Shown here piece after piece: positions 1-64,000 of a stretch of DNA of 64,000 bases. The position numbers and the translations under genes were made by a program. Under the pieces are notes generated by a model. It ran no database searches. It had not been told where the DNA came from and was given only the letters and a program-made list of their open reading frames with translations. Positions within the stretch are counted from its first letter, which is position 1, and the number at the start of each line of letters is the position of its first letter. Origin of the DNA: an uncultured Bacteroidales bacterium (GTDB taxonomy: Bacteria; Bacteroidota; Bacteroidia; Bacteroidales; JAADJA01); contig CAYLTG010000001.1 in the NCBI GenBank assembly GCA_964386225.1, forward strand, positions 935 to 64,934. The letters run 5' to 3'.

Positions 1-217
1 CAGGGGACGCGCCATGTCCATCGCCACCCTCTCCCTGTGGGTGGGCACCTGGCTGGTGGGCCAGTTCGTGCCGTGGATGCTGGAGAACGCGGGTCCTGCC
101 GTCACCTTCTGGGTGTTTGCCGGGCTGGTGTTCTGGACCATACCCCTGACCCTGAAATACGTGCCGGAAACAAAGAACCGGTCGCTGGAGGAGATCAAGA
201 AGATCTGGGAAAAGTAG
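1..217 (+). CDS. MFS sugar-porter-type transporter, C-terminal fragment (gene begins upstream of window)
   Basis: The frame is open from the window edge. It shows terminal TM helices followed by the tail YVPETKNRSLEEIKKIWEK-stop, which is typical of sugar-porter MFS proteins. Confidence 0.65.
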   Translation, partial: RGRAMSIATLSLWVGTWLVGQFVPWMLENAGPAVTFWVFAGLVFWTIPLTLKYVPETKNRSLEEIKKIWEK

Positions 218-479
218 TCCCGTTACTGGTCCTACAACATAACTAACTTCATTGCTTGGTTCCGATAAGTGCGACCACAGGAAAGTTATCCAGGTATTTC
301 AGAATCGTGGATGAGGTTTCCCTTTCAATGTATTCCATTTAAATTGGATAAAAAAATATGTAAATTGAAAATAAAACTTTCAATTTGCAAGAAAATATAT
401 GAGGGGTTAACCATACGAAAGCTGTAACTCTATCCGAAATTTGTACATTTTACAAGCTTATCCTGTTCGTTCTGTTTAA

Positions 480-2597
480 TTAATACCTGACCAGTTTTAT
501 GACACGCATCGCATCACCCGCATAGACATGCAGGAAGTAGATTCCCGGGATCAATCCTTCGACAGGTAGCGGGATCGCCTCTGTCTCACCGCCCCGTGTT
601 CTGGTCAAACTGAATATAATGCCTTCAATGGAGCAAATTTCGATCCTATCCACCTCTCCATTTGCCCTGAGGTATAACCGGTCGTGAAAGGGATTGGGGA
701 ACACGTTCACCTGCGGGGTTCCTTTCTCAGCAACTCCGAACGCATCTTTCACTTCGACTATCACCGTATCGAAAACCTCGCAAACCTGGTCCTTTCCCAT
801 GACCCAGATCGCATGCGTGCCCAGGCCCAGGTCGGAGCCGGTCACTGTGATGCTGCTTCCTGTCGAGCCGTCCGACCAGAGGAATGAACTGAACTGGCCC
901 GCGACCTCCAGGGTCAGTGTGTCGGTGATCAGAATGGCTGTGTCGGGTCCCAGCTCAATGGTGTCGGCATGGTGCACATTCACGAAAATGGTATCATATC
1001 CCCAGCATCCGTCCGATCCGTACTTCAGGTCGAAATAACCAAGCTCCGTGACCTCGAAGATAGGGTCATTGGTCTGCTGTCCATTCCATTGGTACACATC
1101 GTACCCCTCCGGGCCATATAGCACCAGCGAATTACAGACGACGGTGTCGGGGCCCAGGTCGAACGCCCCGCTGCCTGTCCGGTTGATCTTCGCGATGAAG
1201 GCGTCCATGAAGTTGTTGGACCAGGAGTCCAGGGTCACATCACCCAGGTGGGAGACGCCTCGGTACGATCCGCCTGTCAGGATATTCCGGCAGTTGTCGA
1301 GCAGGAGGTTGGTTGGCCGGATCTCATAATTCGTTTCCGATACCTCCAGCATCAACAGGTTGCCAGAACCGTCGAATTCCCCCCAGATCCCCTCATACCC
1401 GTAATTGATCACAAGCGTGGTGTCAGCAATTTCTATATCCTCGTCACTGAAAGTCTCAAACACGATGTGGTCATCGTCCAGTGCGAACCGGAGCATGCCA
1501 ATGGCCGAAAGGTCGTCATTCGTGATGATGTGATACCATACCGGCTGGAACCCGGCATCGAATTTCCCGATGAAGCCGTGGTAGTCCCCCTCCGGGATGA
1601 TAAGGGTATCCGCACCGAGCACGACGGTATCGTGCAGCGACCCGGACACGAAATACTCCCCGGCCTCGTTGACCGCAAGTTCATGGATCGCCAGGGGGAA
1701 CCCGGAGAACTCAAAGAAATCAATGCCACCCTCCATGTCAAGGATGAGAAAGAACCGCTCGGCGGTGAATACGGGGCTGTAAGGTTTGAAAAGGGTGTCC
1801 TGGCCGTAGATGATATCGGACCAGCAATGGCCCCAGATGTGGATCTTGTCATTGGCGCCTGCACTCATGTGATAGGCTGATATCTCACCGTGAAAGTCGC
1901 GGCGCCATACCATGTTGCCTTCCGCGTCGAGCTTGGATACGGAGGTGAAATCATGGTCGGCCGTCACTGTATCCTGTCCGAAGAAACTGACCGTGGTGGG
2001 ATGGTAGATGTCGGCCATCTGCTCGGAAAACAGGATCACCTGGCCATCCTCCGTGACGATCATCTCCCTCAGGTCGTCCTGCAACGTTCCACCGATGGTC
2101 CTGATCCACTTGATGTCGAGGTCTTCATCCAGTTTGACGCACATGGCATCAGGTGAATTGGTGTAGGGTGTGTTGCACATCAGGACCACCGTGTCCATGA
2201 AGAAGACCTTGTTGGAATAGTTGGCGGTGATGAAAATATTCCCGCCAGGATCCGTTTTGATCAGCGGGTTGTGGATGATGTGCCCGGGCGGGGCATACAG
2301 GTCCATGGCCCCCGTGAACAGGCCGCGGTCGTCGTGGGACACGAAGGCAATGCAGCTGTTGCCCCACTGCTCGGGGTGATGAAAAACCGTGTCGGGCAGC
2401 ACCAGCAGGGTGTCGTAAGCGATCGTCGAATATAGTTTGTTGTCAGGTCCCACATCATGAAGCGATATCCAGGCATCGGTCCCGAAGCGTGTTATGCTCC
2501 GTCCCCATTCCCAGGTCCATTCCTGGGCGCAAGCGGGATCGGGGGAGGCAGCCACAGCCCAAATCAGAAGGTTAAAGAAGAAAAAACGGCTACTCAT
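480..2597 (-). CDS. Secreted protein with T9SS type-A C-terminal sorting domain
   Basis: 705 aa with signal peptide MSSRFFFFNLLIWAVAASPDPACAQ. The last ~80 aa (VFPNPFHDRLYL...GIYFLHVY...IKLVRY) match the Por/T9SS CTD pattern. It lies 6 nt downstream of the preceding T9SS gene. Confidence 0.8.
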   Translation of the reverse strand: MSSRFFFFNLLIWAVAASPDPACAQEWTWEWGRSITRFGTDAWISLHDVGPDNKLYSTIAYDTLLVLPDTVFHHPEQWGNSCIAFVSHDDRGLFTGAMDLYAPPGHIIHNPLIKTDPGGNIFITANYSNKVFFMDTVVLMCNTPYTNSPDAMCVKLDEDLDIKWIRTIGGTLQDDLREMIVTEDGQVILFSEQMADIYHPTTVSFFGQDTVTADHDFTSVSKLDAEGNMVWRRDFHGEISAYHMSAGANDKIHIWGHCWSDIIYGQDTLFKPYSPVFTAERFFLILDMEGGIDFFEFSGFPLAIHELAVNEAGEYFVSGSLHDTVVLGADTLIIPEGDYHGFIGKFDAGFQPVWYHIITNDDLSAIGMLRFALDDDHIVFETFSDEDIEIADTTLVINYGYEGIWGEFDGSGNLLMLEVSETNYEIRPTNLLLDNCRNILTGGSYRGVSHLGDVTLDSWSNNFMDAFIAKINRTGSGAFDLGPDTVVCNSLVLYGPEGYDVYQWNGQQTNDPIFEVTELGYFDLKYGSDGCWGYDTIFVNVHHADTIELGPDTAILITDTLTLEVAGQFSSFLWSDGSTGSSITVTGSDLGLGTHAIWVMGKDQVCEVFDTVIVEVKDAFGVAEKGTPQVNVFPNPFHDRLYLRANGEVDRIEICSIEGIIFSLTRTRGGETEAIPLPVEGLIPGIYFLHVYAGDAMRVIKLVRY

Positions 2598-2603
2598 GTC
2601 AGA

Positions 2604-4043
2604 TCAATGTTTGTATAGTTTATGGATCGATTCGCCCTGTTCGTACCGGATGAACAGGAAGTAGATGCCCGGGGCCATGCCGTCCAGTCTGATAACCGGG
2701 GATCCCGGATTGAAAAGATGGATCGCTTTACTTTTTAGGACGGTGCCATTGGCTGCGGTCAGGCGGCAAGCGACCGGGATCCTGTCTGTTGTCAGGTAGA
2801 CCTCGTCCGTAACAGGATTGGGATAGACTGTGGTCCTGACCTCCCCGCTGATATGTTGGTCGATGCCCACCTGGGTTCCAAGAAAATTTGTTTTGATCAC
2901 ATAGATGTCTGTCCCTCCCGCCGTATTGTTTTCCGTCATCCCGGCGATGATGAACCCCCCGTCGGCCGTTGCTTTCACCGAATAGCCCTCATCGCCGTAA
3001 ATGCCGCCATAGGTCTGTGTCCAGAGTGTGTCTCCGCTGGGGTCGGTACGGATGAGCCATACATCCTCGTTGCCGGCCCCGTAGCTTTCCGTCTCGCCGC
3101 AAAGGATGTAGCCCCCGTCGTTGGTCACGTCCACGGAGGCGCCGCGCTCATCTTCACCTTCCAGCCCGTAGGTCCTGGTCCATTCCACGTTGCCTGATCC
3201 GTCCGTCTTGACCAGGTAGAAGTCCGCATTCATGAGGACGATGCCCTGGAAATAATTGCCCAGCATGATGAACCCTCCGTCAGGGGTCTCTTTGATGTCC
3301 CAGGCCGATTCGGTGGACTGGTCGCCGCCGATGGTCTTGTTCCACTTTGAGGAACCTGTCTCGGAGACCTTGAATAGCCAGGCATCCGTGAATTCGTCGG
3401 GGGTGTCGAACATGCCTCCTACCACTAATCCGCCATCTTCTGCCCGGACCATGCTCGTTCCGTAATGTACCCCGATGTTGCCTTTCGAGATGTTCCAGAG
3501 GACCTCGCCGGCCAGGTTCACGCTCATGACAAATACATTCTGTCCCCAGAGCTCCGCTCCCCCTTTGCTGTATTGATAGGTGCCGCAGACGGCAAAAGTA
3601 GTATCGCCTGATTGCAAGGCGTGCCAGGCATACCCGTCCGGGTAGGGGTCATTGTATTCCTGCTGCCAGATCTTCGTCCCGGCGGGATCATACCTGGACA
3701 GGAAGGGTACGAACCCGGTGGTGCCGTCGGCGATCCCTGCCACAATGAAACCGCCGTCGCTGACGGGTGTGATGCAATGGGCCTGTTCGATCCCATAGGT
3801 CTCCCCCTCCTGGCGGGTCCAGAGGGTGTCCCCATTCTGATCGAGCTTCATCAGGAAAACATCCTCATACCCCGAGTAGAACTCGGTCGTATATCCCGCG
3901 ATGAGGTAGCTTCCATCATCGCAGATGCTGACATGGTAGGCCATGTCGTCATCGATGCCGCCGTAGGTCCTTTCGAAGACCTGGGCATAACTGGCGGTGA
4001 AGAGCAAGAGGGCCGATGCAAGGGCAGGTGCCTTTTTTTTCAT
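2604..4043 (-). CDS. Secreted seven-repeat (beta-propeller-like) protein with T9SS C-terminal sorting domain
   Basis: 479 aa with signal peptide MKKKAPALASALLLFTASYAQ. About seven ~50-aa repeats carry DGG[FY]I[IVL]xG ... D[VAI][WF]L[IFM]K ... G..[LKE]W. The CTD reads VYPNPVTDEVYL...GIYFLFIRY. Confidence 0.8.
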   Translation of the reverse strand: MKKKAPALASALLLFTASYAQVFERTYGGIDDDMAYHVSICDDGSYLIAGYTTEFYSGYEDVFLMKLDQNGDTLWTRQEGETYGIEQAHCITPVSDGGFIVAGIADGTTGFVPFLSRYDPAGTKIWQQEYNDPYPDGYAWHALQSGDTTFAVCGTYQYSKGGAELWGQNVFVMSVNLAGEVLWNISKGNIGVHYGTSMVRAEDGGLVVGGMFDTPDEFTDAWLFKVSETGSSKWNKTIGGDQSTESAWDIKETPDGGFIMLGNYFQGIVLMNADFYLVKTDGSGNVEWTRTYGLEGEDERGASVDVTNDGGYILCGETESYGAGNEDVWLIRTDPSGDTLWTQTYGGIYGDEGYSVKATADGGFIIAGMTENNTAGGTDIYVIKTNFLGTQVGIDQHISGEVRTTVYPNPVTDEVYLTTDRIPVACRLTAANGTVLKSKAIHLFNPGSPVIRLDGMAPGIYFLFIRYEQGESIHKLYKH

Positions 4044-4404
4044 TACCAGTGATTTAGGGTGTTTGAGAAAATGTCAATCAACTGTTCAGGTTTTATTTGA
4101 AGTCTTCAATTTGTCCTTATGCTCCGGTATGTGAAACGGGATGAGGTCTAGCAGGAGAGTTATTTCGAGTGCTTACCCGAAGCCATAGAACATTGTAAAT
4201 GTAAAGAAATTAGCCCATCAAACCAAAAATTACTCTGCCGGTCGTAAGCCTGGGTTGCATTTTGCAGTTTCAGAAAGCAGGGCTTTTGTCTCCTTCATCC
4301 CTCAAAAATTCCCGTTCACCACATTTTTCTTTCCTGCATCATTCTTTCCTGCTTGCTTTGGGCAGAATTTCAGAAATGGATTTTCAACGCATATCAGGAT
4401 TCAC

Positions 4405-5430
4405 ATGCAAAAAATAATTCAATTTTTCACTGTCACATTGATCGGGACGACCTTTCTTATAAGCTCCTGCAAGCACTCCCCCGAAGACAACATCAACCCC
4501 GACGATCCCAATAACCCGCCGCCGGTCGACACCATCGCCTGCGATTCCACCAACGTCACCTACCCCGGTACGGTTTTCCCCATCCTGCAGGCCAGCTGCC
4601 TCTCCTGCCATGGCGGCGCCACTCCGGCAGGGGGACTCGATTTCAACAATTATGACGACGTGGCCTTCGTGGCCCAGACCGGTCAGCTGGTGGGATCCAT
4701 CAACCACCTTGCAGGGTTCAAGCCCATGCCGCAGAACGGGCCTAAGCTTTCCGGGTGCGAGATCGCACTGATCACGAAATGGGTGAACGATACTACCTTC
4801 AACGGCGGGGGTGGTGGCAACAACGGCAACTGCGACCCCGATACGGTTTATTTTCATAATGATATTCTGCCACTTCTCCTTTCGAGCTGCGGCACCACAG
4901 GCTGCCACGATGAAGGTACGGCCCAGGAGGGCATCATCCTCACCAGCTACTTCCACGTGATGCAGTCGGGGGTGGTGAAGGCCTTCGATCCCAACGACAG
5001 CGAAATGTACGAGAAGATCACGGAGGACGACCCCGAAGACCGCATGCCGCCGCCGCCGCGGACACCCCTCAACGCCGACCAGATCAACATGATCTACACC
5101 TGGATCGCACAGGGGGCGCTGGACAACTCATGCGACGCCGGCGACTGCGACACGGTCAACGTCACCTTCTCGGGGACCATCTTCCCGATGATCCAGAACC
5201 GCTGCTACGGATGTCACAGCGGCCCGGAGCCCCAGAGCGGCATCAGCCTGGAGAATTATGCGTCCGTCAGCGCGGCCGCAGCCATCGCCCCGGGCAATCC
5301 CGGCAGCCTCCTGGGCGCCGTGACCGGGGCACAGGGCAACTCTCCGATGCCCAAGAACGGACCGCCGCTGCCCGACTGCAACATCGAGCAGATCAAGAAA
5401 TGGATCGCCGACGGGATGCCTGACAATTGA
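4405..5430 (+). CDS. Lipoprotein with three PSCyt1-like putative c-heme modules
   Basis: I moved the start from the ORF-track TTG 4255 to ATG 4405, which gives MQKIIQFFTVTLIGTTFLISSC (signal plus lipobox). There are three paralogous ~95-aa modules. Motifs: CLSCH at 4597-4611, CGTTGCH at 4888-4908, CYGCH at 5203-5217. The pattern P-I-L...CxxCHG...MP.NGP.L..C...I.KWI resembles the Planctomycete cytochrome C (PSCyt1) domain. Confidence 0.7.
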   Translation: MQKIIQFFTVTLIGTTFLISSCKHSPEDNINPDDPNNPPPVDTIACDSTNVTYPGTVFPILQASCLSCHGGATPAGGLDFNNYDDVAFVAQTGQLVGSINHLAGFKPMPQNGPKLSGCEIALITKWVNDTTFNGGGGGNNGNCDPDTVYFHNDILPLLLSSCGTTGCHDEGTAQEGIILTSYFHVMQSGVVKAFDPNDSEMYEKITEDDPEDRMPPPPRTPLNADQINMIYTWIAQGALDNSCDAGDCDTVNVTFSGTIFPMIQNRCYGCHSGPEPQSGISLENYASVSAAAAIAPGNPGSLLGAVTGAQGNSPMPKNGPPLPDCNIEQIKKWIADGMPDN

Positions 5431-5544
5431 CAATGAGTGAATGCGTAAATGAGTGAATAAGTGGTGAATTTTTACGGACTTTTTAAACAATCGCTTTGAA
5501 TGGGTGTTGACAGCACTGGCAAGTATAATCAAGAATATCAGATC

Positions 5545-5919
5545 ATGATCAGAAAAACAATCAATGCGGCATTGATGGTCCTGGCCCTGGCCGGCCTGCA
5601 GGCGTGCTACTGGGACAACGAGGAAGAGCTTTACCCCGTGGTGGGCGATTGCGACACCACCAACGTCACCTACTCCGGCACGGTGGCGGTGATCCTTGAC
5701 GCCAGCTGCGTTTCCTGCCACAACAGCACCTTCGCGCAGGCCGGGGTGGTGGTGGACAACTACGACGACCTCAAGGTGGTGGTCGACAACGGCCGTTTCT
5801 GGGGGGCCATCAACCATGAGGACGGATATTCACCCATGCCTCAGAACCTCCCCAAACTGCCGGAGTGCGACCTGAAGAAGATAAGGACCTGGATCGATAA
5901 CGGCGCCATGAATGACTGA
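5545..5919 (+). CDS. Lipoprotein with one PSCyt1-like putative c-heme module
   Basis: Start at ATG 5545 (MIRKTINAALMVLALAGLQAC, lipobox). It carries a single module paralogous to those of the upstream gene, with CVSCH at 5707-5721 and ...MPQNLPKLPECDLKKIRTWIDNGA. Confidence 0.7.
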   Translation: MIRKTINAALMVLALAGLQACYWDNEEELYPVVGDCDTTNVTYSGTVAVILDASCVSCHNSTFAQAGVVVDNYDDLKVVVDNGRFWGAINHEDGYSPMPQNLPKLPECDLKKIRTWIDNGAMND

Positions 5920-6029
5920 TACAAATGCTTACCCCGGATCTACTCATATGAAAATTTCCGGCCCCCTGGGCCCAATTACGGGCGACTGAACGAAGTTCAG
6001 GCGACCAAATGACCTAAAAACACATACCT

Positions 6030-6947
6030 ATGAAGCAACTGATTATCCTGCTCACCGCCCTTGCATTCAGCGCGTTGCCTATCCTCGCCCAGGACGACCT
6101 GATGGACCTGCTGAACAGCGAAGAGCAGGCCGTTGATTACACCTATGCCACCTTCAAGACCTCGAGGATCATCAACTCACACTCGGTGGAGCAGCCCGCA
6201 TCAGGCGTCCTGATGTTCCTCATCCAGCACCGGTTCGGGCGGCTGAACACCGGATTCTATGAACTATTCGGGCTCGACCAGGCAACCATCCGGCTGGGCC
6301 TGGAATACGGCGTCACCGACCGGCTTAGCATCGGCGTGGGTCGCAGTTCCTACCAGAAGACCTATGACGGGTTCGTCAAGTACAAGTTGTTGCGGCAGAG
6401 TACGGGTGCCCGGAAAATGCCCGTGACACTCTCGTACTACGGCAGCATGACGCTCAATTCGCTGAAATGGGAAGACCTGGGTGTGGAAGATCGCGACAAC
6501 AATTTCAGCTCCCGCCTGGCCTATACCCACAAGTTGCTGCTGGCGCGCAAGTTCAGCAGCAGCATTTCCCTGCAGCTGATGCCGACCTACACCCACAAGA
6601 ACCTTGTTCCCACGGCCGACGATGCCAACGACATCTTCTCCATGGGCGTCGGCGGAAGGGTGAAGATCACGAACCGGATGTCGGTGAATGCGGAATATTA
6701 CTACACCCCGGAAAGCCAGATCTCCTATGAGTTCACGCAGCCCTTCTCCCTTGGCCTCGACCTGGAAACGGGGGGGCATGTCTTCCAGCTCCACTTCTCC
6801 AATGCCCAGGCCTTCTTCGACAGCGGCTACCTGACCGAGACCTCCGGAAAGTGGGGCGATGGCGACGTCTATTTCGGGTTCAACATCTCACGGGTCTTCA
6901 CGATCAAGAAACCGAAGGTGCCGGAAGGGGAATCCACGGGATATTGA
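6030..6947 (+). CDS. Small outer-membrane beta-barrel protein (family not assigned)
   Basis: 305 aa with signal peptide MKQLIILLTALAFSALPILAQ. The sequence has an alternating amphipathic strand pattern rich in Y/G/S/T. It is the last gene of the CxxCH lipoprotein operon and is followed by a terminator. Confidence 0.65.
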   Translation: MKQLIILLTALAFSALPILAQDDLMDLLNSEEQAVDYTYATFKTSRIINSHSVEQPASGVLMFLIQHRFGRLNTGFYELFGLDQATIRLGLEYGVTDRLSIGVGRSSYQKTYDGFVKYKLLRQSTGARKMPVTLSYYGSMTLNSLKWEDLGVEDRDNNFSSRLAYTHKLLLARKFSSSISLQLMPTYTHKNLVPTADDANDIFSMGVGGRVKITNRMSVNAEYYYTPESQISYEFTQPFSLGLDLETGGHVFQLHFSNAQAFFDSGYLTETSGKWGDGDVYFGFNISRVFTIKKPKVPEGESTGY

Positions 6948-7011
6948 TCCCCCGATGTCAGATTGATCGTCCGCATTTGACGAAATTATCTTTTCTTTGC
7001 AGCAAGAACAA

Positions 7012-7043
7012 GGGGCCCGGCCATGCCGCAGGCCCTTTTTTTT
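7012..7043 (+). terminator. Rho-independent terminator after the CxxCH/beta-barrel operon
   Basis: GGGGCCCGGCCATGCCGCAGGCCC hairpin (GGGCC/GGCCC arms) followed by T8. Confidence 0.6.
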
Positions 7044-7045
7044 GA

Positions 7046-7759
7046 ATGTTATCAACTATCCATATGGAATTGTTCAAGGCAAACGACAAGCTGTTCGACC
7101 TGGTTGATGCCAACCACAACCTGCTGCCCGTGCTGAACCGGTTCGGCATTCGTCCGGGGTTCAAGGACAGGACGGTGGCGGAGGTATGCGCCGAAAAGGA
7201 GATCAACAAGGACTTCTTCCTGGCGCTGGTGAATACTTACAACAACCCTGATTATTTCCCGGAGGAAGAGCTGCTTGGGTTTTCCCCGCTGCTGATCATC
7301 GATTACCTCCGCAAAACGCATGAGTATTACATTGGTTATTTCCTGCCCCGCCTGGAATGGCTGCTCGACAGGATGTCGGGCGATGACGGGGGCGACAACC
7401 GCGACTTGAGAACGATCCGGTCTTTCTATGAGAAATACAGGCAGGAGCTCCTGGCCCATATCCGTGATGAGGAGGAGAATGTATTCCCGGCTGTCGTGGA
7501 CTTCATCCGGAACAGCGCGGACCGGAAACTGGGCAATGCGGCCATTTCCTTTGAAAAGGAACATACCAACGTGGAAATGAAGCTGAGCGACCTCAAGCAC
7601 CTCATCGTCAAATATGTCAGGCCGGGATACGACGACCATGATTTTTATGAGTTCGTGTCGGCCCTCTACCGTTTTGAAAAGGACATCATCGACCATGCCC
7701 GCATCGAGGACAAGATCCTCGTGCCCCGGATCAAAGGGATCACACCCGCTGCCAGATGA
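7046..7759 (+). CDS. Hemerythrin-like domain protein (RIC/ScdA-like architecture)
   Basis: 237 aa. The N-terminal ~60-aa helical domain resembles ScdA_N/DUF1858. The C-terminal part has spaced H/E residues (HEYYIGYF, AHIRDEEENVF, EKEHTNVE, IDHARIEDKIL) as in hemerythrin-like cation-binding four-helix bundles. An alternative start is ATG 7064 (MELFK...). Confidence 0.65.
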   Translation: MLSTIHMELFKANDKLFDLVDANHNLLPVLNRFGIRPGFKDRTVAEVCAEKEINKDFFLALVNTYNNPDYFPEEELLGFSPLLIIDYLRKTHEYYIGYFLPRLEWLLDRMSGDDGGDNRDLRTIRSFYEKYRQELLAHIRDEEENVFPAVVDFIRNSADRKLGNAAISFEKEHTNVEMKLSDLKHLIVKYVRPGYDDHDFYEFVSALYRFEKDIIDHARIEDKILVPRIKGITPAAR

Positions 7760-8352
7760 AAAGGGAGATCTTCATCATACACCCGTCACCCATTGTCAGG
7801 AAAGGGTTGAACGCCGCCCTGCGTGGCTTTTTCAGCCACGACATCACGATGCTGCCGGATGCTTCTGAAATGAAGGCCTACAGGGAGATCAGGAATTCCA
7901 TCGTGATCGTGTTCATCGGTCCTGACCAGGACCGGGGGCACCTCACCCGCCTCCAGGCGAGTAACCGGCTTCACCTGGTGCAGATCACCGGATCGGCCGG
8001 AGAAGGGGAGGTGAACGGCGACAAGGACCCTTTCCTCAGCATCCACGCCCAGGATCATCAGATCCGTGAACTGCTCCACGGGCTTCTGGAAAGGGACTCC
8101 GCCGCTGTTGCCGACCGGCCGCAGGACGACGAACTGACGGTCCGGGAAAAGGAGGTGCTAGCCCTGGTAGCCATGGGCCACTCCAGCAAGGAGATCGCCG
8201 ACAAGCTGTTCATCAGCGTCCATACCGTGATCTCCCACAGGAAGAACATCACCGAGAAGCTGGGCATCAAGTCCATCTCCGGCCTTACCGTGTATGCCAT
8301 CCTCAACCGCGTCATCGACCCCGATACCCTGAATGCCGACCTGCTGATCTGA
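7756..8352 (+). CDS. LuxR/GerE-family transcriptional regulator with degenerate receiver-like N-terminus
   Basis: The C-terminal HTH is LTVREKEVLALVAMGHSSKEIADKLFISVHTVISHRKNITEKLGI. The start overlaps the upstream stop as ATGA (7756-7759). The N-terminal beta1 reads IFIIHPSP rather than an acidic DD pair. Confidence 0.8.
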   Translation: MKREIFIIHPSPIVRKGLNAALRGFFSHDITMLPDASEMKAYREIRNSIVIVFIGPDQDRGHLTRLQASNRLHLVQITGSAGEGEVNGDKDPFLSIHAQDHQIRELLHGLLERDSAAVADRPQDDELTVREKEVLALVAMGHSSKEIADKLFISVHTVISHRKNITEKLGIKSISGLTVYAILNRVIDPDTLNADLLI

Positions 8353-8435
8353 AAAATCCCAACAATTGGGGATTTCCATTCTGAATTAGTCCGGGTAGTT
8401 TTGCTTTGTTAAATGATGAACAAATCAAAACGATC

Positions 8436-9641
8436 ATGAGAACCGCAGCAACAATGGCCATGATCCTGCTGATATCTTTCGCGGGACAGGCACAGAATAC
8501 CGACAGCAGCAATAATGTATACAGGAACACCGCCGACCGGATGATGGTCAACGACAGCCGGCTCACCCTGGGTGGATACGGGGAGGTGCACTACAACCAA
8601 CCGGTGGGGGGTGCGACGCGCAGCCTGGGGACATTGGACGTCCACCGCGTGGTCCTGCTTTTCGGCTATAAATTCAATGCACGCACCCAATTTGTTACCG
8701 AGATCGAGTTCGAACATGTCAGTGAAGTGTATATTGAGCAGGCCTTCCTGCAGTACAAGATCACCAACGGGATCAGTTTCAGGGGCGGGTTGCTGCTGAT
8801 CCCCATGGGCATCATCAACGAATACCATGAGCCCACCACCTTTCAGGGCGTGGAACGGCCCCTGGTGGACAAGGTCATCGCACCCACCACCTGGCGCGAG
8901 ATCGGGCTGGGATTCAACGGCAACATCTTCCCCGCCTATCTGAAGTACCAGGTCTACCTTGTGAACGGGTTTGCGGGATACGACGGCGAGGCCAACCTGA
9001 ACGGCAGGAACGGACTGCGGGGAGGTCGCCAGAAAGGGGCCGAATCTTTTATCAGCGCGCCCAATCTCACGGGTAAGTTGGAATTCTACGGGGTCCGCGG
9101 CCTGAACGTCGGACTTTCGGGGTACTTCGGGAATACCCAGAGCAACATGTACAAGGGGATCGAAGTGAACGATGCCGAAGGAAAGACCAGGGCCGATTCT
9201 TCCGTGGTGGGCGTTTCCATGGTCGGGATCGATGCCAGGTATTCGATGAAAGGTTTCGAATTGAGGGGGCAGTACTATCACGTCGGCCTGTCGAACACCG
9301 GTCCCTACAACCAATTCACAGCCTCGGAAGAAGGCCCCAACGACCTGGGCAGCCGGATGTCGGGATATTACCTGGAGGCAGGCTACAACGTGTTCAGGCT
9401 GCTCCGTGGCGTGGGCACTGAATTGGTCCCCTTCGTCCGGATTGAGCAATACGATACACATGCCGCAGTGGAGGAGGGCACCACCCGGAATGACGGATAC
9501 AACAACACGATCATCACCACCGGCCTCAGCTGGCGGATGGCGCCGGGGGCTGTCCTCAAGGCTGACATGCAGTTCGTGAAACCCCGGTCGGCCGGCAATT
9601 ACAGCCAGGTATTCAGCGCAGGCCTCGGTTTCATGTTTTGA
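8436..9641 (+). CDS. Outer-membrane porin-like beta-barrel
   Basis: Start at ATG 8436 (MRTAATMAMILLISFAGQAQ signal); the ORF-track start is TTG 8406. It has an amphipathic strand pattern, and the C-terminus GLGFMF ends in an aromatic residue, typical of OM barrels. Confidence 0.7.
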   Translation: MRTAATMAMILLISFAGQAQNTDSSNNVYRNTADRMMVNDSRLTLGGYGEVHYNQPVGGATRSLGTLDVHRVVLLFGYKFNARTQFVTEIEFEHVSEVYIEQAFLQYKITNGISFRGGLLLIPMGIINEYHEPTTFQGVERPLVDKVIAPTTWREIGLGFNGNIFPAYLKYQVYLVNGFAGYDGEANLNGRNGLRGGRQKGAESFISAPNLTGKLEFYGVRGLNVGLSGYFGNTQSNMYKGIEVNDAEGKTRADSSVVGVSMVGIDARYSMKGFELRGQYYHVGLSNTGPYNQFTASEEGPNDLGSRMSGYYLEAGYNVFRLLRGVGTELVPFVRIEQYDTHAAVEEGTTRNDGYNNTIITTGLSWRMAPGAVLKADMQFVKPRSAGNYSQVFSAGLGFMF

Positions 9642-9653
9642 TACGCTAAAGCT

Positions 9654-10265
9654 ATGAACAGGATTGTTTCACTTCTTTTGGTATTGGCCTGGTCGACCTC
9701 GGTACCCGGCCAGCCCGGAATCGACTATGGCCACAAACGCTTGTTCAAGGCCATCGAGCGGGAATGGGGACTCACGGATCCAGCCTTGGAAGAGCAGGCG
9801 GTAGCCGATACTATTCCCCTGGCCGAACCGGTCCAGGGGAAGTTTTTCCGGATCCAGGAAAATGAATACGTAAGCAATGACCATTATATTTTCGTGGGGA
9901 GGGTGAACAGCTGCCGTGCCGGTGGCTGTTCCGTTTCCCTCGACGAGGAATTGTATGGGAATTCGGAGTATTTCGATTATTTCATCCTCTTCGGCCCGGG
10001 CCCCGCGGTGCAGGATGTTCAGGTCTTCAACTACCAGGCATCCTATGGCCAGGAGGTGTCGGCACGCGGTTGGCTGAGGCAATTCCAGGGGTACGACGGT
10101 AAATCCTACCTCCAGGTCGGAAAGGACATCGATGCCATCTCCGGGGCCACCATTTCGGTGTATGCCATTACCCAGGATGTCATCCAGAAAACAAGGCTCC
10201 TCTGCGAAATGACGTGCCCCGGGTGTGCAAAAAAAATCGCCGCTTCCAGCGGAAACGGCGACTGA
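9654..10265 (+). CDS. Secreted FMN-binding-domain protein
   Basis: Signal peptide MNRIVSLLLVLAWSTSVPGQP. The motif DAISGATIS (10131-10157) matches the FMN_bind [ST]GA[TS] flavinylation motif of NqrC/RnfG-type domains. It starts 12 nt after the porin gene. Confidence 0.7.
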   Translation: MNRIVSLLLVLAWSTSVPGQPGIDYGHKRLFKAIEREWGLTDPALEEQAVADTIPLAEPVQGKFFRIQENEYVSNDHYIFVGRVNSCRAGGCSVSLDEELYGNSEYFDYFILFGPGPAVQDVQVFNYQASYGQEVSARGWLRQFQGYDGKSYLQVGKDIDAISGATISVYAITQDVIQKTRLLCEMTCPGCAKKIAASSGNGD

Positions 10266-10280
10266 TATCCGGGGTTCAGC

Positions 10281-10484
10281 TTACTTTTTTTTCGTGGTGC
10301 TCAATCCGAAGGGCAGATAAAGCGGGCAGAAGCTGACCAGGCTTGTGAGCAGGAATACGATGGCCAGGATCAGGAGGATGAGTCCCAGCGTTCCTGTGAT
10401 CACGTTCGTGAAATAGAGGACTGCGATGACCACAGCCAGGATGATGCGTACGATCCGGTCAGTGGATCCCATGTTTGCTTTCAT
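10281..10484 (-). CDS. DUF2892 (YgaP-like transmembrane domain) small membrane protein
   Basis: 67 aa. GSTDRIVRIILAVVI...two TM helices...FCPLY matches the characteristic DUF2892 pattern. Confidence 0.8.
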   Translation of the reverse strand: MKANMGSTDRIVRIILAVVIAVLYFTNVITGTLGLILLILAIVFLLTSLVSFCPLYLPFGLSTTKKK

Positions 10485-10546
10485 AATGAGGTATGATTTA
10501 GTTAATGAATAATTTTGACTCGTGATTTTCTACCCGAAGATAGCAA

Positions 10547-11104
10547 TTATTTCTTGAACTCTTCCAGCGCGACTTCAACAGTCACTTCGATCTCTTCGGC
10601 GATGTTATTGACCACCGTTTTGGGGATCTTGATGTCATGATCGGCGGGTTTGACAATAAATTTGCAATTGCCTTTCACCGCCCCGTCGGTCACGGTGAAA
10701 GTGCCGGACTCCTTGACCTCCCGGTCCACACCATGGATCGTCAGGATCCCTTCCACGATGGCCCGGTATTCTCCGGAAGTTCCGAAATCGATCTGGTCGA
10801 GGTTCGTCACTTTGCCTTTGAAGGTTGCATTGGGGAACTTCTCCGACTCCACGTAGTTCTCGTTGAAATGCTCCTGCATGAGGGCTTTTTCGAACTCGAA
10901 CGAACGCATGAGGACCTTGAAGACGAAATCGCCGGATTCCGAATCCAGGGCGCTGTTCACCTGGCGATTATGAGCTTCGATGGTCTCGATGGGGGTTTCG
11001 GAGTAGAACTTGATATACCCGTTCTTTGTGATGTACTTCTGCGAGAAGCCGGCCAAAAAGAACAGGAGCAGGGCTGCGGTTAGCATTGTTTGTTTCATTT
11101 CCAT
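10547..11104 (-). CDS. YceI-family (polyisoprenoid-binding lipocalin-like) periplasmic protein
   Basis: 185 aa with a signal peptide. The YceI-like core is ...IKFYSETPIETIEA...EHFNENYVESEKFPNATFKG...LTIHGV.... It is a paralog of the gene at 17213-17785. Confidence 0.85.
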   Translation of the reverse strand: MEMKQTMLTAALLLFFLAGFSQKYITKNGYIKFYSETPIETIEAHNRQVNSALDSESGDFVFKVLMRSFEFEKALMQEHFNENYVESEKFPNATFKGKVTNLDQIDFGTSGEYRAIVEGILTIHGVDREVKESGTFTVTDGAVKGNCKFIVKPADHDIKIPKTVVNNIAEEIEVTVEVALEEFKK

Positions 11105-11123
11105 CAGTTTTTTTGGTTAAGGG

Positions 11124-11154
11124 CCGGGAAGGCGGAGATCCCCCGCCTTCCCGG
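11124..11154 (-). other. Perfect 12-bp GC-rich hairpin between the T9SS gene and yceI-like gene
   Basis: CCGGGAAGGCGG (11124-11135) and CCGCCTTCCCGG (11143-11154) flank a 7-nt loop. No U-tract follows on the transcribed strand, so it may be an intra-operon RNA structure or weak terminator. Confidence 0.4.
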
Positions 11155-11159
11155 GTTGC

Positions 11160-12953
11160 CTATAATTTAATGATCGTTTTCGAAATTACCAGCCCGTTGT
11201 CGAGTTTCAGTGAGAGGTAATAGATCCCTGGTATGGCGTCACTCATGTCCACGCTGGCATTTTGCGTTCCGCCCCGCACAGTGAAATTACTGACCATCCT
11301 GCCGGTTGAAGAGTAAAGGCTGGCCTCGGTCACGCGCAGGTCATCCAGTTCGGCCCGCAGGGTGAATTTGTCGGTCACCGGGTTGGGGTACACATGCACC
11401 TGGCTTGCCAGGATGTTCTCCCGGATGCCGGTCAGTGGCCACTGGATGTCCGTGAAATTGGTGTTATGGGTGAAATCCAGCTCGCTGTCGCCGGCCACGC
11501 CGTTCAGTTCAAGCCTCCAGGCATGGTCAGCGGGGGGCGGGTCGTACACGCCGTTGCCGTTATGATCGGCATAGAAGTCCACGAAGTAATCCTCACCCAG
11601 TTCCAGCCCGATGGCAAGGGCGTCATAATCAACGAGCACGATGCTGTCGAGCCGCATCCTGCCGGCCTCCTGCATGGTAGCCTGGTTCACCAGCCGCAGT
11701 TCGAAGAGCTGGCCAAGGTGCGGGGTCATCCCCATGGCATGGAGCGTGAACCGGTACTCCCAGCCGATGTCGGTGAAGTTGGTATTGTGAATGAACTCGT
11801 CGTCCTCATCGCCCTCCACATCGGTGAGCTCCAGCCTCCAGGCATGGTCGGCAGGGGGCGCATCGTACACGCCGTTGCCGTTATGATCGGCCCAGAAATC
11901 CACATAATAGGTTTCCCCGGTGCTGATGAATGGCATATGCACGTCGAACTCCGCCGAGGGGATCGCGTCCACCTTTGCGCGGCCGGCTTCTTTCATGGTG
12001 GCCATGTCCACGAGGCGCACCTCTAATTTTTGCCCGATGTGCGGGGTCATGCCGCTGAACTCCAGCGTGTACATGTGCTTGAAGTTGATCTCCGAGAAGT
12101 TGAGGTTATGCTGGAAATCCACGGCGGAAAATCCCATGAAGTCGTTCACGGTGAGCCTCCAGGCATGGTCGGTGGGGATGCCGTCGTACCATCCGTTGTC
12201 ATTGTGGTCGGCGTAGAAATCGATCCAGTAGCTCTTTCCGTCCTCGGTGTTGGAAAAGGAAATGTCGAAGTCGGGGCCCGGCACCTCATCCAAAGCGAGG
12301 CGTTCCACCTCCGTGAGGTTTTCCTTGTCGATGAGCCTGGCTTCCATCAGCTGGCCCACGTGCGGGGTCATGCCGGTCAGGTTGACGGTGATCCCGGTCT
12401 GTACGCCGGAGGATTCGGCCACCGGAAGGGTGGAGGTGTAGATGACGTCCCCCTGGTTGTTGCCGTTCCCGTTGGCGGCGTTGAAGGCGGCATAGAAGGT
12501 GACCTCGCCGGTGCCTGCTGCGGGGGCGGTCCAGTCGAACGACCAGGATTTGGAATCGCCCGTGGGGGTGGTGCCTGCGTTCTTGTGCGTGATGGCGTTG
12601 TTGCTGTTGATCAGCATGGTCTCGGTCGCATTGGTGACCACCAGGGTGCCGACCTTGCTGGCGCCCGCATCCTCCGAGGTCAGTTCGAACCCGAATTTCC
12701 CGACTCCGGGATGCGTACCCGTGGCGGTGATGGTATAGGTCTGACCCGGCTCATAGCCGTCGGCAGGGATGTCGGAGGTGATCCAGCCCGCCTGCGCCGT
12801 GGCTGTTCCGCTATGACACTGGGTGCAGGTGGTGCCGCCGTCGCCGGGGCTGCCGGTCTTGCCGCCCGGTGAGCCGGAGGAATACATCAATTCGGAGGTC
12901 AGCAGGAAAAACAGGCCCGCCACAGTAAAGAGAAGGTAAATTGCTTTTTTCAT
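11160..12953 (-). CDS. T9SS-sorted surface protein: N-terminal CxxCH domain plus three ~105-aa repeats
   Basis: 597 aa with a signal peptide. GGTTCTQCHSG carries the CxxCH at 12813-12827. Three repeats follow, each with GMTPH[VIL]GQ ... ADHN[GD]NG[VW]YD..P[AT]DHAWRL. The T9SS CTD is VYPNPVTDKFTL...GIYYLSLKL...IKL. Confidence 0.8.
   Translation of the reverse strand: MKKAIYLLFTVAGLFFLLTSELMYSSGSPGGKTGSPGDGGTTCTQCHSGTATAQAGWITSDIPADGYEPGQTYTITATGTHPGVGKFGFELTSEDAGASKVGTLVVTNATETMLINSNNAITHKNAGTTPTGDSKSWSFDWTAPAAGTGEVTFYAAFNAANGNGNNQGDVIYTSTLPVAESSGVQTGITVNLTGMTPHVGQLMEARLIDKENLTEVERLALDEVPGPDFDISFSNTEDGKSYWIDFYADHNDNGWYDGIPTDHAWRLTVNDFMGFSAVDFQHNLNFSEINFKHMYTLEFSGMTPHIGQKLEVRLVDMATMKEAGRAKVDAIPSAEFDVHMPFISTGETYYVDFWADHNGNGVYDAPPADHAWRLELTDVEGDEDDEFIHNTNFTDIGWEYRFTLHAMGMTPHLGQLFELRLVNQATMQEAGRMRLDSIVLVDYDALAIGLELGEDYFVDFYADHNGNGVYDPPPADHAWRLELNGVAGDSELDFTHNTNFTDIQWPLTGIRENILASQVHVYPNPVTDKFTLRAELDDLRVTEASLYSSTGRMVSNFTVRGGTQNASVDMSDAIPGIYYLSLKLDNGLVISKTIIKL
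11433..12392 (-). repeat. Three tandem intragenic coding repeats (~315 nt each)
   Basis: Protein repeats span roughly aa 188-294, 295-400 and 401-507. Repeats 2 and 3 share an identical 29-nt stretch, TCGTACACGCCGTTGCCGTTATGATCGGC (11863-11891 and 11542-11570). Confidence 0.8.
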
Positions 12954-12972
12954 ATCAGTAGAATTTTAGTTG

Positions 12973-13410
12973 TTATTCATTGACGATCGAACATTTCTCC
13001 AGGATCACATCCGTACCATTGAACCCTGTGCAATAACCCTTGAGGGTGGCGCTCGCATCCTTTAAAAGGGCGCTGGCCGCCCGGCTGTGGTTGTCGAGCA
13101 TGGTCAGCCGGATCCCTTCGTCCCCGAACATCCCTTCGCTCAACGCAAAGACCACGATGGTGAGGGAGTCGGGCGTTTCCACGGCTGTTACCCGGCCGGT
13201 CACCTGGAGCACTTTCCCGTTGTAGGTGTTTTCTGCCTCCTTCCGGTTGCCGGTGTAGTGGGAGAACAGCTCCTCGGCCGTGATGCGGTACTCCGCCTCC
13301 GCCTTTTCATAGTCGGTGTGTGGCTTGTTGTACACGAAAACATATCCCAGAATGCCTGCTGCGATCCCGAGGAATACCAGTACTGCGATGATCTTGATCC
13401 ACTTGTTCAT
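12973..13410 (-). CDS. Membrane-anchored OB-fold protein (tRNA_anti-like family pattern)
   Basis: MNKWIKIIAVLVFLGIAAGILGYVFVYNKP is an N-terminal TM anchor. It is followed by ...AEELFSHYTGNRKEAENTYNGKVLQVTGRV.... An alternative upstream ATG lies at 13431. Confidence 0.7.
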   Translation of the reverse strand: MNKWIKIIAVLVFLGIAAGILGYVFVYNKPHTDYEKAEAEYRITAEELFSHYTGNRKEAENTYNGKVLQVTGRVTAVETPDSLTIVVFALSEGMFGDEGIRLTMLDNHSRAASALLKDASATLKGYCTGFNGTDVILEKCSIVNE

Positions 13411-13473
13411 GGCATGGTCGATTTGTTCCATGCAAAGGAACGTGAATGCGACAGGGTGCGGAAATAAAACTCC

Positions 13474-13506
13474 GTGAACGGGAATTATGGAATGGTGAAC
13501 GGGAAT
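13474..13506 (-). promoter_or_regulatory. Candidate LytTR operator: ATTCCCGTTCAC x2, 21-bp period
   Basis: Exact 12-mer copies lie at 13495-13506 and 13474-13485 (read on the minus strand) with a 9-bp spacer. They sit between the LytTR regulator gene and the downstream gene. I confirmed the sequence against the ORF-track translation ...YSRSPFHNSRSR.... Confidence 0.55.
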
Positions 13507-13524
13507 ATGTGAGCAATTGCCGTG

Positions 13525-14283
13525 TCAGCCGGCCTGTCCGTCAAGCCATTTCTTGAAGCTTCCCGAGCGCTCTGTGCTGGCTACGGTCTCGAAATCGCAG
13601 GGCGGATCCAGCTCGACCTTCACCCGCGATTTGGACCAGGCGTACATCTCCCTGATCGCGCGGATGTTGATGATGATCTGCCTGTTGATGCGGTAGTAAC
13701 GCTCCGGGTCAAGCATGCCCTCCAGACGGTCGAGGCTGTGGTCCGATGGGTATTCCATGCCGTCGAAGGTCTTGAAGAAATTGTTTCCCTCCAGGGTATA
13801 GAAATAGGCGATCTCATCCGTCGGTACCACCTTGATCTTCTGTCCGTAGCGCACCATGAACCGCTTCTGGTAGCTGCGGGGCGTCAGGACCCCCGCCAGG
13901 GCCCCGTAATCGGGCTTCCTGTCCTGCTGCGAGATCCTTTTCAGTTTATCCAGGCTGGCCTTCAACTGGTCGCGCGACACCGGCTTCAGCAGGTAGTCGA
14001 TGCTGTTCACCCGGAAGGCATCGATGGCGTACTGGTCGTATGCCGTGGTGAAGATCACGGGGATATCCATGTGGACGGCCCTGTATATCTCGAAGCAGCT
14101 GCCATCGGCCAGGTGGATGTCCTGGAAGATCAGGTCGGGGTGGGGGTGGGAGGTCAGCCAGGCGATGCTGGATTCGACGCTGTCAAGGATCTCCACCACC
14201 TCGATGCCGGGATCCAGTTCGCCGATCAGTTTTTGCAGCCGCTGGGCCGTGGCGTGTTCGTCTTCGATGATGAGCGCTTTCAT
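13525..14283 (-). CDS. LytTR-family two-component response regulator
   Basis: The receiver is MKALIIEDE...DLIFQDIHLADG.... The C-terminal LytTR DNA-binding domain is ...IKVVPTDEIAYFYTLEGNNFF...YYRINRQIIINI.... I prefer ATG 14283 over the ORF-track TTG 14292. Confidence 0.9.
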   Translation of the reverse strand: MKALIIEDEHATAQRLQKLIGELDPGIEVVEILDSVESSIAWLTSHPHPDLIFQDIHLADGSCFEIYRAVHMDIPVIFTTAYDQYAIDAFRVNSIDYLLKPVSRDQLKASLDKLKRISQQDRKPDYGALAGVLTPRSYQKRFMVRYGQKIKVVPTDEIAYFYTLEGNNFFKTFDGMEYPSDHSLDRLEGMLDPERYYRINRQIIINIRAIREMYAWSKSRVKVELDPPCDFETVASTERSGSFKKWLDGQAG

Positions 14284-14288
14284 GAAAT

Positions 14289-17216
14289 TCAAGGGATAAA
14301 AGGAAGTCCGACGGTGAAGGCATGTTCCGTTTTGATGACCATAACTTCTTCATCGGTGAGCAGTTTGTACCTGCTGATGATGTTGTTGATGCCGATCCCG
14401 GTGGAAGGTGTATCCTGCAATTTTTCCTGGATGTTGTTCTCCACAAAAATACGATTTTCGCCGGGTTTTGAAAAGATTTTGATCCTTAAGGGTTTGCCCC
14501 TGGATGCCACATTGTGCTTGATCGCATTCTCGATGAGCAGCTGCAAGGTGAGGGGCGGGATCTTCGTCCCCCTGAAGGCGGAGGGTTCCTCCATTTCAAC
14601 CACCAGGTTGCTGCCATACCTCTTTTTCTGCAGGTTGATGTAGTTGCCGGCGATCTCGTACTCACGGTCCAGGCTCACCAGGTCCTGGTCCTTGTATTCC
14701 AGGATGATCCTGAAGAGCATGGAAAGTTCTTCCACGTAGTTGACAGCAGCCTTTGTGTCATCTTCGATGAGTGCGATGAGGGTGCTGAAGCTGTTGAACA
14801 GGAAGTGGGGGTTGATCTGGCTCTTCAGGTTCTCGAACTGGAACCTGATCTTTTCCTGGATCAATTCCTCCTTTCGCCTAACCTGCCGGATCCTGGCCGT
14901 AAGGATCATGGCGGTCAGCCCGCCTGCCGCCAGCACCAGCAGGATGTAAAACCAGATCGAGGAATGGAATGGCTTGCGGATGGTGAAGGTGTACGCTTCT
15001 TCCCCGGCAGCGCTGAAATTTCCGTAAAGGCCCGACCTGACGCGGAAAGTGTATTCACCCGGCCGCAGGTCAGAATAGATCACCTGGTTGTTGCGTGTCC
15101 GTATCCAGCCCAGGTCATGTCCGTCAAGCTTCACCTGGTATTCCACCTGGTCGGGTTGCTGGTACCAGAAACCCGAATAGTTGAACGAGAGGTGGTTCTC
15201 GTTGTGGTTAAACTGCTTGCTGCCCGAATGGTTGAACGGCTCCAGGAACAGGGCGACCCCTTCCAGTTTGGTCCGCGGCTGTTCCCACAACCCTTTTTCC
15301 AGGGGCCGGATCCGGATAATGCCTTTGGCCGTCCCTATCCATAGTGCATGGTGCGAATCGCGGGCGAGGGTGTTGAGGTCGGGGTTGATGAAGGCGATCC
15401 CCGCATTTTCCTCGAAATGCCGGATGGCCCCGGTGGATATGTTCATCACATCGATGCCGTTCTCGTGGGCCATCACCAGTTCGCCCTTGCTGCTGAGTAT
15501 CCCGCTGATGGTCACTTCCCGCCGTCCGGCCTCGCGGGAAATCCGGGAATAGCTTGTGCCGTCGTATTTATGGAGTCCTTCTCCGGCTATGTTGAGCCAG
15601 GTGTTGCCGGCGTCATCGCGAGCGACCGAATATACCACCTTGTCGGCCATTTCACCCCCCGGGTCCAGGTGGAGGAATTCCCCGTCCCGGTAAAGATGCA
15701 CGCCGCTGCCGTCGGTCGCGAAATAGGGTGTTCCGTCGTCCGGGAGGAATACCTGGTAGATGTAATTGTTCACGAGCCCTTCCTCCGATCCGAAATTCTG
15801 AAAAGTTGGCACGTGGTCCGGTTCTTCCATGTTTTTATCCATGATGCACCGTGATGCGCCGCCCAGTGTGCCGAACCAGATCTCCTGCCTGTTCCCGGTA
15901 ATGGAGAGCACATTGCCGTTCACCAGCCCGTCGCGCTCGGTGATGACTACCTGCCGGCCGGTCCCGGGGTCCATCCTGACCAGCCCGCTGCCGAAGGTCC
16001 CCACCCAGATGAAGCCGAGGTAGTCGCGGTAGATGCTCATCACCTTCTGCTGGTCCAGGTCGATGATCAGCGGGTGATGTACCGCGGCTGCCCCGGGCTG
16101 CCCCGGGTCATAGGAGTAGATGCCCCGGTCATCGGCGAACCACAGCTGGTCGTCGCTGTCGACGGTGAGGGCATGGATGTTGTTCAGCTCCATCCCGCCG
16201 ATCGACTGGAAGAACTCGATCCTGTTCCCGAACGAAAGATACAATTCGTTGCCGGAGAGCAGCCAGATGTTGCCCTCCTGGTCCCTAAGCATGGACTTGA
16301 TCCTTCCCATGGTTTGTTCCCCGACATCCCGGTAATGGGTCACGGTGCCGGTTTCGGGGCTGTATTCCATGATGCCCCTGTCCGATGTGGCGATCCAAAT
16401 CCTGTCCTCCAGGATCACCATGTCGCGCACCGCACCGAACTGCCATTCCCGCAGGTTTTCCGGCACGTGGAAGGTGCCGCTGCGTTGGTCATACCTGCAG
16501 ATGCCCCGGTCATACATCCCGATCCAGATGCTGCCGCTGTCACCGGCGGCGAGGCATTGCACGATAAAATCGGGCAGGCCCTCGTCGATGCTCAGCTTCG
16601 TAACTTTCCATGCGCCACCCTCGGATCCCGCCACATTGATCCCGTTGTCGGTGCCCATCCAGATCCTGTTGCCGGGACCCGTGACGATGGAGTAGATGTA
16701 ATTGTCGGAAAGGCCTGACTCGCTGTTCATCTGGACGATGGCCGTATCCCGGCTGACGAATGCGCCGCTGCCGTAGGTGGCCATCCACACGGTCCCCGGC
16801 TCTCCCTCGACGAAGCCCGTGATCCGGCTGACATTCTCCCTGCCGGCTGACAGCACGGTGTCGAAAACCTCGAATCCGTCATACGTCAGGACGCCGCCAT
16901 TTTCAAAACCGATCCAGAGGTTGCCGGAATGGTCGGTGAACAGGGCGGTTGGTCCCTCGTCCCTGAAGTTGCCGGGGAGCACCACCGGTGTGAAGGATAG
17001 TCCGTCGAAGGTGTACAACCCTGCGGCCGTCCCCAGCCAGATCATGCCGTCGTGATCCTGGTGTATGCAGTTCAGGTTGCCCTCCCCGACTTTCGTGTCG
17101 ATGGGGACAGTCCGGAACCAGGCCTGGGCCCGCGCGTCAGGTGCCGCCAGCAGCACCGGAAGGATCAGGGTCGCAACCGCGGCAATCAGGGTCAACAGGA
17201 AGGGGCGCCCGGTCAT
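14289..17216 (-). CDS. Sensor histidine kinase with periplasmic two-component-regulator propeller/Y_Y_Y domain and LytS/YehU-type kinase core
   Basis: 975 aa with a signal or TM segment. Many propeller repeats are present (G.IW[IL]GT..G[LI]). The Y_Y_Y-like segment is YQVKLDGHDLGWIRT...PGEYTFRVRS and the TM segment is IWFYILLVLAAGGLTAMILTA. The His_kinase box is QINPHFLFNSFSTLIALI, followed by a HATPase region. Confidence 0.9.
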   Translation of the reverse strand: MTGRPFLLTLIAAVATLILPVLLAAPDARAQAWFRTVPIDTKVGEGNLNCIHQDHDGMIWLGTAAGLYTFDGLSFTPVVLPGNFRDEGPTALFTDHSGNLWIGFENGGVLTYDGFEVFDTVLSAGRENVSRITGFVEGEPGTVWMATYGSGAFVSRDTAIVQMNSESGLSDNYIYSIVTGPGNRIWMGTDNGINVAGSEGGAWKVTKLSIDEGLPDFIVQCLAAGDSGSIWIGMYDRGICRYDQRSGTFHVPENLREWQFGAVRDMVILEDRIWIATSDRGIMEYSPETGTVTHYRDVGEQTMGRIKSMLRDQEGNIWLLSGNELYLSFGNRIEFFQSIGGMELNNIHALTVDSDDQLWFADDRGIYSYDPGQPGAAAVHHPLIIDLDQQKVMSIYRDYLGFIWVGTFGSGLVRMDPGTGRQVVITERDGLVNGNVLSITGNRQEIWFGTLGGASRCIMDKNMEEPDHVPTFQNFGSEEGLVNNYIYQVFLPDDGTPYFATDGSGVHLYRDGEFLHLDPGGEMADKVVYSVARDDAGNTWLNIAGEGLHKYDGTSYSRISREAGRREVTISGILSSKGELVMAHENGIDVMNISTGAIRHFEENAGIAFINPDLNTLARDSHHALWIGTAKGIIRIRPLEKGLWEQPRTKLEGVALFLEPFNHSGSKQFNHNENHLSFNYSGFWYQQPDQVEYQVKLDGHDLGWIRTRNNQVIYSDLRPGEYTFRVRSGLYGNFSAAGEEAYTFTIRKPFHSSIWFYILLVLAAGGLTAMILTARIRQVRRKEELIQEKIRFQFENLKSQINPHFLFNSFSTLIALIEDDTKAAVNYVEELSMLFRIILEYKDQDLVSLDREYEIAGNYINLQKKRYGSNLVVEMEEPSAFRGTKIPPLTLQLLIENAIKHNVASRGKPLRIKIFSKPGENRIFVENNIQEKLQDTPSTGIGINNIISRYKLLTDEEVMVIKTEHAFTVGLPFIP

Positions 17217-17785
17217 GGGGTGGATGGTGTTTTGGTCAGTGTCACTTCAATGCTCACGGCCACCTCTTCGGCGATCTTCTGGTAGACGAGCTTCGGAATG
17301 GTGATGTTGTGGTCGTCGAGGCTGACCATGAACCTGCTGGTGGCCGTGAACTGGTCCGGCCCGATGTCGAGCATGCATTTGATGATCCTTTCTTTTTTGA
17401 CACCGTGGATGTCAAGGATGCCCTTGGCCCGGACCTCGAGCCGACCCGGGACGCTGAGGTCGACCTTTTCGATGATCCTCCCGCTGAAAGAGGCGTTGGG
17501 ATATTTCTCCACCTCGATGTAGTTCTCGTAAAAATGTTCCTGCTGCAAGGGTGAATTGAAACCGGTAAGGGTTTGCGTCCCCACCTGGAAGGCAAAGGTG
17601 CCCTTGGAGGGATCGAACAGGCCCCTGAGGGCATCCGACTCTGCTGCGATGAGTTCCAGCGGGGCGTCGGAAACGAAGGAAACATGCCCGTTCTCGGCCC
17701 TGTATAGTACGGCGGACCCCTCATCCTGTCCCAACAGGCCGAGGGCAAGGCAAAGGAACGACAAGCTGATGATCATCCTGTTCAC
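17213..17785 (-). CDS. YceI-family periplasmic protein, translationally coupled to the sensor kinase
   Basis: 190 aa with a GTG start and a signal peptide. The YceI-like core is EHFYENYIEVEKYPNASFSG...ILDIHGV. Its stop overlaps the kinase ATG as ATGA (17213-17216). Confidence 0.85.
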   Translation of the reverse strand: MNRMIISLSFLCLALGLLGQDEGSAVLYRAENGHVSFVSDAPLELIAAESDALRGLFDPSKGTFAFQVGTQTLTGFNSPLQQEHFYENYIEVEKYPNASFSGRIIEKVDLSVPGRLEVRAKGILDIHGVKKERIIKCMLDIGPDQFTATSRFMVSLDDHNITIPKLVYQKIAEEVAVSIEVTLTKTPSTP

Positions 17786-17823
17786 GGTGGCAGGTTTTAT
17801 TTCTAAACAAACTAAAAATACAA

Positions 17824-17831
17824 TAGTTTTG
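17824..17831 (+). promoter_or_regulatory. Bacteroidota-type -7 box TAGTTTTG upstream of the phoD-like gene
   Basis: It matches TAnnTTTG and lies ~50 nt upstream of ATG 17882. This supports the shorter start for the phosphatase gene. Confidence 0.4.
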
Positions 17832-17881
17832 TGAGATACCGCAGCCTTTTGAAAAGATCAGGGCATGCAAACATCACATCT

Positions 17882-19216
17882 ATGAAAGCTATCCGGTTTG
17901 TATTCGTGTTTTGCCTTCTTCCTTTCGTTGCTGATTGCCAGGATTATCCGGCGGAGGTGCTCCGCTCGGGCCCGATGGTGGGTTATTCCACCATGAAGGA
18001 GGTGATGATCTGGGTCCAGACCAGGTACCCGGCCCGTGTGCACCTCACATGGAGCGAAAAGGGCAGCCCCGGGAAGGAACAACGGTCTGAGGATGTCTTG
18101 TCAGGCCCTGACCATTTCTTTGTGGTGAAATTGCCGGCGGCCGTCGAGCCGGGAAAGGAATATGCCTATGCTGTCTGGGTCGATGGCGAAAAGTTGGATT
18201 TCCCCTATGCCCTCGAGTTCAGGAGCCAGGAATTGTGGCAATGGAGGCACGACCCCCCCGGTTTCAAGTTCGTCATCGGCAGCTGCAATTACGACAACGA
18301 ACCTTTGCTCGACAGGCCGGGCACCCCTTACGGGGCCGACCACTTCATCTTCGATTCCATGCTGAAGAAAGACCCCGATTTCATGGTATGGATGGGTGAT
18401 AACAACTACCTCCGGGAAGCCGATTGGAACTCCCGCACAGGCATCTTTCACCGCTACACCTGCAACCGCTCCATGCCGGAGCTGCAGCCCTTTTTAGGAT
18501 CGGTCCACCATTATGCCACATGGGACGACCATGACTATGGCCCCAACAACTCCGACCGGAGCTACTGGATGAAGGACGTGACAATGGAAGCCTTCAGGCT
18601 TTTCTGGGCCAATCCCAATTACGGCCCCGGCGGTGGCGTCAGCGGCACCTTTTTCTGGGGCGACGTTCAGTTTTTCCTGCTCGACAACCGCTGGTTCAGG
18701 ACACCCAACAACCTGCGGTCGGACGACCGGGTGATGTTCGGGGAGCAACAGTTGCAATGGCTCATCGACGCGCTGAGCACAAGCCAGGCGCCCTTCAAGT
18801 TCGTGGTGACGGGCGGCCAGGTCCTTAACCCGGTGGTGGAGCCCTGGACCGAAAATTTTGCCAAATACCCGGAGGAACAGAAGAAGCTGTTTGATGCCAT
18901 CCGGGACAATGCCATCACCGGGGTCTTCTTCCTCACCGGCGACCGGCACATGGCCGAGTTGGCGAAGATGGACAGGGAGGGGACCTACCCGTTCTACGAC
19001 CTCACCGTGTCGCCCCTTACCGCCGGGCCCGACAACGGACGCCGCAAGGACGAGGCCAATGCCTTCCGCATGCCCGGAACCTATTACGGGCAGCGCAATT
19101 TTGCACTGCTGGAGGTCTCCGGGGCCCGCAGGGACAGGAAATTGAAGATCACGCTGTGCGACAGCCATGGAAAAGAAGTGTGGTCGAAGACCATCCACGA
19201 GGATGAGTTGAAATAG
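17882..19216 (+). CDS. PhoD-like alkaline phosphatase/metallophosphatase
   Basis: Start at ATG 17882 (MKAIRFVFVFCLLPFVADCQ signal). Motifs WMGDNNYL, ATWDDHDYGPNN and FLTGDRHMAE are typical of the PhoD family. Confidence 0.8.
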   Translation: MKAIRFVFVFCLLPFVADCQDYPAEVLRSGPMVGYSTMKEVMIWVQTRYPARVHLTWSEKGSPGKEQRSEDVLSGPDHFFVVKLPAAVEPGKEYAYAVWVDGEKLDFPYALEFRSQELWQWRHDPPGFKFVIGSCNYDNEPLLDRPGTPYGADHFIFDSMLKKDPDFMVWMGDNNYLREADWNSRTGIFHRYTCNRSMPELQPFLGSVHHYATWDDHDYGPNNSDRSYWMKDVTMEAFRLFWANPNYGPGGGVSGTFFWGDVQFFLLDNRWFRTPNNLRSDDRVMFGEQQLQWLIDALSTSQAPFKFVVTGGQVLNPVVEPWTENFAKYPEEQKKLFDAIRDNAITGVFFLTGDRHMAELAKMDREGTYPFYDLTVSPLTAGPDNGRRKDEANAFRMPGTYYGQRNFALLEVSGARRDRKLKITLCDSHGKEVWSKTIHEDELK

Positions 19217-19222
19217 GAAGGG

Positions 19223-19648
19223 TCAGCGGGCGTCGTAGTCAATGGTCTTGAGCAGTTCGCCGTCCTGGTCCCAGAAGGACCATGTCCCGGTCCTTTCATC
19301 GTCCTTCAGGTGCCCTTCATAGTACTTCTGGCCGTTCTCGTAATATACCGTTTTCAGCCCGTTCTCCCTGCCGTTCCGGTATTCCCCGGTGCTCCACAAC
19401 TGACCGTTGGCATGCCAGGCCTTCCACGTCCCTTCCCGCTCCCCGTTTTTGTAGGCGCCTTCAATGTAGAGGGTCCCGTCGCGGTAGAGCTGTTTTTCAC
19501 GGACGAGAACGGTCTTCTCCTTGTCCCTGTAGAACTTCACTATCTTGGGCGAGCCGTCGGGGTAGCTCTCCTCGACGAATTCATAACTTTTCGGCGAGCA
19601 GGCCAGGACAAACAGGAGCGGTATGATCCAGGGGAGAAACTTTTTCAT
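19223..19648 (-). CDS. MORN-repeat (YwqK-like) lipoprotein
   Basis: Lipobox MKKFLPWIIPLLFVLACS. It has repeated G.Y.NG.[RK][ET]G.W motifs (EGAYKNGEREGTWKAWH, GEYRNGRENG, EGHLKDDERTGTW). Confidence 0.8.
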   Translation of the reverse strand: MKKFLPWIIPLLFVLACSPKSYEFVEESYPDGSPKIVKFYRDKEKTVLVREKQLYRDGTLYIEGAYKNGEREGTWKAWHANGQLWSTGEYRNGRENGLKTVYYENGQKYYEGHLKDDERTGTWSFWDQDGELLKTIDYDAR

Positions 19649-19651
19649 AGG

Positions 19652-21007
19652 TTATCGTTGAAACAGGAGACGCTGGCCGCTGACCCCTTCGTGGAACACC
19701 CCCCGGTCGTAGACCAGTTTCCCGTTCACCCAGGTGTGTGTCACGGTGGAGCTGAACCGGGTCCCCTCGAAGGGCGACCAGCCGCATTTGTAAAGGACCT
19801 TGTCGCGGGTCACCTCCTGGGGCTGCTCCAGGTCGACCGCCACCAGGTCGGCATGGTACCCCGGACGAAGGAATCCCCTGTCCGCCACCCGGAAGCAGGT
19901 GGCCGGAGCATGGCACATCTTCTCGACCACCTTTTCAAGGGTGATCTTTCCCTGGTGGTGGAACTCCAGCATCGCCAGCAGGGCATGTTGTACCAGCGGC
20001 CCGCCGGATGGGGCTTTCATGTAAGGATTGTCTTTTTCTTCCAGCGTATGGGGCGCATGGTCCGTCGCGATCACATCCAGCTTGTCGGTCAGCAGCCCGT
20101 CGAAAAGCGCCTCCTGGTCGGCCCGCGACTTCACGGCGGGGTTCCATTTTATCAGGCTCCCCTTTTCCTCATAATCCTGGTTGCTGAACCACAGGTGATG
20201 GACGCACACCTCGGCGGTGATCCGCTTCTTTTCAAGGGGCATGTCGTTGGAGAACAGGTCCAGTTCCCTGGCCGTGGACAGGTGAAGGATGTGCAGGCGC
20301 GTATTGTACAGTTTGGCCAGGCTCACCGCCAGTTTGGAGCTTTTGTAGCAAGCCTCGTGGCTCCTGATCAGGGGGTGGGCTTCCATTGGGATGTCGTCGC
20401 CGTATTTGTTCCTGAAGATCTCCAGGTTGCTCCGGATGGTGGTCTCATCCTCGCAGTGGACGGCGATGAGCGATTTGGACCTGGAGAAGATCTTGTTGAG
20501 GGTGTCGACGTTGTCAACCAGCATGTTGCCCGTAGAGGCGCCCATGAATACCTTCACGCCGCAGACGGTGCGGGGATCGGTCTTCAGGATCTCGTCGATG
20601 TTGTCGTTGGAGGCGCCCATGTAAAAACTGTAATTGGCCAGCGATGTCCTGGAAGCGATGTCGTATTTTTCTTCCAGGAGCTCCTGCGTGAGGGTGTTGG
20701 GCACGGTGTTGGGCATCTCCATGAAGGAGGTGATGCCGCCGGCCACCGCCGCCCTGCTTTCCGTGTAGATGTCGGCCTTATGGGTCAGCCCTGGCTCACG
20801 GAAATGGACCTGGTCGTCGATCACGCCGGGGATCAGCAGCTTGCCGCCGAGGTCGATCGTGTGGATGCCTTCGAATGCAGCACCGGACCAGCCTTCCGGA
20901 TTGCGGCTTACTGCCTCGATCAGGCCGTCGCTGACAAGCAAGGATCCGGGGAACTGTTCCCCTTCATTGACGATTCGGGCATTGACCAGCTGGAATATCT
21001 TGTTCAT
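19652..21007 (-). CDS. pyrC: Dihydroorotase-type cyclic amidohydrolase
   Basis: 451 aa. LIPGVIDDQVHFREPG, a metal-binding-like motif, and HCEDE...ATDHAPH are typical of long dihydroorotase/allantoinase-class enzymes. Confidence 0.8.
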   Translation of the reverse strand: MNKIFQLVNARIVNEGEQFPGSLLVSDGLIEAVSRNPEGWSGAAFEGIHTIDLGGKLLIPGVIDDQVHFREPGLTHKADIYTESRAAVAGGITSFMEMPNTVPNTLTQELLEEKYDIASRTSLANYSFYMGASNDNIDEILKTDPRTVCGVKVFMGASTGNMLVDNVDTLNKIFSRSKSLIAVHCEDETTIRSNLEIFRNKYGDDIPMEAHPLIRSHEACYKSSKLAVSLAKLYNTRLHILHLSTARELDLFSNDMPLEKKRITAEVCVHHLWFSNQDYEEKGSLIKWNPAVKSRADQEALFDGLLTDKLDVIATDHAPHTLEEKDNPYMKAPSGGPLVQHALLAMLEFHHQGKITLEKVVEKMCHAPATCFRVADRGFLRPGYHADLVAVDLEQPQEVTRDKVLYKCGWSPFEGTRFSSTVTHTWVNGKLVYDRGVFHEGVSGQRLLFQR

Positions 21008-21071
21008 AGTTTGTCAGGGCAGCCTGGCGCCGCCCGTGGAACGAAAGGCTAAGTTACTAAAATTCTCTGAT

Positions 21072-21812
21072 TCAGGCACGTCTGCCGTGCGTTTTCTGTA
21101 TGTTGCGCAACCTGAGCTCGATGACCCCGAAAATGGCTTCCCTGAAGATGCTCTTGTTCATTTTTGATTCGCCCTCGGTACGGTCGGTGAAAATGATGTC
21201 CACCTCCCTGATCGCAAAGCCGAGTTTCCATGCGGTGTATTTCATCTCGATCTGGAATGCATACCCGGTGAACTTGATCCTGTCGAGGTTGATGGTCCTG
21301 AGCACCTCGGCCCGGTAGCATTTGAACCCGGCCGTGGTGTCCTGCACCTTCATCCGGGTGATGAACCGCACGTACACCGACGCGAAATAGGACATGAGGA
21401 TCCGGCCCATGGGCCAGTTGACGACATTCACCCCCTTGATGTAACGGGAGCCGATGGCCACATCGGCGCCGTCGGCGGCGCAGGCGGAGTAGAGCCGGGT
21501 GAGGTCCTCGGGGTTGTGCGAGAAATCGGCATCCATCTCGAAGATGTAGTCGTAACCCTTTGCAAGCCCCCACTTGAACCCGTGGATATAGGCTGTACCC
21601 AGGCCGAGCTTGCCTTTACGCTCCTCCATGAAGAGGCGGCCGGGGAACTCCTTCATGAGACCGCTGACAATCTCCGCCGTCCCGTCCGGGCTGTTGTCCT
21701 CCACGATCAGGATGTGGTAGGCCTTCTCCAATGAAAAGACCTTGCGGATGATCCGCTCGATGTTCTCCTTCTCGTTGTAGGTCGGGATGATAACTAAACT
21801 GTCACTCACCAT
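21072..21812 (-). CDS. GT2 polyprenol-phosphate mannosyl/glycosyl transferase
   Basis: Start at ATG 21812 (MVSDSLVIIPTYNEKENI...). The motifs IVEDNSPDGT and FEMDADFSH form a Dpm1-like GT2 signature. Confidence 0.85.
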   Translation of the reverse strand: MVSDSLVIIPTYNEKENIERIIRKVFSLEKAYHILIVEDNSPDGTAEIVSGLMKEFPGRLFMEERKGKLGLGTAYIHGFKWGLAKGYDYIFEMDADFSHNPEDLTRLYSACAADGADVAIGSRYIKGVNVVNWPMGRILMSYFASVYVRFITRMKVQDTTAGFKCYRAEVLRTINLDRIKFTGYAFQIEMKYTAWKLGFAIREVDIIFTDRTEGESKMNKSIFREAIFGVIELRLRNIQKTHGRRA

Positions 21813-21978
21813 AGTAAATCCGGTGCTTGGATCATAATCACGCGCAAAAATCGACAAAAATGTTAAATGTACGACGGGGGGCGGGCACGAAAGCATTAAA
21901 ATATCTTAAATTCAAGCTGGGAGAGCAGGCAAAAGGGGCCTGCAGAATTCAAGGTCCATTTTAATGGCGGGTGGGCGT

Positions 21979-22006
21979 TTTGTTTCATTTCAAACCACTA
22001 CTTTTG
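21979..22006 (+). promoter_or_regulatory. Putative promoter of fbp (TTTG ... TACTTTTG)
   Basis: The -33-like TTTG is at 21979-21982 and the -7 box TACTTTTG at 21999-22006, ~30 nt upstream of ATG 22036. The 16-nt spacing is slightly short of the usual value. Confidence 0.4.
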
Positions 22007-22035
22007 CACCAAACCGAAAAAGATTTTCTGAGCCT

Positions 22036-23052
22036 ATGAAGACCCTGGTAGAGTTCATCCATGAGAAGCAGTCCGATTTCCCCTTCGCCACCGGCGAGTT
22101 TTCAAGGCTGTTGAATGACATTGGCATCGCGGCCAAGATCGTGAACCGCGAGGTCAACAAGGCCGGACTGGCCGACATCCTTGGTTACGAAGGGGCGCAG
22201 AACGTGCAGGGCGAGGACCAGAAAAAGCTTGACGTCTACGCCAACAGGGAGTTCATCAAGGCCCTCCGCAATGGCGGCCAGGTTTGTGCCATCGCTTCCG
22301 AGGAGAACGAGGACCTGATCACCTTCGACAATCCCATGAGCAACCAGGGGAAGTACGTCGTGGCCATGGATCCCCTCGACGGCAGTTCCAACATCGAGGT
22401 GAATGTTCCCATCGGCACGGTCTTTTCCATTATCCGCCGCAGGTCGGAAGCCGGGGGGGCGGGCACCCTCGATGACGTCCTCCAGCCCGGCACGGCGATG
22501 GTGGCGGCGGGGTATGTCATTTACGGTTCCTCCACCATGCTGGTCTATACCACCGGCAACGGCGTGAACGGCTTCACCCTTGACCCGTCGGTAGGCCTTT
22601 TCATCCTGTCGCATCCCGACATCCGGATACCTGAAGGCGGCAACATCTACTCCATCAACGAAGCGCACTACATACACTTCCCCGAAGGGGTGAAGGAATA
22701 TATCCGCTACTGCCAGGAGGATGATCCAGGCACCCTCCGTCCCTATACCACGAGGTACATCGGCTCCCTGGTCTCCGACTTCCATCGCAACCTGCTGCGC
22801 GGAGGTATTTACATGTACCCGGGCACACGGAAGATGCCCGATGGCAAGCTGCGTCTCCTCTATGAATGCAATCCCATCGCGTTCATCGCGGAGCAGGCCG
22901 GCGGAAAGGCATCCGACGGCTTCCGCCGCATGCTCGACATCGTCCCGGCAACCATCCACCAGCGGGTGCCCTTCTTCGTGGGATCGAAGCACATGGTGGA
23001 AAAGGCAGAATATTACATGGATTATTTTTCAAGCGACTTTAAACCCCAATAG
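22036..23052 (+). CDS. fbp: Fructose-1,6-bisphosphatase class 1
   Basis: Start at ATG 22036 ([12 protein letters not shown]...). Motifs [19 protein letters not shown] and [21 protein letters not shown] are classic FBPase I motifs. Confidence 0.9.
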
Positions 23053-23078
23053 CCCGAGTGTTGTTATAGAACCTTCAC

Positions 23079-26000
23079 GTGGACCCGCAAGAATTTCTGA
23101 ATATAGCCTCCGAAGATGAACGGACCCTCCGGTTGGCCGATAACCTGGCGGTGCTTGCCGGCGGATCGGTGCACATCAGGGGGTTGATCGGGTCCTCCGC
23201 AGCCCTGGCCATTGCGGCCGTGTTCGAGAAACTGGAGTCGAACCATCTCGTCGTCCTGCCCGACAAGGAGTCGGCAGCCTATTTCCTCAACGATCTCGAA
23301 AGCATTTACGTCGAGAAGGGTGAAAACTTCCACAAGAAGAAGATCCTTTTCTTCCCGGCATCCTACAAGCGGGCCGCGGAGATCGAGAACCAGGACAATA
23401 CCAACATCCTGTTGCGGACCGAGGTGCTCAAGCGCTTCGGCACGAGCAAGCGGAAATCGGTCGTGGTGACCTACCCCGAAGCCCTTGCCGAGAAGGTGGT
23501 CCGGAAAGCCTTCCTCAGCAAAAACACCATCAAGCTGAAGCGGGGCGAGCCCTCATCGCTTGACTTCATTGCCGACCTGTTGATCGAGAACGATTTCGAC
23601 CGGGTCGATTTCGTTTACGAACCCGGACAGTTCGCCATCCGGGGAGGGATCATCGACGTATTCTCATACACCAACGACTTCCCCTACAGGATCGAATTCT
23701 TCGGCGACGAGGTGGAGTCCATCCGGTCGTTCAACCCCGCCGACCAGCTCTCGATCGACAAGCTCGACCGCATCACCATCGTCCCCAACCTCCAGGACAG
23801 GCGCATTGTCGAGAAGAGGGAGTCGCTGCTTTCCTTTGTTGCCGAGGACACCGTGATCTGGTTCGAGGACCTGAAATTCACCGCCGACCGGATCGGACAG
23901 GAATATGACCTCATCCGGCAACGGTTCGACCATGCCGCAGAAGACGAGGCCGTGCGGCAGATCCTCCCGGAAGAGTTCTACATCCGGGGCGATGAGTTCT
24001 CAGACAGCCTGCAGGCTTTCAGGATCCTGGAGTTCGGCACGCATTTCCACCTCCGGGCCTTCGATACGGTGAGCTACAACACCAGCCCGCAACCCTCCTT
24101 CAACAAGAATTTCGGCCTGCTGATCGATGACCTGTCCGCCAATACCCGGAAAGGGTACAGGAATATCCTGTTCTCCGAGAGCCCCAACCAGATCAAACGG
24201 CTGTATGCCATCTTCGACGACATCCATGCCACCAGGGACATGGAGCGGCAGTTCGACTTCGATACGGCAAACTTCTCCCTGCACCGGGGGTTCATCGATC
24301 ACGACCATAAGATCGCCTGTTACACCGACCACCAGATCTTCGAACGCTACCACAAATATCACCTCAAGGAGAAGTTCGCCGGCAGCCAGGCACTGACGCT
24401 CAAGGAGATCTATAACCTGCAGCCGGGCGATTTCGTCACCCACATCGACCATGGCATCGGCCGTTTCGACGGACTTGAGAAGATCGACAACAACGGTAAG
24501 CTGCAGGAGGCCATCCGGCTGATCTACAAGGATGGTGACCTGCTCTACATCAGCATCCATTCGCTGCACCGCATCTCCAAGTATGTGGGGAAGGAAGGGG
24601 CTGCACCCTCCCTCAACAGGCTCGGTTCCAATGCCTGGAACAAGCTCAAGGCCAGGACGAAGAGCAAGGTCAAGGACATCGCCAAGGAACTCATCAAGCT
24701 TTATGCGGAACGCAAATCGGCCGACGGGTTCCGGTATTCCCCCGACACCTACCTGCAGCACGAACTGGAGGCCTCCTTCATCTACGAGGACACCCCCGAC
24801 CAGGTGAAGGCCACCCAGGATGTTAAGGGCGACATGGAGTTGCCCCATCCCATGGACCGGCTCATCTGCGGCGATGTGGGGTTCGGCAAGACCGAAGTGG
24901 CCATCAGGGCGGCATTCAAGGCCGTTGCCGACAGCAAGCAGGTGGCGGTGCTGGTGCCCACCACCATCCTGGCACTGCAGCATTTCAAGACCTTTTCCGA
25001 CCGACTGTCGGAATTTCCCTGCCGCGTGGAGTACATCAACCGGTTCAAGTCGGCCAAAGCCCAGACCCAGATCAAAAAGGACCTCAAGGATAAGAAGATC
25101 GACATCCTCATCGGCACGCACCGGCTTATCAGCAAGGACATCGAGTTCAGCGACCTCGGGCTCCTCATCGTGGACGAAGAGCAGAAGTTCGGAGTCGGCA
25201 CCAAGGAAAAGCTCAAGCAGTTGAAGGTGAACGTGGATACCCTCACCCTTACGGCCACGCCCATTCCGAGGACCCTTCAGTTCTCGCTGATGGGTGCCCG
25301 GGACCTGTCGATCATCAACACGCCGCCGCCCAACCGGTATCCCATCCTCACGGAGCTGAGGGCCTTCAATGGTGAACTGATCCGGGATGCCATCAATTAC
25401 GAGGTCGACAGGGGAGGCCAGGTGTTCTTTGTCCACAACCGGGTGCAGAACATCGAAGAAGTGGCCGACATGATCAGGAAGTTCTGCCCGGATGTCAGCA
25501 TCGCTATCGGACACGGACAGATGGAAGGCCATAAACTGGAGAAGGTGATGCTGGAGTTCATCGATGGCAAGTACGACATATTGCTGGCCACCACCATCAT
25601 CGAGTCGGGGCTTGACATCCCCAATGTGAACACCATCATCATCAACGATGCCCAGAATTACGGGCTGAGCGACCTTCATCAGCTCCGCGGACGGGTCGGC
25701 AGGGCCAACAGGAAGGCATTCTGCTACCTCCTGTCGCCGCCGCTCACCACCCTCACTGCCGATGCAAGGAAAAGGCTGAAGGCCATCGAGGAGTTCTCGG
25801 AGCTGGGCAGTGGTTTCAACATCGCCATGCGCGACCTGGACATCCGCGGCGCCGGTAACATCCTCGGTGCCGAGCAGAGCGGTTTCATCTCCGACATCGG
25901 CTTCGAGATGTACCACAAGATCCTGGATGAGGCCGTCATGGAGCTGAAAGAGACCGAGTTCAGGGAGTTGTATGCCGACGAGCAGGAGGCAGGCTATGTC

Positions 26001-26462
26001 CGCGACTGCCAGATCGAGTCCGACATGGCACTTCTCATCACCGACGATTATGTGTCCAGCATCTCGGAGCGCCTCAGCCTCTACAAGGAACTGGACGACA
26101 TACAGGAAGAGGTCGAGCTGCAGCGGTTCCGGCTTCGCCTGGTCGACCGGTTCGGGCCCCTGCCGACACAGACCGAGGAACTCATCCAGACCATCCGCCT
26201 CCGCTGGTTGGCCAAGGAGCTGGGTTTTGAGAAGATCATCATGAAAAATGAACGGTTGACCGGCTATTTCATCTCCAACCAGGAATCGCCGTTCTACCGG
26301 TCGGAGAAGTTCACCAGGATCCTCCAATATGTCCAGCAGAACCCGAGGCTCTGCAGGATGAAGGAGGCACGCGACAAGCTAACCCTCACCTTCGTGAACG
26401 TCGATACCGTGAGCATGGCCCTGAAAGTACTGCGCGAGATCATCCATGGCCGCCAGGTATAG
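23079..26462 (+). CDS. mfd: Transcription-repair coupling factor
   Basis: 1127 aa with a GTG start. It has the CarD-like motif GDFVTHIDHGIGRF, the helicase motif LICGDVGFGKTEVA plus DEEQKFGV, and a TRG/TRCF C-terminal region. Confidence 0.95.
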   Translation: MDPQEFLNIASEDERTLRLADNLAVLAGGSVHIRGLIGSSAALAIAAVFEKLESNHLVVLPDKESAAYFLNDLESIYVEKGENFHKKKILFFPASYKRAAEIENQDNTNILLRTEVLKRFGTSKRKSVVVTYPEALAEKVVRKAFLSKNTIKLKRGEPSSLDFIADLLIENDFDRVDFVYEPGQFAIRGGIIDVFSYTNDFPYRIEFFGDEVESIRSFNPADQLSIDKLDRITIVPNLQDRRIVEKRESLLSFVAEDTVIWFEDLKFTADRIGQEYDLIRQRFDHAAEDEAVRQILPEEFYIRGDEFSDSLQAFRILEFGTHFHLRAFDTVSYNTSPQPSFNKNFGLLIDDLSANTRKGYRNILFSESPNQIKRLYAIFDDIHATRDMERQFDFDTANFSLHRGFIDHDHKIACYTDHQIFERYHKYHLKEKFAGSQALTLKEIYNLQPGDFVTHIDHGIGRFDGLEKIDNNGKLQEAIRLIYKDGDLLYISIHSLHRISKYVGKEGAAPSLNRLGSNAWNKLKARTKSKVKDIAKELIKLYAERKSADGFRYSPDTYLQHELEASFIYEDTPDQVKATQDVKGDMELPHPMDRLICGDVGFGKTEVAIRAAFKAVADSKQVAVLVPTTILALQHFKTFSDRLSEFPCRVEYINRFKSAKAQTQIKKDLKDKKIDILIGTHRLISKDIEFSDLGLLIVDEEQKFGVGTKEKLKQLKVNVDTLTLTATPIPRTLQFSLMGARDLSIINTPPPNRYPILTELRAFNGELIRDAINYEVDRGGQVFFVHNRVQNIEEVADMIRKFCPDVSIAIGHGQMEGHKLEKVMLEFIDGKYDILLATTIIESGLDIPNVNTIIINDAQNYGLSDLHQLRGRVGRANRKAFCYLLSPPLTTLTADARKRLKAIEEFSELGSGFNIAMRDLDIRGAGNILGAEQSGFISDIGFEMYHKILDEAVMELKETEFRELYADEQEAGYVRDCQIESDMALLITDDYVSSISERLSLYKELDDIQEEVELQRFRLRLVDRFGPLPTQTEELIQTIRLRWLAKELGFEKIIMKNERLTGYFISNQESPFYRSEKFTRILQYVQQNPRLCRMKEARDKLTLTFVNVDTVSMALKVLREIIHGRQV

Positions 26463-26541
26463 ATCTTCCATGTTTTTTTGAACCATTGAATCCGAGGCTT
26501 GTTCTATGTTTACAAATCCATAAACCCGTCAAAATTAAATC

Positions 26542-27408
26542 ATGAGTGCATCCATTTTAGTCTCCGGCGCCACCGGGACCATCGGTTCGTTGCTGATCGA
26601 GCAGTTGCAGGCCAAAGACGCCGATTTCATCGCCCTTGCCAGGAGCGAGGAGAAGGCCAGGGCCCTGAACGAGAAAGGTATCCGGACTGTCATCGGTGAT
26701 TTTGCCGACCCGGCCTCCATGCGGTCCGCCCTGCAGGGCGTCGAAAAATTTTTCATGCTTTCGGTCACCTCGCCGGAGATCCCAAAGCTTCAGGGGGCAG
26801 CCACCGATGCGGCGGTCAGTGCAGGTGTACGGCACATCGTGAAGATCTCTGCCCGGGGTGCCTCCCACGACTCATCCATCGGGATACAACGGTTCCATGC
26901 CGGGGCCGAGGATCATGTCAGGAATTCGGGGATACCGTTCACGTTCCTGCAGCCGGAAGCCTTCATGCAGAACCTCATCTTCGACCGGGAGACCATCCGT
27001 GACCAGGGTGCCCTCTATTCCCAGACCGGCGAGGGCCGGGTGGCCATGATCGATGCACGCGACATCGCCGCCGCCGCCGCGGAATGCCTGCTTCATCCCG
27101 GCCATGAGGGAAACACCTATGTGTTGACCGGTCCCGAGGCCATATCCTACCGCCACATTGCGGAGGTGCTCACCGGGAGGCTCGGAAGGACGATCCGCTA
27201 CATACCGGTCACTTCTGTCCAGTCGAGGAGCAGCATGCTCGAGGCCGGGATGCCCGGCTGGCTCGTGGAAGACCTGGTCGCCGTCGCCGCGCAGCATGCT
27301 CAGGGACTGGCCAGCGAGGTGAGCCCCGATCTGGAAAGGGTCACAGGCAGCAAGGGATTTACCATTCAGGATTTTCTCCGCGATTTCGAACATCACTTCC
27401 GTCGATGA
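26542..27408 (+). CDS. NmrA-like / atypical SDR NAD(P)H-binding protein
   Basis: N-terminal Rossmann motif ILVSGATGTIGS in a 288-aa NmrA-like layout. Confidence 0.8.
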   Translation: MSASILVSGATGTIGSLLIEQLQAKDADFIALARSEEKARALNEKGIRTVIGDFADPASMRSALQGVEKFFMLSVTSPEIPKLQGAATDAAVSAGVRHIVKISARGASHDSSIGIQRFHAGAEDHVRNSGIPFTFLQPEAFMQNLIFDRETIRDQGALYSQTGEGRVAMIDARDIAAAAAECLLHPGHEGNTYVLTGPEAISYRHIAEVLTGRLGRTIRYIPVTSVQSRSSMLEAGMPGWLVEDLVAVAAQHAQGLASEVSPDLERVTGSKGFTIQDFLRDFEHHFRR

Positions 27409-27493
27409 AATAGCCCGGGTCATTTCAGCACCGTGGCAGGGTCGGGAGCAAATATAAATTTCGTAAATTTGTTTTCGACCAATTCATTCTGCC

Positions 27494-28207
27494 ATGCAAC
27501 AGACAATGCGTAACCGTACCCTCGGGCTGGGGCTGCTCGTAATCGTCATAGGCCTCGTTTTCTTATTTCGCCAGATGGGCGCCTTCAGCTATGCCACCGA
27601 ACAGATCATCTTCTCCTGGCAAATGCTCCTCATAGCCCTTGGACTTTTCTTTCTTGTTTTCGGGGAGAACAAGACCGCGGGCTTTATCCTGATCGCGGTC
27701 GGCGGTTTCTTCCTTTTGCCTGAAGTGTTCGACCTGCCCTATAATTTCAGAAGGACCTTCTGGCCTGTGCTGCTCATCCTGCTCGGGCTTTTCATCCTGT
27801 CGAGGTCGGGCTTGTTCGGACGCAAGCGGGGCGAGCCCGTGATCGCCGGCGGCGGCGAGGACTCTCTGTTCCTCGATGAGGTGAATATCTTCAGCGGGTC
27901 CGACCGCAAGATATCCGGGGTAAACCTGAAAGGGGGAAAGATCACCTCCATCTTCGGCGGCTCCGAGCTGGACCTCACCGATGCCCGGCTGTCGGATGGG
28001 AATAACGTCATCGAAGTGCTATACATATTCGGCGGGTCCTCAATTACGGTTCCGCGCGACTGGCACGTGATCAACCAGGTGACCGCTGTGATGGGCGGCT
28101 TCTCGGATAAGCGCACGGACCTGCCGCCCCCCGGCGATAGCTCCCAAAAAACGCTCACGATCCGCGGCCTGGTTGTATTCGGAGGAGGTGAGATCAAATC
28201 GCGCTAG
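27494..28207 (+). CDS. LiaF-like cell-envelope stress membrane protein
   Basis: There are four N-terminal TM helices. The C-terminal beta-rich region IFGGSELDLTDA...YIFGGSSITVPRDW...VMGGFSDKR resembles the LiaF/DUF2154 domain. Confidence 0.65.
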   Translation: MQQTMRNRTLGLGLLVIVIGLVFLFRQMGAFSYATEQIIFSWQMLLIALGLFFLVFGENKTAGFILIAVGGFFLLPEVFDLPYNFRRTFWPVLLILLGLFILSRSGLFGRKRGEPVIAGGGEDSLFLDEVNIFSGSDRKISGVNLKGGKITSIFGGSELDLTDARLSDGNNVIEVLYIFGGSSITVPRDWHVINQVTAVMGGFSDKRTDLPPPGDSSQKTLTIRGLVVFGGGEIKSR

Positions 28208-28357
28208 ATCCCCCAGGTCCGGATATTTCACCATTCATACATGCTTTTCTGAGGACCTGGATCGTATTTTGTTTAATTAATTCACCAAAAAATTAAACAA
28301 AATTGATTTTATGTTGTTTGGTTATCAATTCAATCAAATTCCACTAAACTGATCGAA

Positions 28358-29104
28358 ATGAAAATCAACGGCAACGGATACGACATAATCCACAAAGAAA
28401 AGCGCAATGGCCACCATACGGCATACACCGCAGAAAAGACGCATGACCATGACTATGATCTCATGGGTGACGATCACATAGCCGCTTCGCCGGACACACC
28501 CATGCGCGAAGACGCCTTCGCCCTCACCGACGAGATCAAGCAGGAGATCATCGAGGAGCATTTTGAGAAGATCATGCTGGCCCTGGGGCTCGACCTCACA
28601 GACGACAGCCTGAGGGGGACCCCCCGGCGAATGGCCAAGATGTATGTGAAGGAGATCTTCTCGGGACTGGATCCGAGGAACAAACCCGCCATATCCCTCT
28701 TCGAGAACAAATACAAGTACAGCCAGATGCTGGTCGAGAAGCATATTCATGTGAACTCCACCTGCGAGCACCATTTCCTTCCCATCACCGGCAAGGCTCA
28801 TGTGGGATACATCAGCTCCGGCAAGGTGATCGGGCTTTCCAAGATCAACCGGATCGTCGACTACTTCTCCCGCCGCCCGCAGGTCCAGGAACGCCTCACC
28901 GTGCAAATCGCCAAAGAATTGAAGCAGGTGTTGAACACTCCGGACGTTGCCGTTGTTATAGAGGCGAAACACATGTGTGTGTCATGCAGGGGGATCGAAG
29001 ACGACGGCAGCACCACACTGACGGCTGAATATACCGGAAAATTCAAGGACGATGTGTATCGTGACGAGTTCCTGCGGTATATCAACCTTGAGATGAAGAA
29101 ATAA
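28358..29104 (+). CDS. folE: GTP cyclohydrolase I
   Basis: Motifs [27 protein letters not shown] and QVQERLT. The N-terminal ~50-aa extension makes the exact start uncertain. Confidence 0.9.
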
Positions 29105-29134
29105 TCTTTTTAAGTTGGTTTTATTTGATTGTGG

Positions 29135-29166
29135 ATCCTGTCCCGTTCCGGGGCAGGATTTTTTTT
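29135..29166 (+). terminator. Rho-independent terminator of folE
   Basis: ATCCTGTCCC / GGGGCAGGAT stem with a 5-nt loop, followed by T8. Confidence 0.65.
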
Positions 29167-29209
29167 GTCCCTTGAACGACCTGATGATTTTCTGGAATAT
29201 GCGCGATGG

Positions 29210-30943
29210 CTAGTTGATCTTGGCCCGGTCGCCATTGGTGTATTCCACGATGAAGGCTCCTTCGATCCCTTTTTCGATCAGCTCCAGCCTGAGCTTGAGG
29301 GCTTTCGCCTTGGACTTGCATGCCCCGACGGTATATTTTCTCCAGTTGTGATACACCTCCTCGTTGACCTCTTCCTCGATGTCGTACATTTCCCGGAGCA
29401 CGGAGGGGGATACCTCCTTGTGCATCAGCGCGAGGATCTGCACACGCCAGCATTCACCGTTCTCCTCATACCTGGTCTGAACCCCCGGCAATGCGTCCGG
29501 CGCCACTTCTTTCAGTTCGCTGAGGGTGTTGAGCCTGTGGTTTTCGAAGTAGGCGATGATGAAAGCATCCTTCAGGAGTTTCTTCTTCACCAGGTCTTTC
29601 CTGTAGGCCTTTGCTTCTTCATAGGTCTTGAACGACCCGATGGAATACTTGTACCAGTTGTTGATCTGCTCCTCCCTGATGGGGTTGTCGATGTTCAGCA
29701 TCCTGGCCAGGCTGTCGGTGGAGATCTTCTTCTTGTAAGCGGCCCGGATCTGGATCCTGAACTCCACCTTTTCGCTGGGTGATTGCATCTCTTCCTGCTC
29801 CACCACGGGTTCTTCCACTGCTATGGGCTCGGCGACGATCTTGCGCTTGATGAACACGTCGGTCTTGTAACGGTATTCCTTCCTGAGGGTATCGATGTAA
29901 AGGATGCTCACCATGGGCAGGGTTCCGAAGATCTTGTCCAGCTGGACGTTATAGCTTACCTCGAAGATCGAGTCCGTGGGCATTTCGTCCCAGTACAGGC
30001 TCAGGGTGTAGTTCTTGAATTCCACCCTGGCACCCGCGATGGCCGTGTCGGTCACCATGAACCCGATGGGCAGGATCTGGGTGAGTTCCGCTTTCCCCTG
30101 GATGGCCCCCTTGTAGATCTTGCAGCGCATGGTGAATGAATCCATCGATTCCAGCTCCTGGGGGAAGAAATAGAGCAGGTCGACATAGGCGTTGGCCAGC
30201 AGGTCCTCCTTCGGCTCCGGCGGCGGCGGCGGGGGCTCTTTCGACTTGCGGGCGCCGAAGTTGTAAGAAAGCCCCAGGGAAGTGTAATAATACATGTCGT
30301 CGGCGGTGCCCTTCACCTGTCCGTCGAGCTGGTCGCTCATCGTCATCCGGTAGCCGGTCTCCAGGTTCACATACCAGCGCGGGGTCAGCCTGAAATCCAG
30401 GCCGAGGCCGAACGGAACGGCAAAGCTGGTCTCCCGCGAGGTCTTGCCGCCGGACCCCCGGTCCTCATACCCATAGCCGTCGACGACCTCCCCCGTCGAG
30501 ATCTTTGTCGCCTGGCTCCTGAAAGCCAGCGAGCTCACACCCAGAAATCCGTACAGGCTCACCGTGCGGTTCCTGTTCTCCCCGAACAGGTTGAGGAAAT
30601 TGACGGTGGTCCCCAGCTGCATCTCCAGCACTTCGCTTGCGAATTGCAGGTCGGAGGACTCTTTGAGCCCTTTGAACCGGGCGTTCAGGAATTGAAAGTG
30701 GGCGGAGAACACGGGCGAGATGAATTTCCCGAGCCGGAATCCATAGCCTAGGTCCGTCTCGTCACTTAGCTTCCCGATGGGGTCCGAACTGTTCGAAAGG
30801 TCACCGTACATCTGGGTGAACCCGGCATTGGCGTTGAGGTACCACTGGTAATCCACGGATGATTGACCGATGCTGTTTTTTACCGGGAAGATGAACATCC
30901 AGACCAGAAAAATCGGGAAGAACCTGCGGATTATCATTGCCAT
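29210..30943 (-). CDS. Outer-membrane beta-barrel protein with two C-terminal SPOR domains
   Basis: The N-terminal part is an OmpA-like barrel (YLNANAGFTQMYGDL...). A proline-rich linker PPPPPEP follows. Two SPOR-like repeats are FRIQIRAAYKK...AFIIAYF and WRVQILALMHK...AFIVEY. Confidence 0.8.
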   Translation of the reverse strand: MAMIIRRFFPIFLVWMFIFPVKNSIGQSSVDYQWYLNANAGFTQMYGDLSNSSDPIGKLSDETDLGYGFRLGKFISPVFSAHFQFLNARFKGLKESSDLQFASEVLEMQLGTTVNFLNLFGENRNRTVSLYGFLGVSSLAFRSQATKISTGEVVDGYGYEDRGSGGKTSRETSFAVPFGLGLDFRLTPRWYVNLETGYRMTMSDQLDGQVKGTADDMYYYTSLGLSYNFGARKSKEPPPPPPEPKEDLLANAYVDLLYFFPQELESMDSFTMRCKIYKGAIQGKAELTQILPIGFMVTDTAIAGARVEFKNYTLSLYWDEMPTDSIFEVSYNVQLDKIFGTLPMVSILYIDTLRKEYRYKTDVFIKRKIVAEPIAVEEPVVEQEEMQSPSEKVEFRIQIRAAYKKKISTDSLARMLNIDNPIREEQINNWYKYSIGSFKTYEEAKAYRKDLVKKKLLKDAFIIAYFENHRLNTLSELKEVAPDALPGVQTRYEENGECWRVQILALMHKEVSPSVLREMYDIEEEVNEEVYHNWRKYTVGACKSKAKALKLRLELIEKGIEGAFIVEYTNGDRAKIN

Positions 30944-31189
30944 GTGGAAGAGCTGAATGATTACTTTTCGGACAAATTTAATGACATATGAAGGTCGGGA
31001 TCATTCCTCTTGTATAAACTATTTAACATGAAAATGTTAACAAAGAGGTTTCGCTCCGCCCATGGCGGCCTCATCGGCACCTCTGGCATCCCGGCACCCC
31101 GGATGTTTGTGCATTCTGTCAAAATGGTGCCCGGCCGGGTCGGCGTATCATTTATTTGGGTAATTTTGAGTGTATCCAACTGACCCGTC

Positions 31190-31906
31190 ATGACGCGACT
31201 TAGTGTGAATATCAATAAAATCGCTACCCTGCGCAATGCCCGGGGCGGCAATGTGCCGGATGTCCTGAAAGCGGCTGTCGACTGTGAACGGTTCGGTGCC
31301 CAGGGCATCACCGTCCATCCGCGGCCCGACGAAAGGCATATCCGCTACCGGGATGTGCGTGAAATCGCCCCGCTGGTGACCACGGAATTCAACATTGAAG
31401 GGTATCCGTCCCGCTCCTTCATCGACCTGGTCCTGGAAGTAACTCCCGACCAGGTGACGCTGGTCCCCGATCCCCCCGGGGTACTGACCTCCAACGCCGG
31501 CTGGGACACCATCCGGCACGAGGGTTTCCTGAAAGAGGTCGTCGGCGAATTCAAGGCCCGTGGGATCAGGACCTCCCTCTTCATCGAGACCGATGACAGG
31601 ATGATCAGGAATGCCGCACGGACCGGCACGGACCGGGTTGAGCTCTACACGGAGGCCTATGCCCGCAACTTCCCGAAGGGCCCTGAAATGGCGGTTGCCC
31701 CCTACGTGGCGGCCGCCAACGTGGCCGTCGAGGTTGGTCTCGGCCTGAATGCCGGTCACGACCTTGATCTGGCCAATTTGAAATATTTCGCAACTCACGT
31801 TCCTGCCCTGCTGGAAGTCTCCATCGGTCACGCACTGATCTCGGATGCGCTGTACATGGGTCTTGAGAACACCATCCGGTTGTACCGGCGCGAACTGATG
31901 CCCTGA
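31190..31906 (+). CDS. pdxJ: Pyridoxine 5'-phosphate synthase
   Basis: Motifs [38 protein letters not shown]. Confidence 0.95.
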
Positions 31907-33160
31907 TCAGCGTGTGTCACGCATGGAATAATAGAAAAGGAAACTGTTCAGGAAAGCGTAGAAGACCACCCCGGCCTGCCGCTCCAGCATGCTTTCCACC
32001 AGGAGGTTGAAAGCGAACACGGCAAGCAGGGCCAGGTAAAGCAGCTGTTTTCGGCGGAAGGCAAACCATGCCGGAACCAACAACAGGGCCACCAGGGTAG
32101 CAAAACCGGCAAGGCCCAGGGCGATGAATGTCTGGAGGTACTGGTTGTGGGCATTCAGCGATTCATCGAAGGCAAACCGGATGTTCTTCTCCTGGTAAAC
32201 CTTCATCAGCTCGGGCTCCACATCGCCTGTGCCCACACCAAGGAAAGGATGTTCCCTGATGATCTCCAGCGACGACTGCCAGACCAGGATCCGCGCCACA
32301 CTGCTCTCATTGGAACTTGCCTCGGGTTCGCTCTCCAGCGCTGTTTCAGCACTGTAGAACCTGGAATAGGAACGGGGGAAGAACGATAGCGTCACAAGGA
32401 AAAGGATCAGGAGGGATGCCGAGATGACCGACCTTGTCCCCTTTCGCTCCTCCCGGTGGAACAGGTGGTATCCGATCGCCAGGGTGTACAGGAGGACCAC
32501 CGAAAGGATCCCGGCCTTGGAACTGAGCAGCACAACGAACAGCTGGAAAACAAGGATGAGCAGGATGGCAAGGACCCTTTTCCCGGATTGCTCCCGCAGA
32601 TTCTCGAAGAGCCAGACCAGGACCACGGCAATGGCAAACGTGAAGAATAGGGCCAGGTAACTGGGATGCTGGGGATAGGCCAGCAGGACGTAATAGAATG
32701 CATCTGTGCTGCCTGATTGGAAGTAATTGAACACCGCCTTGTTGAACACAAGGATGAGACTGACGAGATTTCCAAACAAAAAGGCAGACAGGACCTTTTT
32801 CCTGAACTCCGGACCAAAACGCTCGAATTCGACGGTCGCGAATAGCAATGGGAAGACCCAAAGCGACATCTTCACTTCGAGGTTGAACAGGGCCCCGGTC
32901 TGGCCATGCAGATTCCCGGAATAGAGGGTGCCGATCAGGTAGAGGAGATACAATATCGCAAAGGAGAGCAGGTGCCCGGATCCGGACAGGGCCCTTATCC
33001 TCCTGATCTTTTCACGGAAATTGAGCTCCAGCAGCCAGTTAATGCCGATGAGTGAGATGATGGGCGGGGCCAGCTTGTTGTGGATGGGAAATGCGAAAGC
33101 CAGGGCAATGAAAAGAAAATAATAAGCTCGGTAGGTGAATGATTGTTTGAAAAGCCCCAT
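31907..33160 (-). CDS. O-antigen ligase/polymerase-family membrane protein
   Basis: 417 aa with about 10-12 TM helices. A periplasmic loop ...HPFLGVGTGD...NAHNQYLQ resembles the Wzy_C/O-antigen ligase motif. Confidence 0.75.
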   Translation of the reverse strand: MGLFKQSFTYRAYYFLFIALAFAFPIHNKLAPPIISLIGINWLLELNFREKIRRIRALSGSGHLLSFAILYLLYLIGTLYSGNLHGQTGALFNLEVKMSLWVFPLLFATVEFERFGPEFRKKVLSAFLFGNLVSLILVFNKAVFNYFQSGSTDAFYYVLLAYPQHPSYLALFFTFAIAVVLVWLFENLREQSGKRVLAILLILVFQLFVVLLSSKAGILSVVLLYTLAIGYHLFHREERKGTRSVISASLLILFLVTLSFFPRSYSRFYSAETALESEPEASSNESSVARILVWQSSLEIIREHPFLGVGTGDVEPELMKVYQEKNIRFAFDESLNAHNQYLQTFIALGLAGFATLVALLLVPAWFAFRRKQLLYLALLAVFAFNLLVESMLERQAGVVFYAFLNSFLFYYSMRDTR

Positions 33161-33835
33161 TTACTTGTAGATTTCAGCGATTACATGCGAGCGGAGAAAC
33201 GGAAAGGCAAATGTAATCAATTTGTACATGCCGAACACTCTTCTTCCGATCGGATGGAAAAGGGTCGTACGGTGGAAGGCAATGGACGAAGCATCAGGGA
33301 ATAAGCGGATCACCTCCTTCTTTCCGATTGGTTTGATATGCCTGGCAAACGGGTTGTCGAAGGCGATGTCATACCACAGGATGAGCCCGCCGGGTTTCGC
33401 CATGTTGAACATGGTCCTGGCCAGGTCTTTCTTCAGGCCTTCATCCAGGATGGAGGTGAAAACGGTGGACTGGAAAACAAGATCAAACTGGTTGCGGTAG
33501 GGAAGTAAGCTGGCATTTCCGGGATCCGCATGGATGCCCGGGAAATTTTCCTTCAAGGTCAAAAACCGGTCCTCGAGAAGCTCATTGGCCCAAATGTTCG
33601 CCGACCTGAATCCCAGCTCGAGGAAATGATCAATGTTCTGCCCTGTTCCCGCACCTATTTCCATCATGCTCAGGTGGCGGAAGTCATCGTGAAAATGCCT
33701 CTTCAGGATGGCTGCAAAATATTCCCGCTTTTCCCTGCGGCTGCAACGTGTGAAATACTCATCCCCCCGGGTAGGTGCAGCCATGTTTTCCTTTCGCATG
33801 GCATAGCGCTCCTTTATCTTGCCAATTTCGTCCAT
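33161..33835 (-). CDS. Class I SAM-dependent methyltransferase
   Basis: Start at ATG 33835, 1 nt after the upstream stop. Motif I is MMEIGAGTGQN, in a Rossmann-like MTase layout. Confidence 0.75.
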   Translation of the reverse strand: MDEIGKIKERYAMRKENMAAPTRGDEYFTRCSRREKREYFAAILKRHFHDDFRHLSMMEIGAGTGQNIDHFLELGFRSANIWANELLEDRFLTLKENFPGIHADPGNASLLPYRNQFDLVFQSTVFTSILDEGLKKDLARTMFNMAKPGGLILWYDIAFDNPFARHIKPIGKKEVIRLFPDASSIAFHRTTLFHPIGRRVFGMYKLITFAFPFLRSHVIAEIYK

Positions 33836-33836
33836 G

Positions 33837-34889
33837 TCATCGGTTCGGTTGCACCGTTCGGGGATCGATCCTTTTCCTGAGCAGGCCGAACCGCAGCAGT
33901 CCGGCGAGGTATCCCAAACCATAGCTGAAATGGATCAGCGGGAAGGCGGCCAGCAGATAAGGGATCTCCCCGAGGGGCCTGGACCTGCCGACGTACAGGC
34001 GGATGCTGACAAACAAGTCTGCGATGAAGTAAAGCGTGACGAACAGGAGCAGGAGCTGTCCGAAAAATGCGGAAAAAAGAGCCAGTATTCCGGAGGATAA
34101 CAAGGAGAGGACGAACAGGGGCGGGACGAATTGGCGGAGGGTGGCGGGAGCCCCCACCTTGATGTTGACCAGTGGTTTGTAAAGACCGTACTGGAAGAAC
34201 ATGCTGTTCATCTTTCGGAAGTTCTTCCTGGCAGAATACCTGATCTTCACCTGGGGCAGGAGGTATATCCTTCCCCCCTCCCTGATGAGTCTCGCATTGA
34301 ATTCGTCATCCTGGTTGCGGGCCAGTTCCTCGTCGAACAGGCCGATGCGGTCGAACACCTCCCTCCTGTAGCACCCGTAAGGCACCGTGTCCACCTGCCG
34401 GGGCTCCCGGGTCGGAAGCCTGTAATGGGCATCGCCGATCCCGAAAGGATGAGAGGTGGCGTCGGCGATGGCCTGTGCCTTCAGAGTGGCGTTGCCCGGC
34501 ATGGTGATCCATGATCCGCCCGCATTGTCGCATTGGTAAGTATCCAGCGCGGCTGCCAGGGAAGAGATGTAGTCGTCAGGGTACTCCGAATGGGCGTCCA
34601 TCCTGATGATGATGCTCCCGGTCGACTTGACGATGGCCCGGTTAAGGGCAAAGGGGACCACCTGTTCCGGATTCTCAAGATATTGGATGTGAGGATATTG
34701 CGATGCGTATTCCCGGATTATGTCAGCCGTCCTGTCATCACTGTGGCCGTCCACAGCGAACACTTCAAGGAGATTGGCCGGGTAATCCTGGCTCAAAATG
34801 TTTTCCAGCACCCTGCCGATGAACTCCTCCTCGTTGCGGCAGGGAATGATCACGCTGACCTTGTGCGTATGTGCCTTGTTCGATGTCAA
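33837..34889 (-). CDS. Family 2 glycosyltransferase with C-terminal TM region
   Basis: Motifs VSVIIPCRNEEEFI, DGHSDDRT and RMDAHSEY (a DxD-like motif). The C-terminus has hydrophobic helices. Confidence 0.85.
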   Translation of the reverse strand: MTSNKAHTHKVSVIIPCRNEEEFIGRVLENILSQDYPANLLEVFAVDGHSDDRTADIIREYASQYPHIQYLENPEQVVPFALNRAIVKSTGSIIIRMDAHSEYPDDYISSLAAALDTYQCDNAGGSWITMPGNATLKAQAIADATSHPFGIGDAHYRLPTREPRQVDTVPYGCYRREVFDRIGLFDEELARNQDDEFNARLIREGGRIYLLPQVKIRYSARKNFRKMNSMFFQYGLYKPLVNIKVGAPATLRQFVPPLFVLSLLSSGILALFSAFFGQLLLLFVTLYFIADLFVSIRLYVGRSRPLGEIPYLLAAFPLIHFSYGLGYLAGLLRFGLLRKRIDPRTVQPNR

Positions 34890-35956
34890 CGGCCCAGGCT
34901 GTTTAATTGCTCGACATATTTCTCGATGGCATCCGGGAAGATCGCATGCTCCCGGATGATCTCCCTGTTCCTGCCGGCGATCCCTTCCCGGTCGGCCAAT
35001 GCCACCGCCAGGGAAGACCGGCCCGTATTTTCAGCCCGGTAATAGATGCCGTTTTTCCCTTCGGTGATCCATTCGCGGTTCGCCGGGATATCCGATACGA
35101 CAGGTATGCACCCGTATGCCATGGCCTCCAGTAACGAAACGGAGGTTGCATCCGAGGTGGGAATGGAGATATAGAAGCCTGCTTTCCTGTAATTATCGGC
35201 CTGTTCTTCCTCGCTGATGAACCCGCGAAAGGTGACACAGCGTGCCAGTCCCAGGTCTTCGACCAGCATTTCCAGCGATTGCCTCTCGGGGCCGTCGTGG
35301 GCTACGATCAGCCGCGCCTCCGGGTCATCCGCCGCGATCCTGCTGAAAAAACGGATCACCTCCCCGATGTTGTAGTTGGGTGAAAGCATCCGGTTGGAGT
35401 AAAAGAGGTGGAAGTCCTTTTCATGCGGGTTATAATCCGGCAGTTCATCCAACCCGAAACTGAAGGTTAGGGTGCTGACGGGATAGAGCCCGGTCATGAT
35501 CCCGGTCATGTGCCGTGAATCGGAAGTGGCCCAGTCGGCCGCCTTCAGGCTGAATTTGGTGACCCACCTGTAGAAGGGGTTCCTGAACGGAGTGACCAGG
35601 ATGTCCGTTCCCCAGGCCGACTGCACCAGCAAGAACTTAAAACGGCCCGACCTTTTGATCAGGGCGGCCAGGAATCCATGGCTGGTAATATAATGCGGGT
35701 TGACGATCGCGGGATCGATCTCCCTGATGATCTTCTTCACCTTGAAATACTCGAAGACAAGCTGGTAATTGCCTCCCTCCCCCGTAATGCCGAGGTCCAG
35801 GTCGAAGATGTGGCCTTCCGGCAACAACTCATGAATGGCCCTGTGTGTCTTCATGGAGGAGATCACGTAAAGATCGTAATGCCTTATCAGTGCCTTCACC
35901 CACTTCAGCATGTGGGTGTTCTCGGCATTCCCGATGATGAGGTATCTTTTCTTCAT
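34886..35956 (-). CDS. GT4-type (GT-B) glycosyltransferase
   Basis: Start at ATG 35956 (MKKRYLIIGN). The C-terminal E(x7)E-like region is SVSLLEAMAYGCIPVVSDI. Its 3' end overlaps the downstream GT2 start by 4 nt. Confidence 0.8.
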   Translation of the reverse strand: MKKRYLIIGNAENTHMLKWVKALIRHYDLYVISSMKTHRAIHELLPEGHIFDLDLGITGEGGNYQLVFEYFKVKKIIREIDPAIVNPHYITSHGFLAALIKRSGRFKFLLVQSAWGTDILVTPFRNPFYRWVTKFSLKAADWATSDSRHMTGIMTGLYPVSTLTFSFGLDELPDYNPHEKDFHLFYSNRMLSPNYNIGEVIRFFSRIAADDPEARLIVAHDGPERQSLEMLVEDLGLARCVTFRGFISEEEQADNYRKAGFYISIPTSDATSVSLLEAMAYGCIPVVSDIPANREWITEGKNGIYYRAENTGRSSLAVALADREGIAGRNREIIREHAIFPDAIEKYVEQLNSLGR

Positions 35957-35987
35957 ATGACCTGACTCCTTTCCCATGATCCCTTGA

Positions 35988-37259
35988 TTATCCTTGCAGT
36001 GAGCGCTTGTATACGGCGAGCATCCTGAAGTAGAGCATCACGGAGAACACGGCCATGCTGATGCTGAGCGCCGCCAGGGTGTAGGTGATGCCCGACCCCG
36101 TGGCGGCAGGCACCACCACGGCGGCGATCATCACCAGGTTACCGATGAAGTTCCATAGCAAATAGACCTTTTGCCTGTCGATGATCATGGGTACGATGGT
36201 GATGGGGCCGGTGATGAACTTGATGAAGATCCATACGACCAGGATGCGGGCGTGCTCGCCTGCTGTCACCCATTGCTTTCCGAGCACGAAGCCGAAAAGC
36301 CACGGGCTGATGGCCGCGAAGACGATCAAAGGGACCACCGACCATTTCATCAGGTTGGTGATGATCCGCTTCAGCTGGTAGGAGAAATCGACGCCGCGGT
36401 TGTAATCCCGGCTCGCCCGCTGGTAGAACACCTGGTTGATGGAGCTCCCGATCAGGTATAAGGGGATGATCAGGATGCGCAGGGCCTTGGAAAACTCGCC
36501 CACGGTACCGTTGTCGAAAAAGAAGGAGATGATGAAGATCAGCCCGCTCACCTGGAAGGTCTCGGACAGGGCGATCGGTACGTTGATCACGGGAAATTCG
36601 ACATACCGCCTGGCCATCCGCTTCATCCCGCCGCCATTCAGGAAACGGATCTTTCTCCGGTCCTTCGCGATGAACTGCCATACCATGATCACGGCCGATG
36701 CCAGCTGCCCGGCGATCTGCCCCCAGATCAGTCCCAGCGACGACAGTTTCATGATCCCGAACAGGATGGAACCCCCGGCCTTCGTGGAACTTTCCGAAAT
36801 CCTGGCCAGGCTGATGGATTTCATCTGTTCCCTCCGGACCATCCAGTATTGCAAACTCCTGTTGATGCCGAAGAGCAGGATGCCCAGGGGAACGTACAGG
36901 ACGAAGGTTCCGAACCCCTCCGCCGGGATAAGGGAAAGCACCCAGCTGCGTGCCACGAGGATCAAAAGAAGGGCGATGGCGGTGATCAGCAGGACGAAGA
37001 ACAGGGACAAGCCCAGGATATTGACCGCTTTGTTCTCGGTCCTGGGCAGCACGATGGCCATTTCGTACCTTGCTGTGGCGATAACGCCGAGCAGCATGAC
37101 AATGGCGACGTATACTTCGTACACGCCAAACTCCTCGGGCTGAAAGATCCTCGAAACCACCGGCTCCGCAAGCAAGGGGATCACCTGCGCAATGGAACTG
37201 CCGGAAATGAGAATGAAAATGTTCCTTGTGAACTCGGATCGTTTGAAATAGTCAAGCAC
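35988..37259 (-). CDS. Wzx-like oligosaccharide flippase (MOP superfamily)
   Basis: 423 aa with about 12 TM helices. It sits at the head of the glycosyltransferase/ligase cluster. Confidence 0.8.
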   Translation of the reverse strand: MLDYFKRSEFTRNIFILISGSSIAQVIPLLAEPVVSRIFQPEEFGVYEVYVAIVMLLGVIATARYEMAIVLPRTENKAVNILGLSLFFVLLITAIALLLILVARSWVLSLIPAEGFGTFVLYVPLGILLFGINRSLQYWMVRREQMKSISLARISESSTKAGGSILFGIMKLSSLGLIWGQIAGQLASAVIMVWQFIAKDRRKIRFLNGGGMKRMARRYVEFPVINVPIALSETFQVSGLIFIISFFFDNGTVGEFSKALRILIIPLYLIGSSINQVFYQRASRDYNRGVDFSYQLKRIITNLMKWSVVPLIVFAAISPWLFGFVLGKQWVTAGEHARILVVWIFIKFITGPITIVPMIIDRQKVYLLWNFIGNLVMIAAVVVPAATGSGITYTLAALSISMAVFSVMLYFRMLAVYKRSLQG

Positions 37260-37400
37260 AGGAGTATCGGGATTTCTGTCGCGCTAAAAGTACGAACTTT
37301 TGGGATACCTTACAGGAAGGCCGGCACCGTCAATTTTGATGACTGGAGGTCCCGGTCATACCATCGACGGGTATGCCGGCACCCGGGCACAGGCTGTATG

Positions 37401-38312
37401 TCATTCTTCTTTCTTGATCCCCAGCTCGGCAACCTGCAGGATTTCGTCATTGGCCTCGTCGAAGATGAAGCTGATGATGTTGTAGTCTGCCGTGTCGCTT
37501 ACCCAGGGCTGGTCAAGCTCGTAGTAGAACTGGTTGTAGTAGGTTTCGCCCTGCGACACCGTGCCGTCAGCGGTCATGTACTCCCCGAATGTGGAGGTGA
37601 CACCGTCGCGCAATACATTGAGGTGGTGGTAGTCGACCCAGTCCGGTACCGGCCCGATCTCTTCGTTGTTGTTGCGCTGCGGCCTGATGATGAGGTCCTC
37701 GGCGAGCAGCACGACGATCTTGTATTTGCTGTCGAGCGCGGAATTGACCGTGGAGGTGATGTTGATCAGCACGCTGCTGCTGTTGGGGAAATACTTGCTT
37801 ACCACCTTCATGTCGATCACGCTGGGCTTGGCCAGTTCGATGGGGATGGCCTCCTCCCAGTCACCGGTCACAAAAAGCAGCACCGTGCTGCCATCATACT
37901 CCACGCGGTTCACCGTCCCCGAAGGATTGAAAGGCTCGTTGAAATAGTTGAACAGCGCATCGCCCGTGGGGTTTCTGAAGTCGTAGGTATACAGGCCCGA
38001 AGCGTCGGGGGTGGCCTGGAAACCGGCATGCACGGCATAGATGATGAGCCGGTGGTCATACATCTCAGCCCATTCATGCGCTACGATGGCGGCCTCCGGA
38101 CAATTCACGCATTTATGTCCTGTGAAGTCCTCCAGCAACACCTGTTTCTGGTTGACGATCACGGAATCAAGCACGAATACCGTGTCCGTATTCACCGGGA
38201 TGTTCTGTTCGTTCGTCACCACCAGCCCCTCATCCACCTTGTCACAGGCGGTCGCGAGAAGCAATGCGAAGAAAACGGCAGCGATTATGTGAGGCATCTT
38301 GGCTTTCATCAT
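37401..38312 (-). CDS. Omp28-related thioredoxin-fold lipoprotein with CxxC
   Basis: Start at ATG 38312 (MMKAKMPHIIAAVFFALLLATAC lipobox). LLEDFTGHKCVNCP carries the CxxC at 38100-38111. It starts 14 nt after the upstream barrel gene. Confidence 0.65.
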   Translation of the reverse strand: MMKAKMPHIIAAVFFALLLATACDKVDEGLVVTNEQNIPVNTDTVFVLDSVIVNQKQVLLEDFTGHKCVNCPEAAIVAHEWAEMYDHRLIIYAVHAGFQATPDASGLYTYDFRNPTGDALFNYFNEPFNPSGTVNRVEYDGSTVLLFVTGDWEEAIPIELAKPSVIDMKVVSKYFPNSSSVLINITSTVNSALDSKYKIVVLLAEDLIIRPQRNNNEEIGPVPDWVDYHHLNVLRDGVTSTFGEYMTADGTVSQGETYYNQFYYELDQPWVSDTADYNIISFIFDEANDEILQVAELGIKKEE

Positions 38313-38326
38313 TGTCTTTTTGGGAG

Positions 38327-40093
38327 TTAAAATGAGCTTGTGAGCGTTACGGTCAGACCGGTGGAGGCAGGGACATACCGGCACACGCCACCGACACAAA
38401 GCAAACCTTCGCGCTGTCGACCATACCGCACGGAAATCCTGTTCGTGTTGTCAGTGTATCCGAAGGAGAAATTGAAATAGTGTAGCTGCATCTCCTTGAT
38501 GGGGTTCCCGTAGTTGTATTCATCGATCACCGAGAAGAACCAGCTGGGGGAGATGTTGTACTCCAGGACCAGGGCGGCGCGGTCCCCTTCATCCTCCTTC
38601 GTCAGGAGCGACTGGGCCTCCACGCGGAGGGAGTGCCTCCTGTTGAACATGTAGGTGAAGTCGACGACAAAAATGTCGGAATGGATCAGTTCCTCGTCGT
38701 CGAATATGTCGTCCTCGATCACATGAAGGTTGTACAGCTGGCGGTAATACGCCGCCTTCAGCTTGACCTTTGAGCTGAACTTGCGCTCCACCATGAAGTT
38801 CAGGTCACGGTAGAACGGGATGTCGCCGATGGAAAAGAAAGCGGATTTATAACCGTCCGTACCCGTGGAGTCGAGGGGGATGTCGCTCGATATCTGCTCC
38901 CTCTTGATCGAATTGACCCAGCTGTAGTTCAGGGTGAGGGTGGTGCCGTATTTGCCGCCGAGCAGGCTCTTCTTGGGGATGGTATACACCACCTGCCCCA
39001 TGAAGCCGGCCTCTCCGTTCTGCTTGGTGGCATAGGGATACATGGTGACCAATTGATAGGGATGTTCCTTGCTGATGGCCGGCAGGTAGTTGATGTCGAG
39101 CATGGGCGGGGTGCCCGACTCGTTGCGGCTCGACTTGTAGAACATGTTGTCGATCCATTTGGTCGTCAGAAGGAGGCCAAACCCCTTGGTCGAATAGGAG
39201 AGGGTGGAGAAGATCGCCTGTCCGTTCTTGTAAATGAAATTGTTCGTGGCGTTGGGATCGTTCTCCTTCAGCGCGTATTCCGCATCGAAATTGAACCCGC
39301 CGTTGGCAATGTTGATCCTTCCGGCATAGCTGGCCACATTCACCGGCAGGTCATATTCGTAAGTGGTCCTCCGGAGGAATTCGGTGGTGTCGCCGAAGTC
39401 GTCCACCACGAAATAGTCGCTCTCGCGGGTGAATCCCATGGGTGTGGCCTTCTGGTAACGGCTGACGAAACTTCCGCCCAGCGTGACCTTGGTCTTGGCA
39501 TCTTTCAGGGACCCGATGAAATCGTTGAAATGGAAATCTCCGTCGAACCCCCTGACGATCCCCCGGCTGTCGGTGGTATAGGGTTCCCAGAAATAGCGCT
39601 GCACGCCGACCAGCCCTTTTAACGTGACCCCCTGAACAGGGGTGAATTTGGCATTGAAACCATACAGGTTGTTATCGTACCCCAGGGTCCATTCCTCCCA
39701 GCTCCTCAGCACCAGGCCGCTTCCGAACTGCTCATAGAAATGGCCTGCGGTCAATTCCAGGGAGCTGAGCTTGTAATTGACATACCAGAAGGGGACACCC
39801 ACTCCCTCGTATTTCTTGTCAAACCCGATCATGGGGTTCAGGAAACCTTCAAAACGCATCCCCGCCCTGAAGTTGCCATTGGAGTAGAGCACATTGGCGA
39901 ATCCATTCATCCCGAATTTCTCGTAGTTCAGGGTGGAGTCCGTGATCCCCAGCGGTTCATCTTCGGTGTATACTTGGGCATCCACCTGGAGGTTCCCTGA
40001 CACCTTGCCGCCGCTCAAAAAATCCTGTGCCCCGGCATGTCCTGTGATTGCAAGGATCAGTGCGATCCATAAAGAACGTGTAAATCTTCTCAA
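38327..40093 (-). CDS. Large outer-membrane beta-barrel protein (uncharacterised family)
   Basis: 588 aa with signal peptide MRRFTRSLWIALILAITGHAGAQ. It shows long amphipathic strand periodicity and a C-terminal ...LTVTLTSSF with terminal Phe. Confidence 0.65.
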   Translation of the reverse strand: MRRFTRSLWIALILAITGHAGAQDFLSGGKVSGNLQVDAQVYTEDEPLGITDSTLNYEKFGMNGFANVLYSNGNFRAGMRFEGFLNPMIGFDKKYEGVGVPFWYVNYKLSSLELTAGHFYEQFGSGLVLRSWEEWTLGYDNNLYGFNAKFTPVQGVTLKGLVGVQRYFWEPYTTDSRGIVRGFDGDFHFNDFIGSLKDAKTKVTLGGSFVSRYQKATPMGFTRESDYFVVDDFGDTTEFLRRTTYEYDLPVNVASYAGRINIANGGFNFDAEYALKENDPNATNNFIYKNGQAIFSTLSYSTKGFGLLLTTKWIDNMFYKSSRNESGTPPMLDINYLPAISKEHPYQLVTMYPYATKQNGEAGFMGQVVYTIPKKSLLGGKYGTTLTLNYSWVNSIKREQISSDIPLDSTGTDGYKSAFFSIGDIPFYRDLNFMVERKFSSKVKLKAAYYRQLYNLHVIEDDIFDDEELIHSDIFVVDFTYMFNRRHSLRVEAQSLLTKEDEGDRAALVLEYNISPSWFFSVIDEYNYGNPIKEMQLHYFNFSFGYTDNTNRISVRYGRQREGLLCVGGVCRYVPASTGLTVTLTSSF

Positions 40094-40126
40094 AGCCGTT
40101 GAATTTGAGTGGTTGGACGCTGCTTT

Positions 40127-40651
40127 CTAATGATGGACAGGCTCGCCGTTGATGATCTTTTCGACGATCTCAATGTATTCCACCTCGTCACCGTCGAGGT
40201 ACCCGACATGCTGCCACACGATATTCCCTTCACCGTCAACAATGAAGGTATGAGGCGGGACGTTGACGCCCATGGCCCTTTTGAAATCGCCGTTCTCGTC
40301 GAGCAGCACCTCGAACTCCCAGCTCTTGCCGTTCACCAGCGGCAGCACCTGCCTGCTTGAACGGGCGTTGTCGATGGAAATGGCATACAGTTTTACACCG
40401 GTCTCGTCCACCCAGTCCTCGTATACATCGTTGATGGCATCGTGCTCCTTGATGCAGGGTTTGCACCAGGTGGCCCAGAAGGTGATGATGATGGGTTTCC
40501 CGTCGTTGGAAAGGGTGCTCATGTTGAAGATCTCCCCGTCCATGGTCTTCACTTCGATGGCGGGCAACTTGCCAAAGTTCTTGGCCTCTTCCTGCGCATA
40601 TCCGCCAACGGCCATAATAGTCATTCCAAGCGCGATCAGTAATTGTTTCAT
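40127..40651 (-). CDS. TlpA-family periplasmic thiol:disulfide oxidoreductase
   Basis: Signal peptide MKQLLIALGMTIMAVGGYAQ. The thioredoxin motif FWATWCKPC has its CxxC at 40454-40465. An alternative upstream ATG lies at 40675. Confidence 0.85.
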   Translation of the reverse strand: MKQLLIALGMTIMAVGGYAQEEAKNFGKLPAIEVKTMDGEIFNMSTLSNDGKPIIITFWATWCKPCIKEHDAINDVYEDWVDETGVKLYAISIDNARSSRQVLPLVNGKSWEFEVLLDENGDFKRAMGVNVPPHTFIVDGEGNIVWQHVGYLDGDEVEYIEIVEKIINGEPVHH

Positions 40652-40817
40652 CGTATTATATTTATGTTTTTGCATATTTATAAATCAGCCCAAAATTAAC
40701 AGAACATTGGCTAAACGACTTCATCCGGGGCTAATTTAAATAGCGTCTAAATAGACGCGGACCGATCATAGACAATCGGGGCAGGGAAAGGGTTGTATGG
40801 TTCAAGGGGAACTTGAC

Positions 40818-41807
40818 CTAGTGGCCGGGCATCATATAGACCTCGAGGATCTTGCATCCCCCCTCGGGATGGATCTCGACGGTGTTCAGGCTGGCGGGCA
40901 GCAGGATGGCTTCCCCCATTTTCACCAGATAATCCGTGCCGCCGGCCGTCAGGTGGAAAGCCCCTTCGGGACACACATAGATCACGAACGAGTCGAGCTC
41001 GCTGTAATCCTTGGCAAGGGGCTGGTCGAGGTGGATGAGGTTGGTGGTGAAGTAAGGGCTCTCTACCACGCTCACGGTTTCGTTGAGCTTCTTCTCATAG
41101 GCGGTCCTGTATTCATCCCGTACCCCGAAATCGATCGCGTCCAGGGCCAGCTCGGTATGCAGTTCGCGCATCATGCCGGCCTTGTCGATGCGGTCCCAGT
41201 CGTAGATGCGGTAGGTCACGTCGGAGGTCTGCTGGATCTCCGCGAGCAGGATGCCCGGCCCCAGGGCATGCACCCGCCCTGCCGGCATGTAATAGACGTC
41301 GCCGCGTTTGACCTTCTCGAAGTTCATGATCGATTTGAGGGTTTTGTCCCCGAGCCTGCGGAGGTATTCATCCTTGCTCACCTTCTTTGAGAACCCGCTG
41401 ATAAGTTCCGAGTCCTTTTCCGCATCCAGGATATACCACATCTCGGTCTTGCCAAGGCTGCCGTGCCGCTTTCCGGCAAGTTCGTCGTCGGGGTGCACCT
41501 GGATCGAAAGCCAATCGTTGGCATCGATGAATTTGATGAGGATGGGGAACTCGTCGCCGAACCTCTGGTAAACGGCATCGCCTACCAGTTCGCCCATGTA
41601 GATCTCCACCAGTTCGTTCAGGTCATTGCCCTCCAGGAAACCATTGGCGATCTCCGTCTGGCTGCCGTCCACCCCCGACAGCACCCACACTTCACCGCAA
41701 TTGGGCAGGGGCGAGAATTCCTGGCCGAGGACGGTCTTTATCTTTTGACCGCCCCAGATCTTGTCCTTGTAAACGGGCTTGAATTTCAGGGGGTAAAGGG
41801 TGTTCAT
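40818..41807 (-). CDS. manA: Type I phosphomannose isomerase (cupin)
   Basis: MNTLYPLKFKPVYKDKIWGG..., WLSIQVHPDD and GDVYYMPAGRVHALGPG form the typical small PMI pattern. Confidence 0.8.
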   Translation of the reverse strand: MNTLYPLKFKPVYKDKIWGGQKIKTVLGQEFSPLPNCGEVWVLSGVDGSQTEIANGFLEGNDLNELVEIYMGELVGDAVYQRFGDEFPILIKFIDANDWLSIQVHPDDELAGKRHGSLGKTEMWYILDAEKDSELISGFSKKVSKDEYLRRLGDKTLKSIMNFEKVKRGDVYYMPAGRVHALGPGILLAEIQQTSDVTYRIYDWDRIDKAGMMRELHTELALDAIDFGVRDEYRTAYEKKLNETVSVVESPYFTTNLIHLDQPLAKDYSELDSFVIYVCPEGAFHLTAGGTDYLVKMGEAILLPASLNTVEIHPEGGCKILEVYMMPGH

Positions 41808-41894
41808 AATGAGAATGTCAATGGGACATGGTCCGTATGGAAATCAAAGTTATGGATAATTGTGAGAGCGCTCCCGGGGTCATGCACGCAGGGA

Positions 41895-42551
41895 TCAGTT
41901 CACTTTGTCCGGATCGATGGTCCAGATCTCTGCCGATGATACCTTGAAGGCCACGATGCCGCGCTCCTGTGTGTAATACAGTTCAAAAGGCCTGCGCTCC
42001 TGGGTCAGGTAATAGACGTTCCTGTAGATATTCCCGTTGAGCGTCACTTTATCCTTGAATTCGAAGATCTCACCCTTGTCATGGGAGTCCGACTGGTAGG
42101 TGACGATCTTCAGGGCATTGGAATAGTAGCTGCCGTCCGCGATCTTAACCCGGAGGATATCCCATTCCCCGCTCTCACCTTTGCCTTTTTCGAGAAGATA
42201 CTGCAGAAAATATTCCGAGGACTGGGAGGTGAACACCAGTTCTTCCCGCTCAAGGTCGGCGTAATAGTCCTTCTGGTAGGAGAAGAACCCGCTCTGGTCC
42301 GACATGTACCTGATGTTATCAAAGTAGTTCACTTTACCGTTCCCGGTGAACAGGATCTTGCTGGTATCCTGGTAAAAGGTCACCTGCTCCTCTCCTGAAT
42401 AGGGCACCCATGCTCTCGAATCCTCCCGGAGCAGGACGGCATCGGTGGTCACTGATTTGGGCCCGCACGATGCGACCGTCAACAGGATGACGATTGCCTG
42501 GATCCCCAAAGTGATGCGTTTGAATTGCATGAAATCGTTTTTTTCTGACAT
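41895..42551 (-). CDS. Hypothetical lipoprotein
   Basis: The ORF-track N-terminus is trimmed. MSEKNDFMQFKRITLGIQAIVILLTVASC gives a signal plus lipobox, with ATG 42551 or 42530 as start. I recognised no family. Confidence 0.55.
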   Translation of the reverse strand: MSEKNDFMQFKRITLGIQAIVILLTVASCGPKSVTTDAVLLREDSRAWVPYSGEEQVTFYQDTSKILFTGNGKVNYFDNIRYMSDQSGFFSYQKDYYADLEREELVFTSQSSEYFLQYLLEKGKGESGEWDILRVKIADGSYYSNALKIVTYQSDSHDKGEIFEFKDKVTLNGNIYRNVYYLTQERRPFELYYTQERGIVAFKVSSAEIWTIDPDKVN

Positions 42552-42674
42552 CCGGTATTTTCTACGAATAAGATCCTCAAAAGTTCGGATTGTTTGCAAA
42601 ACTAATGATTTTGATAAAAAGGGGAGGTATAGTTCCCGTCCGCCTTTCGTATTTTTGTATGAAACTGGCGCATC

Positions 42675-43076
42675 ATGGGATCCACCGTCAACGAGGAACA
42701 GCTTGCCAATTTGCTGCACGACCGCCTTTTCGGCAGGCCGGATCAGCGGGCCCTCCTTGAATCGCTCATCGACAAGGCGGGGCTGTACAGGTCCTTGTTG
42801 AACCTGCCGACCCATCTGTCGGTCGCTTTCAGGCTTGAAAAGGCGCAGCCCGATGCCGGGGCCCGGCCCACCTTCGATCGGTTGGTCCTGGTGATCCCCG
42901 AATCATTCGAAGCCGAATGCCCGGTGCGCATCAGCGGACACTTCATGGTCACCTACAAGCATGCGAAAGAACCGCTGCCGAATCAAGTGCCCGCGTTCCG
43001 TATTATTTATGCCGCGGTGATGATCACGGGCACTGAAAAAGTTCTCTTTAGGAATGAGCAGGTTAGGCTCGCCTGA
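42675..43076 (+). CDS. Hypothetical protein (133 aa)
   Basis: Codon usage is GC3-rich like the neighbouring genes. A TATTTTTG -7-like box lies at 42650-42657. I recognised no domain. Confidence 0.45.
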   Translation: MGSTVNEEQLANLLHDRLFGRPDQRALLESLIDKAGLYRSLLNLPTHLSVAFRLEKAQPDAGARPTFDRLVLVIPESFEAECPVRISGHFMVTYKHAKEPLPNQVPAFRIIYAAVMITGTEKVLFRNEQVRLA

Positions 43077-43214
43077 GCCCGGGCACGGACCTTCAGTTCA
43101 CAATGGCGTGTTGAAAAGTTCGCGACTTCGCATGAGGCGGCGAAGGGATAACCCATATTTTTGCCGCTATTAAATGTTCTTGTTTTCATAGCGGAACAAC
43201 ACGGTAAAATCTAA

Positions 43215-43279
43215 AGCAGCGACAGGACGTTCCCCCATTTTCACCCGGGAGGTGGTTAAACTCCACCCGCTGCTTTTTT
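43215..43279. terminator. Compound hairpin / bidirectional terminator between convergent genes
   Basis: The outer stem pairs AGCAGCG (43215-43221) with CGCTGCT (43268-43274). It encloses the hairpin GGTGG-TTAAACT-CCACC and is followed by T6 on the plus strand. Confidence 0.45.
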
Positions 43280-43307
43280 ACCTTTCCCCTCTTTCAAGAT
43301 CTTCCCT

Positions 43308-43619
43308 TTATTCAATGTTGATCCTGTAGGTCTTCTGAAGCCGGTGGCGGTCCTTTTCGGCCGATTCTTCCAGCATGCGGATCAGCAGCTCGGGCCTTTT
43401 CCTTTCCCTGAGCAGGCCCAGAAGCCATTTTTTCAGGTTGATGTTCTGTTCCAGGTGGTGGATGTTCAGCGCGCTCTTCACATCTTCGAGGTAGAGGTAC
43501 TCCTGCTTGATGGTCAGGCTTTTCTTGGTGTTCACGCGGATGAACTCCACGGCCTTGCTTTCCGGCTTCTTCGGCTCCGTGGCATTGTAGAGCGAGCGTT
43601 TTCCGACCCGTGGGTGCAT
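43308..43619 (-). CDS. Hypothetical basic protein (103 aa)
   Basis: Intact ORF with no recognised domain. It is Lys/Arg/Glu-rich and predicted helical. Confidence 0.45.
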   Translation of the reverse strand: MHPRVGKRSLYNATEPKKPESKAVEFIRVNTKKSLTIKQEYLYLEDVKSALNIHHLEQNINLKKWLLGLLRERKRPELLIRMLEESAEKDRHRLQKTYRINIE

Positions 43620-43871
43620 GTGATTAGTATTTGATCAGCATTGTTATCGTAAATTAATCAAAAAGCGCCGGATGGAAAAGTATTTTTAAAATTATTTCCG
43701 CAGATCGCTGCCATTGGGTTGCTTTCCTTACGTATAACCCCGCGCCAACCTTAGCCCAGGCTTCATCATGGAAGGGACCAGGCTGTCAAAGAACCTATTC
43801 CTCGACGAATAGATCCCCGAAGGGCTTCCGAGAAACAGCTCGCCCGAGCGACAGCGGAAGCGGTGCGTCCC

Positions 43872-45098
43872 TCAGTCCCTTGACTTTCCGTACAGCTTGC
43901 CATTGAACCAGTACTCTCCGTAGTATTTCTCGCCGTTCTGCTCGTGCACCCGGTAGTCGTAATAGATCTCGTTGCCATTGAAAAGCCGGACAGTGATCCT
44001 TCCCTGGTCACGGTTTCCCTGGACGGTCCACTTTCCTTTTGCATTTTCTCCTCCATAGGCACCCCAATTGCCGCCACCGCTCAGCTCGCCTGAATAGCTG
44101 GATTCATATTGTTCGTCATAGCTGCCGTCGGGGTAGAACTGGATCCAGGTGGAGGTGTTGGTGGTGAAACTGGCCCACCGCCCCGCGAAATGCATGACCA
44201 GGTCGGAAGTCTCCATTTTCCTGTACACCAGGTTGCCGGCGATCCATCCGGCATCCCTGATGATGGCTTCGCCCAGTTTATCTGGCGTGGAAACGGCCAG
44301 GATGAAGGCGCCGCCGCCATATGGGGACAACGTCCCGAAACCGCGGCCTTTGACCTGCTGACTGTCCATTATGCCCGTGTAATCCCCGGTCAGGATACCA
44401 TCCCCGACAACTGATATTGCTCCGCCTGGCACCAGGTAGTTCATGCCGTCCTGTATCCCGTTCATCATCTCCTGCCTGATCTCCGGCAACGACGTGAGCA
44501 TGTGCGGGAAGACCAGGATCATGCCGGGGATGGTCTGGTGACCCAGGATCAGGCCATCGGATGTTTGCTGGCTGCTCCACCCTTCCGGCGGGATGAACTG
44601 GAAACCCCAGGCAGCGTTGCCCACTGCTTCCCGGCCGGGATCGTTCCCGCCGGTAGCGGATTGTGTTCCTGGTATGTCCATGGCTGTGTTTTTTTGAGAA
44701 GTTATGTCCTGCTGAACTCTGCTGAAGGAAAGGTAGGTCGCCGTGCTGTAGTCAGGATTGTTCCAGGCGTCGGGTTCGATCAATGACAGGATAAGTTCAT
44801 CCGATTCCACGTACAATTCGAAGTATACACTGCCGGCTCCGTCCGAACAGCTGCCTGAAGCCGAATTGCCGCTGGCAATTCCATCCATTGAATAGCTCTG
44901 CCTGGTGCTGCTGCTCAGGGTCCCGGTGACTTTCGAACCGGGCTGAAGTTTCAGGTCGAGCGTAAGCACCACCTCCTGTGTTGTCATTTGATATTGACCT
45001 GAGAACGGATCCTGTCCTGTTTGTGCGGATGACCGGAGTGCGGTGAAAATAACCGGGACCAGCAATGCGAAAATGAGCTTCATGTCCATGATCAGCAT
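43872..45098 (-). CDS. Secreted hypothetical protein
   Basis: 408 aa with signal peptide MKLIFALLVPVIFTALRSSAQ after MLIMD. I recognised no family. Confidence 0.6.
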   Translation of the reverse strand: MLIMDMKLIFALLVPVIFTALRSSAQTGQDPFSGQYQMTTQEVVLTLDLKLQPGSKVTGTLSSSTRQSYSMDGIASGNSASGSCSDGAGSVYFELYVESDELILSLIEPDAWNNPDYSTATYLSFSRVQQDITSQKNTAMDIPGTQSATGGNDPGREAVGNAAWGFQFIPPEGWSSQQTSDGLILGHQTIPGMILVFPHMLTSLPEIRQEMMNGIQDGMNYLVPGGAISVVGDGILTGDYTGIMDSQQVKGRGFGTLSPYGGGAFILAVSTPDKLGEAIIRDAGWIAGNLVYRKMETSDLVMHFAGRWASFTTNTSTWIQFYPDGSYDEQYESSYSGELSGGGNWGAYGGENAKGKWTVQGNRDQGRITVRLFNGNEIYYDYRVHEQNGEKYYGEYWFNGKLYGKSRD

Positions 45099-45212
45099 GA
45101 TTAGGTGAAATGAGTGAAAGGAACGGTCGGTGAATGGATCCTAAATGTACGAAAAATCATCGGTCAGTGCAAGATGAAAAGATTATGCCGGCAGGATGTT
45201 GGGCAGACCCTG

Positions 45213-47984
45213 TTACCTGGCTTTGTGGGAGTGGCCTGTAAGCTGGCTTATGTTGAGCAGCAATTCGCTCCTGTTGAAAGGTTTGGAAATGTAGGCGTTC
45301 ATGCCGGCTGCATAACAACGGTCGACCTCCTCCTTCAGGACGTTGGCCGTCATGGCCATGATAGGGGTCCGTGAGGCGTCCCCGTTCATTGCGCGGATCT
45401 TTGCCGTGGCCTCATAACCGTCCATCATGGGCATCTGGATGTCCATCAGGACGAGGTCATAGGCATTGGCGCTCATCAGCTCAAGGGCGGCGATCCCATT
45501 GTCTGCCACATCGATGACAACCCCGGAGATGGAACTTTCAAGCTCATCCCGGGCCACGATTACGTTGAATTCATTGTCTTCGACCAGGAGGATCCGCAGG
45601 TCTTTGAGCTTGATGTTCAATTCTTCATGGGGTCTTGTGAATCCGGAGGATGCTTTTCCGAAGGGCAGGGTCACCGTGAAAACGCTTCCCTCGTGCCTGA
45701 CGCTCCTCACCTCGATGAAGCCGTTTTGCAGTTCGGCGAGCCGTTTGCATATGGAGAGCCCCAGGCCGGTCCCGCCGTATTTTCTCGTAGTATCGGTATC
45801 CGCCTGGCTGAAAACCTCGAAAATGGTGTCCATTTTTTCAGGGGCGATCCCGATCCCCGTATCGGCAACGCGGAATTGAAGAAAGATCTTTTCGTCATCG
45901 CTGCGGTGGACATCGGCCTCGATGGAGACGTTGCCCTTTTCCGTGAACTTGATGGCATTGCTCCCAAGGTTCACCAGGATCTGGTTGAGGCGGGTCGGAT
46001 CGCCCGATACGAAAGGAGGGACGTTCGCCGACAGGTTGAAGTTGAGGGCGAGCCCCTTTTCCTCGGCCTTGAACCGCAGGATGTTCTTCACATCGTGGAG
46101 CACCTTCTCGGGGGAGAACTCGATGTGCTCGAATTCGATCCGGCCAGCCTCCAGTTTGCTCAGGTCCAGGATCTCGTTCACGATGACCAGCAGGTTCTCG
46201 GAGCTTTCCCGTATGGCGTTCAGGTATTTGTCCTGGCTCACCGGGTGGTCGTTCCGGATGATGATGTCGGTCATGCCTTTGATGGCATTCATGGGGGTCC
46301 GGATCTCGTGGCTCATGTTGGCCAGGAATTGCTGCTTGGCCTTTTCGCTTTGTGTAGCCCTTTCCCGCTCTGATTCAGCCATTAGGCGGTGGCGCTCGGC
46401 CTCCTCCTTCTGTTCCATCAGGGCCCGGCTCGTCTTGCGGATGTAACGCAGGCGGCTGTAAAGGCCAAGGGAGATCACCAGGAACAGGAGCACCCCGGCG
46501 AGGAACAGCCACTTTTGAGTTTCCTGTTCGGCAAAGGCGGCCTCATTCAGGGCATCCTTCTTCTCCTGCAGCAGTTGCTCACGGATCTTTTCCTTGTTGT
46601 AGTTGTATTCCATCTCCAATTCTACGGCGGCGGTCATATTAGCCCGATTGTGGATCGAATCCTTGTATTGAAGCGACACTTGCTGGTGTTCAAAGGCCGA
46701 CCTGTAATCGCCGAGGGTCCTGTAGGTGTCCGCAAGCAGGTTGTTGAGAAGGTAGATCTGTCCGTGGTTATCCTGCTGCCGGGCATAGGAAAGGGCAATC
46801 AGGAAATTGTCCACGGCTTGCCGGCGGTTTTGCTGCTGAATGTCGATCTCACCCCTGATCGTATATATCCGCGTCAGCCCGAAATAGTTCATGATCTCCT
46901 TGGCGGTCTCCTCTGCTTGGGCGATCCACAGCCGGGCGCTGTCAAAATCAGGCTTGCCGGCATAAAGGGCGGCCATGTCGATCTGGGAGGTCATGATCCC
47001 CTGGGGGTTCGAGGACCTGCGGAAGGCCTCGTCCGCCATCCTCAGGTAGGCGATCGCCTTCCCGAATTGTTTCCTCTCGATGAAGATACGGGCTATGTAG
47101 CTGTTGGAAGCCCCGAGGCCGTCGTACTCACGGGATAACTCCCGGAGCCTGGCAGCCTGCAGGTGATTCTCAAGCTCATTCGCTGTATCGCCGGTCATTT
47201 CATAGGTCGTCCCCAGGTCATTCAATACCGTGGCGTACCCGCTGGTGTCGTTGATCTCCTCGTAGAGTTGCAGCGCCTGGTACAGGCGCTCGAGCGCAGC
47301 CTCAGTATCATTCAGCTTTTTCAGGATGGCCGCAATGGTGATGTAGGCGTTGGCGATCCCTTTTTTATCTCCCATCTCTTCACGGATCCGGAGGTCACGC
47401 AGATGGTATTTGAGAGCCACCGAATAATTGCCAACGTAACGGTTGTTGAGCCCAAGGTAGTAACAGGCCAGCCCCTTCCCGTCCTCGTCACCATTCTCCG
47501 TTGCCTGTTCCAGTGCTTTCTCGTAATAGGGGATCGCTTCCAGGTACCCGCTGCGCATGTCGTAAACGCGGCCCATCCTGACGTGAAGATGGAACAGTTC
47601 TTCCGGCTCATTGAGCTCCCGGTAAGTGACCAGGGCCGATTCGTAACAGGACAGGGCATGATCAACCCGGTCAGAGCTTCCGTAGGCGGTGACGAGGTTG
47701 CTCAACGCTTCCGCCTTTTGCTTCTTCAGGTTCCGGCGCTCGGCCGGATCGAACTGTTCCGGACGCAGTTCCAGGTCCTCTTCCATCATCTCAATGACAC
47801 AGTTGCCATATTTGCAGGCGCTGTCGATCTGGTTAACGAGGAGATAATCTGAAGCTAATTTATTCCAGGTGGCGATGAGGCTGTCAATGTTCTGCTGTGC
47901 GGACAGACTGTGAGTTATGACCATCGACAGGAATGCTGTCAACAAGAAATGGGCTGCAAGAGGAAGTCGCCTTCTTCGGTTCAA
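45213..47984 (-). CDS. Hybrid sensor histidine kinase/response regulator with N-terminal TPR repeats
   Basis: 923 aa with a TTG start, a TPR region and a TM segment WLFLAGVLLFLVISLGLY. The H-box is SHEIRTPMNAI, the HATPase motif is GGTGLGLSICKRL, and the receiver is ILLVEDNEFN...LVLMDIQMPMMDG. Confidence 0.9.
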   Translation of the reverse strand: MNRRRRLPLAAHFLLTAFLSMVITHSLSAQQNIDSLIATWNKLASDYLLVNQIDSACKYGNCVIEMMEEDLELRPEQFDPAERRNLKKQKAEALSNLVTAYGSSDRVDHALSCYESALVTYRELNEPEELFHLHVRMGRVYDMRSGYLEAIPYYEKALEQATENGDEDGKGLACYYLGLNNRYVGNYSVALKYHLRDLRIREEMGDKKGIANAYITIAAILKKLNDTEAALERLYQALQLYEEINDTSGYATVLNDLGTTYEMTGDTANELENHLQAARLRELSREYDGLGASNSYIARIFIERKQFGKAIAYLRMADEAFRRSSNPQGIMTSQIDMAALYAGKPDFDSARLWIAQAEETAKEIMNYFGLTRIYTIRGEIDIQQQNRRQAVDNFLIALSYARQQDNHGQIYLLNNLLADTYRTLGDYRSAFEHQQVSLQYKDSIHNRANMTAAVELEMEYNYNKEKIREQLLQEKKDALNEAAFAEQETQKWLFLAGVLLFLVISLGLYSRLRYIRKTSRALMEQKEEAERHRLMAESERERATQSEKAKQQFLANMSHEIRTPMNAIKGMTDIIIRNDHPVSQDKYLNAIRESSENLLVIVNEILDLSKLEAGRIEFEHIEFSPEKVLHDVKNILRFKAEEKGLALNFNLSANVPPFVSGDPTRLNQILVNLGSNAIKFTEKGNVSIEADVHRSDDEKIFLQFRVADTGIGIAPEKMDTIFEVFSQADTDTTRKYGGTGLGLSICKRLAELQNGFIEVRSVRHEGSVFTVTLPFGKASSGFTRPHEELNIKLKDLRILLVEDNEFNVIVARDELESSISGVVIDVADNGIAALELMSANAYDLVLMDIQMPMMDGYEATAKIRAMNGDASRTPIMAMTANVLKEEVDRCYAAGMNAYISKPFNRSELLLNISQLTGHSHKAR

Positions 47985-48190
47985 GTGTGAATATTCTGGT
48001 TGTCAGTTCAATTAACAATCAGGGAGAGGTTTTGTTCGGCAGTTCCATATTCTGCCAAACCTTGAATTAATTTTTCAATGAGTCACTTTTGGATGAAACC
48101 ATGGGATATGTGCATGTCATTGTTTTGGTTGTGCGGGTGAGGGACTGGAAAACTTCAAACCCTTCCGCCATCGGAAATGAAATTTGCATG

Positions 48191-48206
48191 TTCCCCTCCG
48201 GATTCA
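48191..48206. repeat. Left copy of direct repeat TTCCCC(C)TCCGGATTCA bounding the AT-rich islet
   Basis: TTCCCCTCCGGATTCA. The 14-nt core CCCCTCCGGATTCA is identical to the copy at 49371-49387. Confidence 0.4.
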
Positions 48207-48408
48207 TACCCCTGAATTCTGCCATTTTTTTTTGTAGTTGATTTCAGCGATGGTTAGAAATTTAAGTCTTGTATTTTTAATTTTCACATATAAAATTCAT
48301 TTAAAAACATAAGGCCTACTTCCTAAAGTTGAAGCTACGAAAATCAACACCAAAAGAAAGAGTAGCTGAAAATGTAAAAATTATAAACTAACAATTAAAA
48401 TCTGTATC

Positions 48409-49104
48409 ATGAAGAATTTATGTTATTTAATCTTTCTTGCAATAATAGGAGTAAGCTGCAATGAAGTTGGGGAAGTAACTTTTGGAGATATGAATGCCGA
48501 GAAGGATGATGAGAAATCAACTCCAGTTATGGCAGGTAATTCAGAAGAGGTTCAACATCATTATAAATACAATTGTATTGATCATTGTGATGGATCTGGT
48601 GAAGAATGCACCATGTCAATAAATGTTCAACAAGGCTATGTCGAATGTAATTGTGAGGGTTGTACATTGGTTGTTGAAGTTGTTGATCCGGAAGATGGAA
48701 GTAGCCAAACCATAAATGCAGAGACGGAGGCTTTTGGTGCGAGCTATAAGCAAATGATGGATAAACTTCTCAAGAAAAACATGTACCTTAATTTCCTTGA
48801 GGAGTTTGTACAAGAGAAATTTAGTACAAGCTATTATGAAATTACGGCAATAGAACTCGTTGAAGCCGGAGAGAACTATGGAATTATTTATGACTTTAAA
48901 ACCGATAATGAGATTGAAGAATCAGTTATGTATGTCTGGTTGAATAGCTTGGGTGAAGAGGAAGGCCAAACTTATGAGATTGATTGCCATGGTTCCTGTG
49001 ATACTCCAGAAGAAACATGTCGCGAGAGGTTCACTTTTAATCCTCCTGCAGCGGAGTGCACATGTGAAAGTAATAACTGCACCATGACAGTTAAAGAAAC
49101 ATAG
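48409..49104 (+). CDS. Cys-rich lipoprotein with duplicated six-Cys module (orphan)
   Basis: Lipobox MKNLCYLIFLAIIGVSC. AT-rich codon usage differs from the flanking genes. Two modules follow Cx3Cx6Cx12CxCx2-4C, at aa 56-85 (48574-48663) and aa 193-224 (48985-49080). Confidence 0.65.
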   Translation: MKNLCYLIFLAIIGVSCNEVGEVTFGDMNAEKDDEKSTPVMAGNSEEVQHHYKYNCIDHCDGSGEECTMSINVQQGYVECNCEGCTLVVEVVDPEDGSSQTINAETEAFGASYKQMMDKLLKKNMYLNFLEEFVQEKFSTSYYEITAIELVEAGENYGIIYDFKTDNEIEESVMYVWLNSLGEEEGQTYEIDCHGSCDTPEETCRERFTFNPPAAECTCESNNCTMTVKET

Positions 49105-49370
49105 AATTTCACACAGTTGCGTTCTGAATATAAGATTACAAAACCAGGGAATTCTCTGGTTTTTAGGATTCTCCATATTTAATGTGAGTCATCTTATACC
49201 AAAGCATAATTCTAATTTCCGGGTTCATTTTAAAACTTAAGCTGCTTGCCGGGTTTAAATAATACCTGAGTGACAATAATGCCCTGGGTGGGATCATATC
49301 TGTAATCTATAAATAACCCAACCATCACTAAACAATTCCTGAAGGTTTTCTGGAATTCCTTAAACTTTAT

Positions 49371-49387
49371 TTCCCCCTCCGGATTCA
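49371..49387. repeat. Right copy of direct repeat bounding the AT-rich islet
   Basis: TTCCCCCTCCGGATTCA, 62 nt from the 3' end of tRNA-fMet. CCGGATTC also occurs in the tRNA T-arm (49459-49466). Confidence 0.4.
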
Positions 49388-49410
49388 AATAAAATTTGGT
49401 TCCTGATGGA

Positions 49411-49439
49411 AAATAAAAAACCCCACACTTCGTGTGAGG
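49411..49439 (-). terminator. Rho-independent terminator of tRNA-fMet
   Basis: The minus strand reads CCUCACAC-GAA-GUGUGGGG followed by UUUUUUAUUU. The stem includes a U-G wobble only in this orientation. Confidence 0.6.
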
Positions 49440-49449
49440 TTTTTCGGAG

Positions 49450-49521
<72 letters not shown>

Positions 49522-49560
49522 ATATATTTTTGTCGTATCTTTGTGGCGCTTTTGCGGGTG

Positions 49561-49591
49561 CAAAGATAGTAAAGATTATTTATTCCGCAAA
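49561..49591 (-). promoter_or_regulatory. Promoter of tRNA-fMet (TTTG-N19-TATCTTTG)
   Basis: The minus strand has TTTG (49591-49588), a 19-nt spacer and TATCTTTG (49568-49561). This matches the Bacteroidota -33/-7 consensus, ~40 nt upstream of the tRNA 5' end. Confidence 0.55.
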
Positions 49592-49609
49592 TTATTTCAC
49601 TTTATTTAT

Positions 49610-50488
49610 ATGGATCACCGGGCCGGCTTCGTCAACATCATCGGAAATCCCAACGTGGGCAAATCCACCCTCATGAACGCGCTCATCGGGGAAAAGCTGT
49701 CCATCATCACGGCCAAGGCCCAGACCACCCGCCACCGGATCATCGGCATCCTCAACGGCGACGATTACCAGGTGGTGTTCTCCGACCTCCCGGGATTGCT
49801 TCAGCCCAGCTACAAGCTCCAGGAAAAGATGATGGCCTTCATCGACGTGGCCATCAAGGACGCCGACATCTTCCTGTACATGGTGGAGGCCGGCGAAAAA
49901 AGGTACCATGAGAAGATCGTCCGGGAGATCCTGGATTCGAAGGTCCCGGTGATCGTGGTCATCAACAAGATCGACCTCAGCGACCAGGAATCCGTCATGG
50001 CGCAGATGAAACACTGGCAGGAAGTATTTCCCGGCAGCGAGGTGGTGCCGGTATCCGCCCTCAACAATTTCAACACCGCCAGCGTCCTCGGCCTTATCCT
50101 CGACAGGCTTCCCGTCAGCCCGCCCTTTTACCCCAAAGATGAGCTTACCGACAAGACCATCCGTTTCTTTGTGGCAGAGATCATCCGCGAAAAGATTTTG
50201 ATCAATTTCAAACAGGAGATCCCCTATTCCGTGGAGATCGTGGTGGAAGCATTCAAGGAAAGCGAAGAGATCATCCACATTGCGGCCAACATCTACGTGA
50301 TGAGGGAATCCCAGAAGATGATCATCCTCGGCAAAGGTGGCCAGGCCATCCGCAGGCTCGGCATGGATGCAAGGAAGGACATCGAGGCGTTCGTGGAAAA
50401 AAAGGTGTTCCTGGACCTGACGGTGAAAGTGAACAAGGATTGGCGCGACAGCGATCGTGAACTGAAACGGTTCGGGTATGATGCCTGA
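49610..50488 (+). CDS. era: GTPase Era
   Basis: The start is trimmed to ATG 49610 because the ORF-track N-terminus runs through the tRNA gene. G1 is GNPNVGKST, with TTRHRI and DLPG, plus a KH domain at the C-terminus. Confidence 0.95.
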   Translation: MDHRAGFVNIIGNPNVGKSTLMNALIGEKLSIITAKAQTTRHRIIGILNGDDYQVVFSDLPGLLQPSYKLQEKMMAFIDVAIKDADIFLYMVEAGEKRYHEKIVREILDSKVPVIVVINKIDLSDQESVMAQMKHWQEVFPGSEVVPVSALNNFNTASVLGLILDRLPVSPPFYPKDELTDKTIRFFVAEIIREKILINFKQEIPYSVEIVVEAFKESEEIIHIAANIYVMRESQKMIILGKGGQAIRRLGMDARKDIEAFVEKKVFLDLTVKVNKDWRDSDRELKRFGYDA

Positions 50489-50565
50489 CCTCATGAATCC
50501 GTTACAGCTGCCATGTGCCGGGAGAACGATGAGTTATGAACATTTAAAATCAACTGAATAACCCC

Positions 50566-51870
50566 ATGTCAAACATTCTCGCCATCGTAGGAAGGCCCAA
50601 TGTGGGCAAGTCCACGCTCTTCAACCGGCTGACGGGTTCGCGGCAGGCCATCGTGGAGGAAACGAGCGGTGTGACGCGTGACCGGCATTACGGCAAATCC
50701 GACTGGAACGGTGTCAGCTTCTCGGTGATCGATACCGGGGGCTACGTCACGGGGTCCGACGATGTTTTCGAGGAGGAGATCCGGAAACAGGTCGTCCTGG
50801 CCGTCGAGGAGGCCGATGCCATCCTGTTCGTGGTCGATGTCAAAGCCGGGCTGACCAGCCTCGATGAGGATGTGGCCGGGTTGCTCCGCCGGTCGCGCAA
50901 ACCGGTCTACCTGGTCGCCAACAAGGTCGACAACCCCGACCGGATCGGGGATGCAGCCGAATTCTATCGGCTGGGACTGGGCGAAGTGTATTCGGTCTCG
51001 GCCATCAATGGCAGCGGCACGGGTGAATTGCTTGACGAGGTGGTCGCCAACATGGACAAAGAGGCCGTGGAAGACCTGCCCGACCTGCCCCGGTTTGCGG
51101 TCGTCGGCCGACCCAACGTGGGCAAATCCTCCATTGTCAATGCATTCCTGGGGGATGAGCGCAACATTGTCACCCCCGTGGCCGGTACCACGCGCGATAC
51201 CATCTACACCAGATACAACAGCTTCGGGTTCGACTTTTTCCTGGTCGATACCGCCGGCCTGAGGAAGAAAGGCAAGGTCCACGAAAATATCGAATTCTAT
51301 TCGGTCCTGAGGTCCATCCGGGCCATCGAAAGCAGCAATGTGTGCTTCCTGATGGTCGATGCTACCGAAGGGTTTGAATCCCAGGACCTGAACATCTTCC
51401 AGCTCATCACCAAGAACAGGAAAGGAGTGGTGATCCTCGTGAACAAGTGGGACCTGGTGGAAAAGGAAACGAAGACACACCTCGAGTTTGAGGAACTGAT
51501 CCGCCAGAAAATAGCGCCGTTCCGGGATGTCCCCATCCTGTTCACCTCGGTGCCCAAAAAGCAACGGATATTCAAAGCGCTCGAGATAGGAACCCGGGTA
51601 TACAAGAACATGTCGTTCAGCATCCCCACCGCCAGGCTCAACGACCTGCTGCTGCCCATCATTGAAAAGACCCCCCCGCCTGCGGTAAAGGGGAAATATG
51701 TCCGCATCAAGTACGTCACCCAGCTGAAGACCGCTTTCCCGGCCTTCGCCTTCTTCTGCAACCTGCCGCAATATATCCGTGATCCCTACAAGCGTTTCCT
51801 GGAGAACCAGATCCGCGAACAATTCGATTTTACCGGGGTGCCCATTCAGATCTATTTCAGGAAGAAGTAA
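50566..51870 (+). CDS. der: Ribosome-biogenesis GTPase Der (EngA)
   Basis: There are two tandem GTPase domains ([12 protein letters not shown] and [12 protein letters not shown]) and a KH-like C-terminus. Confidence 0.95.
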
Positions 51871-52254
51871 ATGACCGCTGGTGTCCGCATCGACAAATGG
51901 CTTTGGGCCGTGAGGCTCTTCAAGACCAGGAGCCTGGCCACGGAGGCATGCCGCACAGGAAAGGTGATCATCGCCGATCAACCGGTGAAACCTTCCAGGG
52001 AGGTGCACGTGGGAGATTTGATCAGGGTCAGGTCGGGTCCTCTCGCCCGCACCGTGGAGGTGAAGGACCTGCTTCAAAACCGGGTGGGCGCCAAGCTGGT
52101 CGGCAACTACCTGGTGGACCATACTCCTCCCGAAGAGTACGACCGGCTGAAGCTGATGAATGCGGGCCACTTCGAACAGCGCGACAGGGGAGTGGGCAGG
52201 CCGACGAAAAAGGAACGAAGGCTCATTGAAAAACTCAAAAAATCAAAGTTTTAA
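51871..52254 (+). CDS. hslR: S4-domain RNA-binding protein (Hsp15-like)
   Basis: RIDKWLWAVRLFKTRSLATEACRTGKV is an S4 motif. The gene starts immediately after the der stop. Confidence 0.8.
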   Translation: MTAGVRIDKWLWAVRLFKTRSLATEACRTGKVIIADQPVKPSREVHVGDLIRVRSGPLARTVEVKDLLQNRVGAKLVGNYLVDHTPPEEYDRLKLMNAGHFEQRDRGVGRPTKKERRLIEKLKKSKF

Positions 52255-52341
52255 GAATCATATTTTGCATAATTTTGTGCCCGGATTTACGTTTAGGTCG
52301 GTTCAATAAAATAAAATTCTAATCTTAATAAGTATCATATC

Positions 52342-53214
52342 ATGAAAAAGTTCCTTTATCTCTTGCTGGTGCTGCCCCTTTTGATAGGGTGTAACCAGAA
52401 GAAACTCGAAAAACTGGAAAGCAGCCACGACAGCCTGATGCAGCAAGCATATGCGAAGGATCAGGCACTCAACGATTTCCTGAAGGCCATGAACGACATC
52501 CAGTTCAACCTGGACTCCATCAAGGCCAAGGAAATGATCATCAATGAAACCACGGAAGGAAATGTGGAACTCAAGAAATCAGCCAAGGATCAGATCATCG
52601 AGGACATCAATACCATCTACAGCCTGTTGGAGGAGAATAAGCAGAAACTGGCCGACCTGCGCAAGCAGCTTGGGAAATCCAGCTACAAGATCACTGAGCT
52701 GGAGCGAATGATCGCCTCCATGAGCAAGCAGCTGGAAGAGAAGGACCAGGAGATCGCAGCCCTCACCGAGATGTTGAACCAGATGGACATCAAGATCGGT
52801 GTACTGACCCGCGACGTGGACAGGCTCACCCAGGAAGGAGAGGCGAAATCGGAGACCATCCAGCAGCAGTCCGAGGAGATCGAAGCCAGGACCATCGCCA
52901 TGAATACCGCGTATTATGTCGTGGGGACCAAAAAGGACCTGAAAGAGGCCAACATCATCACCTCCGAGGGAGGCTTCATCGGCATCGGCAAGGAGAAGAA
53001 ACTGGCCGACGATTTCAACGTGGATGACCTCACCCGGATCGATATCCGCGAGGTGACCACCATCCCCGCTCCGGGCAGGAAGATCGAGATCGTCACCAGC
53101 CATCCCACAGACTCGTATGAGATCCAGAACGAGGGTGATGAGCGTGTGATTGTGATCAAAGACTACAAGGCATTCTGGAAGAACTCCAATTACCTCGTGG
53201 TGGTGGTTCCCTGA
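52342..53214 (+). CDS. Coiled-coil lipoprotein (hypothetical)
   Basis: Lipobox MKKFLYLLLVLPLLIGC. The central part is a long heptad-rich E/K/Q/L region. Confidence 0.6.
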   Translation: MKKFLYLLLVLPLLIGCNQKKLEKLESSHDSLMQQAYAKDQALNDFLKAMNDIQFNLDSIKAKEMIINETTEGNVELKKSAKDQIIEDINTIYSLLEENKQKLADLRKQLGKSSYKITELERMIASMSKQLEEKDQEIAALTEMLNQMDIKIGVLTRDVDRLTQEGEAKSETIQQQSEEIEARTIAMNTAYYVVGTKKDLKEANIITSEGGFIGIGKEKKLADDFNVDDLTRIDIREVTTIPAPGRKIEIVTSHPTDSYEIQNEGDERVIVIKDYKAFWKNSNYLVVVVP

Positions 53215-53240
53215 CCGGAAGGATCACCCCTGAAACACAA

Positions 53241-53276
53241 AGAGCGGATGACCTGGTCATCCGCTCTTTTATTTTT
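53241..53276. terminator. Bidirectional terminator between convergent genes
   Basis: AGAGCGGATGA / TCATCCGCTCT 11-bp stem, followed by TTTTATTTTT on the plus strand. Confidence 0.6.
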
Positions 53277-53288
53277 GTTACGATACGA

Positions 53289-53510
53289 TTAATACTCGTC
53301 TTCGTGAAAGAAAAAGTCCTCCTTGGTCGGATATTCCGGCCAGATATCCTCGATGGCCTCGTACACTTCCCCTTCGTCCTCGATCTCTCTGAGATTCTCA
53401 ATGACTTCCATGGGAGCGCCTGAACGGATGGCATAGTCGATCAACTCATCTTTGGTTGCCGGCCAGGGAGCATCCTCCAATTTTGAAGCTAATTCAAGGG
53501 TCCAATACAT
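53289..53510 (-). CDS. DUF2795-family small protein
   Basis: 73 aa. ...APWPATKDELIDYAIRSGAPMEVIENL... matches the DUF2795 pattern. Confidence 0.8.
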   Translation of the reverse strand: MYWTLELASKLEDAPWPATKDELIDYAIRSGAPMEVIENLREIEDEGEVYEAIEDIWPEYPTKEDFFFHEDEY

Positions 53511-53606
53511 CTCCTTAGTTTTAGGGGTTTACCTTTTTGCAAAAATAATTTATTTTAATACAAATCAAACAAATTCAAAAAAAATCGAAAGAACAATCAA
53601 AATCCT

Positions 53607-54167
53607 TTATTTACGGGGCTTCCAGGGTATTTCGACCGCCCCGAAATCCTGCGATAATTTCCTCGCCAGCACGAACAAATAATCAGAAAGCCGGTTCAAA
53701 AAACGGATGATCACCTCATCCACTTCGTATTTTTCTGCCAGCCTTATGACCAAACGTTCGGCACGCCTGCAAATTGTACGTGCGATGTGGCAATAAGATA
53801 CAACAGGATGACCTCCCGGGAGGATGAAGGAGCGCAGTTCGGGCAGGGATTCGTTCATGGAATCGATCTCCTGCTCAAGCCTGACGACCTCGTGATCATT
53901 CAATGCAGGCAGGTTCTTTTTGTTTTCAGGGCTGTCGGAAGCCAGGTGGGCCTCCGCAGTGAACAGGAATGTCTGTATGTTGAGGAGTTCGGACCGGTAG
54001 TGCTCCGACTTGTTGACGTCGCGGAGCAGCCCGAGAAAGGAGTTCAGTTCGTCAAGCGTGCCGTAGGCATCGATCCGGTCATCGTATTTTGGGACCCGCG
54101 TCCCTCCAAGCAACGAGGTGGTACCCTTGTCACCGCCTTTCGTGTATATTTTATAAGCACTGCCCAT
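53607..54167 (-). CDS. PduO-type ATP:cob(I)alamin adenosyltransferase
   Basis: IYTKGGDKGTTSLLGG...RIDAYGTLDELNSFLG...HIARTICRRAER is the classic PduO/MMAB family pattern. Confidence 0.9.
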   Translation of the reverse strand: MGSAYKIYTKGGDKGTTSLLGGTRVPKYDDRIDAYGTLDELNSFLGLLRDVNKSEHYRSELLNIQTFLFTAEAHLASDSPENKKNLPALNDHEVVRLEQEIDSMNESLPELRSFILPGGHPVVSYCHIARTICRRAERLVIRLAEKYEVDEVIIRFLNRLSDYLFVLARKLSQDFGAVEIPWKPRK

Positions 54168-54177
54168 CTTGAAAGAT

Positions 54178-54903
<726 letters not shown>

Positions 54904-54932
54904 GGTGTATTCCGCTTTCTAACAAAGATAAC

Positions 54933-55718
54933 TTAAAACCTGACGGTAAAGTGTTGTTTTGTCAATTCTTTCCTGAAAAAAACCAGTCCCAGATGAAAGA
55001 GGTCCACGCTCAATGTGACCTTCGGATGCCGCGCGATCTGGTCCCACGCGTTCTCCATCCCCTCCGACCAGTGAATGTCGTCAAATACGATACATGATCC
55101 ATTAACTGTTTTGGTCAGGATTTGTTCAAAATAGGCCAGGGTGGGTTCCTCCCGGTGGTTCCCGTCGATGAAGGCCAGGTCGACCTGGCCGGTCCTCTCC
55201 AGGTAGCCCGGAAGGACATCCTGGAATTCACCGTTGACGACCGTCACATGTCCCAGGCCCAGCGTCTGGAGGTTCTCCCCCGCCAGCCCGGCAATGTTGC
55301 TGCAGCCCTCGATGGTCGTCACCCTCGACGTGTCATGTCCCAGGGCCAGGTAGGCGCTGCTGATGCCCATGGCAGTGCCCAGCTCGAGGATGGTGCCTGG
55401 TTTCAGGAACCGGGAGAGCCTGAAAAGAAGTCGGCCATGTTTCCTGCTTTTGGACGAATGCCGGGTGATCTCGGAAATGGTGCGTACATTCTTCCGGGTG
55501 GCCGTCGACCCGGCACCCAGGTCCGTCACTTCCACAGGCTCCTTGCGCTTCAGCAGTTCCCTCTTCAATCCCTCCACGAGCCTGTATTCAGGGTATGCAT
55601 GGCGGTCATCCAACACCTCCGACACAAGTGTATAGAGGAAAGGGGGGTGGATGTCGAAGGAACTCCTGGCCTGCTGGAGGTAGTTGATATACCGGATGAG
55701 CAATTTCAGTTTTTGCAT
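54933..55718 (-). CDS. Class I SAM-dependent (O-)methyltransferase
   Basis: ILELGTAMGISSAYL is motif I, followed by DLAFIDGNH, in a family-3 O-methyltransferase-like layout. Confidence 0.75.
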   Translation of the reverse strand: MQKLKLLIRYINYLQQARSSFDIHPPFLYTLVSEVLDDRHAYPEYRLVEGLKRELLKRKEPVEVTDLGAGSTATRKNVRTISEITRHSSKSRKHGRLLFRLSRFLKPGTILELGTAMGISSAYLALGHDTSRVTTIEGCSNIAGLAGENLQTLGLGHVTVVNGEFQDVLPGYLERTGQVDLAFIDGNHREEPTLAYFEQILTKTVNGSCIVFDDIHWSEGMENAWDQIARHPKVTLSVDLFHLGLVFFRKELTKQHFTVRF

Positions 55719-55772
55719 GTAACAAAAATAGTTTACCCGGCATGAAAATTAAAATCCGGGTTGCGATTCAGA

Positions 55773-55801
55773 TAAAAAAAACCGCTCTGGCCGGAGCGGT
55801 T
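55773..55801 (-). terminator. Rho-independent terminator after the ppiD-like gene
   Basis: The minus strand reads ACCGCTC-CGGCCA-GAGCGGT followed by T8. Confidence 0.65.
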
Positions 55802-55825
55802 TCTTGCAATTTCTTATTCGGTCCG

Positions 55826-57955
55826 TTAATAGAACCTGACGCGGTTGTCAGTGATGTCCGCTTCTTCCTCCAGCACCTGCAGGTAGGAGTTGTTGTTCAC
55901 CTTGGCCCTGAAGTTCATGAGCAGTTGCCGTTCATAGATCCTGTTGTCCTCGCCGGCAGCAGGAGGGGTGATGTTGTCCACCACCACGATGAAGGCGGCA
56001 TTGTTCCCCTTGATGGGGCCGGCGAACTCGCCCGGCGACATGGTCAGGATCTTGGAGATCACGTTGGATTCGTTCCCGAAGCCTGCAATGTTGCGGGTGG
56101 CGAAGGTCAGGTTATTGACGGAGTCGACCGTGGCACTCAGCCTGGTGGCAAGCTGGGCGGGATCCTTCGTCTCGGCGATGGCCTCATTCATCCGTGCCAC
56201 GACCACATCCCCCTTGAGGTCGGTCAGGACCAGGGGCTCCAGGGTCTCGCGGATGGATTCCATGTCGGGGATGCCGGCCTCCCGGATGGCCGTCAGGATG
56301 GCAACCACGTATTTCTCTTCCATGGTGAAGACCGGCGATACGGCACCGACGCCCAGGTCTTCCAGGTAAGCCCACTGGATGATCTGCCTGGGGTAATCCA
56401 GGCCTGCAATGCGGTTCGACATCTTTTCGAGGTAGGTGGCACTCCGCTTCTGGAGGCCCAGGTTGGTGGCCAGGGTGTCAAAAGCCTCGTAGTCGGTGGA
56501 CCTGCCCTGGAATTCACTGGCCTGTGCAAACACGTCCTGGTAGGTATTCTGGCTGGGCGAAATGTCGATGTCAATGACCGCTACCCTTACTTTCTTCACG
56601 GGGTCGAGCTTGTCGGTGACACGGATCACATGATACCCGAACTGCGACTCGGCCACGGTGATCGTCCCAACGGGATTTGTCAGCACCGCCTGGTTGAAAG
56701 GATACACCATGTTGCCGTCGGCGAACCATCCGAGGTCCCCGCTGTTGTCGGCTGCCGATGGGTCGTCCGACAACTCCACTGCCAGCTGCCCGAGGCGGTC
56801 GGGGGCGGCGGCGATCACATTTCTCAGGCTGTCGGCCAGCGCCTTCGCCTCGGCTTTGCTCCTGGTGATGTCGGGCTGCGCCATCAAGGCACCCTGGAAA
56901 GCGATGAGCAGGTGGCTCGCCTTCATGGAATCAGGACGGAACTGGGTCTCCATGAGCTTGGCCATGTGCCACTGGTTGTCCTGGATATAGGGTTCGACGA
57001 ACTTGCCCGGCTCCGAATTGAAGACGGCGGAATCGATCCGGATGGGGAGCTCGCCCTGTTTAAAGAATGAGCTGTCGAAACGGTTTACCGATTCCGAGTT
57101 GACGAAAAGCGGGATATTCTCCGCCTGTTTGAAATCTTCGTAAATGGCAAAGACGTCCTCGCGGATCCTTCTCCTGTCTTCGGCCGAAGGCCTCACGTCG
57201 AAGATCACGTATTCAAGGTCGCGCGATTCTTCCTGCTTGTAATTCTGTTTGTACTTGTCATAATACTCCCGGAGGTCCTTGTCCGTCACCGTCACCAGCG
57301 AATCGGCCACCGTGCTGAAACGGACGCCGACAAGGCGGGCGTTGGCATTGGTCTTCTTCTCGTTGTAATCCATCACGAGGAAGGTGTCGGGCATGAAGTA
57401 GGCTTTGGAGATCATGTTGGTGTACTTGGACCTGAGCCGGTCGTCCTTGATGGCCTGCACGAACTCGTCCCACTGGCCGCGGCTGGTGGCATCCATCTGG
57501 TCGAGCTGCTTGATGTAGTTCCTTACCAGTTCGGGATCGTATTGCTGGGTCTGGGGATCCTTGAAATATTGAAGGATATAAGCGTGCGGGTTGTCGCCCT
57601 GGATCTGGTCGAACAGTTCGTCGGCCGTCACCGACAGCCCCAGCTTCTGGTATTCCTTCTCCAGGATGATCGACTGCACGATCTGGTCGAAAGTCTGCTC
57701 CCTAAGCCTGAACGCCTCGTCGGGGGTCAGGGCATCCTTGTTCTGGTTCCTCTTCTGGTTCTCGGCATTCTGTTCATATTTGGCGTCGAAATAGGTATAG
57801 TTGATTTCCTCACCCAGTACTTCAGCAATGTTGAACACCTGCCTGCTCGCTCCGCGCGGGCTCAGGAAATCGCCCAGGACGAAGGCTGCAAGCGCCACTC
57901 CCACAATGATTATCAATAATCCGGATTGTTTTCTTATTGTTCCAATTACCGCCAT
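55826..57955 (-). CDS. ppiD: PpiD/SurA-like periplasmic peptidyl-prolyl isomerase chaperone
   Basis: Start at ATG 57955 (MAVIGTIRKQSGLLIIIVGVALAAFVLGDF, an N-terminal anchor). It has a parvulin-like segment ASHLLIAF...GDLGWF...GYHVIRV. Confidence 0.8.
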   Translation of the reverse strand: MAVIGTIRKQSGLLIIIVGVALAAFVLGDFLSPRGASRQVFNIAEVLGEEINYTYFDAKYEQNAENQKRNQNKDALTPDEAFRLREQTFDQIVQSIILEKEYQKLGLSVTADELFDQIQGDNPHAYILQYFKDPQTQQYDPELVRNYIKQLDQMDATSRGQWDEFVQAIKDDRLRSKYTNMISKAYFMPDTFLVMDYNEKKTNANARLVGVRFSTVADSLVTVTDKDLREYYDKYKQNYKQEESRDLEYVIFDVRPSAEDRRRIREDVFAIYEDFKQAENIPLFVNSESVNRFDSSFFKQGELPIRIDSAVFNSEPGKFVEPYIQDNQWHMAKLMETQFRPDSMKASHLLIAFQGALMAQPDITRSKAEAKALADSLRNVIAAAPDRLGQLAVELSDDPSAADNSGDLGWFADGNMVYPFNQAVLTNPVGTITVAESQFGYHVIRVTDKLDPVKKVRVAVIDIDISPSQNTYQDVFAQASEFQGRSTDYEAFDTLATNLGLQKRSATYLEKMSNRIAGLDYPRQIIQWAYLEDLGVGAVSPVFTMEEKYVVAILTAIREAGIPDMESIRETLEPLVLTDLKGDVVVARMNEAIAETKDPAQLATRLSATVDSVNNLTFATRNIAGFGNESNVISKILTMSPGEFAGPIKGNNAAFIVVVDNITPPAAGEDNRIYERQLLMNFRAKVNNNSYLQVLEEEADITDNRVRFY

Positions 57956-58069
57956 AATTCCATTTTTTGAAAGAATTTGCAAATGTACAATAACTAAATG
58001 AAATGGAAAATTTTTTGCGAAATAATATTGGACGGGGTGGTGAAGGGCATTTTGCTGGATCCTAATGAC

Positions 58070-59344
58070 TTAGGATTCCTCCCGCAACTTGATGAGCTCC
58101 ACAAGGTCAATGCGGGATTCGGTGGCTTCCTTGATGATGAACCGGAACGACTTGAAGGTGATCTCCTCGTCGATCGCGGGAATGCTCTCGTGCACCTGGA
58201 TGATCAGCCCCCCCAGCGTCTCGTATTCTTCAGAATCGGGAAGGCCGAGGGAGTATTTCTCGTTCAGGTAATCGATCTCGTGACGGGCCGAGAACAGGTA
58301 TTCGTTCTCCGAGATCTTTTCCTCCCGGAGCTCTTCCTGGTCGTATTCGTCCTCGATCTCCCCGAAGATCTCCTCGATGATGTCCTCCAGGGTCACGATG
58401 CCGGAGGTGCCCCCGAATTCATCCACCACCACGGCGATCGTTTTGTGATCCTTGATGAAAATGTTGAGCACATTGTCGGCCAGAATGGTTTCCGGGAAAA
58501 TGGGCACCGGGATGACGATCGATTTAATGTCCTTTGGCTTGGAGAAGACATTGGAGGTGTGGACGAACCCGATGATGTTGTCGATGGTCTCACGGTAAAT
58601 GAGCACCTTGGAATGCCCCGACTCGATGAAAGTCCTCTTCAGCGTGTCCAGGCTGTCGTTTTCCTCCAGCGCGGTAATGTCGGTTCGCGGCACCATGCAT
58701 TCGCGCAGTTTGACGCTCTTGAACTCGATGGCATTCTGCAGCATCTGGATCTCCTGGTTCACCTCGGCAATCTCTTTTTTGGCCGGTGTGAGCTCCTTGA
58801 TGTAATGGTCCAGGTCGACCGGGCTGAATGCATATTCCTCGTTCATCAGCTGCACCCGCAGGACCCGGCGGATGAAATACTCGGAAATGCCAACGGTGGC
58901 ATGGATAAAGGGGTAGAAGATCCAGTAGATGATGTTGATGGGGAATGCGAAGAATTTCAGGATGTTGTTTGAGTTCAGCCTGAAAAGGGCCTTCGGAATG
59001 AACTCGGCCGTGAGGAGGATGATCAGGGTGGAAACGATCGTCTGCAGCGTGAGCACCACGTATTCGGAACTGTACTCCGGTCCGAGCAGGCGGATGAGCC
59101 AGGGCTCCAGGATGTTGGCCATGGCAATACCATAGATGACGAGGGCAATGTTGTTACCAAGCAGCAGGGTGCCCAGAATGCGCGATGGCTTTTTTACGAA
59201 CCGGGCAAGGATCCTGGCCGAGTACAATCCCTTGTTCTTGTCGAGTTCGATCCGGAGCTTGTTGGAACTGACAAAGGCGATCTCCATGCCTGAAAAGAAG
59301 GCAGAGAAGATCAGGGATATCACGACAATGTACCAGTTGTCCAT
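58070..59344 (-). CDS. gldE: CNNM/CorC-HlyC family membrane protein (GldE-like)
   Basis: The layout is a DUF21 TM domain, a CBS pair and a CorC_HlyC C-terminus (...ETLGGLIIQVHESIP...). Its position next to lptC and ppiD is as in other Bacteroidota. The gene symbol is tentative. Confidence 0.8.
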   Translation of the reverse strand: MDNWYIVVISLIFSAFFSGMEIAFVSSNKLRIELDKNKGLYSARILARFVKKPSRILGTLLLGNNIALVIYGIAMANILEPWLIRLLGPEYSSEYVVLTLQTIVSTLIILLTAEFIPKALFRLNSNNILKFFAFPINIIYWIFYPFIHATVGISEYFIRRVLRVQLMNEEYAFSPVDLDHYIKELTPAKKEIAEVNQEIQMLQNAIEFKSVKLRECMVPRTDITALEENDSLDTLKRTFIESGHSKVLIYRETIDNIIGFVHTSNVFSKPKDIKSIVIPVPIFPETILADNVLNIFIKDHKTIAVVVDEFGGTSGIVTLEDIIEEIFGEIEDEYDQEELREEKISENEYLFSARHEIDYLNEKYSLGLPDSEEYETLGGLIIQVHESIPAIDEEITFKSFRFIIKEATESRIDLVELIKLREES

Positions 59345-59350
59345 GGGCAG

Positions 59351-59950
59351 TTATTTATCAGGTTCATCTTCATCGGGATAGATGGTCAGGTCGCCGGTGG
59401 GTTTGTGGATCTCGTACGAGTCGAAACTTTCATCGGAGCGAAGTCCCTCGCCGAAAAGGACCTGGTTGGGTTTCGTGATCTTGATGAACACATCCGAATA
59501 GATGATCCCCGTTTTCCTCTCCCAAATGAGGTGTTCGGTCTCGAGCATCTCGTCCTTCTCGATGTTCCTGACCACCACATTGTTCTTTGCCTCCATCTTT
59601 TTCTCGTTGTCGTACATGATCCCGTACCGGGCCGTGATCTCCGATTTGGGCACCGAAGCGGAATCATAGAAGATCACGCGGAAGCCATCAGGGAACTCGA
59701 TCACGGGCTCATCCGTCCCCTGGCGGGTCATGAACGGGCTTTCCAGGAAAGCCTTGACTCTTCCCGAGTCGCTGTATATCATTTCGATGTCGAACGCGAT
59801 CTCTTCCGGCATGGAGTCGGTCATGGTGAGGGAATGGATCGTATTCAGGTCATTCTTGCATGAAAAAAGCAATGTCATGACCAGGGCCATGACAATGCTA
59901 TGTGGGATGAAAGAAGTGGAACTGCTGGGTTGTCTGGGAATGTCGTTCAC
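59351..59950 (-). CDS. lptC: LPS export periplasmic protein LptC
   Basis: The pattern is lipobox/anchor ...MALVMTLLFSC followed by ...DIEMIYSDSGRVKA...ARYGIMYDNEKKMEAKNNVVV.... The true start may be the internal ATG at 59890. Confidence 0.7.
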   Translation of the reverse strand: MNDIPRQPSSSTSFIPHSIVMALVMTLLFSCKNDLNTIHSLTMTDSMPEEIAFDIEMIYSDSGRVKAFLESPFMTRQGTDEPVIEFPDGFRVIFYDSASVPKSEITARYGIMYDNEKKMEAKNNVVVRNIEKDEMLETEHLIWERKTGIIYSDVFIKITKPNQVLFGEGLRSDESFDSYEIHKPTGDLTIYPDEDEPDK

Positions 59951-59962
59951 TTCAATGGGTTC

Positions 59963-61312
59963 TTAATCCGACGACCGCACGGTGGTGGTCTCGTTGATCC
60001 AGCACTCGACGGTGAAGGAGTCACCCTCTTTCAGGTCGTGGAAGAAGATCTGCTCCGTGGCCGGAAAATACTGGGTGAACGTGTTTATCTTGGTCTGTGC
60101 GAGCTCGGCCACCTCCGGGTCCACGTTCCTGGCCTGGAAATATTTGTCCACGGCGGCCCAGTAGGCTACTTTGCTGTAGAAGTCTCCATCCCCGCAGTCC
60201 TTGGCCGAAGCGGCGTAGAGGTCGCCGATCACGATGTAGGATTTGCCGTCGTTGGGCCTTACCTTGAGGGTGGCATAGCATTCGGCCCGGGCTTCCGAGA
60301 ACCGTTTCAGCTGAAAGAAGACATTGCCCAGGAGGAAATGGACATCGGCCCTTTCCTGGTCGTCGTCATAAAGCTTGATGGCCTCCTGCAGGTAAGGCAC
60401 CGCATCGGCGAACCGCTCACGCTTGATGTACATCTTGCCCGTCAGTTCGGCGGTGTTTGCAGAGGGCTCCGCCTTGTGAAGGTTCTCCGTGGCCTTGAAG
60501 AAGAGATCGGAATCCGTGCAGTTCTTCTTGTCCAGTATCTTGGTGATCTTCTTGAGGAGCTCCACATCGTTGGGAGCATCGTTGAATTTGATGGTGTAGA
60601 GGCTGATGAGGTCCTCACACTTGGCCCAGGGTTCGAAGGAAAGCTCAATGTTGCCGCGGATGTTCTCCCACCTTGCTTTTTCGCCTTCATCCTGTGCCTT
60701 GGCAAGGTTGTGTTCAATGATCGCACTGGTCTGGTCATAGATGTCGACCAGCACCGTCGAGTCGGCCTTGCCCGCTTTCACCATTTTTTCGGCAGCCCTG
60801 AAATAATAGATGATCGCTTCCCCGCTGGATTCGTTGCCTTCCAGTTCGATGGATTTCTTGAGGATGTTATAGGACTTCTCATAATCGGAAGGACGCAGCT
60901 TGTAAAGGTCGGAACCCTTTTTCCCAAGTACGTACCCTTCACTTCCATAATACTGGATCCTCCTGTCATACACCATCATGAGGGTGTCGATGTATTTGTC
61001 CTTCTTGGCCTTGTCGGTGGTGCTCTTCAGCATTTCCTCCACCAGTTTTTCGCCGTGGAGGTAAATGTTCTTCGTGCTGGCAGGGCAGTTGATGAATACC
61101 CACCGCCAGGGCTTGTAAGCGTCTTTCCAGGCAGTGTTCTTATAGTTGCTGGCTTTCCATTGCTTGAAGAATTCATAATACAGGGAGTTGTTCTCAATGC
61201 ATTTTACACTGTCTTCCCCGTATTTTGAACCCTCATCACTTTGCGCATATATGCTTCCGATGAAAAATATTCCGATTACTAACCCTAAGATTCTAATTGA
61301 ACTTCTTTTCAT
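59963..61312 (-). CDS. Secreted TPR-repeat protein
   Basis: Signal peptide MKRSSIRILGLVIGIFFIGSIYAQ. Several TPR-like helical pairs are present (A..YL.EAIKLYDDD, A...Y..AL...P.D). Confidence 0.7.
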   Translation of the reverse strand: MKRSSIRILGLVIGIFFIGSIYAQSDEGSKYGEDSVKCIENNSLYYEFFKQWKASNYKNTAWKDAYKPWRWVFINCPASTKNIYLHGEKLVEEMLKSTTDKAKKDKYIDTLMMVYDRRIQYYGSEGYVLGKKGSDLYKLRPSDYEKSYNILKKSIELEGNESSGEAIIYYFRAAEKMVKAGKADSTVLVDIYDQTSAIIEHNLAKAQDEGEKARWENIRGNIELSFEPWAKCEDLISLYTIKFNDAPNDVELLKKITKILDKKNCTDSDLFFKATENLHKAEPSANTAELTGKMYIKRERFADAVPYLQEAIKLYDDDQERADVHFLLGNVFFQLKRFSEARAECYATLKVRPNDGKSYIVIGDLYAASAKDCGDGDFYSKVAYWAAVDKYFQARNVDPEVAELAQTKINTFTQYFPATEQIFFHDLKEGDSFTVECWINETTTVRSSD

Positions 61313-61391
61313 GATAGATTAACAGTTGATTGACCAATTTGCTGCAAGGCAGAACAAAATTAATGATTTAAGTGATAAAAAACACATTAAA

Positions 61392-62696
61392 TTAATTGTA
61401 GCGCCTTTTGAAGAACCACCATTCATACAGTGTGATTCCCATGTGCACATTGAAATAATTCTCCTGGATCAGGCCGTTGACCACAGTGCCCCGGCGACCG
61501 AGCTCGAACCCCAGGTTGATCACCGAGCGGGTCCTGCGGATCATGTTGCTGACCACGGGCAGACCAAGTCCAAATGATATGCCAAACCCGGAGATCTGCT
61601 CTCCTCTGAGGTTGAGCGGATATTGGGTATAATGGCCCCCGAGGCGGTATTCGATCCGCTGGACATAGGAAAAACTGTTGGGATTGGGAGTATATTGTCC
61701 CCCGACCCTGAATTTCTGCATGTTGACCAGGGAATCCGATTCGCCGAACGAGGAGTAGTCCTTCCATCCGCCGAATTCATACTCGGCGGCGACCAGCCAG
61801 TGGTTCCGGCGTCCGATCGAGAATCCCAGGCCAAGCCCCTGCGGGATCACCACGGTGCCTTTTTCGTTCACGACCCTGTTGACGGTGTCGACGATGAGCG
61901 GAACCCCGCTGAGGTCCCCGAGATAGGTCCGTACCAGGTGATTCCTTTTGGCATTCAACTCCTGCCGGGGGCTGTAGGTAAGCCCGACAGTATATTGCAC
62001 GCCACGGGTCGAATCAAGAACTTTGTGGAACTGGGCGCCGAAATCGAAATAAAGGTCATTGATGGTCACGGCATTGTTCACAAGGGAACTGATCATGTTG
62101 GGGATCTCCGGGAACGTCACCTTCTGGACCCGGTCCATGGTGCCGAACACATAGGAGGCGTTGACCCCGAGCGACAGATTGCGGAAGGGCTGGATCGAAT
62201 TTCCCCAGTATGCACGGGTGGTCCCGCCGGATCCCTCAAAGATGTACTTCGCGGTGCCCACATCCTGTATCGGGGTGAGATCGGTGGCGTCATATCCCAT
62301 TACGCTGAATGGCAGCATCCCGAAGCTGCTCTTCCACCATCTGGTGACCGGGAACCCGAATAAAAGATGGGTGAGGGTGGCACTGGAATAACTTTCGCTC
62401 AACCCTTCGTTCTTCAGGGTCATGTAATGACCGCTGGCACCCCCCTCGAAGACGAAGGACGTGCTGTCAAAGCCGCTGTAAGAGGCAGGGTTGGTGATGT
62501 ATACGTTGAAATTGTCCCGCATCGCGACACCCACGCCGCCCATGGACCGGCTCCGGATGTTCGTCACTTCCGACAGGTTCCCGATCCCGTAGGCGGAATA
62601 GGGTGAACTGACCGTCGTCTGGCCCGCCGCCAGGATGGGGGCGCATAGAGTGACAAGGACCCAAAGGGGACGGTACTTACTTCTGGTTCTCCGCAT
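61392..62696 (-). CDS. Outer-membrane beta-barrel protein (FadL/PorV-like pattern, family uncertain)
   Basis: It has a signal peptide and an N-terminal SPYSAYGIGN motif typical of such barrels. The C-terminal ...YEWWFFKRRYN is aromatic-rich. The 5' end overlaps the coaX stop by 20 nt, so the start is uncertain. Confidence 0.7.
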   Translation of the reverse strand: MRRTRSKYRPLWVLVTLCAPILAAGQTTVSSPYSAYGIGNLSEVTNIRSRSMGGVGVAMRDNFNVYITNPASYSGFDSTSFVFEGGASGHYMTLKNEGLSESYSSATLTHLLFGFPVTRWWKSSFGMLPFSVMGYDATDLTPIQDVGTAKYIFEGSGGTTRAYWGNSIQPFRNLSLGVNASYVFGTMDRVQKVTFPEIPNMISSLVNNAVTINDLYFDFGAQFHKVLDSTRGVQYTVGLTYSPRQELNAKRNHLVRTYLGDLSGVPLIVDTVNRVVNEKGTVVIPQGLGLGFSIGRRNHWLVAAEYEFGGWKDYSSFGESDSLVNMQKFRVGGQYTPNPNSFSYVQRIEYRLGGHYTQYPLNLRGEQISGFGISFGLGLPVVSNMIRRTRSVINLGFELGRRGTVVNGLIQENYFNVHMGITLYEWWFFKRRYN

Positions 62697-63429
62697 GATA
62701 TCGCAATATGTCCTTCAATCCCATCAGCACTAAATTGGGGACTGCAAAGATGTCATTTTTTAGCCGTTTATCAAAATAATTGGCATCCCCGCCGGTTAAT
62801 ATGACGGCCAGGTCGGGAAACGATTCCCGGTACCGGTCGATGATCCCGTCGATTTCTGCCAGTGTCCCGTTCACGACGCCCGACCGGATCGACCCTTCGG
62901 TGGAGCGGCCGATGAGCCCGGCATCGCCGGCCACACTAACTAACGGCAACCGGCTGGTAAAAGTATTCAACGCTTTGAAACGGATCGTCAGGCCGGGCGA
63001 TATCCCGCCCCCCATGTATTCGCCGCTGCCGTTGGTGAAATCGTAGGTGATGCAGGTACCCGCGTCGATGGAGAGGACGTTCCTCCCCGGGAAGAGCGCA
63101 TTTGCTGCCACGGCGGCTGCGATCCTGTCGTTCCCGAGCGTGCCGGGGGTGCCATACAGGTTCCTCACAGGAAGTGGTGTGTCGGCCGACAACACCAGCA
63201 ACTCCATCCGGCCCGAGATCGCCCCGATGATCGAGGCATCGTCCGAAACGACGCTGGAATAGATCGCCGGACCGAGGCTGCCGGCACCGAAACGGATTTC
63301 CGCCTCATCCAGCATCGCATTCAGCTGAGCATCGGTGCCCGGTTCCAGGATGGCGATCTCGGGGTCGCGCCCCTCCCCGAATAATGCGGTTTTCATCCGG
63401 GTATTGCCCCGGTCTATGACAAGATACAT
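62677..63429 (-). CDS. coaX: Type III pantothenate kinase
   Basis: Start at ATG 63429 (MYLVIDRGNTRMK). Motifs GNDRIAAAVAA and SIDAGTCITYD; the C-terminal GGDA is an ASKHA-fold CoaX signature. Confidence 0.9.
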   Translation of the reverse strand: MYLVIDRGNTRMKTALFGEGRDPEIAILEPGTDAQLNAMLDEAEIRFGAGSLGPAIYSSVVSDDASIIGAISGRMELLVLSADTPLPVRNLYGTPGTLGNDRIAAAVAANALFPGRNVLSIDAGTCITYDFTNGSGEYMGGGISPGLTIRFKALNTFTSRLPLVSVAGDAGLIGRSTEGSIRSGVVNGTLAEIDGIIDRYRESFPDLAVILTGGDANYFDKRLKNDIFAVPNLVLMGLKDILRYHAENQK

Positions 63430-63539
63430 GCTGATCCGCTCTTTTATGATCGTAAGAAGATGCAAATTTACGACACATCCATCAATACAGAATGTTAAAT
63501 ATCAATAAATTATAAGATTCAAAAAATACACAAAAAACT

Positions 63540-63569
63540 TTTGAATTTCGATAAATGTATTTACTTTTG
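63540..63569 (+). promoter_or_regulatory. Promoter of tRNA-Phe (TTTG-N18-TACTTTTG)
   Basis: TTTG at 63540-63543 and TACTTTTG at 63562-63569, 36 nt upstream of the tRNA 5' end. Confidence 0.5.
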
Positions 63570-63604
63570 CTGCCTCGTTGAACAGACGTCAGTTCTTTTA
63601 ATCC

Positions 63605-63677
63605 GGTACCATAGCTCAGCTGGTAGAGCACAGGACTGAAAATCCTGGTGTCCCTGGTTCGATTCCAGGTGGTACCA
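63605..63677 (+). tRNA. tRNA-Phe (GAA)
   Basis: The cloverleaf reads GGTACCA TA GCTC AGCTGGTA GAGC A CAGGA CTGAAAA TCCTG GTGTC CCTGG TTCGATT CCAGG TGGTACC A. No CCA is encoded. Confidence 0.95.
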
Positions 63678-63684
63678 CTGCAAG

Positions 63685-63713
63685 GCCCTTCACGTTGAAG
63701 GGCTTTGTCGTTT
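63685..63713 (+). terminator. Terminator after tRNA-Phe
   Basis: GCCCTTCA-CGT-TGAAGGGC hairpin followed by TTTGTCGTTT. Confidence 0.55.
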
Positions 63714-63823
63714 CAGGGCCTTGAATAAATCTTGCCGATTTCTTGCAAATACCTCCGGAAAATTTTATATTTGAACAGGCAATTAATCCCCCGTCTCTTG
63801 TTTCGGGTCCTAATAATTCGGTT

Positions 63824-64000
63824 ATGAAACAGTTCCTGCTAATCATTTTCTCTTTGCTCATTCTTGCTGGATGCAACGATCAGAGCCCCCCAAAAGAACC
63901 TGTCGTGGATATTGAAGCGGAAAAGGAAAAGGTCGCCCTGGTCCTTGAAAGATATGTCATTGCGAATGAAAAACAGGACATTGAAATGGTGCATGACATC
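63824..64000 (+). CDS. Lipoprotein, N-terminal fragment (possibly SnoaL/DUF4440-like; continues past window)
   Basis: ATG 63824 gives MKQFLLIIFSLLILAGC (lipobox). The following ...EKEKVALVLERYVIANEKQDIEMVHDI resembles the start of NTF2-like folds. Confidence 0.55.
   Translation, partial: MKQFLLIIFSLLILAGCNDQSPPKEPVVDIEAEKEKVALVLERYVIANEKQDIEMVHDI

Follow-up and report, generated by a model that had tools for sequence, protein, structure and literature searches.

Can a bacterium use type IX secretion (T9SS) to place a c-type cytochrome on its surface? The question is raised by one gene in the 64,000-nucleotide stretch of Bacteroidales DNA analyzed here (the window), whose product combines a single CxxCH motif near the N terminus with three repeats and a T9SS C-terminal sorting domain (CTD). 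In microbial metal respiration and corrosion, a central part is played by c-type cytochromes at the cell surface; nearly all known examples come from Proteobacteria and Desulfobacterota, in which the type II system exports them. In the open-access literature that we searched, no paper joined "T9SS" with "multiheme," or "type IX secretion" with "CXXCH." The sequence features described below suggest an outer-surface electron-transfer protein exported by the T9SS, and we give about an even chance to the reading that this is a T9SS-displayed redox protein, probably carrying heme c.

The 597-residue protein consists, in order, of a signal peptide, a Reeler-like head, three DHAW repeats and the CTD (Table 1). 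When the sequence was re-checked, the open reading frame, the CTQCH motif, the repeats and the CTD all lay where the sequence-only reading had placed them. No record matched the exact sequence of the protein; its nearest genome match, at 79% identity, is in the Bacteroidales MAG HKST-UBA08, and the same architecture is found in P0241 (596 residues), L011 (594 residues) and L041 (597 residues). The signal peptide has no lipobox Cys, and its probable cleavage site was placed from the sequence, homologs aligning as ...[AY]S followed, after the cut, by [ST]GSPGG.

Table 1. Features of the locus and its surroundings (window coordinates)
Feature	Coordinates	Strand	Description
CDS of fused surface protein	11160-12953	-	Complete, 597 aa; ORF list and translation
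Sec signal peptide	12879-12953	-	About aa 1-25 (MKKAIYLLFTVAGLFFLLTSELMYS); n-region and hydrophobic core
Head domain	12426-12884	-	aa 24-176; choice-of-anchor V/Reeler-fold beta-sandwich with Gly/Pro-rich N-terminal arm
CTQCH (C43, C46, H47)	12813-12827	-	Candidate heme-c attachment motif; the protein's only cysteines
His123 (AITHKN)	12585-12587	-	Second conserved head His; candidate distal ligand
DHAW repeat 1 (R1)	12078-12398	-	aa 186-292; 7-strand Ig-like sandwich, AF2 pLDDT 95; H198, D249-x-N-x-N-G-x-Y-D257 loop, D262-H263-A-W, H282
DHAW repeat 2 (R2)	11757-12077	-	aa 293-399; H305, D356 loop, D369-H370, H389
DHAW repeat 3 (R3)	11436-11756	-	aa 400-506; H412, D463 loop, D476-H477, H496
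29-nt block in R2	11863-11891	-	Encodes ADHNGNGVYD; probable conversion recipient
29-nt block in R3	11542-11570	-	Probable donor copy
T9SS C-terminal sorting domain	11163-11393	-	aa 521-597; type A; PF18962, TIGR04183
tRNA_anti-like (OB-fold-like) membrane-anchored protein	12973-13431	-	152 aa; PF12869, E = 4e-18
YceI-like gene	10547-11104	-	185 aa; PF04264, E = 6e-14; downstream, co-directional, 55-nt gap
YgaP-like 2-TM protein	10281-10484	-	67 aa; PF11127, E = 2e-22; last gene of unit
Terminator-like hairpin	10235-10263	-	13 bp stem and T-run; closes OB-target-YceI-YgaP unit; consensus scan
Upstream co-directional genes	13525-17785	-	Overlapping stop/start codons
LytTR response regulator	13525-14292	-	
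Y_Y_Y/LytS-type histidine kinase	14289-17216	-	
Second YceI	17213-17785	-	
Nearby redox cluster	4405-6947	+	Two lipoprotein cytochromes and DUF5777, a few kb away
Three-domain lipoprotein cytochrome c	4405-5430	+	CLSCH, CGTTGCH, CYGCH, each with distal MP
Small lipoprotein cytochrome c	5500-5919	+	CVSCH
DUF5777 outer-membrane beta-barrel	6030-6947	+	

The claim that the protein ends in a T9SS CTD was upheld, a type-A signal being found at the extreme C terminus above the curated cut-offs of both families (PF18962, 45.9 bits against a GA of 27; TIGR04183, 38.9 bits against 23). A profile that included the CTD also matched solved T9SS CTD structures, e.g., 8glk and 8glj. The sequence criteria for type-A cargo are a C-terminal sorting domain and an N-terminal Sec signal, and the protein has both; it would thus be exported by the T9SS and exposed at the surface. 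Two further window proteins (480-2597 and 2604-4043) have CTD matches just under the GA of 27 (25.6 and 24.5 bits).

The head scored 118.9 bits against the NCBIfam choice-of-anchor V model NF041895 (cut-off 42, E = 1.8e-34), the match spanning residues 24-176, i.e., profile positions 8-149 of 150. Pfam Reeler (PF02014) matched residues 64-157 at 30.1 bits (GA 21), leaving the first 24 profile positions unmatched. With an AF2 model of the head (pLDDT 92.4), Foldseek retrieved the F-spondin reeler crystal structures 3coo and 2zot (E = 1e-8 to 5e-7, TM 0.53-0.68), while hhalign aligned the head with reeler domains of animal ferric-chelate reductases (FRRS1) at E = 1.7e-6. The domain had been suspected of being Reeler/DOMON-like; these matches bear out the Reeler part but not the DOMON part, since no DOMON family HMM in Pfam matched the 597-residue protein at E ≤ 1. 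Nor did any cytochrome HMM in Pfam or NCBIfam match the head at E ≤ 1, its fold being that of the Reeler sandwich, and the resemblance of the motif's surroundings to heme-binding segments of reaction-centre tetraheme cytochromes was weak and sub-significant (E = 0.017). We know of no Reeler-fold protein that binds heme, nor of a cofactor for any reeler domain. Membership of the MXAN_6652 family (NF041894) was rejected (34.4 bits against a cut-off of 200), the relationship being through the shared head only. The stalks under homologous heads vary, and include IPT-like Ig, CBM-like and LTD domains.

The possibility that the Cys and His of CTQCH might vary among homologs was not borne out. Both cysteines and the His are invariant in 120 of 120 close homologs and likewise throughout an alignment of 148 sequences, made up of the query and 147 diverse representatives, i.e., they are kept in 268 out of 268. 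Judged by this conservation, a lone CxxCH formed from the only cysteines of a protein is not a matter of chance. The spacing between the cysteines is less strict, being two residues in 242 of the 268 sequences, three in 6, four in 17 and five in 2. Among the diverse representatives, CX2CH accounts for 83% and CX3-5CH for 17%. To our knowledge, CX5CH is not an established heme motif. Genuine cytochrome-c-type domains of these organisms also show drift from CX2CH to CX4CH at the homologous position, e.g., the CGTTGCH in the middle domain of the window's three-domain cytochrome, which is the best PSCyt1 stretch and keeps its distal MP; variable spacing is therefore not disqualifying here. The motif suggests heme attachment, for which CTQCH is a candidate only. 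The column of His123 contains His in 141 of the 148 representatives and Gln in the rest, and hhalign pairs it with the His of the "AVSH" stretch in animal FRRS1 reelers. Homology of the motif itself with FRRS1 is unproven, because the N-terminal arm lies outside the region that hhalign aligned. Among ORFs of at least 120 residues surveyed in the 64 kb (with family models mostly to 21 kb), there were no Ccm or CcsBA maturation genes.

The three repeats are in register with a period of 321 nt (107 residues), GMTPH recurring at residues 194, 301 and 408, and ADHN[DG]NG[WV]YD at residues 248, 355 and 462. Three His per repeat are invariant across an alignment of 84 module sequences, one of which is the query. 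The D-x-N-x-N-G-x-Y-D loop, which the sequence-only reading took to resemble a Ca-binding loop, is present in all three repeats, with the D invariant and the N, N and D at least 90% conserved, and its sequence does look Ca-loop-like. Strand order alone would put the three His at the same end of each sandwich, where the invariant His3/Asp2 set would form a putative metal site. A Foldseek search with a model of the three repeats retrieved only generic matches to tandem Ig/FN3, pilin and SdrD-type (10ps) domains, with a TM of about 0.2 over three domains, and searches of PDB sequences with the repeat region and a repeat profile gave nothing significant. Assignment of the repeats to DUF2141 (PF09912) was rejected, the window protein having no match at E ≤ 1; in homologs, the match is short and centered on the DxNxNG loop, and no stretch passes alone. 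A literature search found nothing functional on DUF2141 and nothing on DUF5777.

By sequence comparison, the DHAW repeat module is a widespread, uncharacterized T9SS family. In members of this unnamed family, for which there are only faint DUF2141/GEVED matches, the three-repeat module is 43-52% identical in an alignment that covers 98% of its length, and they have in common a T9SS CTD and invariant P-H, D, D-H-x-W and F-x-H residues. They are mostly either headless (446-450 residues) or equipped with a head of cytochrome c, Temptin_C-like or plastocyanin type; the Reeler head is a minority form that takes the same position on the module as the other carriers. Wherever gene context was examined (seven loci), the DHAW module is either joined to a small electron carrier or encoded next to one, i.e., a cytochrome c, a cupredoxin or a Temptin-like CxxCH domain. 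The head of P0190 passes the Pfam Cytochrom_C threshold (23.4 bits against a GA of 21.3), plastocyanin/azurin heads occur in P0153, P0201, P0191 and P0235, and the Temptin_C-like heads have CxxCH in 27 of 27 cases. Headless DHAW genes are each directly preceded by a gene for a lipoprotein cytochrome of 140-150 residues that is homologous to the P0190 head (E ~1e-11). Because headless proteins are the majority, the module is not merely a spacer. A T9SS sorting domain is carried by P0190, the one protein with a canonical cytochrome c domain, as well as by many proteins whose heads are cupredoxins or contain CxxCH. One DHAW locus adjoins an HMA-type P-type ATPase.

Within the window, the gene lies in a compact unit (Table 1). 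The OB-fold-like gene, upstream and co-directional, is 19 nt from the start codon of the fused gene and occupies the same position in L003-L005, L010, L011, L018-L020, L032 and L041; the downstream YceI position is likewise conserved in syntenic loci. The YgaP-like gene adjoins head genes at 12 of the 80 genome loci; in L091, its neighbor is a headless DHAW gene. A scan for sigma-70 promoters at the locus was uninformative for Bacteroidota. Further upstream, the order YceI/kinase/regulator is the same in L003, L005, L010, L018, L020, L032 and L041. The trio of two cytochromes and DUF5777 is syntenic in L005, L010, L020 and L032, and directly adjoins head or DHAW genes in L085 and L008. A small cytochrome, DUF5777 and YceI are found beside head or DHAW genes in three distant lineages, i.e., the window clade, Chlorobi (L085) and Melioribacteraceae (L008).

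In close relatives, this syntenic locus holds either a short gene with head and CTD or the fused form, and the fused form with DHAW repeats is present at only 6 of the 80 genome loci. Around 90% of head-gene loci have no cytochrome, YceI or DUF5777 neighbor within 7 kb, and even after profile iteration these neighbors were counted at no more than 4-8 of the 80. Unsupervised clustering of neighbors at the 80 head-gene loci revealed no universal partner, and we claim no family-wide operon for the head genes.

Among the closest known systems is the short form of choice-of-anchor V protein (head plus T9SS CTD, about 270 residues), which has the same head (61-81% identity), the same C..CH and the same CTD, and fills the same syntenic slot in L003-L005, L010, L018-L020 and L032. 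The window protein differs from it in having the three DHAW repeats (321 residues) between head and CTD. The Reeler family (PF02014; F-spondin 3COO/2ZOT and ferric-chelate reductase 1/SDR2) matches in both fold and sequence, sharing the W-x-AP-x-x-GTG motif and the "AV[ST]H" His. The bacterial head, however, is extended by a Gly/Pro-rich arm whose C-x-x-C-H contains its only cysteines; animal reelers instead show C..M.P.H, with another Cys within the domain. In the CYBDOM proteins of animals, a reeler is the outermost part of an extracellular redox chain, where its role is stated to be unknown (bioRxiv 10.1101/2023.09.01.555970).

Cbp2D and Cbp2E of Cellvibrio japonicus are secreted modular proteins with c-type cytochrome (X183/X132) and YceI-like (X158) domains; as at the window locus, an extracellular domain with a single CXXCH goes together with YceI-like polyisoprenoid/quinone binders, and both systems are proposed to move electrons outside the cell (PMC8981238). 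X183 has the classical class-I cytochrome fold, however, whereas the window head is a Reeler; the CBM2 cellulose targeting of Cbp2D/E is absent from the window protein, their secretion route is not the T9SS, and their YceI-like module is an internal domain rather than a separate gene. Outer-surface cytochromes are also found in the porin-cytochrome conduits, i.e., MtrC/OmcA with MtrAB, and in the fused cytochrome-porin Cyc2. The window resembles these in concept, since periplasmic or lipoprotein cytochromes, an outer-membrane barrel (in the window, DUF5777) and a CxxCH protein that would be surface-exposed are encoded together. There is no sequence or fold relationship with any of them, however: the window protein would be monoheme, judging from its one motif, rather than decaheme, and it has a T9SS CTD in place of type II secretion and a lipid anchor. 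The window data give no support to a DUF5777 barrel housing a cytochrome. Cytochrome f is a beta-sandwich protein that carries heme c on a CxxCH about 20 residues from its mature N terminus, and in NirK copper nitrite reductases a cupredoxin and a cytochrome c swap as tethered donors to a His3 metal center; both are analogies only, with no homology to the window protein.

If the protein is a surface redox protein, the following scheme would apply. Sec would export it, and the T9SS would put it on, or release it from, the cell surface. The Reeler-fold head would be the distal end, its Gly/Pro-rich arm carrying C43-x-x-C46-H47. In the periplasm, heme would be covalently joined to both Cys, with H47 as the proximal and H123 possibly as the distal ligand, giving a c-type cytochrome with one heme and a fold unlike that of cytochromes; once folded and loaded with heme, the protein would leave via the T9SS through its type-A CTD. 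The DHAW Ig-like repeats would be more than a spacer, their His3/Asp2 metal site exchanging electrons with the tethered head. The two YceI lipid/quinone-binding proteins, the OB-fold-like protein and the YgaP-like TM protein may supply electrons across the envelope, as may the nearby lipoprotein cytochromes and the DUF5777 barrel; the direction and purpose of this flow are what we infer. Heme is suggested by the invariant C, C and H, and by interchangeable DHAW partners that are all small electron carriers. The organism does make c-type cytochromes, to judge from the genes at 4405-5919, and the secreted YceI-like and c-type cytochrome proteins Cbp2D/E offer a precedent by analogy. Against heme stand the lack of a cytochrome HMM match and the 17% of representatives with CX3-5CH, which are easier to explain by a disulfide or metal loop; in addition, most head loci have no redox neighbors, and the head tops unrelated stalks.

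The last of these points would fit a surface adhesin or ligand-binding protein, which we regard as somewhat unlikely. Like eukaryotic reeler domains, the head would then bind a polymer or a ligand on a cell surface; C43 and C46 would close a small disulfide loop, with H47 and H123 structural or in contact with ligand, and the DHAW repeats would be a Ca2+-rigidified stalk, like the SdrD B repeats, holding the head off the cell. A head-stalk-anchor layout is typical of adhesins, and here head, stalk and CTD recur with many alternative stalks. Among solved structures, extracellular-matrix reeler domains come closest to the head, the Foldseek matches of the repeats are to tandem FN3, pilin and SdrD-type stalk domains, a Cys-Cys spacing of 2-5 residues suits a disulfide loop, and most head genes have no redox neighbors. 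An adhesin leaves unexplained, however, why His directly follows the second Cys in 268 of 268 sequences and why CX2CH dominates, why three His per repeat are invariant in all 84 module sequences, and why every other DHAW head or neighbor is a cytochrome or cupredoxin; nor does a stalk fit the headless majority, in which the module cannot be merely a spacer.

Alternatively, C43, C46 and H47, with or without H123, might together bind Cu, Zn or Fe in a Cys2His(2) site on the head, resembling the CxxC sites of Sco or CopZ type, and the protein might capture or reduce metal at the surface in metal homeostasis. We consider such a non-heme metal protein improbable. Cys2His sets are classical Cu ligands, and variation in loop length would be tolerable; moreover, cupredoxin heads can replace the Reeler head on the DHAW module, the animal FRRS1 reeler keeps a metal-ligand-like set (C..M.P.H and the AVSH His), and the ATPase next to one DHAW locus would be in keeping with such a role. 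On the other hand, an exported surface protein would not usually carry free thiols, the prevailing form of the motif is precisely that which marks heme c, and no metal-chaperone family HMM matched.

Should the Reeler head prove to bind heme, it would represent a new cytochrome fold and give the FCB superphylum, whose members abound in sediments and digesters, a candidate route of extracellular electron transfer; it would also suggest a function, open to testing, for the still enigmatic reeler domain found in animal ferric reductases. Should it be heme-free, the analysis would still have delimited a large uncharacterized family of repeats that have a putative His3 metal site and are consistently partnered by redox proteins. 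A wider proposal, which we think unlikely, is that Bacteroidota, Ignavibacteriota and Calditrichota hold an unrecognized T9SS-dependent apparatus for extracellular electron transfer. In it, DHAW surface proteins with His3-metal sites would be fed by tethered or adjacent monoheme cytochromes or cupredoxins (one of these carriers being a Reeler-fold c-type cytochrome) and wired via lipoprotein cytochromes, the DUF5777 barrel and YceI quinone carriers, and the eukaryotic CYBDOM reeler would descend from a cofactor-binding redox module.

The history of the repeats differs from that first proposed. They had been described as recently homogenized, yet they are mutually only 55-63% identical in DNA and 42-59% in protein, and each has closer positional orthologs in other species (58-84% identity). 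Thus, R1 is 62% identical to R1 of L011 and 58% to that of P0241; R2 is 69-75% identical to its orthologs in P0224, P0241 and L041 but only 59% to R3 of its own protein; and R3 is 72-84% identical to its orthologs in P0224, P0241 and L011. Because these orthologs exceed the protein's own paralogs, recent duplication is rejected, and the repeats appear from these identities to be ancient and not globally homogenized. The identical 29-nt block in R2 and R3 is exact and cannot be extended. When codons were resampled from the gene's own usage with the amino acids fixed, identity between R2 and R3 over at least 29 nt had P ~0.006. The R2 loops of orthologs read ADLNQNG, ADHNANG, ADLNGNG or ADHSGNG, whereas their R3 loops read ADHNGNG. 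Of the two origins proposed for the block, duplication is thus set aside by the positional orthology; gene conversion is plausible, as a short tract (~30 nt) at most, from R3 to R2.

The target is an ORF of 597 aa whose only cysteines, C43 and C46, both lie within CTQCH. It contains three in-register repeats with a period of 321 nt, with GMTPH at aa 194, 301 and 408 and ADHN[DG]NG[WV]YD at aa 248, 355 and 462, while its C-terminus matched PF18962 (45.9 bits; threshold 27) and TIGR04183 (38.9 bits; threshold 23). The two copies of a 29-nt block are exactly identical and cannot be extended. The single CxxCH, the three repeats, the 29-nt block and the T9SS C-terminal domain (CTD) of the sequence-only reading were all re-found in place, so its description was accurate.

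Residues 24-176 matched the choice-of-anchor V domain of NCBIfam (118.9 bits; cut-off 42), and residues 64-157 the Reeler domain of Pfam (30.1 bits; GA 21). In an AlphaFold2 model of this head, with 76 input sequences (pLDDT 92.4), a largely irregular arm of 27 residues leads into a beta-sandwich. The model resembled crystal structures of F-spondin reeler domains (Foldseek, E = 1e-8 to 5e-7, TM 0.53-0.68), and the head profile also matched Spondin-1 (E about 0.002). Using hhalign, the head aligned with reeler domains of animal ferric-chelate reductases (E = 1.7e-6), AITH(123)KN pairing with AVSH. The earlier suggestion of a Reeler/DOMON-like domain therefore held for Reeler, by HMM, fold and hhalign, but not for DOMON, for which a Pfam HMM search of the target gave no match. 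With 5891 clusters (50% identity) at E ≤ 1e-3, the head family is very large. Animal FRRS1 reelers (P0388-P0400) have mature N-termini reading YP[SN]GKV..[SA]C..M.P.HG, in which Cys, Met and His precede the sandwich; this arm loosely parallels the bacterial GSPGGKTGSPGDGG..C..CH arm, although hhalign did not establish homology of the arms.

Exactly one CxxCH occurs, at the same place, in 120/120 closest homologs, 111 of which have no further cysteine. Conservation of these residues had been set beforehand as a point on which the heme proposal could be refuted, and the result does not refute it: in an alignment of 147 diverse representatives (48-72% identity), both cysteines and the following histidine were invariant. 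The number of residues between the cysteines was two in 122 representatives, three in 6, four in 17 and five in 2, a genuine caveat to reading the sequence as a heme motif. H123 was retained in 141/148, within both spacing classes; H81 was not conserved. The spacing caveat is softened because cytochrome domains of the same genome and its relatives also show CX4CH. A three-domain lipoprotein cytochrome in the window carries CLSCH, CGTTGCH and CYGCH, with Met-Pro downstream of each, and its best PSCyt1 match is the middle, CX4CH domain. Small lipoprotein cytochromes adjoining genes with the target's type of repeat have CX4CH (CLGAQCH, CTGAQCH, CAFSGCH, CALSGCH), with CX2CH in their homologs P0190 and the small cytochrome of the window. 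The three-domain cytochrome suggests that CX4CH functions as a heme motif in the organism of the window.

The repeat region was modeled by AlphaFold2 as three seven-strand Ig-like sandwiches (pLDDT 95.4), and the Foldseek matches of this model (tandem FN3, pilin, SdrD-type) were all generic. PDB searches with the repeat region and with a repeat profile found no sequence relatives, and no Pfam or NCBIfam model covers the repeat. The three-repeat block (DHAW module) is nevertheless common: 942 proteins matched, nearly all over 98% of the query and at 43-52% identity, and they have a T9SS CTD in addition to three or four repeats. Invariant in every aligned repeat are the P-H of MTPH, the D of YAD, D-H-x-W and the F-x-H of FxHN, and the DxNxNGxYD loop reaches at least 90% conservation. 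Judging by the order of the strands, the three histidines and the loop would share one end of the sandwich.

Within the target, the repeats (R1-R3) share 42%, 46% and 59% protein identity (55-63% for DNA). Against same-numbered repeats elsewhere (proteins P0241 and P0224; loci L011 and L041), R1 was 58-62%, R2 67-75% and R3 70-84% identical, i.e., every repeat is closer to its counterpart in other species than to its own neighbors. The triplication thus predates these lineages, and the low internal identity and positional orthology rule out a recent origin. Of the "recent duplication or gene conversion" proposed earlier, only conversion survived. The 29-nt identity is somewhat unexpected (P about 0.006, codon resampling); the R2 loop of the target is ADHNGNGVYD, an R3-type sequence, whereas orthologs have ADLNQNG, ADHNANG, ADLNGNG or ADHSGNG, and R2-R3 identity is 59% in the target versus 49-50% in orthologs. 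The block appears best explained by a short R3-to-R2 conversion tract.

Proteins with the DHAW module form five groups by head type: headless (446-450 aa); Temptin_C-like (CxxCH in 27/27); plastocyanin/azurin (P0153, P0191, P0201, P0235); Cytochrom_C (P0190 only; Pfam 23.4 bits, GA 21.3); and Reeler/choice-of-anchor V, the target's own group. A homolog of the P0190 head (E about 1e-11), a lipoprotein of 140-150 aa, is encoded directly upstream of the DHAW gene at all three of the headless loci examined (L006, L091/L092 and L093). L008/L009 have this lipoprotein gene directly downstream of the DHAW gene, and YceI and DUF5777 (an outer-membrane beta-barrel family) come next; at L094 a Temptin_C-DHAW gene is followed directly by the gene of a cupredoxin (209 aa) that has a T9SS CTD of its own. 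An electron-carrier domain was fused or adjacent in 7/7 DHAW contexts examined. Of the indirect arguments for a redox link of the DHAW module, with the Reeler head in the carrier role, this Rosetta-stone pattern is the strongest.

The cupredoxin suggests that a blue-copper protein is also T9SS cargo. P0190 has three DHAW repeats between a Cytochrom_C head and a T9SS-type C-terminus that falls just under the Por_Secre_tail gathering score (23.1 bits; GA 27), and may illustrate, at the level of sequence, a cytochrome c sorted by T9SS; its gene adjoins an Nqr/Rnf-like operon, with an HMA P-type ATPase, rubredoxin and rubrerythrin upstream. The Temptin_C-like domains have S-C-x-x-C-H and a DADNDG Ca-type loop in 27/27 (e.g., P0128 aa 26-117). 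The small cytochromes of L006, L091 and L093 have acidic residues after the lipobox Cys (CSDEE, CSEDQ, CSNDN), contexts that we take to resemble the Bacteroidota lipoprotein surface-export signal, and may themselves be surface-exposed.

The most likely reading, about which our confidence is evenly balanced, is that the target is a T9SS-displayed redox protein. On this reading, CTQCH would receive a heme c in the periplasm, H47 serving as proximal and perhaps H123 as distal ligand; the folded protein would then leave through T9SS, and electrons would pass between the head and either His3/Asp metal sites in the repeats or an external substrate. The link to the cell would be made by the lipoprotein cytochromes, the DUF5777 barrel and the YceI proteins, the last being known polyisoprenoid/quinone binders. 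In Cellvibrio, YceI proteins accompany the secreted cytochrome domains of Cbp2D/E (PMC8981238). An adhesin, its disulfide-stapled head borne on a Ca-rigid stalk, seems rather unlikely. The invariant residues could also form a Cys2His metal site on the head, which we consider improbable. The importance of the target hinges on whether the head binds heme. Both families are catalogued or detectable, neither with a characterized member, and the open-access literature searched held no paper linking T9SS with c-type cytochromes. As a redox protein, which we give an even chance, the target would be a variant among surface electron-transfer proteins.

Coordinates of features in the window and in compared genome loci
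Feature	Location	Positions (strand)
Two candidate T9SS cargo genes	window	480-2597 (-), 2604-4043 (-)
Three-domain cytochrome	window	4405-5430 (+)
Cytochrome c/DUF5777 set	window	5500-5919 (+), 6030-6947 (+)
Cytochrome c/DUF5777 set	L085	7797-9828
Cytochrome c/DUF5777 set	L008	8810-10694
Hemerythrin-like to FMN_bind-like genes	window	7046-10265 (+)
Terminator-like hairpin, strong	window	10263-10235 (-)
YgaP-like gene	window	10281-10484 (-)
YgaP-like gene	L091	7408-7620
YceI	window	10547-11104 (-)
Target	window	11160-12953 (-)
29-nt block	window	11542-11570, 11863-11891
CTQCH	window	12813-12827
OB-fold-like gene	window	12973-13431 (-)
LytTR regulator	window	(-)
Histidine kinase	window	(-)
YceI	window	17213-17785 (-)
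Low-GC stretch	window	48001-50000
tRNA-Met	window	49449-49521 (-)
Small cytochrome	L006	6554-6976
Small cytochrome	L091	5519-5971
Small cytochrome	L093	5534-5962
P0190	L095	4242-5879
Cupredoxin	L094	7831-8460

Gaps between the OB-fold-like gene, target, YceI and YgaP-like gene are 19, 55 and 62 nt. The target's gene order is shared by L003-L005, L010, L018-L020 and L032, where its slot holds a short 270-275-aa head+CTD gene, and by L011 and L041, which have the fused form. Of 80 genome loci, 6 are fused. Fused forms fall at three or four places at least on a neighbor-joining tree of heads, so the repeat module was gained or lost repeatedly. A few kb from the target lie cytochromes and the DUF5777 barrel, then hemerythrin, a LuxR regulator, a porin-like protein and an FMN_bind-like lipoprotein, an arrangement kept in L005, L010, L020 and L032. 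The genes from hemerythrin-like onward (LuxR/GerE regulator; 411-aa porin-like protein; lipoprotein ending CPGC) share synteny with the target locus in L020 and, in part, in L003, L005 and L010. A distant Chlorobi MAG (L085) has genes for a small cytochrome, DUF5777 and YceI directly after a short head gene. The grouping of a small lipoprotein cytochrome c with a DUF5777 barrel and YceI recurs across Bacteroidales, Chlorobi and Melioribacteraceae and resembles a porin-cytochrome unit; a literature search on DUF5777 found nothing. YceI/cytochrome/DUF5777 neighbors occur in only about 10% of head-gene loci and IPT-like, CBM-like and LTD stalks likewise carry the head, which argues against over-reading the synteny. 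Fusions in L022, L088, L014 and L053 carry one to four IPT-like Ig domains, nine Cys-rich CBM-like repeats (1142 aa) or LTD-containing regions; judged by these architectures, the choice-of-anchor V head serves generally as a "tip" module for stalks of various kinds.

A YgaP-like two-TM protein (PF11127, 67-70 aa) is a recurrent neighbor of head genes (12/80 genome loci) and of DHAW genes (L091). Besides the target, two proteins of the window are T9SS cargo candidates; their C-termini score 25.6 and 24.5 bits, just below the Por_Secre_tail GA of 27, and one of the two has a DUF5122 beta-propeller-like region. The low-GC stretch (0.41, versus about 0.55 elsewhere) adjoins tRNA-Met and may be an integrated element.

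What the first reader, a model, noticed from the sequence alone, without database searches (positions are those of the whole stretch)
13474..13506. Perfect 12-bp direct repeat at 21-bp phasing immediately downstream of the LytTR regulator gene: candidate LytTR operator
Seen in sequence: a 93-bp gap separates the LytTR response-regulator stop (13525) from the next same-strand gene (ATG 13431 or 13410). In it the transcribed minus strand reads CAT-ATTCCCGTTCAC-CATTCCATA-ATTCCCGTTCAC-GGAG. The 12-mer is exact in both copies (plus coordinates 13495-13506 and 13474-13485), with a 9-bp spacer and a 21-bp period. Established knowledge: LytTR regulators (AgrA, AlgR, ComE, PlnC/D) bind paired ~9-bp direct repeats about two helical turns apart, with consensus [TA][AC][CA]GTTN[AG][TG]. 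The core CCGTTCA fits this consensus and resembles the AlgR CCGTTCGTC site. Inference: this is the operator through which the adjacent propeller kinase/LytTR pair drives the downstream OB-fold / T9SS-CxxCH / YceI / DUF2892 genes. No good TTTG/TAnnTTTG promoter follows, which is consistent with an activator-dependent promoter.
Basis: partly seen in the sequence, partly recalled or inferred. Interest (0 to 1): 0.7.

Follow-up and report, generated by a model that had tools for sequence, protein, structure and literature searches.

The report
Conserved LytTR operator-promoter in Bacteroidota
The two identical 12-base repeats are very probably a real binding site for the neighbouring LytTR response regulator, part of a promoter conserved across many Bacteroidota, and a second copy in the window links a cytochrome-like gene cluster to the same uncharacterised two-component system.

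Summary
On the minus strand, ATTCCCGTTCAC occurs at 13506..13495 and 13485..13474, a 21-bp period, starting 18 nt after the LytTR regulator's stop codon.

The exact repeat alone is weak evidence: 16% of shuffled windows contain such a repeat. Comparative data are strong:
- In 20 of 34 genomes whose regulator is at least 45% identical, a pair of TnCCnGTTCA(G/T)C half-sites follows the regulator gene, always exactly 21 bp apart.
- A matrix built only from those genomes ranks 13473-13507 first in the whole window.
- In 23 of 28 sites the best Bacteroidota -7 box (TAnnTTTG) lies exactly 33 nt after the proximal repeat. In the window it is TTCCTTTG at 13440..13433, so the predicted TSS is ~13428.
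- A second operator at 4286-4320(+), with TTGCTTTG at the same distance, precedes a PSCyt1 cytochrome/DUF5777 operon. Orthologues of these genes sit directly downstream of the regulator in other genomes.

A weak -7 box does follow. The downstream gene probably starts at 13410. The regulon has at least two promoters in the window.

It is a new member of a known kind, a classical LytTR direct-repeat operator, in an unstudied, widely conserved Bacteroidota system. Binding itself is untested.

The parts
13495..13506 (-). Distal half-site ATTCCCGTTCAC (predicted -78..-67)
   Evidence: The matrix window 13494-13507 scores 15.2 bits, the best single hit in the window.
13474..13485 (-). Proximal half-site ATTCCCGTTCAC (predicted -57..-46), 21 bp from the distal copy
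   Evidence: The 21-bp spacing is invariant in all 20 orthologous pairs.
13461..13464 (-). -33-like element TTTC (consensus TTTG), 20 nt upstream of the -7 box
   Evidence: ATTT is invariant in alignment A1 of the window, L081, L001 and L002. The -33/-7 consensus is taken from PMC6847099.
13433..13440 (-). -7 box TTCCTTTG (TAnnTTTG with A-11 replaced by T). The predicted TSS is ~13428.
   Evidence: It is the best box in a 60-nt range and lies at offset 32, as in 23 of 28 sites. The box spans -12..-5 according to PMC6847099 and PMC9723704.
10281..13410 (-). Target operon A: tRNA_anti-like OB-fold membrane protein (13410..12973), choice-of-anchor-V/Reeler T9SS protein with CxxCH (12953..11160), YceI (11104..10547) and YgaP-like TM protein (10484..10281)
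   Evidence: Pfam, NCBIfam, synteny in L001 and L002.
13525..14283 (-). Response regulator with receiver and LytTR domains, the presumed binder
   Evidence: Pfam LytTR E=1.2e-15, Response_reg E=2.9e-13. The ATG 14283 start is confirmed by a called gene. It is the only LytTR gene in the window.
14289..17216 (-). Sensor kinase: Reg_prop propeller, Y_Y_Y and LytS-type His_kinase (PF06580) domains
   Evidence: Conserved next to the regulator in the loci.
17213..17785 (-). YceI-like gene, first gene of the conserved YceI-kinase-regulator module
4286..4320 (+). Second operator: weak distal half TTGTCTCCTTCATC (4.8 bits) plus strong proximal half AATTCCCGTTCACC (14.1 bits; exact 12-mer at 4308-4319), 21 bp apart
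   Evidence: Second-best pair in the window, 18.8 bits. It lies in a divergent intergenic region.
4353..4360 (+). -7 box TTGCTTTG of the second promoter. The predicted TSS is ~4365.
   Evidence: It lies at offset 32 from the operator, the same as site A.
4405..8352 (+). Target operon B: PSCyt1/cbb3-type cytochrome c lipoprotein (4405-5430), small PSCyt1 protein (5500-5919), DUF5777 beta-barrel (6030-6947), hemerythrin (7046-7759) and GerE/LuxR protein (7756-8352)
   Evidence: Pfam. Orthologues of the first three lie directly downstream of the regulator in L005, L007, L016, L018, L020, L024, L027-L030, L032 and L068.

Best explanation
The two repeats are the operator of an activator-dependent promoter. 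The propeller/LytS-type kinase presumably phosphorylates the LytTR regulator, which then dimerises. Its two LytTR domains bind the two direct half-sites, which sit on the same face of the helix two turns apart, at about -78..-67 and -57..-46. From there the regulator recruits or stabilises RNA polymerase holoenzyme with sigma-A on a weak Bacteroidota promoter: -33 TTTC, a 20-nt spacer, and -7 TTCCTTTG lacking A-11. Transcription starts near 13428 and runs into the OB-fold / choice-of-anchor-V T9SS / YceI / YgaP-like operon. The same regulator acts at a second promoter of identical geometry at 4286-4360(+), which drives the PSCyt1 cytochrome / DUF5777 / hemerythrin operon. Shown here: the repeats, their conservation, the 21-bp phasing, the fixed distance to the -7 box, the strand specificity and the linkage to the regulator and target genes. 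Inferred: binding by this regulator, activation rather than repression, the TSS positions and the dependence on phosphorylation.
For: (1) In an unbiased self-match scan of the 150 nt after the regulator gene in 75 loci, offset 21 scores 10.7, against about 1.9 for a typical other offset. (2) An iterative matrix built from the loci only finds pairs in 20 of 34 loci with at least 45% identity. All are spaced 21 bp, although 20 and 22 were also allowed. The consensus is T(T/A)TnCCnGTTCA(G/T)C. (3) That matrix ranks 13473-13507 first in the window at 25.9 bits; the shuffle maximum was 20.1. (4) In 873 kb of loci, 39 of 40 pair hits of at least 17 bits lie on the gene strand. Sites also follow displaced target genes (L005, L006, L014, L019) and sit upstream of the YceI-kinase-regulator operon in L004, L020 and L031. 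(5) In 23 of 28 sites the best TAnnTTTG match within a 60-nt range lies at exactly offset 32 (my binomial estimate ~1e-31). The exceptions L022 and L026 have it at 53 = 32+21, which keeps the helical face. (6) The alignment with the three closest relatives is ungapped from the distal repeat to the -7 box. Only the repeats, an ATTT block at -37..-34 and the TT..TTTG box are conserved. (7) The second window site precedes genes that in 12 other genomes lie in the operon directly after the regulator. (8) This regulator is the only LytTR protein in the window and the only regulator consistently linked across loci; the LuxR-type gene is seen only in L002. (9) The architecture matches published LytTR sites. 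These are repeats of 9-11 nt separated by 11-13 nt (PMC4847170), and the promoter-proximal AgrA repeat is centred near -60 (PMC4227749). The E. coli btsT promoter has ACC[GA]CT[CT]A twice, 21 bp apart.
Against: There is no experimental binding or TSS data. The exact 12-mer repeat alone is not significant (16% of shuffles). Both -7 boxes in the window lack the nearly invariant A-11. The -33 element is TTTC, not TTTG. The distal half of the second site is weak (4.8 bits), and its pair score (18.8) lies within the shuffle range (maximum 20.1). The matrix found no pair within 220 nt downstream of the regulator gene in 14 of the 34 close loci, but several of these have the site elsewhere in the locus or in a variant form (L004, L005, L006, L014, L019, L023, L031). 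Many loci are related MAGs, so the number of independent lineages (~25) is smaller than the raw counts. No terminator separates the regulator gene from the repeats, so read-through transcription may also contribute.
Confidence: 0.85

Rival explanations
1. The conserved repeats are a real operator, but another transcription factor binds them rather than the adjacent LytTR regulator. That factor could be another LytTR protein elsewhere in the genome, or the GerE/LuxR protein at 7756-8352.
For: No binding data exist. Only 64 kb of the genome is visible. Bacteroidota genomes carry many LytTR paralogues (549 relatives confirmed).
Against: The site is physically linked to this regulator's orthologues across Bacteroidales, Saprospiraceae, Chitinophagaceae and Cytophagales. 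The LuxR-type gene is linked only in L002. Direct repeats 21 bp apart are the signature of LytTR regulators, not of GerE dimers, which bind inverted repeats (the GerE point is from my own knowledge). No other LytTR gene lies in the window.
Confidence: 0.07
2. The regulator binds the repeats but acts negatively, as a repressor or as a roadblock to read-through from its own operon.
For: There is no terminator between the regulator gene and the repeats. AgrA can also repress (bsaA; PMC4227749).
Against: The sites lie upstream of the -33 element, not over the -33/-7/TSS region. The distance to the -7 box is fixed to the base pair, or shifted by exactly two helical turns, as expected for contact with RNA polymerase. 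Site B has no co-directional upstream gene to read through from. The core promoters are weak and lack A-11.
Confidence: 0.05
3. The repeat is a chance or recent 21-bp duplication, or acts at the RNA level in the 3' UTR of the regulator mRNA, with no role as a protein-binding DNA site.
For: 16% of shuffled windows contain some exact 12-mer short-range repeat. The strand bias alone would also fit an RNA element.
Against: Only the 12-mers are conserved; the 9-nt spacers differ, so this is not a simple tandem duplication. Conservation extends to regulators of only 45-50% identity. There is no inverted repeat. The RNA fold is not significant (z = -1.1; 29 of 200 shuffles fold as well). There is no Rfam hit in related loci. 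A 21-bp period and a fixed distance to a -7 box are properties of DNA.
Confidence: 0.02

Closest known systems
BtsS/BtsR (YehU/YehT) and YpdA/YpdB of E. coli, with their operators at the btsT (yjiY) and yhjX promoters
   Same: Both have a LytS-type kinase core (Pfam His_kinase PF06580) and a receiver-LytTR regulator. Both operators are direct repeats 21 bp apart: in E. coli K-12 the btsT upstream region has ACCGCTTA and ACCACTCA with 21 bp start-to-start spacing. The half-site cores are related, CC(G/A)(C/T)T(C/T)A; L081 has CCCGCTCA. Binding to a strong and a weak site is cooperative for YpdB (PMC4847170), which resembles the strong-proximal/weak-distal pairs seen here.
   Different: The regulator is not an orthologue: NCBIfam BtsR scores 77 bits against a cut-off of 246. 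The sensor has a periplasmic propeller/Y_Y_Y domain instead of the membrane-embedded sensor and GAF domain of BtsS (BtsS architecture is from my own knowledge). The Bacteroidota matrix scores the btsT operator at only 1.4 bits, so the specificities differ. The core promoter is the Bacteroidota -33/-7 type, not -35/-10. The targets are extracytoplasmic cytochrome-like, YceI and beta-barrel proteins, not a pyruvate transporter.
AgrA (P2/P3), ComE and PlnC/PlnD direct-repeat operators of Firmicutes
   Same: Paired direct repeats lie about two helical turns apart, immediately upstream of a suboptimal promoter, and a phosphorylated LytTR regulator activates it (PMC4227749; PMC4847170).
   Different: The half-site sequences differ. 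There is no peptide quorum-sensing partner here. The kinase is not of the AgrC/HPK10 type. The organism and sigma-factor promoter type differ.
AlgR binding sites (CCGTTCGTC) of Pseudomonas aeruginosa
   Same: The cores are similar. The window's CCGTTCACC matches CCGTTCGTC at 7 of 9 positions. Chitinophagales orthologous sites read CCTGTTCGTC and CCGATTCGTC.
   Different: AlgR sites are mostly single 9-mers at very variable distances and orientations (-470, -394, -45, +163; PMC4064291). They are not fixed 21-bp pairs at a fixed distance from the promoter. The regulator is not an AlgR orthologue (no NCBIfam match).

Membership tests
LytTR response-regulator operator (paired direct repeats) | Two direct repeats of about 9-11 nt separated by about 11-13 nt, a period of ~21 bp (PMC4847170) | tested here: met
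   The window has two exact 12-mers (9-nt core CCCGTTCAC) with a 21-bp period. The spacing is 21 bp in all 20 orthologous pairs.
LytTR response-regulator operator (paired direct repeats) | The cognate regulator carries a LytTR DNA-binding domain | tested here: met
   Pfam LytTR matches residues 152-250 with E=1.2e-15, together with a receiver domain.
LytTR response-regulator operator (paired direct repeats) | The site lies just upstream of the core promoter of a regulated gene, in the orientation of that gene | tested here: met
   The proximal repeat ends 33 nt before a -7 box in 23 of 28 sites. 39 of 40 hits lie on the gene strand. The TSS itself is predicted, not measured.
LytTR response-regulator operator (paired direct repeats) | The half-site fits the consensus [TA][AC][CA]GTTN[AG][TG] (Nikolskaya & Galperin 2002, recalled from memory) | tested here: inconclusive
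   The window's CCCGTTCAC fits 7 of 9 positions. The family consensus CCnGTTCA(G/T) fits 7-8 of 9; position 1 is C in all 40 half-sites rather than T/A. LytTR regulators do not share one consensus (PMC4847170).
LytTR response-regulator operator (paired direct repeats) | Specific, phosphorylation-enhanced binding of the regulator to the repeats | not testable with these tools
   This needs EMSA, footprinting or ChIP.
LytTR response-regulator operator (paired direct repeats) | Conservation of the site at orthologous loci | tested here: met
Bacteroidota sigma-A promoter (-33 TTTG / -7 TAnnTTTG) | TAnnTTTG at -12..-5, with T-12, A-11, T-8, T-7, T-6 and G-5 nearly invariant (PMC6847099) | tested here: inconclusive
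   The window boxes TTCCTTTG and TTGCTTTG match 5 of the 6 specified positions; A-11 is missing. The closest relatives (L081, L001, L002) also read TTnnTTTG. The boxes match TAnnTTTG perfectly in L007, L016, L018, L019, L020, L027-L029 and L093.
Bacteroidota sigma-A promoter (-33 TTTG / -7 TAnnTTTG) | A TTTG element about 19-21 nt upstream of the -7 box | tested here: inconclusive
   The window has TTTC at 13464..13461, 20 nt upstream. An ATTT block is invariant among the four closest sequences. L007 has TTTG. The -33 element is weakly conserved even in true promoters (PMC6847099).
BtsS/BtsR (YehU/YehT) system | The regulator and kinase are orthologous to BtsR and BtsS | tested here: not met
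   NCBIfam BtsR scores 77 bits against a cut-off of 246. The kinase has propeller/Y_Y_Y domains.
BtsS/BtsR (YehU/YehT) system | The operator is ACC[GA]CT[CT]A twice, 21 bp apart | tested here: not met
   The period is the same, but the Bacteroidota matrix scores the E. coli btsT operator at only 1.4 bits. The window half-site CCCGTTCA matches ACCGCTTA at 5 of 8 positions.
AlgR regulon site | The 9-mer CCGTTCGTC, bound by AlgR | tested here: not met
   The core matches at 7 of 9 positions. The regulator is not an AlgR equivalog. The site geometry differs.

The most novel reading that the evidence does not exclude
The operator defines a previously undescribed regulon spread across several orders of Bacteroidota. 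A conserved three-gene module (YceI-like protein, propeller/LytS-type kinase and LytTR regulator) controls a set of extracytoplasmic proteins through promoters of one rigid geometry (half-site, 21 bp, half-site, 33 nt, -7 box). These proteins are PSCyt1 CxxCH lipoproteins, a second YceI, a DUF5777 outer-membrane barrel, an OB-fold membrane protein and, in this lineage, a choice-of-anchor-V T9SS protein. In some Chitinophagales the same operator also drives arrays of 3-4 tandem C/A-rich small RNAs. If this is true, the motif allows genome-wide regulon prediction. It also gives a first handle on the function of DUF5777, PSCyt1 and YceI proteins in this phylum.
Probability: 0.55. Interest if true: 0.55.

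Novelty: new member of a known kind. Interest (0 to 1): 0.42.

Why it matters
LytTR regulators are well studied in Firmicutes and Proteobacteria. In the literature searched here I found no study of this propeller-kinase/LytTR system, of its operator or of DUF5777. The analysis turns a single repeat into a testable model with three components. First, a position matrix. Second, a fixed promoter geometry, with predicted start sites at ~13428 and ~4365. Third, a conserved target set of cytochrome-like lipoproteins, YceI proteins and an outer-membrane barrel. This would let anyone with a cultivated relative (e.g. Pontibacter, Taibaiella or Lewinella, which carry the locus) define the regulon and look for the signal. 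The mechanism itself is conventional, so the value lies in annotation and hypothesis generation rather than in new concepts.

Tried and rejected
1. sigma-70-type promoter/terminator scan: one weak -35/-10-like match overlapping the repeats, no more than chance, and the wrong promoter type for Bacteroidota. No terminator on the minus strand.
2. Other paired matrix hits in the window: 61722-61756(-) at 18.0 bits and 28020-28055(+) at 17.7 bits. Both lie inside long ORFs and have no -7 box at +32 or +53, so I treat them as chance.
3. Autoregulatory site upstream of the YceI-kinase-regulator operon in the window: none, best pair -12.1 bits. Such sites do exist in L004, L020 and L031.
4. RNA-level function: the fold of 13527..13411 is not significant. 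There are no Rfam hits in four related loci.
5. PDB sequence search with the regulator: only receiver-domain matches, nothing informative for the LytTR domain.
6. Exact-sequence look-up of the 255-aa regulator ORF failed. The 252-aa form from ATG 14283 is on record on one 1.6-kb Logan contig, which gave no extra context.
7. Literature: no paper on DUF5777. No paper on this two-component system in Bacteroidota. The F. johnsoniae LytTR mutation paper says nothing about binding sites. The Kraxenberger 2012 paper on the YehT motif is not held, so I checked the motif directly on the E. coli K-12 sequence.
8. Correlating half-site variants (..TTCACC in the window's clade, ..TTCAGC in Ferruginibacter/Saprospiraceae, ..TTCGTC in Flavipsychrobacter/Taibaiella) with regulator sequence was considered and not pursued, because it is confounded with phylogeny.

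Full report
THE OBSERVATION

Reading the minus strand gives ...gctcacat-ATTCCCGTTCAC-cattccata-ATTCCCGTTCAC-ggagttttatttcc...

The repeats begin 18 nt after the stop codon (13527..13525) of a receiver + LytTR response regulator. Pfam gives LytTR E=1.2e-15. The regulator follows a 975-aa kinase with Reg_prop propeller, Y_Y_Y and LytS-type His_kinase (PF06580) domains, and a YceI-like gene, all on the minus strand.

Downstream on the same strand lie four genes:
- a tRNA_anti-like OB-fold membrane protein
- a 597-aa T9SS protein with a choice-of-anchor-V/Reeler domain and a CxxCH motif
- a second YceI
- a YgaP-like membrane protein

A third exact copy of the 12-mer lies at 4308-4319 on the plus strand.

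IS IT MORE THAN CHANCE?

Taken alone, only mildly. It is the only exact 12-mer direct repeat at 12-50 bp spacing in the window. But 16% of dinucleotide shuffles contain at least one such repeat. The case rests on comparative data.

CONSERVATION AT ORTHOLOGOUS LOCI

A scan of one genome per species found 80 loci encoding relatives of the regulator. The best are 66-67% identical (Bacteroidales MAGs). Saprospiraceae, Lewinellaceae, Chitinophagaceae, Pontibacter and others follow at 45-56%.

Simply printing the 200 nt after each stop codon showed pairs such as these:
- TTTTCCCGTTCGGG / TTTTCCCATTCACC (L001)
- TGTTCCCGTTCAGC / TTTTCCCGTTGAGC (L007)
- TATTCCTGTTCAGC / AATACCTGTTCAGT (L008)

An unbiased self-match scan over 75 loci gave offset 21 a weight of 10.7, against about 1.9 for a typical other offset.

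I then refined a half-site matrix iteratively on the loci only, excluding the window. It found a pair in 20 of 34 loci with at least 45% identity. In every case the spacing was 21 bp, although 20 and 22 were allowed. The consensus is T(T/A)TnCCnGTTCA(G/T)C.

Used on the window, this independent matrix puts 13473-13507(-) first among all positions on both strands, at 25.9 bits. The shuffle maxima have mean 14.0, sd 2.4 and largest 20.1.

Independent metagenome contigs repeat the pattern. They include the closest relative found, L081 at 77% identity, which reads TCTTCCCGCTCACC-ctcaatt-TTTTCCCGTTCACA.

Across 873 kb of loci, 39 of 40 paired hits of at least 17 bits lie on the gene strand and one on the other. 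The opposite strand serves as an internal control.

THE REPEATS ARE PART OF A PROMOTER

Anchoring all sites on the proximal repeat shows one.

In 23 of 28 sites the best match to TAnnTTTG within a 60-nt range lies at exactly offset 32 from the matrix window, which is 33 nt after the 12-mer. About 0.8 sites would be expected by chance (2.7% per site); my binomial estimate is ~1e-31. Related loci inflate this figure somewhat.

In the window the box is TTCCTTTG at 13440..13433.

The two Chitinophagales exceptions (L022, L026) have the box at offset 53. That is exactly 21 bp further, so the helical face is kept.

I aligned the intergenic region with the three closest relatives. The alignment is ungapped from the distal repeat to the box. 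Apart from the two repeats, only an ATTT block and TT..TTTG are conserved.

The -7 box occupies -12..-5 (PMC6847099, PMC9723704). This gives the following predicted map:

| Element | Window coordinates | Position relative to TSS |
|---|---|---|
| Distal repeat | 13506..13495 | -78..-67 |
| Proximal repeat | 13485..13474 | -57..-46 |
| ATTT block (contains the -33-like TTTC, 13464..13461, -36..-33) | 13465..13462 | -37..-34 |
| -7 box TTCCTTTG | 13440..13433 | -12..-5 |
| Predicted TSS | ~13428 | +1 |

The TTTC element lies 20 nt upstream of the box.

The predicted TSS lies downstream of ATG 13431. The gene therefore most likely starts at ATG 13410 (MNKWIKI...). This N-terminus is conserved in L081, L001 and L002.

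The core promoter is weak: it lacks A-11 and has TTTC where the consensus has TTTG. That fits activator dependence. The window's closest relatives also have TTnnTTTG, whereas more distant genomes have perfect TAnnTTTG boxes.

A SECOND OPERATOR AND THE REGULON

The second-best pair in the window is 4286-4320(+). It has a weak distal half, TTGTCTCCTTCATC (4.8 bits), and the exact 12-mer within a strong proximal half (14.1 bits). It is followed at the same offset 32 by TTGCTTTG (4353-4360), which predicts a TSS at ~4365.

The pair score of 18.8 bits is within the shuffle range, but three other facts support the site. It lies in a divergent intergenic region. It has the right geometry. And it precedes an operon that encodes:
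- a lipoprotein with PSCyt1 and cbb3-type cytochrome c domains and three CxxCH motifs (4405-5430)
- a small PSCyt1 protein
- a DUF5777 beta-barrel
- a hemerythrin
- a GerE/LuxR protein

I ran tblastn with the window's proteins against the loci. In L005, L007, L016, L018, L020, L024, L027-L030, L032 and L068, the orthologues of OB, PSCyt-large, PSCyt-small, YceI and DUF5777 form a single cluster directly downstream of the regulator gene. In L006, L008-L010, L014, L022 and L050 they lie directly upstream of the YceI-kinase-regulator module.

So in the window one ancestral cluster has been split in two, and each part carries its own copy of the operator-promoter. Where targets are displaced, the operator goes with them: L005 at 7573-7628 (three half-sites in phase), L006 at 56-90, L014 at 40-74, L019 at 9343.

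Some genomes also have a site upstream of the YceI-kinase-regulator operon (L004, L020, L031), which suggests autoregulation. The window does not; its best pair there scores -12.1 bits.

The remaining matrix hits in the window lie inside ORFs and lack the box.

MECHANISM

The geometry is that of classical LytTR operators. Published sites have two repeats of 9-11 nt separated by 11-13 nt (PMC4847170). The promoter-proximal AgrA repeat is centred near -60 at suboptimal promoters (PMC4227749).

I therefore propose the following. The phosphorylated regulator binds as a dimer to the two half-sites, on one face of the DNA. From about -50 and -71 it activates RNA polymerase at a weak sigma-A promoter.

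In several orthologous sites the distal half is much weaker than the proximal one. This fits sequential, cooperative binding as shown for YpdB.

Binding, the sign of regulation, the TSSs and the signal are all inferred. The regulator is the only LytTR protein in the window and the only regulator consistently linked to the site.

An RNA-level role is unlikely, for three reasons:
- there is no inverted repeat
- the fold z-score is -1.1
- the conserved properties are a 21-bp period and a fixed distance to a -7 box, both features of DNA

COMPARISON WITH KNOWN SYSTEMS

The closest functional analogues are the LytS/LytTR systems BtsS/BtsR and YpdA/YpdB of E. coli. I checked the btsT promoter of E. 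coli K-12 directly. ACCGCTTA and ACCACTCA lie 21 bp apart. The period is therefore the same and the core is related, CC(G/A)(C/T)T(C/T)A.

The present system is nevertheless not a member of that family:
- NCBIfam BtsR scores 77 bits against a cut-off of 246, and no equivalog matches
- the kinase has a periplasmic propeller/Y_Y_Y sensor
- the Bacteroidota matrix scores the btsT operator at only 1.4 bits

The resemblance to the AlgR site CCGTTCGTC (PMC4064291) is 7 of 9 positions for the window. It is closer in Chitinophagales sites (CCTGTTCGTC). However, AlgR sites are not fixed 21-bp pairs. The fit to the general LytTR consensus, recalled from Nikolskaya & Galperin 2002, is 7 of 9.

NOVELTY AND VERDICT

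It is a new member of a known kind: a textbook-style LytTR direct-repeat operator, adapted to the Bacteroidota -33/-7 promoter. It belongs to a two-component system and regulon for which I found no literature.

A specialist would not be surprised by the mechanism. The useful product is a precise, testable regulon model for a widely conserved but unstudied set of extracytoplasmic cytochrome-like, YceI and DUF5777 proteins.

Scores: interest 0.42; confidence in the operator-promoter model 0.85.

Noticed in passing
L026:3857-4920 and L022:6770-7800 (related loci, not the window): Directly after the orthologous LytTR gene lie 3-4 tandem units, ~285 nt long in L026 and ~240-275 nt in L022. Each unit consists of an operator pair, a TACTTTTA/TACATTTA box at offset 53, a ~150-nt C/A-rich, G-poor stretch with repeated CCAA/ATCCAA motifs, and a GC hairpin followed by a T-run. 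There is no plus-strand ORF and no Rfam match. They look like arrays of LytTR-driven small RNAs. L006 and L083 carry similar ATCCAAATCCAACGAAAA sequence.
   Followed up: partly
window 13525-17785 (-) and loci L001-L032: A YceI-like gene always precedes the kinase and regulator (YceI-kinase-regulator), and a second, distinct YceI paralogue lies among the targets. The first YceI may be a periplasmic co-sensor for the propeller kinase. This is pure inference.
   Followed up: no
window 4327-4337 and 4342-4352 (+): An exact 11-bp direct repeat, TTCTTTCCTGC, with a 15-bp period lies between the second operator and its -7 box, at about -38..-13. No explanation was sought.
   Followed up: no
window 13433-13440 (-), 4353-4360 (+); L081, L001, L002: All five promoters of the window's clade have T instead of the nearly invariant A at -11 of the -7 box (TTnnTTTG). 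More distant genomes have TAnnTTTG at the same position. This could reflect promoter weakness or a clade-specific sigma-factor preference.
   Followed up: no
window 11160-12953 (-): The choice-of-anchor-V/Reeler T9SS protein with an N-terminal CTQCH motif is present in the operon only in the window and in L002. It is absent from the other loci. L001 goes directly from the OB gene to YceI.
   Followed up: no
window 14283-14292 and 13410-13431 (-): Two start codons probably need revision. The regulator probably starts at ATG 14283 (252 aa, as called on a Logan contig), not at TTG 14292. The gene caller used ATG 13431 for the OB gene, but conservation and the predicted TSS favour ATG 13410.
   Followed up: partly
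L005:7573-7628; L004:2480-2514; L020:2427-2461; L031:2494-2528: Pontibacter (L005) has three half-sites in phase at 21 bp upstream of its cytochrome operon. Three other genomes have an operator pair upstream of the YceI-kinase-regulator operon, which suggests autoregulation. The window lacks such a site.
   Followed up: partly
window 480-4043 (-) and 17831-19216 (+): The regulon is flanked by two further T9SS-tail proteins (480-2597 and 2604-4043) and by a PhoD-like phosphatase. None has an operator match.
   Followed up: no
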